This document shows positions 1-64,000 of a stretch of 64,000 bases of DNA, piece by piece. Made by a program: the position numbers and the translations under genes. Source of the DNA: Callorhinchus milii (lineage: Eukaryota); NCBI RefSeq assembly GCF_018977255.1, contig NW_024704742.1, positions 70,868,001-70,932,000 of the forward strand, written 5' to 3'. The stretch's first letter is position 1, and the number at the start of each line of letters is the position of its first letter. Below the pieces are notes generated by a model. It was given only the letters and a program-made list of their open reading frames with translations. It ran no database searches and had not been told where the DNA came from.

Positions 1-809
1 GAAACTTGTTTGTGTACGGAGCCATTATGTCAGGAAACAAGTTATAGAGGAATGAAGGTTGGCAGTTTAATAATGGAGTGTGTTACTCTGCTCTCATCAA
101 GGTCTCGCTTTCTTTTGTTTGGTCAGACGTGTGTCTGTCACACACAGAAACCCTAACTCTCTCCCCCCTTCCCTTGGGACACACTCTGCTTACCTAATTT
201 CGGAAAATATTAGGCGCAGGTTATAATAATAATAATCCTTGCATTTGATATAGCGCCTTATCACATCTTCAAGATGTCTCAAAGCTCTTCACAGAATATA
301 CTGTAAAGTGAATTGACTGTATATTTTTGGTTAGGAAAAGACAAAGCTTGGGGACCCCAGAGTGTGCGTTGGGGTAACTGCTGAAGTCTAACCAGTTAAA
401 ACAGCCATTGATATTACTGTCTGGCAAACTTTCACGCTGCTTGTCCAGCTAGGACCAACCTACCCATTAGGGCTTTCGCTCATAGGGTTAACAGGAGCTG
501 AGTCGTTGGTCTACTCTGGGTCTGAGCTGGCTTCAAGGTGCTTGGCAACAGAATGTCAGAATCAACCCGATATGGCATGCTTGGTAATCCAGCTCTTGAA
601 TTTGTGGGACGTTGCTATGTGCAAATTGGCTGCTGAATTTGCCTACAAATAGACAGTCACTACACTCTACAGTAATTCCTTATGAAACACTGAGACATTT
701 ATTTGGCAGACTCTGTATCAAATGTAAGTATTATATGACAGTTACAACCTGCACCAATAAACCACGTTTCATGAGGGATATAACAACTCAAAACACTTTA
801 CAGAGACAG

Positions 810-1250
810 ACTACTTGACTAAGTGGTAGTGCTCTTGCCTCTGAGTCAGTAGGTTGTGGGTTCAAATCCCACATCGGGACTTGGAATCACATCATCAAAG
901 GTGACACTCAATGCAGTGCTGGGGGGGTGTTGCATTGTCGGAGGTGCCGTACTTCAGATGAGACGTTAAACTGAGCTTCCGTCTTCCTGTTTAGGTGGAC
1001 GTTAAAGATCCCATGGCACTATTTGAAAAGAGAAGGGAGTTTCTCTCTTTCAGTGTCCTGGCCGACAATCCCCCAAATAAAATTGGTCACTCACTCCATT
1101 GCTGTTTGTGGGACGTTGCTGTGCAAATTGGTTTGCCACAAAATACAGTCACTATACTTCACAGTATATCCTGTAAAGCTCTTTGAGAGAAAAGTCTCAA
1201 CAACATGATAAGGCACTAAATCAAATGCAAGGATTAATACTATTGTTATA
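810..1250 (+). mobile_element. tRNA-derived SINE family B (Deu-domain, SacSINE1/AmnSINE1-like)
   Basis: Head CTCTGAGTCAG..GTGGGTTCAAATCCC; core GGAGGTGCCGT..CAGATGAGACGTTAAA..GTTAAAGATCCCATGGCACTATTTGAA; same 3' body and tail as family A. Confidence 0.8.
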
Positions 1251-3512
1251 ATATCCTGTAAAGCACCTTGAGATGCCCCCGTGACATGAAACGCACGTAT
1301 TAAATATATAGATTATTATTACTATAATCATTATTGCCAATGCTTTGGAACGTCAGCCTTAGACTGTGTGAACTGGTGGCTTGAACCCACAACCTTCTGA
1401 CCCAGCGTGGAGAGTGCGACAGCCAGACGGACTGACTGAGCCAGTCTGGCCCACGAATGTATTAATTCCCAGTGTTGCTTCCACCTCCGCCCCCCCAAAA
1501 AAACACACAGCCCCCTCTCCTTCCCCTATATCCAATTATATAAGACATTTTGGCTTCATTCAGATGCACTATTCTCTGAGGATTAGAAAGTACACCGGGT
1601 TAATCAATCTTCGCAAACGCTGGTAACATTCCCTCGACTAATGTCTCACTGCAAAGCCATAAATTATTAACACAAAGTGCTTCTCTACACATCCCTCCAA
1701 TGACTGCCTGTCTGCTCTGAGATTGTCCAGAACATCATATAATGACAGCATTTTTTAAAAGAAAACTCCAACCCCTCCTCCTTAATAATTACTTTGCCTG
1801 GGGGAGTTTGTGCATGTGTGTGTTGGAGTGGGGGTGGGGGGGGGGGGGGGACTGTGTTTCACACAGCCGGTACTCCCAGCCCCCACTGCCTGCCGCGTCC
1901 TTCATCATGTTCTTTATACAATTTGTTTATTGCTTATTGCTCTTGCGGAGTTTGTGCGTCTGTGTTTTTTTAATGTATTTTTGTATGTGTATGCTACACA
2001 TCCTTGCTTTTGATACAGAGCCTCATTACGTCTTCGAGATGTCTCAAAGCACTTCACAGAATATACATTAAATTGAATTGACTGTAAATTTTGTGGGTGA
2101 AATACGGTAACTGATTGCGCACAGCAGTGTCCCACAAACATTTGTGAATTGAGTGACCACATTTTTTTAAGGGATTATTACCCCAGAAAGCAATCCACCA
2201 AATGACCGGGTTCCTACTTACTGCTAGGTAAACAGAGGTTATCTCGCTTGTGAGGCGAGTTCTTATTGTGTGTTTTATATGTTTATTTGGGTGTGTATTT
2301 TGTGCATGGATTATTGTGTAATTGTGTACATTTTGTGTTGTTTGCATGTGTGTATTTTGTGTTTTTTTGTTGTATATTTTTTGAGTGTGTATCTTGTGTG
2401 TGTCTTTGTATTTGAGTGTGTGTTATACCTGTGTATTTGTTCTGGAGGGAGAAAGAGGAGAGGCACATGTGGGAAGGAAAAACAGAGGCACTTGCAGTCA
2501 ATCCCTCCCCAGTTCCCTTTCAGGCTAACCTGCAGGACACTCAGGGACTGAGCGGAGCTGCTGGGTTCAAATTCAACTAACCTGGATTTGTTTCATATCC
2601 TAGATTTTTTTAAATAATAATAATAATCCTTGCATTTGATATAGCGTCTTGTCACTTTGTTGAGACGTTTCAAGGCGTTTCCCTGAATATACTGTAAAGT
2701 GAATTGACTGTGTATTTTGTGGAAAAAACGCAGCAACCAATTGCGCACAGCAGTGTCCCACAAACAGTGGTGGATTGAGAGACCAGATTTTTTTGTGTGT
2801 GTGGATTTTTGTACACTTGTGTGAATGTGTGTATATTTGTCTGTATTTTTCTGTGTGTATGTGTGTGTGTGGATTTGTCTATTTGTGTATTTGTGTGCAA
2901 CAACAAACCAACAAACAGTGAAATACAAAGGCAAATAACTTCCAAATAATATGTAGGAATCCGGTTGTTAGTTGATTAGCAGATTGCTTTTCCCGGGAGC
3001 AATATCCATTCAAAAAAAAAAAAATTTGGTCACTCAATCCACGACTGTTTGTGGGACAGGGCTGTGTGCAATCGGCTGCTGTGTTTCACCTACAAAATAC
3101 ACAGTCAATCTACTTTACAGTATATTCTGTGAAGCACTTTGAGATGTCTCAAAGATGTGATAAGGCACTATGTCAAATGCAAGGATTATTATTATTATAA
3201 TATAAATTTCGATACCTGCATTGTTCCCAAAACACTTTTCTATTTAAAACTGAAAAAAAAGCCCTTCGTATATTCCAAATCGATCTCTTTTGCTCCGTGA
3301 CCTGAGCCGCTTTTAAATAAAGCAAATTAGTTTGTGCATTAACTTTGCTCTTCCACCCCCCATCCTTCGTTTAAAAAAAATGAATTTTTTGTTACCTAGA
3401 AATCGTTTTATAACTTCCAAATTCTAATAATAATTCTTCCATTTGATATAGTGCCTTATCACATTGTTGGAACATCTCAAAGCAACCAATTTACCACAGT
3501 GGGAATGACCTA

Positions 3513-3676
3513 CAGTAAACTGATGATAACTGTCACAGAAAATGGCTCAGTAAGTAAAAGTGGTGAGTTAGGCATATGTATAAATACATAAATAAATGCA
3601 GCCGGAATACTGACAGCATGATGACTTAAGTGGTAGTGACAAGCTAAGCCAGGATCGAGTTAACAAGAATTTACTG
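3513..3676. mobile_element. 164-bp MITE, internal-deletion relative of the 51089-52031 element
   Basis: TA|CAGTAAACT..GATAAC and GAATTTACTG|TA ends; internal TGAGTTAGGCATA, GCAGCCG, CTTAAGTGGTA and TAAGCCAGG are shared with the longer copy. Confidence 0.72.
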
Positions 3677-4343
3677 TATTTTATTTGGGGATCAAAATAA
3701 TAATTCCCTGCACCTTATCACGTCATTGAAACATTTCAAAGCACTTCACAGGATATATTGTAAAGTGTACATATATGTACACCAGCAGCCAAATGCGCAC
3801 AGCAGTGTCCCATAAGCAGTCATGGATTGCCTGATCACATTATTATTATTTTTGAAGGGCCTCTGAAAAATGATCTATGAATCGACGAACAACTGGTTCC
3901 TACTTACTGCTAGGTAAACAGAGGTATGTAGTTTAAGGAAACTTGCCTAAGGTTTCACCCTGCCTGGGAATCGAACCCGGGTCTTCTCACTTGTGAGGCG
4001 AGTGCTCTAACCACTGGTCTCCACAGCTCCACATGTAACTAGGGATTAATGTTGGTGAGGTGCATTTGAAAATATTGTACATTTTTATTTTTTTTACAAA
4101 AAATATAAACTGCGATACAGAGCCTGATATCAGCACTGATCGGGAGCTCAGTCAGGCAAGTAAGATACAAATTAAATGTAGTCACCAAAAACATATCTTC
4201 AGTGAGTAACTGCCAACACTTCTCTTTTTCTCTGATGTTTCCTTTCTCTCCCTCTCTCTCTATCTCTTTGTCTCTGCATAAAACGCATGATTTTTCTCTC
4301 TGCCTCACAGTCTCACAGTCAGTCTCTGACTTTATAAAAATTA

Positions 4344-4673
4344 ATAATAATCCTTGCATTTGATAGAGCGCTTTTCACGTCTTCTAGATGTCTCAAAGCG
4401 CTTCACAGATTATACTGTAAAGTGTAGTGACTGTATATTTGTGGGTGAAACACGGCAGCCAATTGCGTACAGCAGTGTCCCACAAACAGTCGTGGATTGA
4501 GTGACCAAATTATTATTATTTATCTATTATTGTTTTCCTATTTCTTTCTCTTGAGGGGTTATTATCAGGTTTCTGGAGTAAGGAAACTTGCCCAAGGTTT
4601 CGTCCTGCCGGGAATCGAACCCAGGTCTCTCGCTTGCAAGGCGAGTGCTCTAACCACTGAGCTACAGGACTCC
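4344..4673 (-). mobile_element. SINE family A, short subfamily
   Basis: Reverse complement of the family A pattern. Confidence 0.9.
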
Positions 4674-5824
4674 AGAATATCTCTCTCAATATCCCACAAG
4701 TCCATAAAGAACTCCTTTATCATTCTCCCTGTTACCGCCCCCACCCACACACCACCCCCACTCCCCCCACCCCTCTCTCGCTTAGTCTTTTTCACTCTCT
4801 TTCTCCAATTCTTTTTCACTCACTCTCTCTCTTTCTCACACAGTTTCTTTCCCTCTCTGAGTGTTCCTTTCTCTCATTCTCTCTTTCTCACCTGCAGTGT
4901 ATGTAAAATGCACACTTGATATATATCAACATAAACATACACATATGTTCATATCTGTATATGTCCATCTATACATATGTGTTCATATATGTATATATGT
5001 GTGTATAATCTGTGTGTGTATATGTGTGTGTTCATCTCAGTGCATATCTATTTGTGTGTCTGATTATGTATGTCTATGTCTATACCTATGTGTGTATAGT
5101 TGTGTGTGTGTGTGTATGTGTGTGCGTATATGTGTGTGTATATCTATGTGTACGTGTGTTTTCTTTACCCATTACTAGTGTGTTTACAGTAGCCTGCCTA
5201 TGACATGGGCAGTGAGCTCACTGGTGTGTGTGTTTAAAGTGTTTGATTGATGTAAGAAGGCGCCATGTTATTCTCCCAGTCATGTCCTGAGGCCGAAAGA
5301 TAGAGATAGAGAGGAAGAAAGGGAGCTGTAACAGGAGCAATGTAATCCAACCCTGGCACAGAGGGTCCCAAACCCCCCCACAGACGCCTGCGAGCTCCCC
5401 TGAGAGAGCACAGATGAGAGTGATGATGGGATGTGAACGTCTCTAATAATGTTACAGAGGAGGCTTGTTAATTGGAAGACAAAGGTGGAAACTCCATTAT
5501 CCATGTATCACATCAGCGCTGCCAGGCAGAGCAGATTACAAGTGACTAATGCAGAGGGCAGTTCATTCATCCATAGCCCCATTGACTGCTGTGTTAGTGC
5601 AGATTAACATTTTATTACAAGGTACACAGGCACATATCTAATTTGGCAGCTCCTAACTGCGTCTAATTTTATGTCATTTGCACCAGTCATTATATAAATA
5701 ATAGCAGGTAGTCACAAACACTTCACATGGTAATATTATACTCAGTAACGCACAGTGTGTTATTATATAATATACAGTGTTATAGCCAGTAACACACACT
5801 GTTATTGTATAAAATACAGAGTTA

Positions 5825-6205
5825 TAATAATATAATAATCCTTGCAATTGATATAGCGCCTTATCACATCTTCGAGACATCTTAAAGCGCTTCACAGAAT
5901 ATACTATAAAGTTAATTCACTGTAGATTTTGTGGACGAAACATGGCAGCCAATTGCGCACAGCAGTGTCCCACAAACAGTCGTGAATTGAGTGACCAAAT
6001 TATTATTATTTTTTTCTTTTAAGGGATTATTACCCCTGGAAAAGCGATCCGCCAATCGACTAACAACTGGGTTCCTACTTACTGCTAGGTAAACAGAGGC
6101 GTGTACGGTAAGAAAAGTTACCTAACGTTTTGCCTTGCCCGGGAATCAAACCCAGGTCTTCTCGCTTGCAAGGCTGGTGCTCTAACCAATACGCTACAGG
6201 ACACC
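5825..6205 (-). mobile_element. SINE family A, long subfamily
   Basis: Contains the extra central block CTGTTTACCTAGCAGTAAGTAGGAACCC..GATTGGCGGATCGC on the minus strand. Confidence 0.88.
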
Positions 6206-6769
6206 ATATAGCCAGTAAACCACAGTGTGTTATTATCTAATACACAGTGTTATAGCGAATATCATACAGCATGTTATTATACAATATAAACAGAAGCATT
6301 AGAACTGTATGATAATACATATTTAAAAAAACTCCCTATCTGTGCCTGTTAAGGTAATTCTGTGACACTATTTGGGAAAACAGATGGGAGTTTCTCTCTC
6401 CTGGTTGTCCTGGTCAACAATGCCTGGATAAAATGGATTCCTCACTTCATGACTGTTTGCAGAAAATTGTTGTGTGCAAATTGGTGGCCTCATTTGCCTG
6501 AAAAAAATACACCGTCACTACACTTTACAGCAAATGTTGTACAGTGCTTTGAGCGTTTTGGAATCTATGGCATCTGATAAGAAATGTTGATGTTGGAATA
6601 AGTGTGCGGAGACTGTAAATTTTGGATGACACACTGAGGATTATGGTTGCAGTGGTAAACCTGAGATTCGGTTTCAATACTAAACTGTCTTTAGTATTGT
6701 CACAATGTAAACTGTTACGTCAGTCAAAGGCAGACAATCACAGCTAATCGTTACCTTAAAGACCTCTGT

Positions 6770-7027
6770 TCCACCATCAGCGGCCGTGCATTCAGTCACT
6801 AAGCCCTGAAACGTTGGAACTCCCTCCCTCAACCCCTTTGCCTCACCCCCTCCTTCCCCATCTTCAGGTTGCGCCTGAAGACTTTCCTTTTCGACTGCAC
6901 CAATGGTCAACTTCCCCCTCACCCCAGGCTCGGCCTTTGGCTCCACCATTGCTAAGCGCTCTAAGACGCCGCCCAGCGTGGAGGGCGCTGTACAAGTGCA
7001 AGTTGTTATTGTTGTTGCTGTTGTTGA
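6770..7027 (+). mobile_element. Short L2 3'-end fragment
   Basis: TGGAACTCCCTCCC..CTGAAGACTTTCCTTTTCGAC.., then a tail GGCGCTGTACAAGTGCAAG followed by TTG repeats. Confidence 0.7.
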
Positions 7028-7114
7028 GACTGCAAGCTTCACTGCAAACCATTTAGAAATTACTTCTACCAGGTGATTTAAACAGTAATATAATAATAAT
7101 TATTAATAATAACT

Positions 7115-7520
7115 ATAAAGGACCAAATAGATTGTACATGGAGTATTGTTGATGTTACTTTCCCAAATGATTACAATGTGAAAAATAAGGTACTAGAGAA
7201 GATCAGGAAATATATCAATCTCCAAATTGAATGCTGATGCATGTGGCAATGTAAAACACACATGGTTCCTATAATCATTGGTGCAACTAGGCCTGTTAAT
7301 AATACTATTCAGAAATGGCTTGACAATATATCTGCTGAACAAAATATTAATCTCCTACAAACAATAGCTATTTTAGGAAGTTCAGACTTATTGAGTAAGT
7401 TGACATCCATTAATATGTAACGTGGCAGTGTTATTGGGTTGGGTGACCATCCCTGAAAACCACTTGAACACTACCTCAACAGTGTGATTTAAATTGTAAT
7501 AACATAAAAATAATAACATT
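7115..7520 (+). mobile_element. Restriction-like-endonuclease non-LTR retrotransposon 3' fragment (R4/Dong/Rex6-like)
   Basis: Reading from 7145: IVDVTFPNDYNVKNKVLEKIRKYINLQIEC*CMWQCKTHMVPIIIGATRPV..LLQTIAILGSSDLL, stop at 7418-7420. The D..P.D....EK..KY..L..E...W....PIIIGA pattern is typical of the RLE C-terminus. Flanked by TAA repeats. Confidence 0.7.
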
Positions 7521-7899
7521 TATTATTATTATTATAATCCTTGCCTGATTTATGACCATGAGCGGTTATATCATCAACTTCTCAAAGCATTTCACACTGG
7601 TGAGATGTAGTGACTGTGTACTTTGTAGGTGAACACAGCAGCCAATTTGCACACAGCAATGACCTACAAACAGTATGAGGTGAGGTAAGCTGAGGTGTGA
7701 AACTCCCAATAGCGTTGCTGGTTCTTTACTATCTGAGTGAAAGGGCACAGACGGCGACGGCACTTTTGACAATGTAACACTCCTTCCCCGGGACTACACT
7801 GGAGTGTCAGCCTGGACTGTGAGCTAAAAATCCCTGACGTTTGGGGATTGAACCCACAACCTTCAGCCCCAGATGGGAGAGTAAACTAAGCCAGGCTGA

Positions 7900-8170
7900 C
7901 GCTAAGTCAAACACCTTTTGGAAGTCTAGATACACTACATCACGTGGCTTCCCACAGTCAATTTGTGCTCTCACCTGCTCATAAAATAATTGATGAGGTT
8001 TGACAAACAAGACCTAGCCTTCCTGAACCAGTGTTGGCTGTCATATATTAGATTATTTTTATATAGGTAATCTTCCACTTTCTTTAGATTGAATGACTCC
8101 ATCATATTGAGGCCAGAGTAATGTGTCTATACAGTTGCCAGATTTAGTCCTGTCACCTTTCTTCAATATT
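7900..8170 (-). mobile_element. CR1 RT fragment
   Basis: DVVYLDFQKVFD on the minus strand, preceded by a QHWFRK-like segment. Confidence 0.75.
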
Positions 8171-8299
8171 TTTCCAGGGTGGGAAAAACCTTAGGCATGT
8201 TTCCTTACTCCACACGACTCTGTTTGGCTTGTGGTTTCCTTGTTTGCCTGTTTGGCATGTGAGTAACTTTTCTTACTCCACACGCCTCCTTACTCCATA

Positions 8300-10060
8300 C
8301 GCCTCCACACCCCTCCCCGCCTTCTCAATCACCACTCCCTCCCCATCTCCTCCCCACACTCCAATCCCTACCCATTCCTCCACTCCACATCTTCAAACCT
8401 GTCTCCCCCTCCTCTCTCATCACCACCATATCCAACATGAAACACATAATTTGCTCCCTTGATTCCATCCCCACCCCTCCCCTTACCTCCCAGCTCCACC
8501 TCCTCGCTCCGACATCATCAATCTCTCCCTATCATCTGGCACTGTTCCCATCCGCCTAAAAACAGCTATGATCACCTCCATCCTGAAAAAACCTTCCCTG
8601 AACCCATCCCTCCTTTCTAATTACCAGCCCATTTCCAACTTCCCTTTTCTTTACAAGGTCCTTGAAAGAGTCATTGCTTCCCAGCTTTGCTCCTTCCTCT
8701 CCTCTCCTACCATTCCCTTCACAAACCCCTCCAATCAGGTTTCCATGCTGCTCACAGCACGAAACTGCTCTGGTCAAGGTGACAAACAAAATCCTGTCCA
8801 ACTGTGACCAGGGCTCCCTCTGCCTCCTCGTCCTCCTCGACCTCTCTGCCGCCTTCGATAGCGTTGACCACTCCATCCGCCTCCACCGCCTTTCCTCTCA
8901 CCTCAACCTTCAGGGTTCTGTCCTTGAATGGTTCAGATCGTGCCTCTCACACTGTCTCCAATTTGCCTCCGCCAACAGTTTCTGTACCAGCCCCCACACA
9001 GTCTTGTGTGGTGTTCCTCAGGTCTCTGTCCTCGGTCCCCTCCTCTTCAACCTCTACAACCTTGGTGACATCATCCGCAGACTGGGGTCAACTTCCACAT
9101 GTATGCGGATGACTCCCAACTCTACTCTCTGCCTCCACGCTCGATTCCAGGAACACTGCTGTCCTGACAGAATGTCTATCTGATGTCAAGTCAGATGAGC
9201 CAACTTTCTATAGCTGAATAGAAGCAAGACCGAGGCCCTCCTGATTGGCTCGCACCAGCGCCTCCGCACCTCAGGCACTGGCAGCATCAGCATCCACGGA
9301 TGCACAATCCACCTCACCAAACCAGTCAGGAATCTGGGTATCTTGTTCAACTCTCAACTGTCCATTCTCCCCCAGATCCATGCCATGACCTGCTCTGCCT
9401 TCCCCTACCTCCGCAACATTGGCGACTCCGCCACTGTCTCACCCCTCAGGCCACCAACACTCTCATACACACATTCGTCACCTCAAGGCTCGACTATGGA
9501 AATTCCCTCCTTGTCAGCCTCTCCAACTCTTCCCTCCACAAGTTGCAGATCATCCAGAACTCTGTAGCTCGTGTTCTCTCCTGCACCAGGCTCTGTGACC
9601 CCATCACCCCCACCCTCGCCTGGTTCCACTGGCTCCCCATCCATCAGAGAATAGAATTCAAAACCCTCTTCCTCACTTTCAAGGCTCTCCATGGCCTTGC
9701 CCCCTCTTACCTCTTTGACCTGCATACAAGTGTCCGCTCCCTCCGCTCAGCAGGCTCCGGCCTGCTCCATGTCTCCCGCCTGACCTACCCTTCCATCGTC
9801 AGCCGGGCTTTCAGACTCTCTGCCCCCACGCTTTAGAACTCCATCCCACAATCCCTTCACCTTGTTCCCTCCCTTGCCTCCTTCAAGGCATGTCTCAAGA
9901 CCTTCCTTTTCAACTGTGCCTTCAGCCACCCTTCTACCTCTCTGCCCTGCCTCATCCCAACCCTGCCCCCCCACGCTCAGGTCCTGTTCCCTGACTGTTC
10001 AGTGCCTTGGGATGTCCTCCTGACCTGAAAGGCTCTTTACAAATGTATTTTTTTTGTTGG
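8300..10060 (+). mobile_element. L2-clade LINE, 5'-truncated and degenerate (RT plus 3' tail)
   Basis: Frameshifted ORF2 pieces [59 protein letters not shown] and HWLPIHQRIEFK; tail GCCTTGGGATGTCCTCCTGACCTGAAAGG. Confidence 0.9.
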
Positions 10061-12621
10061 TGTTTGTGATTTACCTGGCAGTAAATAGGAACCCAGTTAT
10101 CAGTTGATTGGTGGATTGCTTTCCGGGGGTAATAATCCCTCCAAAAAAAACATGTGGTCACTCAATGAAAAACTGTCGGACACTGCTGGGGCTGCTGCAT
10201 TTCGCCCACAGAATACACAGTCACTCCACTTTACAATATATCCTGTGAAGCGCTTTGAGACTCTCAACAATGTGATAAGGCGTTATATCAAATGCAAGGA
10301 TTATTATTATTACAATGCCTCTCAGAGTCAGCTGCTCACATTTTTGCTCTTGCCTACAATCTACCCCAAAGTCCCCCCACCTCTCCTTCCATCCACTCCC
10401 TCAGCCGCTCAGCACCACCCAGAGCAGAAGCACTGTAACAAATTGTAATTAGCCTCGCTGGCTGGTGTCATTAACCTGGCAGATCCTAGCCTGGGGTGGG
10501 CTGTTCATCACTAACTTTGCCAGCAGATTGCACAGAACAGGAGCTGAGCGGAGCGGTCAGGTCTGGGCTAAAAAGGCCCTAATATTATTAAGCAGCTTTT
10601 TGTTTGAGATTCAAATTGGTTGTGATTTGCTGTGCTTGGCAGAAGAGGACGGAGGCGGGGGTGGTGGGTTTTTTTGGGGGGGTGTGGGGGCAGGCACTGG
10701 GAGGGGGGTTGGGGAAAGGGCTTGTAATAAGATTAATGAACAGGCCTGATGCTAAGTGCTTGCTCACAGTCACAAGGTGGACATTTTTATTACTGATTGC
10801 GGAGCAAGCAAGATAGGTTACTGTTATAGACTCAAACTGAAGGGAATAGAATTATGTGAGCATCATCATTGTAATAATAATATAATAATAATGCTTGCAA
10901 TTGACATAGCACCTTATCATGTCGTTCAGATGGCTCAAAGCTCTTCACAGGATATACTGTAAAGTGGATTGACTATATATTTTGTAGGTGAAACACGACA
11001 GCCAAAGGCACATAGCGGGGTCCCACCAACAGTCGTGGATTTGGGTGCACTTGTTTTTTTAATTTTGGAGGAATTATTACCCTCAGAAAGCAATCCACCA
11101 ATCGACTAAGAATCGGGTTCCTACTTAATGCTAGGTAAACAGAGGCATGTGGAGTAAGGAAACTTGACTAACGTTTCACCCTGCCTGGGAATCAAACAAT
11201 AACAACTTGCATTTATGCAGCGCCCCTTACGTAGGGTGGCGTCCCAGAGCGCTTGAACACAAAATCAAACCCAGGTCCTCCGACTGGCGAGACAAATAAT
11301 CATAATAACCCTTGCATTTGATATCACGCCTTTCACATCGCGGGGACATCTTGAAGCACTTTGCTGTAAAGTGCATTGATGGTGTATTTTTGGGTAAATG
11401 CCACAGCCAATTTTCGTGCAGCAACGTCCCACAAAAAGCCATGAATGATCAATTTTATCTGATTGTCAGCCAGAACTCCCTTTGGTTTTCCAATAGTGCC
11501 ACGGGATCTTTAACCTAAAGAGGCAAAGGTGGGACCTCGGTTTAACCGAAGGACTGCGCCTCCGATATTGCAGCTCCCCCCACCACCCCCGAGTACTGTG
11601 CTGGAGCATCAAATAGGAGCTCAAAGTTCCCAACGCGGGGATTTGAACCACGACCTTCTGACCCCAGAGACGAGACAGTAAGCAGATGAGCCAAAATAAT
11701 AACCCTTGCAGTTAATCAAACCTTTGAGTTGAATGCGGTGACAGGACTTGGAGGCAAATACATTAGCAGCCAATTTGGGCCCAGCGAAGGGATCCTGTAG
11801 GGGAGAGAAATGAAAGAAGCATTGAAACAATATCTTTTCCTGACTTAGTACTAACTCCCTCACTAGACTTCTAAAGCCCTCCACTTTCTTGCTCCTCCCT
11901 ACTACTGCGACTTACTAAAGCATTGCCAACCATCTGCTCCCTCTGCTGAGCGGGCACTGGCCTACACCACATCCCCCGCCATGTCCATTCCACCGTCGGC
12001 AGTCGGACTTTCAGCCTTTCTGCCCTCCCATTCCATCCTGGAGCCCCTCCACTTCACCTCCTTCCTTGCCTCATTTAAGGTCCATTTCAAGACCTTCAAT
12101 TTTGATCGTGCCTTAAGTCATATTCCCTCCTCCATCCTCCTTGCCCTCCACAACTCTTGACTCCAGCCTGCAGCTCGGGTTCAAATAATCCCTTAAAAAA
12201 AAATCGGTCACTCAATCCATGACTGTTTGTAGGACACTGTTCTGCACATTTGGCTGCCATGTTTCGCCCACAAAAATACACACTTTACAATATATTCTGG
12301 GAAGGACTTTGATCGGTCTCAATGAAGTGAAAAGGCACTATATTAAATACAAGGATTAATTATTATTATTATTTCTCTGGCTGTGTGGCTGCTGCAGTTT
12401 GTTTTGATACTCACTGACGCTATAACCTCACGCATTGAGGTTAATGGTGTTATGAAACGCCTGAGCTGTCACTTCTCACAGGTCGTGGTTATTATATTTT
12501 ATCTTGGGATGTTTACATTTGTGAATGTCAGGTGGGTGGAATGGTGTAAAATGGGAAAACAGAGTAGTGGAGAACTGAGGGATGAGGGTTGTTTAGGGCA
12601 TGTCCGTCTATCTGTCTGTCT

Positions 12622-13028
12622 GTCAGCCTGGCTCAGTGGTAACTCTCTCAACTCTGAGTCAGAAGGTTGTGGGTTCAAGCCCCACGTCGGGACTTGGAAT
12701 CACACAGTCTAAGGTGATGCTCCAATGCAGGGCTGGAGCAGTGTTATACTGAGGCCCTGTCTGTTCAAATGGATGTTAAAGATCACGTGGCACTATTGGA
12801 AAAGTGAAGGTAGTTTCTCTCTCCCGATTTCCTGACCGACAATCCCCCAGATAAAAATTGGTCACTCACTTCATGGCTGTTTGATGGACACTCTGTACAC
12901 AACTGGCTGCCGCATTTTACCCACAAAATACAGTCTCAATCTACTTTAGAGTATATCCTGTGAAGCACTTCAAAACATCCCAATGACGCGATAAGCAGCT
13001 ATATCAAATGCAAGGATTATTATTATTG
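12622..13028 (+). mobile_element. SINE family B (Deu-type)
   Basis: GTCAGCCTGGCTCAGTGG head, TTAAAGATC..GGCACT core and tail. Confidence 0.8.
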
Positions 13029-13489
13029 ATCATTCCCCTGCTCTCCCCTGATCCTGTCTGGGCTGGTGCTCAGCAAAGAGCAGGGGATGGGATTAAAGTA
13101 AAGAGCTCTGGTGGGGGAGCGAGTACCAGCACAGACATGATGGGGAGAGAGCAGGGGCATGCGATTAGAGTAGAGAGGGTGGTAGGGAGGAGGAGACCCT
13201 GTATTAGATAGTGAATGTGTTCTCTCTATGTTCATTACAACGTGGGCAGTATTTAAATTAATGTTCAGCATTTTAAATTGAATCAGAGACTGGAGGGGGA
13301 ATTCTCAGCCCTGTAGAGTTGTCAGGAAGCATATTAATTATCGGAGGGGAAGGATAGCATTGAAAGTAATTTCATCTTGGATTGCGATATGATAATCCTG
13401 TGCACTGGTTTCCTTACCTGTTCACTGTGCTTTCAAAGTGTGTGTGCAGAGGGGGAGTCATTTTAACCCACAGTTATCAGGAATTAAAT

Positions 13490-13892
13490 AATAACAATAA
13501 GCCCTGCAATTGATATAGCAATGTATCACGCCGTTGAGATGTCTAGGGCACCGGATATACTATAAAGTGGAGTGACAGTATATTTTGTGGGTGAAACACG
13601 GCAGCCAATTGCACACTGGAGTGTTCCAAAAACAGTCATGAAGTGAGTGATTAATTTTACCTGGAGAATTGTTGGCCAGGACACCAGGAGAGAGAGACTC
13701 CCTTCTCTTTTGGGATCTATAGCATCCACCTGAACAGGGACCTCGGTTTAATGTCTCATTGGACAAAGGGCTTCTCCATCAATGCAGTGATTCCCCAATA
13801 TTGTGTGTGAACTGAAGCTCTAGAGGTGTGGGGCTTGAACCCACAAACTTCTGACTCAGAAGTGAGAGTGCTAGCAACTGAGCCCGGCTAGC
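13490..13892 (-). mobile_element. SINE family B (Deu-type)
   Basis: Reverse-complement match to the family. Confidence 0.75.
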
Positions 13893-14924
13893 ACACAAAG
13901 CTTTTCAGACAAAAAATGGTCTCAAAGTTGAGACGGGTGACATTTCGGTTCTTGATCTCTCTTTCTCTCTATGGAATGGAGATTGCTTTAAGTTTATTAA
14001 TAATAATCCTTGCATTTGATATAGCACCCTGTCACATCATTGAGACGTCTCAAAGCGCTTCACAGAATATACTGTAAAGTGAATTCACTGTATATTTTGT
14101 GGGCAAAACACAACAGCCAATTACACACAGCAGTGTCCCACAAACAGCCATGGAGTGAGTGACCAATTTTATTTGGGTGGATTGTTGGTCAGGATAATAA
14201 TAATAAAAATAATAATAATAATCCTTATATCTTATATAGCGCCTTATCAAGTCGTCGAGACCTCTGAAAGGGCTTCACAGGATTTACTGTAAATTGCAGT
14301 GACTGTGTATTTTATGGGCGAAAATAACAGCCAGTTTTATATTTTTGTTTTAAAATTAAAGTATTTGCCTATTTTTTTCAACCAGTCGTTTTGAAACAGA
14401 GTTGATAATGAAAATGCAAAGTTTGCTGTGTGTGGGAGATGATTCGATGGGGAAAGGGTTAATCGCTATTGCAACGAAAAATACTTTTGAGGTTTGGTTT
14501 TGGGCAATTGAGTGTATGAAAGGCGATCTGTTTTTCTGGAGAGAATGAGGAGGAAGGAAAATGAGGACAGAAGACTGGGAGAGGAACAGAGAGAGAGAGA
14601 GAGAGAGGGTGAGAAGAGGAAACGAAGAGGTGGAGGGGAGAGAAAGAGAAACATCAAACGAAGAAACTGAAAGTGACTGGACCGTGAGAAGGTAGAGAGA
14701 GAGAGAGAGAGAGAGAGAACGAGAAACAATGGGGGAGAGAGTAACACACACACACAGATGCACCGAGAAAGACGAGCAGTTAAAAAGAAATAGAAATATA
14801 TATAGAGAGAAATGAGAAATAGACCGAGAGACACACACACATATGTCGAGAGAGATAGAGAGAAATATGCACAGAGAGAAACAGAGAGAGAGATAGAGAG
14901 AAAACGCGGACAAATAGGGGCATG

Positions 14925-14956
<32 letters not shown>

Positions 14957-15024
14957 TGGGGGGGCAGAAAATGGCTTAAAAAGTACAGACAGAACTGTGC
15001 GCTTTTAAAATCATTCTCTGAAAT

Positions 15025-16195
15025 ATGTTTGTCTGTCGGTCTTTCAATCTGAGTCTGCATGTCTGTACATATGTATCTATGTATCTGTGTCTAGTTCTAC
15101 TTGTATGTATGTGTCTATCTATACCTGTCTATGTAAGTGTCTATCTGTCTATTTGTCTCGATGTCTGTCTACGTATGTATCTGTCTGTTTATCCCTCTGT
15201 CTATGTATGTGTTTATCTATGTGTCTGTCTATGTATGTGACTGTCTGTCTATGTATGTCTGTCTATGTATGTGACTGTCTGTCTATGTATGTCTGTCTAT
15301 GTATGTGACTGTCTGTCTATGTATGTCTGTCTATGTAAGTGTCTGTCTGTGTATGTGTCTGACTGTGTATGTGTCTGTCTGTCTGAGTATGTATCTGTCT
15401 GTCTGTGTATGTTTCTGTATGTATGTATCTGTCTGTCTGTGTATGTGTCTGTCTATGTATGTGTCTGTCTGTCTATGTATGTGTCTGTCTGTCTATGTAT
15501 GTGTCTGTCTGTGTATGTGTCTGTCTATGTATGTGTCTGTCTGTCTGAGTATGTATCTGTCTGTCTGTGTATGTGTCTGTCTGTATATGTGTCTGTCTGT
15601 ATGTGTCTATGTATGTGTCTGTCTGTCTATGTATGTATCTGCCTGTCTGTGTATGTGTCTGTCTATCTGTGTATGTGTCCGCCTGTCTATGTATTTGTCT
15701 GTCTGTCTGTGTATGTGTCTGTCTGTCTGTGTATGTGTCTGTCTGACTGTGTATGTGTCTGTCTGTGTATATGTCTGTCTGTCTGTCTATGTATGTGTCT
15801 GTCTGTCTATGTGTCTGTCTGTATGTGTCTATGTATGTGTCTGTCTGTCTATGTATGTATCTGCCTGTCTATGTATGTGTCTGTCTGTGTATACGTCTGT
15901 CTATGTATGCGTCTGTCTATGTATGTGTCTATCTGTCTGTATGTATCTGTCTGTCTGTGTATGTGTCTGTCTGTCTGTCTGTGTATGTGTCTGTCTGTCT
16001 GTCTGTCTGTGTATGTGTCTGTCTGTCTGTCTATGCATGTGTCTGCCTGTCTGTCTATGCATGTGTCTGCCTGTCTGTCTATGCATGTGTCTGCCTATGT
16101 ATTTGTCTGTATGTCTGTGTATGCGTCTGTCTGTCTGTGTATGTGTCTGTCTGCCTGTCTATGTATGTGTCTGTCTGTGTATGTGTCTGTCTGTA
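15025..16195. repeat. Compound (TGTC/TATG/TGTG)n simple repeat
   Basis: Directly visible. Confidence 0.95.
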
Positions 16196-16767
16196 CTGTA
16201 TTTCACTGTCTAACTATTTCCCCCAGTAATGTCACAGTAATGACAGCTCCGGGGATCCTATTAGCACAGTTACAGGGGCTGTGGTTACCTACACCCCCCC
16301 CCCCCCCACCCCCCCACCCCCCCACCCCCCCCCCCCCCCCCCCCCCACCCCAACCCCAACCCCTGGCAGAGAGCGCGCTCCCCAGGTCAGCAACCTGAGC
16401 AGAGTTAGTGCCCAGCTCCTGTTCCTGGGATGGAAGAGAGACACACACAGAGAAAAAGTTTTCCTTAAAAAAAACTGGGAGAAACAGAGACAGAGAGAGA
16501 GAGAAACACAGTAGAGAGAGGGAAAGAAAAAAAAACAGGCAAAGAGAGAGAGAAACTGGCAAATAAAAGGAAATGAGAAATATGCAGAGAGAGATATTGC
16601 TGCACTCTCTCTCTCTCTTGTGTGTGTGTCTGTCTCTCTGTGTCTCTCTGTCTCTGTGGTGTGTGTGTCTCTATCTCTGTCTGAAGAGATCTCCCCATCT
16701 CTCTCCTTATTTCTCTCGGTCCCTGTCTCTCTCTCTCTGTATCTCTCTCACAATCTCTTTTTCAGTC

Positions 16768-16800
<33 letters not shown>

Positions 16801-17064
16801 GTCTCTGTTTCTCCCATTTTTTTTAAGGAAAACTTTTGAAACTCTTTTTTTCCGTCTTTGAAAAGTTGTAAAAGTTTGCAAAAGTTGTCTCTAATGCAAA
16901 TAAAAGCTCTGCCTTCATGTTTCTCTCCCCATCGAGTTGAGGACATGCCATGATCATGCATTGTTGCAGGGGGTCGTTTTGCTTTTTTCTCCACAAAACG
17001 CCAGAGGGATTCCTGGCTGTGGGAATAGAGAATATGTCTCTCAGCTCCACCACCACCCTGCTCC

Positions 17065-17806
17065 AGAGAGAGGGTAAAGGGACCATAGAGAGAGAGAAAG
17101 GGGGAGAGAGAGAATGAGAGAGAGAGAGAGAGAGAGAGAGGGAGAAGAAGAAGAAGAAGAAGAAGAGGCAGGAAAGAGATTGAGAGAAGAAAGGATCAGT
17201 GAAGAGACTGGGAGGAGAGAGAGCAAATAGAGTGAGGTGTGTGGGTGTGTGTGTGGGTGGGGGGGGGGGGAGATAGAAAGAATAAGAAATAGGAGAGAGA
17301 AGAAGGGGGTTAGGAGAGAGACAGGGAAAGAGAGAAGGGGAGAATAGCAAATACAGAGACAGAAGGGGAGAATAGGAGAGAGAGAGAGAGGGGTGCATAC
17401 AGATGGGAGAGAGATAGAGAGAACATGCACAGAGAGAGAGAGAGGGAGAGAGGAAAAAGAGAGAGCAAATAGGCAGAGAGAGAGAGAAAGAACAAAAACG
17501 GGGAAGAGAGAAAAACTGGAGGATAAAAGGGAATGGGAAATAGTCTGAGACAGAGAGAGAGATCCAGGCAGTGAAAGAGAGATCCAACCAAGGAACGCGA
17601 GAGAGAGATCGGGAAAAGGGAGAGAAAGAGAGAAACAAACAGAGTGAGAGAGAAAGAGAAAGGTGCAGAGATAGAGTTACAGGGAAAGAAAGAAAAACAC
17701 AGGTCGGGAGAGAGAGAGAGAGAGAGAGAGAGTAGAGAAGAGACAGACAGAAACCGACAAAGAGAGACAGAAAAAGAATCAGAGAAAGAAAGAATGAGAA
17801 AAACGC

Positions 17807-17843
<37 letters not shown>

Positions 17844-17880
17844 AAATAACAAGGAACGAAAGAGCGAAAGAGAGGAGAAG
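17065..17880. repeat. Purine-rich (GA)n low-complexity tract
   Basis: Directly visible. Confidence 0.9.
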
Positions 17881-20530
17881 GCCCTAAGAGAATATGCGGT
17901 GCGAATCGGGAGAATTTAAGCGGATTATAGCGTATGAAACTGCGATTCGGTGAATTAATGTTCATTTCCTCGTTGACAACGTGTCCCGGTCCATCCCTGG
18001 CCATCCCCGGGCTGTCTGACACACTGCACAGCCCACAGCAGTGTCGGGGGCTCTCAATGCCTTAATCCCTCAGCACCAGATGCAAACACATCATTTATTA
18101 TTTCCGAATGATAACCATTAGTCATTTTGAGCAATAATATTTAATGACTGGTTTCATCCCGGACTGAGGTTTGCAGGACAGAGAGAGGGTTTGCAGAGGC
18201 ACATTACCAGGTGCGGTGCTAACATTTTGAGATTATAAACTGGATTGTGTTTTGTAATCTAAAGAAATGCAGATCAGAGGGAGAACAGGAATACATCCAT
18301 CTGTTTTTTTATATATATATATATATCGCAAATCAAATGTGTTCGTTGCTGTTATTTATTCGATATAGGTTATTTTCAATATTTTGACTGGGTGTTTGTC
18401 ACCTTTCCATTTGCAACACTTGCAAAGTTTGCAGCCAATTATTTACCATCACCATCATTTATTTTCACAATTAAAAAATATGTGTTGCGATATGTTGACG
18501 AGAACGTACACCGAGTTTACAATTCGAAGCATCATTTCCTATTCTTTTTTTCATGCAATACTAAAATGATAAACATTACGAGTTTTTTTTTTCCAGATGT
18601 TGAATTTTATTTTTTTCTAAGTTTACAAAGTGATTGAATTCATTTTACAATAATATTAATAATAACAATAATCGTGTTTGTTTTTGATATATTGCTCTTT
18701 ATATATATTCCCGATGGTTACAGATTTATTGTATTAATTGTATTACTCATTAAGGATTATAATAATTGTTTCTTTTTACGCTCATTTGATTTTTTTAAAA
18801 AAAATGTTGATCATCTATTTTCCTAAATTAACTGTTTTTTAAAAATATTTTGTTTACGGGTTTGCCAATTTTAGAAATTAATTGCATTAATTAATTACCT
18901 TTCAGAATTTTATGATGATAATAATTGCTTATTTTGACAATGTGATCTTACGTTCATTGATCTTACAATTTGATTGCGTTAAATTGTTTAGTTTGTTTTC
19001 GAATAATTGAGTTTTTAGAATGTCGATTACATATAAATAACAATAAAGTATTATTTATTACATCTATTAAATTGTTTAGTTTGTTTTAGAGTAATTGTGT
19101 TTTTAAAATGTTGATTACATAATATCGGTTTACAAACGAGTTGTGTTTCTCAGTTTCCGTATTCACCAAAAAATATATTTTTTAATTGTGATAGAATTAC
19201 TGCATTTACGTTGTATTTACTTATAATCATATCCATTTGATAACTTTTTGCAAATCAAATGTGTTAATTACTGTTATTTATCGTATATCTGTTATTTTAA
19301 ATATTTTGACTGTGTGTGTGCAACATTTCGACTTGCAACTATAACAAATTATTTACCATCATCATTATTTATTTTCGCAAATAAAAAATATATATTTGTA
19401 ATAATATTTCGACTGGCACGTTCACTGGGTTTACAATTTAAACCGCGTGTGTTATTATTAGTATGGCATCAGTTTGATATTTTATGTTCCAGCTTCCTAT
19501 AATCATTAACCTTGAAAAGTGATGCATTTTATATAATGTCGTCTTGTTTTGCGATTGATTCAGGCTCACAATTATCCAGAGAGAGTTAAGAGCGTAGAAC
19601 GCAGGTTTTGATGGCAATGAAATACATATATAAATAAATGTGTTTTGTAACCTATTCGGCTGCAATTTAAATTAAACAGCGTGTCGTATCTCACACAGAG
19701 ATACAGACGGGTTAAATGCATCGAACTTTACATCTGTTTTATTTTATTTGGTCCCTTGTATTCCATTCCCTTAATGCAGAAGTTATTTTGAACGATTCAT
19801 TTCAGATCTTAGCAAGTTGAATCTTGGGTGCAGTTTACAAAACATTCCTGATTGTTAAGAAAATGCATTGGAAATCTTCCTGTTAAATCATATTAAACTG
19901 GGGTCGTTTCCAATTGGATCTCTTGCAACCAATTTACCTGACTTCCCGTTGTTGTTTTGAGTTTTTCCAAGTCATTTTTTTTTCTTAAATGAAATATGTA
20001 AACAATCCAAAATAAGACAAAAAATACTGATTTCGCTTCAGTTGTCTGACCTACAATTAAGAGTCATTTTTATTTCTGATCTTTATATATCTGACGACTA
20101 AATAGGAAGTTTGTGCTTTATCTGTAAAGGCGTTGTGTACAGTGTTAATACTAATAAAATGATCATTGCGTTGGATACAGCGCCTTATCACGTCTTAGAG
20201 ACGTCTCAAAGCGCTTCACAGAATATACTGTAAAGTGTATTGACTGTATATGAATGAATGTGAGTTATAGCTAATATTATCAATGATAATCATAACAAGT
20301 GGGACTTTTTATCCCCGTGTTTCTCTGTGGGGAGACAGTTTGTCATTGGTAAGGGTTAAATTCAGCAACTTGGGGCGAAATTTCTCCTTCACCAAATCGT
20401 TTTAGATGCAGTTTTCTGTTCTCAAACGGAGAGTTGACACGAAGGAACTTTTATTTAATAACAATAATAATAATAACAACAGTATCAAAGAGATTGCTAC
20501 CCGTGGCTCAGAAATACAGGTAATGGGGGG

Positions 20531-20595
<65 letters not shown>

Positions 20596-20596
20596 A

Positions 20597-20661
<65 letters not shown>

Positions 20662-20735
20662 AACACAGACAGAAACACAGACAGAAACACAGACAGAAAC
20701 ACAGACAGAAACACAGACAGACAGAAACACAGAGA
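20531..20735. repeat. (ACAG)n and (ACAGAAACACAG)n microsatellite
   Basis: Directly visible. Confidence 0.95.
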
Positions 20736-21059
20736 GGAATTGAGAGCGCCCAATTGGAAAGGATCGGTGGAGAGAGGAGAGTTGACCACTAAAACGTTCA
20801 CTTAAAATAATTGCCTGTTATAATAATGATAAATATACGTTATTATTATAGGAAACATATCGATCATTTCCTGTAACAATAATAATAATAAACGTCCTAC
20901 TATTATAGGAAATGTATAGCAAATTGATTTACATTGTCACATATGTTCGCATTCAATTTGTAGATCGATATATTTCGTATAATAGTGATATTATTATTCT
21001 GATAAGAAATGTCTTATAGGAAATATATAATAGTTCCTACGATATACCATAGCTCATAT

Positions 21060-21292
21060 AAGCATTGATGCAACGAGGCCTGTTAACAAGACTGATGGTT
21101 TGGCAACATATCTGGTGAAAAATATAAACCTCTTACAGAAAGTAGAGGTATTTTAGGAAGTTCAGACATAAGAAAAGTAATATCAATTGCTGTGTAACGT
21201 GGCAGTGTTACTGCCCTGACCGACCGTCCCGGAAAACCATCAACACCCACCTCCACAGAGTGATATAAACCGTGATAACCTAACAGTAATAT
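21060..21292 (+). mobile_element. Second, shorter copy of the R4-like 3' end
   Basis: Shares AGGCCTGTTAA, TATTTTAGGAAGTTCAGAC, TGTAACGTGGCAGTGTTA and GAAAACCA with 7280-7510. Confidence 0.65.
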
Positions 21293-22324
21293 TCCCATTG
21301 TAGGTACATCTCTCCCTCAGCCCCAAAGGATTCCGCTGTGGGAAACAAACTGAACGCACATTCAGCAGCGAAGGTTGAAGCGGATTTTAGCGGAACAACT
21401 TCGAAACTTGCAATAAAACAGCGCAAATTCATCGCAATCAGAAATGACGGCGTTCCCTCTGCCCCCAGTTCTGTTTCTGAGTTTGGTGGATTGTTATACA
21501 AGGATCCGATCTATATTTATTATATATGTGTATGTGAGACGTCCTCCTGACTATATAAATGCCATTTGTTACATTTACTGCAAGATTCAATATCATCTCA
21601 ATCCATTGTTATATAAAATATGGAAATATATGGAAATATTTTATGCTCAGTAAAATATACGAGTTTTAAAAAATATATTTATTGCACTCATCTATAAATA
21701 TGCGCCTGCTTTTATATATAATGTTTTGTACGTGTGCTGTTATAAAGCAATTATCCTTGTATTTGATTTAAAGTCTTATCACTCTTCCAAACGTCTCAAA
21801 GTCTTTTACAGGATTAAACTGTGTTTTTGTAGGCGAATGTAATATATAAATTATAAATATTCTATTAATATTATTGTTATCTCTGAAGCCCTTTGAGGCG
21901 TCTCAGTGTCGTGATAAGGCGTTATATCAAATACAAAGATTGTCATTATAAAATAGACTATAAAATACATAAATATGTATTCTACACCTGTTTCCATACC
22001 CTGTCGCTCTATATAAAACGATAGGATATATGCTTATGTGCTATACTATTTAGATGCAAGATATTGATTCCATCTATAAGTGGGTTTCACTTTATATAAC
22101 AAATTAATTTTAAAAATCCTTGCATTTGATATAGCGCCTTATCACGTTGTTCAGACGTCTCAAAGCGCTTCACATGATATACTGAAAAATGAATTGACTA
22201 TATATTTTGTGAGCGAAATATACAAATTAAATAAAAAATATGTAGAAACCCAAACTGTCCTCTGTAAAGTTATGTATTTATATTACAAGGAAAGGCGAAA
22301 TGTCCCTTTTTAAAGGTACTATTT

Positions 22325-22822
22325 GTGTTTGGGTTTGAGGGGGTGTGAGGAGGGGGTCTGAGGAGGGGAGTGAGGGGGTGTGAGGGGGTGTGAAGGGGTG
22401 AGTAGGGATTTGTGAGGGAGTGAGGGGTTGTGAGGGGGTGAGGGGTTGTGAAGGGATGAGTGGGGGTGAGGGGGTGTGAGTGGGTGAGGGGGGTATGAGG
22501 GGGTGAGGTGGTGTGAGGGTGTGTGTGAGGGTGTGGGGTATGGTGAGGGGGTGAGGGGGTATGGTGGTGGGGTGAGGGGGTATGGTGGTGGGGTGAGGGG
22601 GGGTTTTGGGGGGTGGTGGGGGTGAGGGGGTGTGAGGGGTGTGGTGGTGGGGTGTGAGGGGTGTGGTGGTGGGGTGTGAGGGGGGTGAGGTGGTGGGGGT
22701 GTGAGGGGGTGTGGTGGTGGGGTGTGAGGGGGTGTGAAGGGGGTGGGGACGTGAGGGGGTGTGAGGGGGGGTGTGAGGGTGTGTGTGGGGGGATGTGAGG
22801 GGGGGTGTGAGGGGGTGTGAGG
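22325..22822. repeat. G-rich degenerate (GAGGGGGTGT)-like tandem repeat
   Basis: Directly visible; very few C on the + strand. Confidence 0.92.
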
Positions 22823-24079
22823 TTCCCCCCCACCCCTCAACCCCGACACCCCCCTCTCAAAAATGGATAATATAATAACAACCACAAAAAAACAGTTTTT
22901 GCAAAACACTGGTTAAATACAGATATTACTCCTCACTGTATAAAAGGTTAATACAATCGTTCCATTTAAAAAATATTAGCAATTAAATAAAAGACGGATC
23001 TGGTTTAAAAAAAAGGCACTGGAATAAAAAGTGACATATTTAAAAAATCCTTAAGCAAACGCAAAGCTATTAATAATCTCTCCCCAACCACAGAGAGAGA
23101 GAGAGAGATAAAATAGCTAAACCTCTCATTATGATAATAATCCCCCTTTGTAATTGGCAGTTTAATGTGGTTGGAAACTAATTGTTGGGTTTCTAGACGT
23201 CAGGAACATCAAATGATATTTATTTAACGATGTAGTTCTGTAGGAAACGACAATTGATAGATTCGTAAAATGAACTAGATTCGATGTGAATTAGATCACT
23301 GCTGCACTCACCCAGCCTGTCACACTGCGGAGATGGGCAAACCATTTGCACAGTTTTTTCCTACATGCACTTATTTACAATGCTAATAATTACACTGGAT
23401 ATCTCCTGCTTTTTCAAAACCTCTCACATCCACCGCTTCTGAAAGCTGAGGCATGAGGTTAGCAATTAAAAGCACGTTTTGGGCTAAAAAATGGGAAGCG
23501 TCCCATTTGCTCTCTCTCTCTCCCCCCATCCCCACCCCCCCACCCCCACCCCCCCCATCATCTCAATTATTTAAGATACGCGTTTCTTTGCTAACACGTT
23601 GCATAAATTCTGCATCAACATCCAACATAACTAATCTCTCTCTCTCTCTCTCTCTTTCTCTCTGCATATACATACATATAATATACAGGTGAGCGTAGAT
23701 TGCAAATTAATGATTTGCGACATGAAGTCGAAATTATTTTGTGCGCATTTTTTAAATAAAAGCATTTGAAAAATTTAAAAATTGCAGCTTTCTATATCTT
23801 TCTGTGCGTGTGTGTGTGTATGTGTGTGTGTGCAGATTGTAAAATGATTGTCTGCCTGAATTATTTCGTGTGCAATTTTTAATCTCATGCAACCATTCAC
23901 AAACATAAAAATTGCAGTTCTTAAATGAATGCCTAATGAAAAGCGCGGCGTGTCGGTGTTATTTTTGGACCGTCCCTGTGTTTTTATTGCACACCATTTT
24001 TCTTCTTTATTGATCTCTCTCTCTCCCCCTCTCTCTCTGTGTAGTTTTTTTTTGCTAAAATCGAGGTCCAGTGTCTGAG

Positions 24080-24310
24080 CAACGCCTGTCAATCAAAGGC
24101 AGCCAAGCCGCTCTGAGCCAATCAGGATCCAGATGCCGCGATTGGCGGGCGAATAGGGCGGAGGCAAAGTTATGAATGGGACCGGCGGCGGCCGCGCTGA
24201 TTGAGGGATCCGTGTGTCCGTCAAAGGTGCGCTCCAATCAGCGTGGAGGGGGCGGGACGGATGATGCGTCCCAGGGCGAGCTGTCAATCACGCAGCCCAA
24301 TCCCGCAGTT
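24080..24310 (+). promoter_or_regulatory. TLX promoter: CpG-rich, with CCAAT boxes, PBX-PREP/MEIS decamers and a GC box
   Basis: CTGTCAATCA (reverse complement of TGATTGACAG) at 24086-24095 and 24281-24290. CCAAT at 24118, 24234 and 24297; ATTGG at 24141; GGGGCGGG near 24248. Lies 0.5-0.7 kb upstream of the ATG. Confidence 0.75.
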
Positions 24311-24797
24311 ACCTGCAGAAAGTCGAATGCAACGTGGAAGGGGAGAACTGCTGTCTTAATGTTATTTTTTTTTTACAAAAAAAACGCGTGTCTGTGCGTG
24401 TGCGTACATAAACATATATTTTATTTATTGACCCAGCTGGCGAGGGCGGAGAGCAGTCATTTTGAGGAGCGTGGGTTTACATTTTTTTGTGGTTTTCTCA
24501 CACACACGCGCACATATAACACATTTTTTTTTCTAAAAAAATGCAAGAAATGTTGTAAAGATTGCAATAAAACAAGCACTCCGCATTTTGGAACAGAGGA
24601 AGGAACAAAAGAAGGAAAATAAAAAAGAACGAAAGAAGGACGCGTCAGGTAACTATTTGGTGGGAGTTTCTGTCAACCCGTCTACCAACTCCACACACAC
24701 TCATACTAAAAACTCAACCACACATTTAACAAATTGAAGACAAGGCAAACAAGAGAGAAGAAGATAAAACTGAAGCAGCCGAGAGAGTGAGAGAGAC

Positions 24798-25251
24798 ATG
24801 GAGCATCATGCATCGATGGAGCAAATCAGCCAAACTCACCCTCAACACGAACCCATCAGCTTCGGTATCGACCAGATCTTGAACACCAGCGACCCTGGCT
24901 GTTGCATGCACCCGGGTCAGAGAGCTCCTGAGACGGATTACCACTTTGGGACGCACCCCTATGGCTCTCATGCCAATACCCACTGCATTAACTCCTATGG
25001 CAGTAACGCTTGTGGCATGGCTGGGCTGCCGAGTTCCTTCAACGTTAACATGAGCATTAATATGAATGTGAATATGAACGCTGGCTCTGGGGTTATCAGA
25101 GTGCCGGCACACAGACCCATGCCCCCACCCCCTCCCCTCTCGGCTGGGATGCCCACTGTGCCCAGTATGACTAGCAGTCTGGCCAACTTGTCCACTGTAA
25201 CCTTCCCCTGGATGGAGAACAGCAGGCGCTTCGCCAAAGACAGGCTAACAG
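24798..25251 (+). CDS. TLX2: TLX/HOX11 homeobox gene, coding exon 1 (probably TLX2)
   Basis: ATG at 24798. Encodes MEHHASMEQISQTHPQHEPISFGIDQIL (eh1/TN motif), GVIRVPAHRP and the FPWME hexapeptide, ending RRFAKDRLT. Phase-1 donor G|GTGAGT at 25251/25252. Family is secure; the paralog call is less so. Confidence 0.93.
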
Positions 25252-25261
25252 GTGAGTCTTG

Positions 25262-25457
25262 TGTGGATGTGTGTGTGTGTCTGTGTGTATATGTATATGT
25301 ATGTCTGTGCGTGTGTATATATACATGTGTGTGTATACATGTGTATGTGTTTATACATGTGTGTATGTATATATGTATGTGTGTATATATATGTGTATAT
25401 GTATATATATGTGTGTGTGTATATATATATATGTATGCGTATATATATGTGTGTATG

Positions 25458-25488
<31 letters not shown>

Positions 25489-25532
25489 ATATATATGTGT
25501 GTGTGTATATATATATATGTATGTGTGTGCGT
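25262..25532. repeat. (TG/TA)n microsatellite at the start of TLX intron 1
   Basis: Directly visible; extends the exon-1 ORF artificially. Confidence 0.95.
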
Positions 25533-28218
25533 GTTTTATTCCGGGAGGTGAGGTATATGTGTCAAAGATAAATATTATTAAATAATATTACCGAAATAGT
25601 AATATTATCATTGCATTTGATATGAGGCCTCATCGGGTCGCACGAGATGTCTCAAAGCGCTTCAGACGATGTTGTAACTGTGTATTTTTGGGGCCAAATT
25701 ATTATTGTGGTGAAGCGCTTCGAGACGTCTCTACGACGTGATAAACTGCTACATCAAATGCAGGGATTATCATTACAGTTATTTGTATTATTCCTAAAGC
25801 ATATTCCTAAAGGACGGAGAAGGAGACGGGGAATTGCAGAGAAAAAATGGGTTTTATAAAAATCCCTTTGAAAATAAAGTGTTATAAATACTGTGTGTGT
25901 GTATATATATATATACTTAACATCTATCAAATAAGGTCATGTGTGTAACATGGGAATTGCTTTTATTTAGGTCATAATTGCGCACAAATTCTAAATTAAT
26001 TTGAAAATAGAGATTGGGGATTTTTTTTTACAAATATATATTTTCTTATAAATCTAATCAAACAAGGGGAGGCGTTGTGTAATACATAAGTGTTTTTATT
26101 TAGGTAACAATTGAGCCCAAATGTCAAATGGACTCGAAAATAAAATTATATATATATATTTATCTAAAAATATGCATTCAAAAATATCATTTGAAATGTA
26201 AATATCGCACCGTGCGCATTTTTCATAGAAGTTAAACCATATTATTAGTATAGAAGTTAAACCTTATTATTATTATTATTATAGAAGTTAAACCATATTA
26301 TTGTGATAATGTAATGGACATGTAATGGGAAAGGCTGTATTTTGTGAAGCGTTTTGAGCCCGAGATGTGGACGATGCAATAATATTTTAATGTTAAATTA
26401 AAATGCAGTCGCACACACAGTTATATTGCTCACATAAACGCTGGTGTATAACAGCGAGGATCAAAACTGAGGGGAGAACAAGATGAAATCATGAAAAACA
26501 CACGATCAACGAATTTTATTTTGTTTCAATAAAAACATTATAAATATAAAGGCCAACTGTTATTTTGGAATTGAGACAGTGACAAGGGGAGCATTCAACA
26601 GCAAATATATATATACACATATATATACACACATATAAAATAATCATTATTAAACAAAACATAAAACATCATTTTACATGGTACAAACTAATGAAACTGC
26701 CCCCGAATTATATATAATTCGATTTAAATCCTGGGTTTTATGAACAGATCGTAAAGGGAGATGTTTTAATGTTTTTTTCCCACCTCGAGGCAGAGTTTAG
26801 AAAGGAGAAACACGGTGAGATGTATTGCTAAATAGAGGATTAAGTGTGTTCAGGGTTGTTAATGTTACTGTAGTCGCCCTAACCCAGTCTCTCCCCTGAA
26901 ACCTGGTCAATCTCACTGTGTTCTGGTGTAGACAAGACACAGGAGCTTTCACATCCATAATAATCCTTATTACATTATATATACATTGCACACACACACA
27001 CACACATATATATATACACAAATAATAGTCTATCAAATACAGATATAACTGGCACAGTCCCTCCCATCAAACAGAGCGAATATTCCTCAAATCATTTAAA
27101 CCTTTGGACGAGTGAACGTCAATTATTTTAACAATTGAATGCAATTTAAAAACAACGCTCCGAAATGTCGACCCGAATAGAGTTTTGTGCCGTTAAATAC
27201 GAGAAAATAGGAGAAAACAGCTGTTTTGTTTTGCTTTTTTTTCCCTACAAAAAAAAACACATTTAAAATAGCGTTTACGAATCCTCTTCCGAGGGCTATT
27301 ATTTTGCGCGATGGGATGGGATGCGCACGGAACGGGGTTAAATCATTCCCGACCGGCTCTAAATTTATTATATTTGCAAAGAAGCAGAATTTTGCAAATC
27401 CTTAGAAATCAATAAAAATAACAATAATAATTGTCACATTTGTAATTCAAAGCTAGAACTGAAATGATGTACTAAAGGGTTTAGCGCTGTTAGTGCTATG
27501 CAGTCAGTCTGTCTGTGTCTGTCTGTCTGTGTCTGTCTGTCTGTCTGTCTCTCTCGATTTCCAGCAAAAATCAGAAAATAGTGCCTCTCAGTAGAAATGT
27601 TACAGGGGAGAAAGGAAACACTTTTAACCACACTTTGAATAATAATAATCTTTGCATTGGACACAGCGTCTTATCACGTCGTTGAGACGTCTCAAAGCGC
27701 TTCACAGAAAATACTGTAAAGTAAATTGACTGTATTTTGTGGGCAGAACAAAACTTTTACTCATTGTATAGTGGATAATAATAATAATAATAATATAGTC
27801 ACTCAATCCACGACTGTTTGTGGGACGCTGCTGTGTGCAATTGGCTGCCGCATTTTCGCCCACAAATATACGGTCAATTCACTTTACAGTATATTCTGTG
27901 AAGCGCTTTGATATGTCTAGAAGACGTGAAAAGCGCTATATCAAATGCAAGGATTATTATTATTATTATATAGTCACTCCACTTTACAGTATATTCTGTG
28001 AAGAGTTTGAGTCGTCTCAAAGACCTGATGAGATGCTATATCAAATGCAAGGATTATTATTTTTATTATGCATTGACTGCGGATTGATTTTGTGGGCAAA
28101 ACAAAAAATATACTAATTTAATTCATGTTTAACTCAATAATGTGATGTCAGGCCTAACTGTGTTTGGACTGCGTTTCCCAGAATGGGTTTAAAACCTGAT
28201 AGACTTTTCTGCCCCTTA

Positions 28219-28253
<35 letters not shown>

Positions 28254-29374
28254 CCGCCCCCCTCAATATTCTCTATGGGGCAAATTCGGTATTTTTAAAT
28301 AATTCATATGTAAAATTTCTCATATAGTTCTTGCAGTAAAAAAAATTCCACCTGTGTTGAGACTCACAGTAATATTTCAGAGCACCAGAATTTTGCAGAT
28401 CATGAGAACAGTCTTCAAGGTTTTTTAAAAAAATAATAATCCTTGCATTTGGAGTATAGTAGCATATTGGTTAGAGCGCTCGCCTCGCAAGCGAAAGGAC
28501 CCGGATTTGATTCCCGGGCAGGGCGAAACCTTAGGCACGTTTCCTTGCCTCAATTTAGTAGCAGTAAGTAGGAACCTGGTTGTTAATCGATTGCTGGATC
28601 CCTTTCTGGGGATAATAATCCTTTCAAAAAAAATAATAATTTGGTCACTCAATCCACGACTGTTTGTGGGACATTGCTGTGCATAATTGGCTGTCACTTT
28701 TCGCCCACAAAATACAAAATTCAATTTATTCTGTGAAGTGTTTTGAAATGCCTCAATAATAATAATAATAATCCTTGCATTTGATATAGCACCTTTTCAT
28801 GTCTTCAAGAAGTCTCAAAGCGCTTCACAGAATATACTGTAAAATGAATCGACTGTGTATTTTGTGGGTGAAATGCGGCAGACAATTGTGTACAGCAGTG
28901 TCCCACAAACAATCGTGGATTGAAGTGAACAATTTATTATGTTTTTGAAGGAATTATTACCCCTGGAAAAGTGATCCGCCAATCAACCAACAACCGGGTG
29001 CCTACTTACTGCTAGATAAACAGTGGTGTGTGGAGTAGGGAAGCTTTCTCATCCTTTCGCGCTGCCAGGCGTTACGTGATAAGGCGATGTATCAAATGCA
29101 AGGATTATCTGTAGTAGTATTACACTGTATTATATGTGTTTTCACGTCATGAGGACGTCTCAAAGCCCTTCACGGGATTTATTGTAAATTGTAGCGGCCA
29201 TACATTCTGTGAGTTCCTTTAAGAACCACATTTCAAAACAGGGTTTGTAATTCAAAGTTACAATTGAAAATTAATATTTAACCCCTCGAATAAAGGTTCT
29301 TAAACACACATTCAAAGCTGCCTGCCCACCTACATAGGAGGCATGTGTTTTGCAGAACTATGTTGAGTTAAGTT

Positions 29375-29641
29375 ATAACTCAAGAGGGAAAATGAGAAGA
29401 AATTTTTTTACACAGAGAGTTGTTCGGATCTGGAATGCATTGCCTGAAAGGGTGGTGGAAGCCAATTCAATAGCAGCTTTTAAGAGAGAAGTAGATAATT
29501 ACTTGGGAAGGACACGTTTGCACGGCTGTGGGGAGAGAGCGGGGGAATGAGATTGAATTGGATAGCTCTTTTCAAAGAGCCAGCACAGACACGATGGGCC
29601 AAATGGCCTCCTTCTGTGCTGTATAATTCTATGATTCTATA
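29375..29641 (+). mobile_element. CR1 3' end
   Basis: MRRNFFTQRVVRIWNALPERVVEANSIAAFKREVDNYL followed by the tail GGCCTCCTTCTGTGCTGTATAATTCTATGATTCTAT. Confidence 0.88.
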
Positions 29642-29710
29642 ACTAATTACTGTGTGAAATTGACTGCCGCGTTTCACTCACAAAATACACGGTCACTCCA
29701 CTTTACAATT

Positions 29711-30032
29711 GGAGTTCTGTAGCTCAGTGGTTAGAGCACTCGCTTTGCAAGCGAGAGACCTGAGTTCAATTCCAGGCAGAGGGCGAAACCTTGAGCAAGT
29801 TTCCTTACTCCACACAGAGCCTAATAACAATCCCTCCAAAAAAACAAAACAATAATAAATCGGTCATTTTCAATCTACGACTGTTTGTGGGACACTGCTG
29901 TGCGCAATTGGCTGCCGCGTTCGCCCACAAATATACAGTCAATTCACTTTACAGTATATTCTGTGAAGCGCTTTGGGACGTCTAGAAGACGTGAAAAGCG
30001 CTATATCAAATGCAAGGATTATTATTATTATA
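29711..30032 (+). mobile_element. SINE family A, short subfamily
   Basis: Nearly identical to 36844-37163, with intact arm CTCGC-TTTGCAA-GCGAG. Confidence 0.92.
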
Positions 30033-31182
30033 ATATATTCTATATCAAATGCAAGGATTAATATTCTTATAATGGAATCCCGGAAAAGCATTACAATACA
30101 TTTAGATTTGGAAGCAGGCCTCAAACAAGCAAATTGTTGAATTATTTTGTTGTCTTTGAAGTTGGTTTTCTGTAAGAAAATGTGCACAATAGTCGCAACA
30201 ATAATAGTCCCTGTGTTTGGTACTGTGCCTTTCACACTGTCAGGAGAACGTCTCGAAGCATTTTTCAGAGCTTACTGGAATCTGTAGTGACTGTGTGTTT
30301 TAGACAGCGGAATTTACAAAGAGACGCTTTCCGAAATCAAGGCTGTATTTAAGAATTTGTCAAATTCTGGAATGGGACAGAAATAGAGAAATTGATTTTT
30401 TAATGCTTGTTACTAGATGTCTGAAGAGATGAATGTCTGATTGTTTTATTATAATCATATTATGCCTTATTTCCTTGAGACGTCTCAAATCACAGAATTT
30501 ACAGAATTAGGGGATACAGAGTTCATAACTCAGTCTGACTTTGTTTACTGTATTTACTGCCCTTTGGATGGGACATTAAATCCAGGTCCCATCTGCCTGT
30601 TCAGGTGGATGTTAAAGATCCCATGGCACTATTTGAAAAGAGAAGGGAGTTTCTCTCTCCCGGTGTCCTGGCCAACAATCCCCCAAATAAAATTGTTTGC
30701 TGACTCCATGACTGTTTATTCGCGCAAATTGGCGGCCCATTTCACCTACAAAATACACAGTCAAGAACCACTTTATAATATATTCTGCGAAGCGCTGTGA
30801 GATGTCTCAACAATGTGATATGGCGCTATATCAAATTCAAGGATTATTATATGCAATAAAAAATTACATCTCTAATAAATGTATAAAACACAATATAATT
30901 CCTTGAAATTTTCGTATATGGTTTTACCTTATAGATATTTTGTGTAAAGCGTTTCCTCCATTAGATTTAAATGAAGCCTCCTTCAGTAAGTGTTGAGAGC
31001 ACATCAGAGCTTTGATACAGACCAGCGTTGTGTGATATCAACATTGAAAGTAGTGCATGTAATGAGATCGAGACCTTGGGAAATGCTTTAGAGACACTTA
31101 AAAAAGCTTTTGATTGGTTTGCTATACTTTTAGTACAAAAGAAATCCAGAGAGCAGGGGGACATGTTCAGAGATCAAATATA

Positions 31183-31547
31183 TGGAGTCCTGTAGCGTAG
31201 AGGTTAGTGCATTTGCCTCGCAAGCGACAGGACCTAGGTTCGATTTACGGGCAGGGCAAAACCTTAGGCAAGTTTCCTTACTCCACAGTCTCTGTTTACC
31301 TTGCAGTAGGTAGGAACCTGGTTGTTAGTCGATTGGCAGATTGCTTTCTGGGGGTAATAACACCTTCAATAAGTAAATAAACATAATAATAATTTGGATA
31401 CTCAATCCACGTCTGTTTGTGTGTAATTGGCTGTGTGTTTCGCCCATAAAATATACAGTCAATTCACTTTACAATATATTCTGTGAAGCGCTGTGAGATG
31501 TCTCGAACACGTTATAAGGCCTATATCTAATACAAGAATTATTATTG
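31183..31547 (+). mobile_element. SINE family A, long subfamily
   Basis: Head GGAGTCCTGTAGCG.., central block and tail. Confidence 0.85.
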
Positions 31548-32177
31548 TTGTCAGAGTCCGGGTTAACAGAGTAGCGCTTTATCACGGTGCAACAGCTCGG
31601 CTCCTGTTCAGTTTAAATCCTAAAATATCCATTCTTTTGTTACTATTAAAGGTCAGGAAGACTTTAGAGAACAGAATAAATAGGAAGAAGATATGGCAAA
31701 AGAGAGAGAGGAAAAGTGACAAGAGAGAGAGAGAGAGTGGGAGACACTGAAGAGAGAAAGATAGAGAGATGGAGGGCAAGAGAGAGAAAAAAGAATTTCA
31801 TGTTTTTTAAAGCAAAACATATCAAAGCCTTTACAACACTTGCTGTCAGATGTAGTCACTGCTTTTGTGCCCAGAGAGAGAGAAGGAAGGAGAAGAAAAA
31901 GAATATAGGGAGAGGGTGAAAGAGAGAGGGGAAAAAAAGGGAATGAGGGGAGAGGGGATAGAGGTGTACAGCAGTACAGGAGAAGGTTCTGTACCCATCT
32001 ATACCCTTAATCCCCCTCCCCACAAATAGTCATAGATTGACCAAATTTATTTATTTTTTGGAAGGATTTTTATCCTCGGAAAGCGATCTTTTCGCTTGCG
32101 AACCTTGCAAAGGGGCAAAGAAAGAGAGAGACGGATGGTAAGAAAGAGAAAGACAAACAGAGGGAGTGAGAAGAAGG

Positions 32178-32982
32178 ATAATAATAATAATACTTGCATT
32201 TGATATAACGCTTTTTCAAGTCTTCTAGACGTCTCAAAGCGCTTCACAGAGTATATTGTAAAGTGAGTTGACTATACCTGTGGGCAAAATGCAGCAGCCA
32301 ATTGCGCACAAAGTGTCCCACAAACAGTCGTGGATTGAAGTGACCAGTTTTATTGCTTTTTTTTTCTTGAAGGATTATTATTAGGTGTGTGGTAAGGAAA
32401 CTTGCCCAAGGTTTCGCCCTGCCCAGAATTGAACCCGGGTCTCTCGCTTACAAGGCGAGTGCTCTAACCATTGAGCTACACGACTACTAGAGTTAAACTA
32501 TAGAAGGATTTTTTTAATGTCTCATCCACCTGAATAGGGCATAGGGTAGAGTCCTGTAGCTCAGTGGTTAGAGCATTTGCCTCGCATGCGAGAGACCTGG
32601 GTTCTATTCCCGGCAGGGCTAAATGTTGGCCAAGTTTCCTGACTACACACGCCTCTATTTACCCAGCAGTAAGTAGGAACCCGGTTATTAGTCAATGGGG
32701 GGAATCATTTTTCCAGGGGTAATAATTCCTTCAAACAAAATAATAATAAATTGGTCACTTCAAACCATGACTGTTTGTGGGACACTGCTGTGTGCAATTG
32801 GTTGCTGCGTTTCACCCACAAGATATACAACAACAACAACTTGGATTTATATAGCACCTTCCACGAGGGCAACATCTCAGAGTGCTTATACGATCAATTC
32901 ACTTCATAGTATATTTTGTGAAGCGCTTTGAGACGTCTAAAAGACATGAAAAGCTCTATATCAAATGCAAGGATTATTATTA
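32178..32982. mobile_element. Two divergently oriented family A SINEs (- at 32178-32487; + at 32548-32982)
   Basis: Heads point away from each other across a spacer of about 60 bp. Confidence 0.85.
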
Positions 32983-33719
32983 TACTGTTAACTCCATTGA
33001 ATGCATTTTGTAGGCGAAACAAGGCATCCAATTGCACAGAATAGTGTCCCACGAATAGTCGTGGATTGAATGACCAATTTTTGTTTAATTGTAAGGCAAA
33101 GTAGCCGGCAGGCAAAGAGAAGGTGGAATTTGAGCCTTGGAATCGTGACGTTTTTAACAGAGATATAATAATAATAATCTTTACATTTAATACAGTATCT
33201 TTCATGCCGGGAGGATATCTTCACAGGATATTCAATAAAGTGTAGTGACTGTTTTTGTAGGGAAATTGGCAGCCAATTTGCACACAGCAATGTCCTAGAA
33301 AAAGTCATGATTGATTTTATCTGGGGGATTGTTGGCCAGGACAATGGGAGAGAGATATTAGATATCACCTTAAGCAAATTTCGTTACTCCACAATCCTTT
33401 GATTACCGAGCAGTAAGTAGGAACCCAATTGTTAGTCAAATGGTGGATCAATTCCAGTGGTGATAATCCCTCGAAAATTTGGTCACTTAATCCATGACTG
33501 GTTTGTGGGACACTGCTGTATGCAATTGGGTGCTGCTTTTCACCAAGAAAGTACACAGTCAATTAACTTTACAGTATAGTCTATGAAACGCTTCAAGATG
33601 ACATAAGGTCCTATATCAAATGCAAGGCTTATTGTTATATATAACAATACTCCCCCCAACCCCGGCCACATCATCCACCTACCCCTACTCCACACCACCC
33701 CAACCAAAAACAAAAGCAG

Positions 33720-34200
33720 TGAAAATGCAGGAAGGGGTAAGGAGAGAGGACACCAGTTTAAGAGTCTCCAAACCAGAAAGAGTTCCGCATATGTATGCCA
33801 TCCACATATGGAAATTTCCCTTTGCCTGGAATGAAATGCAAACTGTCTCTCTCTCTCTCTGGAGGGATGCACCCTGCTTACCTAACAAGAGGCAATGCTT
33901 CAGGTGTGCTTTGGGGCAACGGCTGGAGTCTAACCAGCTAAAAACCGCATAGCTTGCCATTGAGAGCACTGTCTGGCAAGCTTTCTTGCTGCGTATCCAG
34001 CAAGGACCACCCTACCCATTACGGCTTTGGTTTGCAGGGTTAACGGGAGCTGAGTGGGAAGAGTCCCTGCCCCCAGTGACTGGTGTGCCCTTTCGCGCCC
34101 TGCTGATGTGCCTGGCTGGGCTGTGCTGTCATCAGTAGTGCCGCGGACTTGCCTGGCTCAGGAACTGGACTAGAGAACATCAGAGGGTGGGCTCTATTCT
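33720..34200 (+). repeat. Unclassified dispersed repeat, longest copy; others at about 150-510 (+), 38090-38270 (+), 46548-46895 (-) and 52280-52460 (+)
   Basis: Shared blocks CTGCTTACCTAA, GAGTCTAACCAGCTAAAA, TGTCTGGCAAGCTTTC, AGGACCACCCTACCCATT and GAGCTGAGTGGGA..CCCCAGTGACTGGT. Confidence 0.75.
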
Positions 34201-35616
34201 GACATTGCTTTACCAAGCAAATCCATTTTTTTAAAATCTATGACTGTGTGGGGGACATTGCTGTGTGCAATTGGCTGCCGCGGTTTGCCCACAAAATATA
34301 CACTCAATCCATTTTCCAAAATTCTGTGAAGCGGTTTGAGACATCTCAACGACGTGATGAGGCGCTACATCAAATGCAACAATTATTGTTATCACCTGGG
34401 AGCCAGTTCTGTCCGATTACCCCCCTACCTCCCTCCCCTCCCAGAGGAGAACGTTCCATTCCCAGACTAAAGAGAGTCGAGACGAACATCAGCAGATCCC
34501 TAGTTCGATACTAAAGATGAAATACATTCAGCACAATTAATCAGAGGCTATTAAGTTAAGTTAGAATCACCGCATTGGGGGGAAAATTACATACTAAACG
34601 AGTAATGATGTAAATTAAGGAGTCAATTGGCAATGCATTAATTTTACATATAAAATTCCTGGGATTTTCCATCTATTTTTTGGGATACATTACCTGCGGT
34701 CAGTCCATGCTTAGGTCTCAAAATATCCATGTAAATAGTTGGCACTTTTTTCCCCTCTGTGACGTCAAAACAGATATCCCCTGCTCTATGGAGGAGGGTA
34801 GACTGTGGTGTTCAGGTTGCTGCTGAGCTAAATGGGCTCAAGGAAACATGTACAATGTTAACACAAGATAAGTGGAGGCCCGTAGTGTAGTGGTTAGAGC
34901 AATCGCCTCGATTCCCAGGTGGAGCGAAAGCTTAGGTTTCCTTACTCCGCACACCTGTGTTTAGCTAGCAGTAAGTTGAAACCCAGTTGTTAGTTGAATG
35001 GCAGATCGCTATTCCAGTGGTAGTACTCCCTTAAAAAAATATTGATTCTTTCAAACATAGATTAGATAGTTTTCTTTTAGAAAATAACATTATGGGATAT
35101 AGTACATAGGTGGTTTGGGACATATGTGCATGTGACCACCAGGAAGGTGGAAGGCGAAATAGATTGACCTTGGTCTTTTTTCACCTCGCATTTCTTACAT
35201 TCTTATGTAATAACTTTGTTACTCAATCCACGACTGTTTATGGGACACTGCTTTACACAATTGGCTTCCGTGTTTCACCCACAAAATACACAGTCAATTC
35301 ACTTTACAGTATATCATGTGAAGCGCTTTGAGACGTCTCAACAACGTGATAAGGTTCAATATCAAATGCAAGGATTATTATATTATTATGTGTCAGTCTA
35401 GCTCAGTTAGCAGCATTTTCGCCACCGACTCAGAAGGTCTGTTCAGGTGGATATTAAAGATCCCTTAGTGCTGTTCAATGGACCATGGCAGGGCAATGAA
35501 GGTGAATTGATTGTACTTTCAAAGAGCCGGCATACATCAAATGCAATAATAATAATCCTTGTAGTTGATACAGAGCCTTTGACATCAGGAAGATGTCTCA
35601 AAGAGTTGCACAGAGC

Positions 35617-35852
35617 CTCATAGAATTATACAGCACAGAAGGAGGCCATTCGGAGTCTCATAGAATCATAGAATTATACAGCACAGAAGGAGGCCATTCG
35701 GAGTCTCATAGAATTATACAACGCAGAAGGAGGCCATTCGGCCCATCATGTCTGTGCCTGGTCTTTGGAAAGAGCTATCCAATTCAATCCCATTCCCCTG
35801 CGCTCTCCCCATAGCCCTGCAAACTTTTCCTCCCCAAATAATTATCTATAAT
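35617..35852 (-). mobile_element. CR1 3' end with a triplicated terminal tail
   Basis: Reverse complement of the 29375 tail; CATAGAATTATACAGCACAGAAGGAGGCCATTCGG occurs three times. Confidence 0.85.
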
Positions 35853-36312
35853 TATATGACTATCTTTAATACTTGTAAAGAGAAGGGAGTTTCTCTTTCC
35901 CAGTATCCTGGATGACAATCTCCCAAAATAAACATAAAATTGTTCACTCACTCCAGGGTGTTTGTATGGACGTCGCTCTGTAAATTGTTTGCTGTATTCG
36001 CCTACAAATACACAGTCACTACACTTTACAGTAAATCCCTTTGAGACCTCTTGAAGACATAATAATAATCTTTGCAGTTGACATAGTGCCTTACCACAGA
36101 ATTTACTGTAAAGTGAATTGACAGTATTTTGTGAGTGGAACAAGGCAGCCAATTTCACACAGCAGACGTGATATGCATGATAAGATGCTGTATTAAATGT
36201 GAGGATTATTATTTATTATAATTATGTGTGTACATAGGATACATGCAGATATATACATAGCTCTGAAACCAAGCACAAATTACATCTACACTTATAAGAA
36301 ACTTCTGTAAAC

Positions 36313-36612
36313 TATAATAATAATCCTTGCATTTGATATAACGCTTTTAACGTCTTCCAGACGTCTCAAAGCACTTCACTGAACATACTGTAAAGTGAAT
36401 TGACTGTATATTTGTGTGCGAAATGCGGCAGCCAATTGCGTACAGCAGTGTCCCACAAACAGTCGTGGATTGAAGTGACCAATTGATTGTTGCTTTTTCT
36501 TGAGGGATTATTATTAGGCGTGTGGAGTAAGGAAACTTGCCCAAGGTTTCGTCCTACCGGGAATCGAACCCAGATCTCTCGCTTGCCAGGCAAGTGCTCT
36601 AACCACTGAGCT
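36313..36612 (-). mobile_element. SINE family A, short subfamily
   Basis: Reverse-complement match to the family. Confidence 0.88.
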
Positions 36613-36843
36613 GAATGTTGTTGTGAGGTGAATGGGCAGCCAACTTGTGTCAGTGGCATCCCGCACACAGCAATAAGATGTGTAAACAATTGATTTTGAT
36701 TACTTTTTGGAGGCGGAAGGAGGAATTTGGACAAGGCGGGGGTTATAAACAGATTAACCGGAAAAACACTACACTATTCTTTGAAACAACAAAAACACTT
36801 TACAGTGTTTCACACACAAAAGACAGTCACTCCACTCCACTTT

Positions 36844-37163
36844 GGAGTCCTGTAGCTCAGTGGTTAGAGCACTCGCTTTGCAAGCAAGAGACCTGAGTTC
36901 AATTCCAGGCAGGGCGAAACCTTGGGCAAGTTTCCTTACTCCACACAGAGCCTAATAATAATCCCTCCAAAAAAACCAATAATAAATTGGTCATTTTCAA
37001 TCCATGACTGTTTGTGGGACATTGCTGTGTGCAATTGGCTGCCGCGTTCGCCCACAAATATACAGTCAATTCACTTTACTGTCTGTTCTGTGAAGCGCTT
37101 TGGGATGTCTAGAAGACGTGAAAAGTGCTATATCAAATGCAAGGATTATTATTATTATTATTA
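36844..37163 (+). mobile_element. tRNA-derived SINE family A, short subfamily, full length
   Basis: A box TAGCTCAGTGG; anticodon-like arm CTCGC-TTTGCAA-GCAAG; B box GAGTTCAATTCC; shared 3' body; tail TATCAAATGCAAGGA(TTA)n. Confidence 0.92.
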
Positions 37164-37199
37164 CTTCCCATTGCTCATCTCTAGGTTTGTCCACTAGCA

Positions 37200-37910
37200 A
37201 TTCAGCCCAGTTTACTGTGGTCAATACTTAAATTTAGCACCTTGGTTTGGGACTCCCCCTTCTCGCTCTCAAATCTAATGTCAAATTCAATCATATTATC
37301 ATCACTATTTGCAAAGTGTTCCCTTACTGTCAGATTATTGACTAAATCTGGCTCATTACTCATCACCAAATCTAGTATGGCTTGTTCTCTTGTTAGTTCT
37401 AACACATATTGTTCCAAAAAGCTGTCCTGATATACATTCGAGAAATTTGTTACCTTTACTACCTGAGGTGTCCTGCTTCTCTCAGTCTATGTGAAAATTA
37501 AAATCTCCCATCATAACCACGTTGCTTTTGCTACATGCTTCCCTGATCTCCGTATTTATATATTTCACCACTGAATCACAATTCTCCGGAGGTCTGTAGA
37601 CTTCTCCCAATAGAGTCTTACTTCCTTTGCTGTTCCTTATTTCTACCCACAGTTGCCCTTACTGAAATCTCTCCTTTCCACTGCTGTAATAGTGTCTTTT
37701 ATCAATATTGCTACTCCTCCTCCTTTCCCAATGTCCCTGTCTTTTCTAAAGATCTTATAGCCTGGAATACTCCCAGTCCTGCCCAGCTTGCAAGAAGATC
37801 TCTGAAATGGCTATTACATTATACCCTTTGAGCTGAATTTGTGCTTCCAACTCACATGTTTTATTTCTTACGCTACGTGCATTTGTGTACATAATGTTTA
37901 TTTGGGTAAC
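37200..37910 (-). mobile_element. CR1-clade LINE fragment (apurinic endonuclease region)
   Basis: EQYVLELTREQAILDLVMSNEPDLVNNLTVREHFANSDDNMIEF on the minus strand, typical of the CR1 ORF2 EN C-terminus. Confidence 0.85.
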
Positions 37911-38881
37911 TGTCACTAATTTTCCTCTATATGTTCTGACAATGTTTTTCTCTCACATTTTGATTTGCTACACCTTGTGTAATAACTTCCTATTACCTTT
38001 TCTTTTCCTATAGTGTTTATGTTACCTTGATCGTTGCTCTTGTCCTCTACTTTCCCTATGTTTTTGTTATTTTTACCACCCACGCTTACCAACTTACCTG
38101 TTAGGATTTTGGCTTGTAGTGTCAACAGGAGCTGAGTGGGAGGTTTCCCTGCCCCCAGTGACTGGTCGCCCTTCCGAGTTCTGCCGATGAGCCAGGCTGG
38201 GCTGTGCTGTCATCACCAGTGCCCTGGAATACTGAGGACCTGCCTGGTTCAGGAATCAGACTAGAGACTCACAAACAATAATGGGATGAATTGTCAATTG
38301 AATGATTTTTTTGGGGGGTGAAGGAGTATGGAGGAATTCTTGGCCAGACAAATTACCTATTACCAGGGAGAACTTCCACCTGGTCCAGATTTACTCTATT
38401 TATGCCGTGTTGCAAATTGAGTCAGAAGGTTGTGGGTTCAAGCCCCATGTAGGGACTTGGAATCACATCGTCTAAGATGACACTCCAACGCAGTGCTGGA
38501 GATGTGTTGCATTGTCGCAGGTGCTGTCTTTGGATGAGACATTAAACCAAAGTCCCATCTGCCTGTTCACGTTAAAGATCTGTTAAAGATACCATGGCAC
38601 ATCAGCCTATTCTGTGAGCTCAAAAGTTTGTGGCTTGAACTCACAACCTTCTAACTCAGAGATGACAGCACTGCTGACTGAGCCAGGCTGACAAGGAAAG
38701 GTGATTGTGGTGGGGAAGTAAGAAAGAAGGGAAAAAGAATAAAGGTGTCGTGGGGAACAGCGTGGGGGGGGGGTGAAATTACTTCAGGAAAGCGTGCAGT
38801 AAAATAATCATTAATAATAATCCTTGTGTTTGATACAATGCCTTTCACACCGGGATTATGTCTCAACTCACTTCACTGGAT

Positions 38882-39190
38882 TTAATAATAATAATAATCC
38901 TTGCATTTGATATAGCACTGTTCATGTCTTCAAGATGTCTCAAAGCGCTTCACAGAATATATTGTAAAGTGAATTGACTATGTTTTGTGGGCGAAACACA
39001 CCATCCAATTGCACACAACAGTGTCCCACAAATAGTCGTGGGTTGAGTAATCAAATTATTATTGTTTTTTTCTTGAGGGATTATTATCAGGGTGTGGAGT
39101 AAGGAAACTTGCCCAAGGTTTCGCCCTGCCGGGAATCGAACCAGGTCTCTCGCTTGCGAGGCAAGTGCTCTAACCACTGAGCTACAGGAT
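38882..39190 (-). mobile_element. SINE family A, short subfamily
   Basis: Reverse-complement match to the family. Confidence 0.88.
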
Positions 39191-39884
39191 CTCTTTAGAG
39201 ATTTACTCTAAAGTGTAGTGACTGCGTATTTTGTAGGCAAACACAGCAGCCAATTTGCGCACAGCAATGTCCCGCAAGCAACCAATTGGAGTGAATGACC
39301 AATTTTATTTTGGGGGATTGTCAGCCAGGATACCGGCAGAGTAACTCCCTTCTCTCAGAAATATGGATTGATATTCTATACACAAAGTGGTACATTTGTT
39401 GTAAGTCTATTCCACAAGTGATATGGATTTAATGTAGGGATACAGTGTACTGGTCACAGGATGACCACTATAACACTCAACAGCAATTTAAAGTTAAATA
39501 GAAAGTTACGGCACTAAAACAGACTGCTCAACCCAACCAGTCCATGCCGGTGTTTATACTCCACATGAGTCTCCTAATCCCCTCTATTCCCCTCTCCTAC
39601 ATCCCTCTATTCCCTTTGTACACCCCCCTATTTCCCTCTCCTACACTCCTCTATTCCCCTCTCCTGCACTCCTCTCTTTCCAAGTGTCCTGGCCGACAAT
39701 CCCCCAGATAAACTGGCTTTGTGTGGGACATTGCATTGAGCAAACTGGCTGCCTCATTCCCCTACAAAATACACAGTCACTACACTTGAAAGCAATTGAG
39801 CTGTTAGGACATTGCATCGGACATCAGGATTATTATGATGTATGATTGTTTGCAAAACAGAACTGCACAAGTATTTTACATGTG

Positions 39885-40305
39885 TGACAACCTGGCTCAC
39901 TGATAGCTCTCTCATTTCTCAATCAGAAAATTGTGGGTTCAAGTCCCCACGTCAGGACTTGGAACCCATATAGTCCAGGCTGTCACTCCAGTGTCAGTGT
40001 GGGAGGCACAGCCCTTCAGATGAGAAGTTAAACTGAGGTCCCATCTGTGCCTGTTCAGACAGATGTTAAAGATCCCAAAAGAGAAAAGAGTCTCTCTCTC
40101 CTAGTGTCCTGGATGACAATTCTTGAGATAAATTACTCACTTTTTTATGGCTGTTTGTGGAACGTTGTTGCGCAAAATAGGCTGCCACATTCGCGCACAA
40201 AATATACAGTTACTACACTTTACAGTGTATCGTATGAAGTGCTTTGAGATGCCCACCTTAGGTGAAAGGTGCTGTATCAAATGTAAGGATTATTATTATT
40301 ATCAA
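39885..40305 (+). mobile_element. SINE family B (Deu-type)
   Basis: Head, core and tail as at 810-1250. Confidence 0.78.
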
Positions 40306-42059
40306 TACTATTATTGGAAAACACTAACGTAATTAAACAATTATAAATTAAAGGGGCACCATGTTCACAGAAACATGATGAGTTACTCTCGAGGGTATAC
40401 AATTAAAATCAACTTAAAAAAAACATAACGCGATAGATTTAGGTGTAAATTTAGGATTATCATCAGAGCAAAAGGAGGAGAAGGTGTGAAGATATTTTTG
40501 TTAGACACACAGGGTTGCTAAACTGTGGATTGCTTTACCATAATTGCTGCTGAGGCTTTTTTAATCTATCTCTGGAATTTTCACGTGTAGGTGGGCTGCA
40601 TGGAATTCTCAGTTTGGTTTGGAGCCTGGTGATGGTTGACCCCCAAAAAATGGAGACTTTATCATAATGCTTAAAAGGGAATTGGATAAATACCAGTGGG
40701 GGAGCGAGCACTAGCACAGACATGATGAGGAGAGAGCAGAGGAATGGGATTAGAGTAGGGAGCTCCAGTGGGAGAGTGACCACAAGCAACAGCAACAAAT
40801 TAGATTTGTGTAACTAACGCCTTTCACTTCAGGAGGACGCCCGAAGACACTGAACACGGAAACAAAGGGAGAGAGAGCATGTGAATAGCCTTACACTGTG
40901 CTGTAAACAGACTGCACATGAAGAACAATGGAAGTAGTAAAGGTGACTTTGAGTGGCAGGTTGGCAAGGCCCATGTAATTTACGGCACTTTACTAGGAAT
41001 GGGCGTGCTCCAATCTTGTTGCCGGGAGGGGAAAAGTACCTGTGATCTCTTTTTGAGCGCTCGTGCCCCAGTGAAACATTCTCCCACCGTCACAGCTAAT
41101 TTGCTACATTTTGACAATCCCAAGTATCACCAGCCAACGCCCGCCTGCCAGCCAGTTGGGATTTGTTTGAATCTATGCAACCAGTTTTTCATCATGTACA
41201 AAAATAACAACAGTCCCCACATTCGCTACAGAGCCAAGAACCTCAAAACAGCTTTGCGGAGACTTGCTTATCAAGTTAGTGATGTGTGTTTTGTAGCAAT
41301 ATAGGAACAGGAGGAGGCCATTCAGCCTCTCAAACCTGTTCCGCCATTCTATAGATCATGGCTGATCTGTACCTCAACTCCATTTTCATTTGCTTCATAT
41401 AATAAAAACACGTGCATTTGATATAGCACCTTATCACATCGTTGGGATGTCTCCAAGCGGTTCACAGAGTTTATTGTAAAGTGGATTGACTGTATTTTGT
41501 GGGCGAAATGCAGAAGCCAATTGTGCAAACAAAAATAATTTTGGTTACTCAATCCCTGACTGTTTATGGGACACTGCTGTGCGCAATTGGCTTCCGTGTT
41601 TCGCCCACAAAATACACAGTCAATTCACTTTATGATACATTCTGTGAAGCGCTATGATTCGTCTCAACAATGCAATAAAGCACTGTATCAAATGCAAGAA
41701 TTATTATTATGTAAATAGGAACAATCTGATCATTGGTAGCTTTGAAGTGGATTAGCTGTGTAGCCTTGGCAATCTCTCAATGTATCAACGCTCAAACTCA
41801 TTGCATATGATAGATATTTGCCTTGATGCACAGTGCAGCTGACGCCATCTGATTGCCTATAAATGACATTACTTTTTTGCAGCCTATTGTATATTCCTGC
41901 TCTCACACTGCTTCCCCAGTCCACACTGCTTGACAGTCTGATGATTTAATTCCCAGACCTTGTTCTGTGTCATGCAAACCTGACGTTAATGCATAACAGT
42001 TTGTTGTCAGTAGTGCTTCAGTAGTGGCTGTGGACAGGCCACCTCAGCCCCGTCCACAG

Positions 42060-43760
42060 CCACCCCTCATGACCCACACCCTACCCATCCCCCCTATACT
42101 CCTTCGACCCTATCTCTCCCTCCTCCCTTACCACGACTGTCCGCAAGCTCAAACCCACCACCTGCTCCCTCGATCCCATCCCCACTTTTCTCCTCATTTC
42201 CCAGCTCCATCTTCTGGCCCCATCTCTTGCCCGATGTCATCAACCTCTCCCTGTCCACCGGTTCAGTTCCCACCCCCCTAAAAACGGCCGTCATCACCCC
42301 CATCTTGAAACAACTTTCCCTGGATCCATCCCTCCTCTCCAGCTACCGCCCCATCTCTAACCTCCCATTCCTCTTCAAGGTCCTGGAACGAGTCATCGCG
42401 CTCCTTTCTTTCTCGCCATTCCCTCTTTGAACCCCTTCAATCCGGCTTCTGCACTGCCCACAGCACGGAAACAGTCCTGGTCAAAGTCACTCATGACATT
42501 CTGAACATCTGTGATCAGGGCTCCCTCTGCCTCCTTGTCCTCCTCGACCTCTCTGCCGCCTTCGACACTGTCGAACACTCCATCCTCATACACCACCTCT
42601 CCGCTTTACTCAATCTTCACGGACCTGCCCTTGCCTGGTTCGATTCCTATCTCTCTCACCGTCCCCTCTAACATTTTCTCCTCCAGCCCCCGCACTGTCA
42701 CGTCTGGTGTCCCTCAGGGCTCTGTCCTTGGCCCTCTCCTCTTTAATATCTACATGCTCCCCCTTGGTGACATCATCCGCAGACATGGGGTCAACTTCCA
42801 CATGTATGCGGATGACACCCAACTCTATCTTTCTGCTTCCACCCTCAACTCCAGGACCACTGCTGTCCTGACAGACTGTCTGTCGGACATCAAGTCCTGG
42901 ATGAGGGCAAACTTCCTACAGTTGAATGTGAACAAGACTGAGGCCCTCCTGATTGGCTCACACCAGCGCCTCAGCACCTCAGGCTCCGGCAGCATCAACC
43001 TCCATGGTTGCACACTTCAACTCACCGCCAGTCAGGAACCTCGGTGTCTTGTTCGACCCTCAACTGTCTTTTCTCCCCCACATTCAAGCCATGACCCGCT
43101 CTGCCTTCCCTCACCTCCGTAACATCGCCCGACTCTGCCACTACCTCACCCCTCAGGCCACTGAAACTCTTGTTCATGCCTTCATCACCTCCAGGATTGA
43201 CTATGCAAATGTCCTGATTGTTGGCCTTCCCAACTTCTCCCTCCACAGGCTGCAGATAATCCAGAACTTTGCATCCCGTGTCCTCTCCCGCACCAAATTC
43301 CATGACCCCATCTCCCCCACTCTCGCCCGACTCCATTGGCTCCCTATCCTTCAGAGGATCCAGTTCAAGATCCTGGTCCTCACATACAAAGCCCTCCATG
43401 GCTTTGCCCCACCCTATCTCTGCGACCTCCTAACCCGTACCAACCCACCCGTTCCCTCCGCTCAGCCGGCTCCGGCCTGCTCCACGTCCCCCGACCGACC
43501 CGCCCTACCATTGGTGGGAGAGCCTTCAGCCACTCTACCCCCAACCTCTGGAATTCCATCCCCCAATCACTCCGCCTCGCACCCTCCTTAGCCTCCTTCA
43601 AGTCCCACCTCAAGACCCATCGGCCAACCCCTTCCCCTCCCCTCCCTTCTCCCCCCAACCCCAGCTCGGGTCTGAAATGCTGTGCACTGTCCAGCGCCTT
43701 GGGACGTCCTCCCAATGTGAAAGGCACTATACAAATGTAATCTTGTTGTTGTTGTTGTTG
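42060..43760 (+). mobile_element. L2-clade LINE, 5'-truncated, in TLX intron 1
   Basis: [45 protein letters not shown] (RT catalytic motif) and LHWLPILQRIQFK; 3' tail ends in (TTG)n. Confidence 0.93.
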
Positions 43761-43859
43761 CTTGGCACAGTGTGTGAGAATACTGGAGTTAGCTTTAAAT
43801 GTGTCTATATCTGAAGAGAGCCATCAGAATGAGAACGTATGAGTCAGCCTGATTCGGTT

Positions 43860-44390
43860 GACAACAAGAATTTGCAATTGCACAGCGCCATCCACATGGG
43901 GCAATGTCTCGGAGAACTTCACAGTGGGGGGAGCCTGACGCCGAACTGGGGGGAGGGAGGACATGACTGTAAGCAGGGTCGAGGCGGAAGGTTTTTAGTC
44001 ATGATCTAAAAGAGGGGAAGGAGAGGGCAAGGCGGCAGGATTGGGAAGAGAGGTCCAAAGCTTCAGGGTGTAATGGCTGAAAACACACCCAACGATGGTG
44101 GAAAGGAGGGGACAAGAGGCAAGCAGGAGGCTAGAGCTGAGCAGAGGCAGCAGGTAGTGAAATGAGGAGTAAGTCGATTGGAGATGCAGGGAGGTGCCAG
44201 GGCATGGAGAGGATCCTGAAGTCGACCCGTTCTGTGATAGAGAGCCATTGAATCCTAGCGAGGACTGGTGTGATGGGGTACAGTGTTTAGTGCTGGTGAG
44301 TAAGTGGGCGGTGGAGTTCTGAATCATTTGTGTGTCGGTAGTGGAGATGCTTAGACCGGCGAGGAGGGCACTGGAATAGTCGAGGCAGTC
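43860..44390 (-). mobile_element. Degenerate L2 3' fragment
   Basis: CLDYSSALLAGL, IQNSTAHLLT and GCVFSHYTLKLWTSLP on the minus strand. Confidence 0.75.
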
Positions 44391-45160
44391 TGTAGTGCTC
44401 TTGCCTCTATTGTCGAAAGATGGTGGGTTCACACCCCGTGTCGGGATCTTTGAGCTCAGAGTTGAGGCTGACACTCCAGTGCAGTGCTGCATTGTCAGAG
44501 ACTCCGTCATTTCAGAAGAGACATTAAACAGAGGTGCCCTCAGAAGAAATTGGTCATTCACCTCAGGACTTTGTAGGACTTTGCGATACGCAAAAGAGTC
44601 ACTTTGTAGGCGAAAGCAGAGGCCAGTTTGCTCACAATGACGTCCCAGCAAACAGGCTTGAGGTGGAGTCCCGTAGCAAGGTGGTCAGAGCACTCACCTC
44701 GCAAGCAGGAAGACCCAGCTTCAATTCCTTTAGGCAAATCTTAGGCAAGTTTCCTTACTCCACATACCTCTGTTTAGCTAGAAGGAACCCGTTTGCTCGT
44801 CAATTGGCGGATCGCTTTCCGGGAGTAATAATGCTCTGGGATGCTACCCTGTGTGAGGAGTGCTATAAAATGCAATTTGTTGCTAGGTAAACAGAGTAAG
44901 GAATAAGGAAATTTATTTAAGGTTTCACACCACTCAGGAATGAAATCTGTGTCCTCTCGCTTGCAAGGCAAGCTTGCTAACCACTAAAACTATGAGACTC
45001 TACAGTACATCACATTTATTTTACTGTAAATCCTGTGAAGCGCTTTGAGACGTCCTCCTGACTTCAATTGTAAGGATTATGATTATTCTTGTTATGGTCA
45101 TCGCTCCTGCTTTCCTGTCCCTGTCGCTATCACTCTCTCTTTCTCACTCTCTCTCTCCAG

Positions 45161-45398
45161 CCGCCCTCTCCCCCTTCGCTGCTGCCCGCCGGATCGGGCA
45201 CCCCTACCAGAACCGCACGCCGCCCAAACGAAAGAAACCGCGTACTTCCTTCAGCCGAATGCAGATCTGCGAACTGGAGAAGAGGTTCCACAGGCAGAAG
45301 TACCTGGCGTCAGCTGAGAGAGCCACGCTGGCCAAAGCCCTGAAGATGACAGACGCTCAGGTCAAAACCTGGTTCCAGAACAGGAGGACCAAGTGGAG
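45161..45398 (+). CDS. TLX2: TLX homeobox gene, exon 2 (homeodomain)
   Basis: Polypyrimidine tract plus CAG acceptor ending at 45160. Encodes [80 protein letters not shown], with the TLX-type Thr in helix 3 (VKTWFQN). Phase-2 donor AG|GTAAGA at 45398/45399. Confidence 0.96.
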
Positions 45399-45919
45399 GT
45401 AAGAAAGCCCCATGCTTGCCTTGTTGCTCAGAATCCCAAAGCTCCTCCTCAACAACATCATCAACTTGCATCTCGCCCTTCACTGGGTTATTGTTGTTTA
45501 GGTGTTCCTATGTTCTCTATGTCCTTTGTTCCTTGTGTAACCTATATTCCCAGATTGCTAAATTTCTATGTTCACTATGTTTCCATTGCTTGTTGGGTTC
45601 CCGTGTTCACTATATTGCTGTGTACCTGTATCTCCTGTGTTGCTATGCAACATTGCAGCTCCAGAGCTCTGTGTTTGCCGGGCTGCAGACACCTCCCACA
45701 TCAGTCTCTGCCGGCGTCTCCGACTCATATCAACAGTGATATCGCGTGCGGAGGAAATAACAATTACCAGATTACTTACAAATTGCAGCCTAGGTACAAA
45801 TGTGTCAGGGGACAAGAGGAGAGGCGGCCTGTCCAAACATGTGGGGAAACAGCAGGAAAATAACTCAACAATGTAGCGCAGACAGACAGCATATGACAGC
45901 AACATTCATTCAACATTGT

Positions 45920-46238
45920 GGAGTCCTGTAGCTCAGTGGTTAGAGCACTTGCTTTGCAAGCGAGAGACCTGAGTTCAATTCCAGGCAGGGAGAAACCTTG
46001 GGCAAGTTTCCTTACTCCACACGCCTAATAGTAATCCCTCCAAAACCAAAAACAATAATAAAATTGGTCACTTTTAATCTACGACTGTTTGTGGGACATT
46101 GCTGTGCGCAATTGGCTGCCGCGTTCGCCCACAAATATACAGTCAATTCACTTTACAGTGTGTTCTGTGAAGCGCTTTGGGACGTCCTCCTGACGTGAAA
46201 AGCGCTATATCAAATGCAAGGATTATTATTATTATTAT
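45920..46238 (+). mobile_element. SINE family A, short subfamily (TLX intron 2)
   Basis: Same head and body; L2-identical tail segment. Confidence 0.92.
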
Positions 46239-46973
46239 AGGAACATAGGAACGGGAGGTGGCCATTCAACCCCTTGAGCCTATTCCGTTATTCTATTAGA
46301 TCATGGCTGATCTGTACCTCAACTCCAATTCACAATTTGCCCATAAAATATACAGTCAATTCACTTTACAGTATATTCTGTGAAGCGCTTTGAGACGTCT
46401 CGAAGGTGTGATGAGGCGCTATATCTAAAGAAAGGATTATTATTATTATTTGAATCCAACTTAATAATAATCCTTGCATTTGATATAGTTATTATGTCGT
46501 TGAGATGTCACAAAGCGCATCACAGAAAATATTGTAAAGTGAATTGACCAGTCACTGGGGGAGGGAGTCATCCCACTCAGCTCTTGTTAACCTTGCAAGG
46601 ATAAGTCAGAATGGGTAGGGTGGTCCTAGCTGACAAACAGCGAGAAAGCTTGCCAGACATTTCTATCAATGGCAAGCTATGTAGTTTTAGCTGGTTAGAC
46701 TCCAGCAGTTATCCCAGCACGCTCTCTGGGGTCCCCAAGCCTTGGCTCCTGCCAACCTTCACCTAATATTTTCAAATTAGCAAATGTGTCCCTCCACAGA
46801 GAGAGTGGACATTCCATTCCAATAAATATCTCTGGAATTTCCATGTATAGATGGGGTGCATGAAATTCTCAGTTAGGTTTGAAGACACTTGAACATGGCG
46901 ATAGTTTTCCGCATGTGTCAAACCCTGGGCTTAATTTAGTTTACTAAGATGCTGTCTCTTTGTCTTTCTAAAG

Positions 46974-47193
46974 GAGGCAAACAGCGGAGGAGAGGGAGGC
47001 TGAAAGACAACAAGCAAACAGGATATTGGCTCAACTACAACAGGAAGCATTTCAGAAATCGCTGAACCAGCCCATTCAGGCAGATCCTGTGTGTCTGCAC
47101 AATGCTTCTCTCTTCGCTCTTCAGAACTTACAACCTTGGGCTGAAGACAGCACCAAAATCACATCAGTGGCCTCAGTAGCATCAGTGGTGTGA
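46974..47193 (+). CDS. TLX2: TLX homeobox gene, exon 3 (C-terminus; not in the ORF track)
   Basis: Acceptor TTTGTCTTTCTAAAG|G. Encodes [76 protein letters not shown] (TGA 47191-47193). Phases are consistent: 454+238+220=912 nt. Confidence 0.94.
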
Positions 47194-47437
47194 GAAACTC
47201 AAAGACATATTACCTTCCCACTTTTTTTCAGGTTTTTCTCCCCACCACACACCACTCCTTGCTCGTTCCCAAAACAATCCCCCAAAGACTTTGAACCTTC
47301 TTACCAAAATATCCTGCACATTACTCTATATCGATCGGGAGAATTGTGTGCTTTTTTTATTGGAAAAAATATTATGAGAAAAGTGAACGGTGCAAAAAAA
47401 TAATTTTACTTGTTAAAGGGTCATTGCAATGCAAAAA

Positions 47438-47455
47438 AATAAACGCTTCAATAAA
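47438..47455 (+). terminator. Tandem AATAAA polyadenylation signals of the TLX 3' UTR
   Basis: AATAAA at 47438-47443 and 47450-47455, about 250 nt after the stop codon. Confidence 0.55.
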
Positions 47456-48747
47456 AATAGCCATGGATTTCAAAACGTCACGGTTAGGAAGATGGATGGA
47501 CGGACGGACACATGCTAGAGAGGGAACATCCATTGCACTTATGTTTGACCGGGATGGCTCCGGGTAAAGCCAGAGGTGGAGGAATGATCTATGAACAAGT
47601 CAATGGGATGAAGGTTGTTCCATTGGAATTATATGAAGTGGGAGTCAATGTGTTTATTCCATTGGGATTCCAGACAATAATAATAATAATCCTTGCATTT
47701 GATGGATGGGAAGGGCCTTGGTTGATTGGAATATTTACAATTGAAGTCAACCAAGTAAATAATCTAATCGACCAAGCTCCTTCCCATCCATCAAATGCAA
47801 GGATTATGAAAGGGATGTAGGTTGTTCCATTGGGATTGTGTACAATGGGAGTGAATGGGAAGGTGGAGGCATTGTCTATTTGAATGTTGTACTCTATACA
47901 TTGTCCATCCTCTCATAATCTTTCAGAAATTTAAATAATGTTCCTTGCATTGATAAAATGCCTTATCACGTTTCAAAGTGCTTCACAGAATATACAGAAT
48001 ATACAGAATTGACTGCATATTTTGTGGGCGAAACGTGGCAGCCAATTGCACACAGCAGTGTCCCACAAACAGTCGTGGATTGAGTGACCAAATTATTATA
48101 ATTTTTATTTATCCCTCCCAAATAAAGTCCTATAGCTCAGTGGTGTGGAGTCCTGTAGCTCAGTGGTGAGAGTACTTGCCTTGCAAGCCAGAGACTTGGG
48201 TTTGATTCCTGCAGGGCAAAATGTTGGGCAAGTTTCCTTACTCCACATGCCTCTGTTAACAGGTGTGTGGAGTAAAGAAACTTGCCTAGGATTTTGCCCC
48301 GCTCAGGAATCGAACCTGGGTCCTCTCACTTGCAAGGTGAGTGTTCTAACCATACAGTAAAGGACTCCACATGACACTAAAGATGCCTATAGGATGCCTC
48401 TTTATAAAGTTAGACAGTGAATGATTATTCTTGCTGTTGATGAATCAGGAACAAGAGGACAGTTTTATGAATGTCCCTGGAGGAGTTAAGGGTGAATTTA
48501 GAAGAAACATGTTGATGCAGAAAGTTGTTAGAACATTGAATATGTTGCCATAAATGGCTGTTGAAGGTTGAGACTATAACAACACTTTAAAGAGAATTGG
48601 AAAAATATTTAGAGATGAAGAATGCAAAAGAAAATGGAAAGAGCAGGAGAGATAGCTTCAGCTATCGACCATCTACCCTCTGGAACTCCCTTCCTCTTGC
48701 TGCCTCACTATCTGTCTTCAAATCCTACCTTAATCCTGTTTGTGTGT

Positions 48748-49070
48748 GTCAGCCTGGCTCAGTGATAGCAATCTCACCTCTGAGTCAGAAGGTTGTGGGT
48801 GCATGCCCAACATTGGGATTTGGAATAATTTTGTCTAAGGTAACACTCCAATACAGTGCTGGGTGTGTGTTGCATTGTCGGAGGTGCCGTCCTTCAGATG
48901 AGACATCTTGTCTGGCTGCTCAGGTTGACCTTAAAGATCCCATGGCACTGTTTGAAAAGAGAAAGGAGTTTCTCTCTCCTTGTGTGTGGGACACTGCCCT
49001 GTTCCACAAAATACACAGTCAATCCACTTTACAATATAAGGCGCTATATCTAATACAAGGATTATTTATA
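48748..49070 (+). mobile_element. SINE family B (Deu-type)
   Basis: Head and core GGAGGTGCCGTCCTTCAGATGAGAC..TAAAGATCCCATGGCAC. Confidence 0.8.
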
Positions 49071-49454
49071 TAAACGTGGTCCGGGTGACCCTGAATGTCC
49101 TCCCCGCCATACCTGACAGTATCTATCCCGGGATTTACCTTCAGCCAGCTTCACTGACACCAAAACCTTTTGAGTCAGTGCTTGGCCCATTCTGCCACGA
49201 GCTGCCAGGAATTTGGTGGAAATGGATCAGTTATTGTGATGTGGGACACTGAGGGCCTCGAAGGATAATCTGTCACAGGAAGGAAATGCAGACTGGAGGC
49301 CGGTGGGGGGAGGTAGGAGGTAGTGAGAGGTTTCCAGTCAACCATAAACTATTTGCAACTGAACAAACAAAACAGACGGTGAGGGTTCAGAGACGTGCTG
49401 TGGAAATTCCTTTCCTACAAGTCACCTGATAGGCAAGGGAGTGTAAGGAGTGAG

Positions 49455-49930
49455 GGGAGTGACCAGAGAAATAGGGAGTGATCAGAGAAACGGAGTGACC
49501 AGAGGAACCGGGAGCCAGAGAAATAGGATTGACCAGAGAAACATTGTGACCAGAGGAATAGGGAGTGATCAGAGAAACTGAGTGACCAGAGAAACAGTGA
49601 CTAGAGGAACAAGGAGTGACCAGGGGAACAGGATGTGACCAGGGGAACAGGGAATGACCAGAGAAACAGGGAGTGCCCAGAGAAACAATGATCAGAGAAA
49701 CGGAGTGACCAGTGAAACAGTGACCAGAGAAAGAGGGAGTGACCAGTGAAATGGAGTGACAAGAGGAAGGGTGACCAGAGAAACAGTGACCAGAGGAACA
49801 GAGAGTGACCAGAGCAATAGGGAGCGACCAGAAATACAGGGAGTGACCAGAGGAACAAGAAGTGACCAGAGGAACAGAGTGACCAGAGAAACAAAGAGTG
49901 ACCAGAGGAAACGAAAGTGACCAGAGGAAA
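49455..49930. repeat. Minisatellite with core GAGTGACCAGAG(A/G)AACAG, units of about 14-20 bp
   Basis: More than 20 visible copies of the GTGACCAG-type core. Confidence 0.9.
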
Positions 49931-51088
49931 GGGGAGGAGCTCTGTGAATGTGGCCATTTAATGCAGAGAAAGAAGTTACATTTTTGTAGCACGTTGTGTT
50001 GAAATGTCTCAAAGTGCATAGCCATCTTGTGAGGGTCCTTGTCAGGTGAGCAACACCTTCACCACTGGAGGATTGTCGGACAGGACACCTGGAGGAAATC
50101 TCCCTTCTTAATTCCAAGAGTGCTGAGAGATCATTAACTCCCCCCACAAACAGGCAGCAAGTCCTCAGTTCACACCAGTTCTCACCATTGAGACGTCTCA
50201 AAGAGCTTCACAGAATATACTGTAAAGTGAATTGACTGTATACTTGGCCAGAACTCAGCAGGCAATTGCGCACAGCAGTGTCCCACAAACAATCGTGCAT
50301 TGAGTGACCAAATATTTTTTATATATGGGATTATTAACCCGGAAAGCGATCTGCCAATTGGCTAACAACTGGATTACTACTTACCCGGCTACTCTCGCTT
50401 ACAAGGCAAGTGCTTTAACCAATAAGCTATAGGACTTTCCTGGTAAATCTGTTACTATTAAATTCTGGTGTGATTTCATACCTGCCCTATGATATCATTC
50501 ACCAACACCTCCCCCCCCACCCCTGCCGCGAGGTAATGTCATCATGACTCCACTATCATTGAGGTAACTTGGAGCAGAGGTGGGTGGGGTCACAGGTGTG
50601 AGGCTGAGACGATAAACACACAAGACTTTCCCATTTGGAATCCCATAACATAGTGGTTAGAGCACTCACTCAGCAAGCGAGAGGATTCAGTTTCAATTCC
50701 TGGGCAGGACAAAACCTTAGGCAAGTTTCCTTACTCCACATGCTTGTTTACCTAGCAGTAAGTAGGAACCCGGTTGTTAGTCGTTTCCGGGGACAATAAT
50801 CCTTCCAAAAAAAAAATTGGGTGACTCAATCCATGACTGCTGTGTGCAATTGGCTGTCGAGTTTCACCACAAAATACACAGTGAATCCACTTTACGATAT
50901 ATCCTGTGAAGCACTTTGAGATATCTCAGGGCGTGAAAAGGTGAAAACGCGTGATCAAATGCAAGGATTATTATTATTATACCCAATCCCAATGGACTAA
51001 ACCCCTTCCCACACATTCTCATTTCACCATGACCCAACTAATGTCTTCAAGGTTATGGAAATGGAGGGGTTGACAAAACTGATGCATA

Positions 51089-52031
51089 CAGTAAACTCTG
51101 GATAACTCATCACTCCAAGGGAAAAGAGCTCAGCAACTAGTTATCTTGAGTGATGAGTTAGGCATAGGTCCTGCTGGGCTACAAGGGGGAACTGCGACTG
51201 GTGCGGGCCCTCGTGGGAGGTTGGATACGCATGCTCAGTTGCATCACAAAAGTCTCTATTGGAGAGCCTCCCACCCTATCGCATAGGACTCTGGTCTATT
51301 GGAGGTCCACAGGCCATGGTGTGGACCTCCAATATTCCATCATAATAATAATAATCATAATAATCCTTGCGTCTGATATAGCGCTTTATCACATCTTCGA
51401 GACGTCTCAAAGCGCTTCACACAATATACTGTAAAGTGAATTGGCTATATTTTGTGGGTGAATTGTGGCAGCCAATTGCACACAGCAGTGTCCCACAAAC
51501 ATTCGTGGATTTAAGTGACCAATTTATTATAATTAGAAATTTTTAAAGGAATTATTACCCCCAGAAAAGCGATCCGCCAATCGACTAACTACCGGATTCC
51601 TACTTACTGCTAGGTAAATAGAGGCGCATGGAGTAAGGAAACTTGCCCAACATTTTGCCCTACGGGAATCAAACCCAGGTCTCTTGCTTGCGAGGCGAGT
51701 GCTCTAACCACTGAGCTACAGGACTTCACCAGAAGCCTCTGTGATACATCTGAGCATGTGCGTCCAACCACCATTAAGTGTCCGCAACAGTCACTAGGGC
51801 TGGAGGCTTCTGTGCTGCGAGACACAATAATAGGCTTAATATTAAGTTATCCGATCAATTTGACATTGTAAGTACTTGCAAGAATTTCTAGAATACGACT
51901 AACTACCTATTAAGTGGAATGACGAGTGGAGCGATGTCCATTATTAACATTTTGCAGCCGAGATATTTACAGCACGGCTCCTTAAGTGGTAATGACTAGT
52001 TAAGCCAGGGTCAAGTATCCAGAATTTACTG
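51089..52031. mobile_element. Tc1/mariner-pogo-type non-autonomous DNA transposon with a nested SINE
   Basis: TA|CAGTAAACTCTGGATA at the left end and TATCCAGAATTTACTG|TA at the right end (16-bp TIR, one mismatch, TA target site). A minus-strand SINE is inserted at about 51343-51726. Confidence 0.75.
51343..51726 (-). mobile_element. SINE family A, long subfamily, nested in a MITE
   Basis: Complete head, central block and tail. Confidence 0.88.
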
Positions 52032-54384
52032 TATATTGAGCACAATATATAGCAGGTCTAATACCAGGTGACATTGGTTAGCAATTAAGAAATTGTGAGT
52101 AAATAAAATAAATATTTTTTGCAATTGATACAGTGCCTCAAATGTCAAAATTTCTCATAATGATTCACTGTAACTACCATTAAATGTAGTAACTGGTTTT
52201 ATAGACAAACACAACAACACAGCATCCAGTTTGTGTACAGTAAGGTCTCACAAACAGCCATGCAGTGAGTGACCAATGCTTAAGAATCTCCAAGCTAAAC
52301 TGAGAATTCTATGCATCCTGTCTACACATGAAAATCCCAGAGATAGATTGGAATGGAATGTGCACTCTGTCCCGGGCGGGTGGGGGGGGAAAGCATTCTG
52401 CTTACCTAATTCTGGAAAGTATCAGGCACAGGTTGGCAAGAGCCAAGGTTTGGGGGCCATTAAAGATCCCATGGCGTGATTCGAAATGAGCCGACAATCC
52501 CCCAGATAAAATGACCGTTCACTCCATGGCTGTTTGCGAAGCCTTATTGCATATTGAATGCATACACCGATGAGCATTCTGTCACTACACTTGGCAGCAG
52601 TTCGCCATCAAGGGCTTTCGAGATGTCTCGGCACCAGAGATGCTGTACCAAACACAGGGAGAATAAACTATGCATCACAGCGAATTACATAAAAGAGTAA
52701 ATCAATGCGGGAATAGAGTGAGCGAGAAATCTCAGTTAAACGTCAAGTAAAATTGATAAAAAGTCCTGGAAACTCCTTGACAGATGTACTCTTGGGGCTC
52801 GGATAATATTTGAACACTTTCAGGTCTGTTTCTCACTCTTGAATGTCTGGCTCTCCACATGTAATCCAGATAGAGATAAATCTTGGCAAACAACCTGCAC
52901 AGTAAAGTGGATTTAGTGCCCTTCTTTCCTGCCATAGGCCAGCTAATCCTCCTAAGCATGGTATCCGGGTGATACAGTGAGCAGCTATCAGTCACACAGG
53001 TAGACAAGTCCAAAACAACACAGTGGAGAAATTCCACCCAGATCTACACTGACTCTTTATACAGCATATATGTAGTGTGTCAGCTTGGCTCAATGGTAAC
53101 GCTCGCACCTCTGAGTCAAAAGGTTGTGTACATGCTAATACAGTGGGGTGGGCTGGGGGGGTCACATTCAAAAAGAGATGGGAGTTTCTCTCTCCCGGTG
53201 TCCTGCTGAACAATCCCCCAAAATAAAATTGGTCACTCACTCCATAGGTGTTTGTAGGACACTGCTGTGTGCAATTTCACTGCTGCATTTTACCCACAAA
53301 ATACAGTCACTACATAGTACTTCCTGTGAAGCACTTTGAGACATCTTGACGATATGACATGATAAGGCCCTATATCAAATGCAAGGAGGAGGAATGTTAA
53401 AAGGTGGGAGTAAGAGTGGAAGAATGGATAGATTGGATGCCTCAGGTGGAAAGAAACACTAGTGCAGACTGGATCAGCCTCATGGCTCCAACAATGGGAA
53501 TAAAATTTGTGACATTTTATATCAGATTCAATGGGTGTCAGCCCGGCTCAGTTGGTAGCACTTTTGCCTCAGAGTCAGAGGTCACAAGATTGGTTTGGAT
53601 AAAGAAAGCCCTTTGGCCCATTTGATCTCATCCCTCCAGAACACCACCCTACCTTCTTGTGGGTTGAAGCCCCACATGGGGATTTTGAGCTCACAGTCTA
53701 GGCTGACACTCAAATGCAATAATGGGAAGTTCTCTGTGTTGTGGAGTCCTGTGGAGTGTTGATTAGAGCACTCGCCTCGCGAGCTAGACGACTCGGGTTC
53801 GAAACCCAGGGCGAAACCTTAGGCAAGTTTCCTTACTCAACACAGCTCTGTTAAGTAGGAACCCAGTTGTTAATCGATTGGAGGATCGCTTTCTGGGGAC
53901 AATCATCGCTCTAAAAAAATGTCATCACTCAATCCACCATTGTTTAGGGATACTGCTGCGTACAATTCTGTGAAGCGCTTTGAGGCAAGTCAATGACATG
54001 ATAAGGTGCTATAACAAATGCAAGGATTATTATTATTATCATTATTATTATCTATGGCATCCATACCGTATACCCTGGTAAGCATTTGGGATGTTTCAAG
54101 ATGGTATTAAATGCAAGGAAAATTATTATGTTCTAAACTTACCTCCATTTCAAAATACTTTTTGGTGCAAATGTAAACAACAGGGAATGTTTATTTGTTT
54201 TCTGTTTCCTTCCACTTGACATTTGAAATGCATCATGGTTTTAAGTGTCACTTGTGGGTGCATTAACCTGGAGGGCATGTCCAGAAAAACTGGCTGTAAA
54301 TCCTCCTAAGTTAGAGGATACATTAGCACTGATTTATGACTTGCAGATAGCCATTCCAACCTCTTACTGTTGTATGGTCTCCCC

Positions 54385-54913
54385 AGCTCCACTGTACACA
54401 AAATCCAATTAATCCAAAACTCTGTTGCCATGATACTCTCACCCGCATGAAACTCTGTACCCCATCACACCAGTCCTTGCCAGGCTCCCCTGCCTCCCAA
54501 TCACTGAATGGATCGATTTCAAGATCCTCTCACTCGTTTTCAAATCCTTCATGCCCTTGCACCTCCCTACCTATCTGACCTGCTTATCCCCACTCCACCC
54601 GCCGCTGTCTCCGCTCTGCTGGCTTCAGCCTTTTGTTCATCCCTCATGCCCTCCGTTCCACCATCGGTGGCCGTGTCTTCAGCCACGATACCCCGAAACT
54701 CTGGAACTCTCTTCCTCAATCACTCCACCTTGTCCCCTCTCTCTCCACCTTCAAATACCACATAAAGACCTTCCTTTCTGATCGTGCTTACGGTCAACCT
54801 CACTCCACCCCACTCCTCTCCCCCAGTTCGTTGTCAGACTCCGTCACTGTCAAGCGCTCCGGGATGCTACCCAGCGTGTAGGGAGCTATGTAAATGCAAG
54901 TTGTTGTTGTTGT
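54385..54913 (+). mobile_element. L2 3' fragment
   Basis: LHALAPPYLSDLL and RSTIGGRVFSHDTPKLWNSLP; tail AAATGCAAG(TTG)n. Confidence 0.85.
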
Positions 54914-55254
54914 GTCTTTCTGTACTTTATTGATAGTTTGCCCCATCTTATAAATAATGGAAAATGCATTTAGTGTAATAATCCTTTCGAAAATATAATA
55001 TTTGATCATTCAAACCATGACTGTTTGTGGGACACTGCTGTGCGCAATTGGCTGCCATGTTCCGCCCACAAAATATAGTCAATTCACTTTACAGTATATT
55101 CTGTATAAGTCAGTATAGCACTTTGAGACATCTCCACTGCGTGATAAGGCGTTATATTAAATGCAAGGATTATTATTATTGTACCCAATCCAAATGGACT
55201 GAACTCCTTCCCACACATTATCATTTCATCGTGACCCAACTATATCAAATGTAA

Positions 55255-56120
55255 GGATTATTATTATTATTTGTCATCAAGAGAATATCTCAAAGTGCAG
55301 GAATTACTAGTGTTTTGTAGTAACTGTGCACTTTGTGGGTGAACTCAATAGCTAATTTGCACACAGCAATGTCCCACAATCAGCCAAAAAAGTGAAGGTC
55401 CAATTTTATCTGGGGGATTGTTGACCAGCACACCCAGTGAAACTCTCTTCTCTTTGCCAATAGTGCCGCGGGAAAGTCCACCTGAACGGGTACAGACAGG
55501 GAACTCGGTTGAATGTCACAACCAAAGGAAGGCACTTCCAGCAATGCGTTACTCTCACAGAACAGCACTGGACTGTCAGCCTAAACTAGTCCTGATGTGG
55601 GGCTTGAACCTATAGTCTTCTGACTCAGAGACAAGTGTCATTATACATTGCAGCAATCCTGCCAAAAAGAAAGGTGCTATATGAATTTTTTTTGATGTAT
55701 GTCAGTCTGGTGCAGGGGTAGAATTCTCGCCTCTGAGTCAGAAGGTTTGTGGGTTCAAGCCCCACGTTGGGGCTTGGAATCTCTTAGTCTAAATGACACT
55801 CCAGTCCAGTGCTGGGGGGGTTGTTGCATTGTTGGAGGTTCTGTCCTTTAGTCTGCCTGTTTAGGTGAAAGTTAAAGATCCCATGGCACTATTCAAAAAG
55901 AGAAGGGAGTATCTATCTGCCGATATCCTGACCAAGAATCCCCCAAGTAAAATCACTCCCTCCGTGGATGTATGTGGGACGTTGCTGTGCGTAAACTGGC
56001 TGTCGTGTATCGCTCACAGAATACACAGCCACTGCACTTTACAGTAAATCCTGTGAAGTGCATTGCAATGTCTTGATGAGATGATAAAGCGCTATATCAA
56101 ATGCAGGGATTATTATTATT
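55255..56120. mobile_element. Two family B SINEs in opposite orientation (- at about 55255-55640; + at about 55700-56120)
   Basis: Head, core and tail motifs present on each strand. Confidence 0.75.
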
Positions 56121-57288
56121 AAGGGCTCTGTATAAATACAAGCTGTTGATATCAAAAACTAGTGTGGAGTCCGCTCCAAACAGTTTGGCAGGGCATTCTA
56201 TATCCCAATAACCAGCTGTGCAAAGAAAATGTCTCCTAATCTGTCTCTTTGTTGGGTTTTTCTTTGGTGAATCTTTGGTCAATCCACTTTACAATTTTGA
56301 GAAGCACTTTGAGACGTCTCAATGATGTAATAAGGTGCTATATCAAATGCAAGGATTATTATTATTAAAACATTGTCCCTTTAATTGTTTGTAGACAACA
56401 CATAACGTGTAACCTGCACAACAAATACAGGGAGCAAAAGGCACCTGATTGGGAGCTGATATCCTTCAGGAGAGTTGGTTATTTTGTCAGTCGACTGCTA
56501 AACAGCGCCATCAGGTGTCGGCCAGGCTCAGTTGGCAGCTCCATTAGTTTTGGTTCAGAAAGTTTGGGCTTAAAGACCCACGTCAGGAACTGAGTTGACT
56601 TCAAGCTGACATTCCATCGCAGTACTGGTGGAGCGCTATGGTATCATTTGTTACCTCCTGAATCAACCTTTCCCTGATAACTCCTCCCCAGTACCAACAT
56701 CCACAAGCTGCAGCTCATTCAAAACTCCGCCCGCCGCTCACACCCTCATCTGCACCAAACTCCTCATGATCATAACCGCCAGGTCCAATGGCTCCTTGGC
56801 TTCCAACAGGTTGCTGTTTAGGTCCTCACTCACAACTTTCATAGCCCAGCGCCTGCCTGTTTCTGTGATTTTCTATTACTTCACTCCTTTGCTCGTCCCT
56901 CCACTCAGCTAACTCAGTTGTACTTTCATCTCCTCTGCGCCATCATGGAGTTTGGTCACTCAATAATTATTATCATAATAATAATAATCTTTGTATTTGA
57001 TAAAGCGCCTTATCACGTCTTCGAGACGTTTCAAAGCGCTTCACAAAATATACTGCATAGTGAATTGACTCTATATTTTGTGGGTGAAACACAGCAGCCA
57101 ATTGCGCACAGCAGTGTCCCACAAACAGTCGTGGATTGAGTGACCAAATTATTTATTCATTTGAAAAATTACTTCTTTTTTAGCTCTAACCACTATGCTA
57201 CGGGATTCCACGATTATCCAGGTTATAGTAGGAATTATCAGAGATAACGGGAATTATCAGAGATAACGGGAATTATCTGGGATCCCTG

Positions 57289-58100
57289 AAACAACAACAA
57301 CAAGATTCCATTTATAAAGCGCCTTTCACGTCAGGAGGACGTCCCAAGGCGCTGCACAGTTGGGTCATGACCCGAGCAGGGGGGAAATGGTCAGGGTGAG
57401 GGGAGGGAGCGAGGAGGGGAAATGGTCAGGGTGAGGGGGAAGGGGGGGCGAGGAGGGGGAAATGGTCAGGGTGAGGGGAGGGAAGGGAGGGAGCGAGGAG
57501 GGGGGAAATGGTCAGGGTGAGGGGAGGGAAGGGAGGGAGCGAGGAGGGGTAAGAGAGTCGAGAGGGGAGCTGAAGGCTCGGTCAAAGAGAAAGGTTTTGA
57601 GACCGGCCTTGAAGGAGGAAAGGGAGGAGGCGGCGAAGGCACTGGGGGATGGAGTTCAGAGCCTCGGGGCTGAGAGGCTGAAGGCCCGGCCACCGATGGT
57701 AGAGCGGTTGGGGCGGGGGATGTGGAGCAGACCGGAGCCAGAGGAACGGAGTGTACGGGCAGGTAGGTAGGGGATAGTAGGTTGGAGAGGTAGGAGGGAG
57801 CAAGGCCGTGAATGGCCTTGTAGGTGAGGATGAGGATCTTGAATTCGATCCTCTTGGGGATGGGGAGCCAGTGGAGGCGAGCGAGGGTGGGAGTGATGTG
57901 GTCGCGGTGTCTGGTGCGGGACAGTACACGAGCTGCAGAGTTCTGAATGACCTGCAGTGTGGAGGGAGGTGCGGGAAGGCCGGCGAGGAGAGATTTCCCA
58001 TAGTCCAGCCTTGAGGTGATAAAGGCGTGGACCAGAGTTTCAGCCGCGTGAGGGGTGAGGTAGTGCCGTAGTCTGGCCATGTTCCGGAGGTGATGCAAGG
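57289..58100 (-). mobile_element. L2-clade LINE 3' fragment with a ~40-bp tandem expansion in its 3' UTR
   Basis: AETLVHAFITSRLDYG and LHWLPIPKRIEFK on the minus strand; (CAA)n at 57290; about four copies of GGGGAAATGGTCAGGGTGAGGGGAGG.. at 57380-57545. Confidence 0.9.
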
Positions 58101-58439
58101 CGGTGCCAGTTGAAAACCTTCCTTCGAAACCCGAAATGCCCGGGGAAAACTCTGAATTCACTGGCCTTTCCCAAATTCCATGGGATCCACCCCAGGAACT
58201 GTCTGGAATCCCAGAGGAAGCCAGGAATGCTCTGGGACACTGGGTCCCGAGCAGTGAAATGACATTCTTTTCATTGAAAAAAATGAAACGCGGAATAAGT
58301 GACCAGCAGCATGGCGGACCCGCTCTCACGAAGGGTCAAGGACCCCAAAGGTTGCCTCACTGCCCTCTCTCTATAGATGCTGCTGACCTGACCCCCTGCC
58401 CAGTGCTCCCACACACCTCTGGGTCTGTGTGGGGAGGAC

Positions 58440-58702
58440 CATTCTTGTTGTCACATGCATCCCACCCGCTGATTGGACGAGAGCCCCGTCAATCGGCCGC
58501 GGCCGCAGCACAAGCCGTCTGATTGGCTGGCATCAGCCTCCTCCCGCCCTCTCCCGCTCCCTGCGGTGTGACTGCGGTGACGTGTGTCAGGCCGCCCGGA
58601 GGCTCCGCCCCGCCGCGCTGTGATTGGTTGTGAGGCGGGCGGCTGGGGCCTGTCAATCACCTGCGCCAGGACGCGACTTCCGGTCCGCAGGGGAGAGAAG
58701 CG
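58440..58702 (+). promoter_or_regulatory. CpG-island promoter of the downstream gene
   Basis: GC/CpG-rich. ATTGG at 58472, 58522 and 58623; CTGTCAATCA at 58650-58659; ETS-type ACTTCCGG at 58676-58683; immediately 5' of GCGATGG. Confidence 0.75.
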
Positions 58703-58763
58703 ATGGAGGAGAAGAGGGACCCGCAGTACCCGAGTCTGGTCACCCCCAGTGTCTACATGTTCG
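58703..58763 (+). CDS. First coding exon of a nucleophosmin/nucleoplasmin (NPM)-like gene; remainder lies outside the window
   Basis: Good Kozak context GCGATGG. Encodes MEEKRDPQYPSLVTPSVYMF plus one nucleotide, then donor G|GTGAG. Length, the P-x-x-Y-[LM]-F-G end and the phase-1 junction match NPM1 exon 1 (..RPQNYLF-G). TLX-NPM linkage is known (TLX3-NPM1-FGF18). Confidence 0.6.
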
Positions 58764-58789
58764 GTGAGGACCAGCTGGGCCCGGGGGGG

Positions 58790-61700
58790 GGGCAGGGCTG
58801 TGGTGTGTGTTGGGGAGGGATTGTGTCAGGGCTGTGTGTGTGTTGGGGAGGGGGTTGTGTCAGGGCTGTGTGTGTGTGTGTTGGGGAGGGGGTTGTGTCA
58901 GGGCTGTGTGTGTGTGTTGGGAGGGGGTTGTGTCAGGGCTGTGTGTGTGTGTGTTGGGGAAGGGGTTGTGTCAGGGCTGTGTGTGTGTTGGGGAGGGGGT
59001 TGTGTCAGGGCTGTGTGTGTTGGGAGGGGGTTGTGTCAGGGCTGTGTGTGTGTGTGTGTTGGGGAGGGGGTTGTGTCAGGGCTGTGTGTGTGTGTGTTGG
59101 GAGGGGGTTGTGTCAGGGCTGTGTGTGTGTTGGGGAGGGGTTGTGTCAGGGCTGTGTGTGTGTGTGTTGGGGAGGGGGTTGTGTCAGGGCTGTGTGTGTG
59201 TTGGGGAGGGGGTTGTGTCAGGGCTGTGTGTGTGTTGGGAGGGGGTTGTGTCAGGGCTGTGTGTGTGTTGGGGAGGGGTTGTGTCAGGGCTGTGTGTGTG
59301 TGTTGGGGAGGGGGTTGTGTCAGGGCTGTGTGTGTGTGTGTTGGGGAGGGGTTGTGTCAGGGCTGTGTGTGTGTGTGTTGGGGAGGGGGTTGTGTCAGGG
59401 CTGTGTGTGTGTGTGTTGGGGAGGGGGTTGTGTCAGGGCTGTGTGTGTGTGTTGGGGAAGGGGTTGTGTCAGGGCTGTGTGTGTGTGTTGGGGAGGGGTT
59501 GTGTCAGGGCGTTGTGTGTTGGGGAGGGGGTTGTGTCAGGGCTGTGTGTGTGTGTGTGTTGGGAGGGGGTTGTGTCAGGGCTGTGTGTGTGTTGGGGAGG
59601 GGGTTGTGTCAGGGCTGTGTGTGTGTTGGGGAGGGGGTTGTGTCAGGGCTGTGTGTGTGTGTTGGGGAGGGGTTGTGTCAGGGCTGTGTGTGTGTGTGTT
59701 GGGGAGGGGGTTGTGTCAGGGCTGTGTGTGTGTGTGTGTTGGGGAGGGGGTTGTGTCAGGGCTGTGTGTGTGTGTTGGGGAGGGGGTTGTGTCAGGGCTG
59801 TGTGTGTGTGTGTTGGGGAGGGGGTTGTGTCAGGGCTGTGTGTGTGTGTGTGTTGGGAGGGGGTTGTGTCAGGGCTGTGTGTGTGTTGGGGAGGGGTTGT
59901 GTCAGGGCTGTGTGTGTGTGTTGGGAGGGGGTTGTGTCAGGGCTGTGTGTGTGTTGGGGAGGGGGTTGTGTCAGGGCTGTGTGTGTTGGGGAGGGGTTGT
60001 GTCAGGGCTGTGTGTGTGTGTGTGTGTTGGGGAGGGGGTTGTGTCAGGGCTGTGTGTGTGTGTTGGGGAGGGGGTTGTGTCAGGGCTGTGTGTGTGTGTT
60101 GGGGAGGGGGTTGTGTCAGGGCTGTGTGTGTGTGTTGGGGAGGGGGTTGTGTCAGGGCTGTGTGTGTGTTGGGGAGGGGGTTGTGTCAGGGCTGTGTGTG
60201 TGTTGGGGAGGGGGTTGTGTCAGGGCTGTGTGTGTGTGTTGGGGAAGGGGTTGTGTCAGGGCTGTGTGTGTGTTGGGAGGGGGTTGTGTCAGGGCTGTGT
60301 GTGTGTTGGGAGGGGGTTGTGTCAGGGCTGTGTGTGTGTGTTGGGGAGGGGGTTGTGTCAGGGCTGTGTGGTGTGTGTTGGGGAGGGGGTTGTGTCAGGG
60401 CTGTGTGTGTGTGTGTGGGAGGGGGTTGTGTCAGGGCTGTGTGTGTGTGTGTTGGGGAGGGGGTTGTGTCAGGGCTGTGTGTGTGTTGGGGAGGGGGTTG
60501 TGTCAGGGCTGTGTGTGTGTGTTGGGGAGGGGGTTGTGTCAGGGCTGTGTGTGTGTGTTGGGGAGGGGGTTGTGTCAGGGCTGTGTGTGTGTGTGGGAGG
60601 GGTTGTGTCAGGGCTGTGTGTGTGTTGGGGAGGGGGTTGTGTCAGGGCTGTGTGTGTGTGTTGGGGAGGGGGTTGTGTCAGGGCTGTGTGTGTGTTGGGA
60701 GGGGGTTGTGTCAGGGCTGTGTGTGTGTGTGTTGGGGAGGGGGTTGTGTCAGGGCTGTGTGTGTTGGGAGGGGGTTGTGTCAGGGCTGTGTGTGTGTTGG
60801 GGAGGGGGTTGTGTCAGGGCTGTGTGTGTGTGTTGGGGAGGGGGTTGTGTCAGGGCTGTGTGTGTGTGTTGGGAGGGGGTTGTGTCAGGGCTGTGTGTGT
60901 GTGTGTTGGGAGGGGGTTGTGTCAGGGCTGTGTGTGTGTGTTGGGGAGGGGGTTGTGTCAGGGCTGTGTGTGTGTGTTGGGGAGGGGGTTGTGTCAGGGC
61001 TGTGTGTGTGTGTTGGGGAGGGGGTTGTGTCAGGGCTGTGTGTGTGTTGGGGAGGGGGTTGTGTCAGGGCTGTGTGTGTGTGTTGGGGAGGGGGTTGTGT
61101 CAGGGCTGTGTGTGTGTGTTGGGGAGGGGGTTGTGTCAGGGCTGTGTGTGTGTTGGGGAGGGGGTTGTGTCAGGGCTGTGTGTGTGTGTTGGGGAGGGGG
61201 TTGTGTCAGGGCTGTGTGTGTGTGTTGGGGAGGGGGTTGTGTCAGGGCTGTGTGTGTGTGTGTTGGGGAGGGGGTTGTGTCAGGGCTGTGTGTGTGTGTG
61301 TTGGGGAGGGGGTTGTGTCAGGGCTGTGTGTGTGTGTTGGGGAGGGGGTTGTGTCAGGGCTGTGTGTGTGTGTTGGGGAGGGGGTTGTGTCAGGGCTGTG
61401 TGTGTGTTGGGAGGGGGTTGTGTCAGGGCTGTGTGTGTGTTGGGGAGGGGGTTGTGTCAGGGCTGTGTGTGTGTTGGGGAGGGGGTTGTGTCAGGGCTTG
61501 TGTGTGTGTGTGGGAGGGGGTTGTGTCAGGGCTGTGTGTGTTGGGGAGGGGGTTGTGTCAGGGCTGTGTGTGTGTGTGTTGGGGAGGGGGTTGTGTCAGG
61601 GCTGTGTGTGTGTGTTGGGGAGGGGGTTGTGTCAGGGCTGTGTGTGTGTGTGGGGAGGGGGTTGTGTCAGGGCTGTGTGTGTGTTGGGGAGGGGGTTGTG

Positions 61701-63115
61701 TCAGGGCTGTGTGTGTGTGTTGGGAGGGGGTTGTGTCAGGGCTGTGTGTGTGTTGGGGAGGGGGTTGTGTCAGGGCTGTGTGTGTGTTGGGGAGGGGTTG
61801 TGTCAGGGCTGTGTGTGTGTTGGGGAGGGGGTTGTGTCAGGGCTGTGTGTGTGGTGTTGGGGAGGGGGTTGTGTCAGGGCTGTGTGTGTGTGTTGGGGGG
61901 GGTTGTGTCAGGGCTGTGTGTGTGTTGGGGAGGGGGTTGTGTCAGGGCTGTGTGTGTGTGTGTTGGGGAGGGGGTTGTGTCAGGGCTGTGTGTGTGTGTT
62001 GGGGAGGGGGTTGTGTCAGGGCTGTGTGTGTGTTGGGGAGGGGGTTGTGTCAGGGCTGTGTGTGTTGGGGAGGGGTTGTGTCAGGGCTGTGTGTGTGTGT
62101 GTTGGGGGGGGGTTGTGTCAGGGCTGTGTGTGTGTTGGGGAGGGGTTGTGTCAGGGCTGTGTGGTGTGTTGGGGAGGGGGGTTGTGTCAGGGCTGTGTTG
62201 TGTGTGTTGGGGAGGGGGTTGTGTCAGGGCTGTGTGTGTGTGTTGGGGGGGGGGTTGTGTCAGGGCTGTGGTGTGGGGATTGTGTCAGGGCTGTGTGTGT
62301 GTGTTGGGGAGGGGGTTGTGTCAGGGCTGTGTGTGTGTGTTTGGGAGGGGGTTGTGTCAGGGCTGTGTGTGTGTTGGGGAGGGGGTTGTGTCAGGGCTGT
62401 GTGTGTGTGTTGGGGAGGGGGTTGTGTCAGGGCTGTGTGTGTGGTGTTGGGGAGGGGGTTGTGTCAGGGCTGGGGGGGGGGGGGGGTTGTGTCAGGGCTG
62501 TGTGTGTTGGTGGGGGAGGGGTTGTGTCAGGGCTGTGTGTGTGTGTGTTTGGGGGGGGGGTTGTGTCAGGGCTGTGTGTGTGTGTGTGTGTTGGGGAGGG
62601 GGTTGTGTCAGGGCTGTGTGGTGTGTGTTGGGGGAGGGGGTTGTGTCAGGAGGGGGTTGTGTCAGGGCTGTGTGTGTGTGTTGGGGAGGGGGTTGTGTCA
62701 GGGCTGTGTGTGTGTTGGGGAGGGGGTTGTGTCAGGGCTGTGTGTGTGTTGGGGAGGGGGTTGTGTCAGGGCTGTGTGTGTGTGTTGGGGAGGGGGTTGT
62801 GTCAGGGCTGTGTGTGTGTGTTGGGGAGGGGGTTGTGTCAGGGCTGTGTGTGTGTGTGTGTGGGGAGGGGGTTGTGTCAGGGCTGTGTGTGTGTGTGTTG
62901 GGGAGGGGGTTGTGTCAGGGCTGTGTGTGTGTGTGTGTGGGGGAGGGGGTTGTGTCAGGGCTGTGTGTGGTGTTGGGGAGGGGTTGTGTCAGGGCTGTGT
63001 GTGTGTGTGTTGGGAGGGGTTGTGTCAGGGCTGTGTGTGTGTGTTGGGGAGGGGGTTGTGTCAGGGCTGTGTGTGTGTTGGGGAGGGGGTTGTGTCAGGG
63101 CTGTGTGTGTGTCGG
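58790..63115. repeat. 4.3 kb G/T-rich minisatellite, unit GTTGGGGAGGGGGTTGTGTCAGGGCT(GT)n, roughly 30-45 bp
   Basis: Directly visible tandem array with variable GT and G-run lengths. Confidence 0.97.
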
Positions 63116-63309
63116 GTGTTGTGGTTTATGTCATTTTCCTGAAAGCATTGTGTCCTTCTTCATGTCATCCGCTCACAATGCTTTGTATTACAAATACAAA
63201 ATTATATCTCTGTCGCGCCTTTCACATTGGGAGGATGGGAGGTGCTGGACAGTCAGCGATCCGGTTTGGGGTGTGGTGGGTGTTGGGTGCAGGGAGGGAT
63301 GGGATTTGT

Positions 63310-63625
63310 GGAGTCCTGTAGCTCAGTGGTTAGAGCACTCACTTTGTAAGCGAGAGACCTGAGTTCAATTCCAGGCAGAGGGTGAAACCTTGGGCAAGTT
63401 TCCTTACTCCACACAGAGCGTAATAATAATCCCTCCAAAACCAAAAAACAATAATAAATTGGTCACTTCAATCCACGACTGTTTGTGGGACATTGCTGTG
63501 CGCAATTGGCTGCTGCGTTTCGCCCACAAATATACAGTCAATTCACTTTACAGCATATTCTGTGAAGCGCTTTGAGACGTCTAGAAGACGTGAAAAGCGT
63601 TATATCAAATGCAAGGATTATTATT
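63310..63625 (+). mobile_element. SINE family A, short subfamily
   Basis: Same head, body and tail. Confidence 0.92.
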
Positions 63626-63920
63626 GTAGGGTTGGAGGGTGGCTGAAGGTGTGGTCAAAGAGGACAGTCTTGAGACGTGCCTTGAAGGAGGAAAGGGAGG
63701 GTACGATGCAAAGGGAATGTGGGATGGAGTTCCAAAGGGTTGGGGCAGAGAGGCTGAAGGCTCAACTGCCAATGGTGGGCGTGTTGGGCAGGGACGTGGA
63801 GCAGGCCTACTGAGCGGAGGGCGCAATCGGGTTGATATGTGATTACCAGGGTCACAGAGGTAGGAAGGGGCAAGGCCATGGAGGGCCTTCAAGGCGAGGA
63901 TGAGAATTTTGAACTCTTAT
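63626..63920 (-). mobile_element. L2 3' fragment
   Basis: KALHGLAPSYLCD on the minus strand; homologous to the other L2 copies. Confidence 0.8.
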
Positions 63921-64000
63921 CAGGTCTATTTGTATAAAAGGTATAATCGTCTAATTCGTAAATCTGCCTAATTCCTGTTCCAAGAGTTTATATTCTATGC

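Follow-up and report, generated by a model that had tools for sequence, protein, structure and literature searches.

Downstream of TLX2, and on the same strand, a 64,000-nucleotide stretch of the Callorhinchus milii genome (hereafter the window) carries a real spliced first exon of a nucleophosmin-family gene. We put the probability at roughly 85% that the gene is C. milii NPM4, which arose alongside NPM1 by whole-genome duplication and was kept on the LBX2/TLX2 paralogon. The features of the locus, all on the plus strand, are as follows.

24798..25251, +, TLX2 coding exon 1; first of three exons whose joined protein is identical to XP_007904855.1
45161..45398, +, TLX2 exon 2 with the homeodomain (Pfam Homeodomain, E 6e-22; AG/GT ends)
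46974..47193, +, TLX2 exon 3, ending with the stop codon
58440..58665, +, promoter-like region, rich in CpG and lacking a TATA box (putative function; motifs assigned by consensus)
58472, 58522 and 58623, three inverted CCAAT boxes
58544, 58592, 58605 and 58637, four GC boxes
58677, ETS-type CTTCCGG in the 5' UTR part of exon 1
58666..58702, +, 5' UTR part of exon 1, covered from 58666 onwards by the longest contig (contigs do not fix the start site)
58703..58763, +, coding part of NPM-family exon 1 (20 codons plus 1 nt, phase 1), ending at the contig junction
58764..64000, +, intron 1 with a GTGAGG donor, extending past the window (more than 5.2 kb)
58793..63112, +, GT-rich minisatellite of 4.3 kb in intron 1 (period about 36, 122.5 copies)

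The first exon and its splice junction

The coding part of exon 1 runs from an ATG at position 58703 through 20 codons plus one G to position 58763 (61 nt, phase 1) and is directly followed by a GTGAGG donor at position 58764. The ATG has a G at both -3 and +4, and the region 58460-58765 combines a GC content of 0.68 with an observed/expected CpG ratio of 0.85. A CpG promoter, a Kozak ATG and a 61-nt exon with a phase-1 GTGAG donor had all been proposed in an earlier, sequence-only reading of this DNA, and all were recovered at these positions. No TATA box was found in the promoter-like region 58460-58765. The CCAAT, GC-box and ETS-type motifs were assigned by their consensus sequences, and the stretch 58440-58665 presumably functions as the promoter. 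The density of CCAAT boxes is not distinctive, as some ten further sites in the window have at least three per 200 bp. The 9-mer TGTCAATCA, a PBX/MEIS-type site, occurs once in the NPM promoter, at position 58651; two such elements lie among CCAAT boxes in the promoter-like CpG region of TLX2 (24080-24300).

Taken by itself, the exon is weak evidence for an NPM gene. Layouts in which a Kozak ATG is followed, after 15-25 codons, by a phase-1 GT(A/G)AG occur five times on the two strands of the window, and the ATG/donor pattern alone is therefore not rare. The exon 1 peptide gave no match to Pfam and none to the PDB, and its score against teleost npm1b was equalled or beaten by 134 of 5000 shuffles (p about 0.03). 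These results speak for an alternative in which the gene is of the NPM2 or NPM3 type, or encodes an unrelated protein that resembles NPM by chance.

The junction was assessed on assembled contigs. Part of the stretch is found in 12 listed public runs, none of which is on record as RNA and nine of which were guessed to be RNA; contigs were taken from four of the 12, belonging to two studies, all guessed to be RNA and with no DNA run among them. Each of the four runs yielded one contig that exits the genome at position 58763/4 and proceeds with the same 30 nt, and it is on the strength of this identical continuation in 4/4 runs that we regard exon 1 as real. Over the exon, the contigs are 99-100% identical to the window (in one run, 1 difference in 99 nt); they give neither the start site nor the expression level. 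Translated by eye in the frame of the exon, the junction codon is Gly, followed by Cys-Met-Leu-Lys-Gly-Asp-Arg-Lys-Glu, and the last two of the 30 nt start a codon for Tyr or a stop codon. Exon end and continuation together thus present the aromatic-x-Phe/Trp-Gly-Cys-x-Leu core start (compared by eye), and in teleost npm1b the nucleoplasmin domain PF03066 begins at the matching point (residue 15). The chance of a Gly-Cys-x-Leu match is about 7e-4 on a rough estimate with uniform codons. The phase-1 exon 2 opening with (G)C-x-L that had been predicted from the genomic letters is accordingly present as Gly-Cys-Met-Leu in all four runs, and what is joined to position 58763 is an NPM core-like sequence.

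Since the RNA nature of the four runs is a guess and a DNA run as control was not among them, a spliced contig could stem from a processed copy. The genomic exon would then be a relic, with the contigs deriving from such a copy or from a near-identical duplicate elsewhere, and the failure to find exon 2 in the genomic sequence of the window is in line with this. We nevertheless consider a relic highly improbable, as the contigs match the window almost perfectly and diverge from it precisely at a canonical donor, with an intact CpG-rich promoter upstream, and as the runs used hold 43-217 million contig letters compared to about 900 million in three other listed runs.

From position 58764 to the end of the window, no acceptor followed by Gly-Cys-x-Leu was found, nor did any pyrimidine-tract AG match the pattern used. 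With no exon 2 in the remainder of the window, intron 1 must therefore exceed 5.2 kb. Its minisatellite starts 30 bp into the intron, is almost free of CpG and is strongly G/T-skewed with runs of G, which makes it a candidate G-quadruplex or R-loop former. All three plus-strand frames are free of stops for 1502-1593 codons across this tandem repeat; we rejected the resulting ORFs of about 1500 codons as genes and regard them as repeat artefacts, and the remark in the sequence-only reading that spurious 1500-aa ORFs bury the exon was to the point.

The exon may be unannotated in public protein sets. A word-based search of a collection containing C. milii TLX2 returned no protein with the exon 1 N-terminus, and an Atlas search with the exon peptide gave no usable match; two matches in a 50% representative library were tandem-repeat proteins and were rejected. 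With a short query that included non-coding sequence, such negative results carry little weight and only hint in this direction. Elsewhere in the window, Rfam detected only 12 tRNA-like matches, probably heads of SINEs, of which there are many tRNA-headed copies, as is ordinary for the C. milii genome. Decayed LINE fragments (L2/CR1-like, by eye) were noted at 8400-9950, 42100-43620 and 57550-58100.

The TLX2 neighbour and the type of NPM gene

The three TLX exons encode a protein with 100% identity to the TLX2 annotated for C. milii, XP_007904855.1 (P0004). In a tree of 21 TLX sequences, hand-chosen from 120 listed matches and including a single TLX3 on a long branch, the TLX2 of the window grouped with three batoid TLX2 sequences (92/85) and apart from the TLX1 clade (100/100); TLX3 of C. 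milii is another protein, encoded on a contig of 19.6 Mb. By identity and tree, the neighbour is thus TLX2 and not TLX1 or TLX3, in agreement with the TLX2 paralogon that had been proposed, and the distance from its stop codon to the NPM-family ATG on the same strand, estimated before at about 11.5 kb, is 11,510 bp. Intron 1 of TLX2 (25252-45160) has a length of 19.9 kb, and several ray-finned fish TLX2 isoforms (P0015, P0018, P0025, P0050) contain an extra segment of 60-80 aa at the exon 1/2 junction.

In order to assign the gene within the NPM family, the nine residues after the junction Gly were compared by eye with rows of NPM proteins. They match teleost npm1b at 5-6/9, Xenopus Npm1 at 6/9 and human NPM1 at 4/9 positions, compared to only 2-3/9 for human NPM3, Xenopus NPM3, dogfish Npm2a and C. 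milii Npm2b. From the 4-6/9 for the NPM1/npm1b rows against 2-3/9 for the NPM2/3 rows, we conclude that the gene is NPM1/NPM4-like and not NPM2/3-like, as judged from these residues. The pattern Leu-Lys-small-Asp-basic-basic-Glu after the Cys is also present; it is a trait of NPM1 and NPM4 by our reading of the rows compared, not by a published definition. NPM2a, NPM2b and NPM3 share with the C. milii gene a nucleoplasmin core that starts with Gly/Thr-Cys-x-Leu, but match it at only 2-3/9 of the residues that follow, and the NPM2 and NPM3 genes are placed on the FGF17 and TLX1/FGF8 paralogons in PMC2446394. Despite the poor matches of the exon peptide, an NPM2- or NPM3-type gene or a chance resemblance is thus very hard to credit, as the predicted Gly-Cys-x-Leu was found, with Lys, Asp and Glu after it where NPM1/4 have them, and as the N-terminus of C. 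milii Npm2b is different.

With about 30 residues known, the nine-residue match does not separate NPM1 from NPM4 (6/9 compared to 5-6/9), and NPM4 was preferred over NPM1 because of synteny, not because of sequence or a tree. The residue after the Cys is Met in C. milii, Thr in 32/32 npm1b matches showing the motif (35 matches, three of them without the N-terminus) and Glu in the NPM1 and NPM3 rows compared. As a character, the loss of Glu carries little weight, since Met and Thr differ from each other and some Npm2 rows also lack the Glu. The first intron of human NPM1 is in phase 1. Like vertebrate NPM1 of the TLX3-NPM1-FGF18 block, the C. milii first exon ends with aromatic-x-Phe-Gly and continues with similar residues, with 20 codons before the Gly compared to 19 in human NPM1; unlike NPM1, which is linked to TLX3, it is linked to TLX2, and the Glu after the Cys is replaced. 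With teleost Npm4/npm1b it shares the position next to Tlx2, the NPM1/4-type core start, the absence of Glu after the first Cys and, probably, the place of a cassette-exon boundary. It differs from npm1b in its holocephalan host, in the Met in place of Thr and in its leader, which is 4 residues longer (Gly at 21 compared to 17) and divergent, as the sequence-only reading had anticipated for the N-terminus.

The synteny has precedents in print. Wotton et al. (PMC2446394), who named Npm4 in 2008, describe a teleost block Lbx2-Pcgf1-Fgf24-Npm4-Tlx2, with Npm4 between Fgf24 and Tlx2, and four paralogons; Fgf18-Npm1 belongs to that of Tlx3, and in teleosts Fgf24-Npm4 lies between Pcgf1 and Tlx2. 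The npm4/fgf24-type block of fishes that had been invoked for this locus is therefore a published one; the paper lists no Npm at the amniote Tlx2 locus. Its supplement reports a little-skate Npm4, based on seven ESTs, which groups with the Npm4 of teleosts. The competing view, that the gene is NPM1 itself or a lineage-specific NPM1 duplicate that moved beside TLX2, can draw on the 6/9 match to Xenopus Npm1, which is no worse than the 5-6/9 for npm1b. It would require a move to the very position that Npm4 occupies in teleosts according to PMC2446394, and a chondrichthyan member of the Npm4 clade is already reported in the same source; we therefore rate it as quite improbable and retain the NPM4 assignment.

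Teleost npm1b and the ends of the contigs

A motif scan yielded one fish NPM locus (L001), whose exon retrieved 35 proteins out of 40 candidates. Most of these are named 'nucleophosmin 1b' and have about 297 aa with PF03066 and PF16276; there was no chondrichthyan among the 35 matches, every named one being from a teleost. The closest solved structures to npm1b are those of nucleophosmin. In Siniperca, Enoplosus and Oryzias melastigma, npm1b and tlx2 are on contigs of equal length, which indicates the same chromosome but not adjacency, and a gene model of the seabream Sparus joins npm1b and a protein that shares 91% identity with Takifugu Fgf24. Teleost npm1b thus apparently corresponds to the Npm4 of the 2008 paper and would lie upstream of fgf24 on the same strand. 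In the RefSeq npm1b-fgf24 read-through models (P0134, P0161, Sparus aurata), NPM residues 1-225 are joined to Fgf24 after its signal peptide. Such models may reflect genuine read-through transcription or the merging of two genes during annotation, and they seem to link npm1b and fgf24 proteins in a single 90% cluster (that of P0133). Human NPM1 has two C-terminal tryptophans; in an alignment, npm1b (P0133) retains the first and has a Phe in place of the second.

The four contigs run 513, 516, 516 and 514 nt past the junction and end at codon 192, which, barring net indels, corresponds to 188-189 in teleost numbering. In all three long/short pairs of npm1b proteins compared (two within-species, one cross-species), a skip of 33 aa starts after residues 188-190; by eye, that of the short human NPM1 isoform starts at residue 195, no more than about 3 codons away from the contig ends. 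We first read the contig ends as those of a short NPM terminating at poly(A), and demoted this reading since the ends match the npm1b skip boundary. Such a short form of NPM4, with core and acidic tail (under about 190 aa) and devoid of the C-terminal domain, would account for the fact that all four contigs stop 513-516 nt past the junction, as the spread of a few bases fits a poly(A) end. Apart from the coincidence with the npm1b cassette-exon boundary near the human NPM1 skip, it is at odds with the teleost orthologs, which have about 297 aa and PF16276. We consider the short form unlikely, albeit less so than any of the other alternatives discussed so far; it is compatible with NPM4 identity, and its probability overlaps with that of the main reading. 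A break of the contigs in the acidic-tract repeat is a third possibility. The meeting of the contig ends with the npm1b cassette boundary suggests instead that the contigs end by an assembly break at a conserved cassette exon and that the gene encodes a full-length NPM1-type protein.

A probable NPM4 on the TLX2 paralogon of jawed vertebrates

NPM1 is an established nucleolar chaperone. By analogy to npm1b and NPM1, C. milii NPM4 would be expressed from a housekeeping-type CpG promoter and would give a protein of roughly 300 aa, as in the orthologs. Its core would form pentamers, its acidic tracts would bind histones and ribosomal proteins, and its C-terminal domain would bind nucleic acids, while a cassette exon close to codon 192 would be optional. 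The protein is predicted to act as an NPM1-like nucleolar chaperone for histones and ribosome assembly, and FGF24 would be expected further downstream on the same strand.

NPM4 is known from bony fishes and a skate and is absent from mammals, and the C. milii gene extends this known duplication story. As NPM4, its linkage to Tlx2 and Fgf24 and a skate sequence have been in print since 2008, the C. milii case is less surprising than it would otherwise be. A four-member NPM model with npm4 lost from mammals is found in PMC6233590. The gene list of PMC11457510 has fgf24 in 2 chondrichthyans and contains no npm; the text of PMC12955574 compares four FgfD/Tlx syntenic blocks with skate among the species, and its figures may show NPM4, whereas two of its supplements gave no matches in a search. 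The portions of PMC3667041 and PMC3420111 covered here hold nothing further on NPM4. Within the literature accessible to us, which is short of most subscription papers, no report of a genomic TLX2-NPM4 linkage in a cartilaginous fish was found.

A more far-reaching proposition combines several parts: that C. milii keeps the ancestral TLX2-NPM4(-FGF24) block, this being the first chondrichthyan genomic placement found; that the true exon 1 is absent from public protein sets or given a wrong start there, with the 4.3-kb minisatellite concealing it; and that a skippable exon common to NPM1 and NPM4 is older than the second vertebrate genome duplication, at which the two genes separated. We regard this combination as doubtful, and put it forward only tentatively. 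Its last part would follow from the sharing of the skippable exon, since an alternative splice common to NPM1 and NPM4 would be older than their separation; if the cassette-exon reading is true, the alternative splice of NPM1 is therefore older than the NPM1/NPM4 split.

The locus adds a holocephalan data point to the four-paralogon LBX/TLX/NPM/FGF model. The results also suggest that teleost 'npm1b' is a much older ohnolog and not a co-ortholog of NPM1 from the teleost duplication, as is already implied in PMC2446394, and this status matters for zebrafish models of NPM1 leukaemia. The linkage of TLX2 and NPM4 would be ancestral to jawed vertebrates, and the absence of NPM4 from mammals would be a loss.
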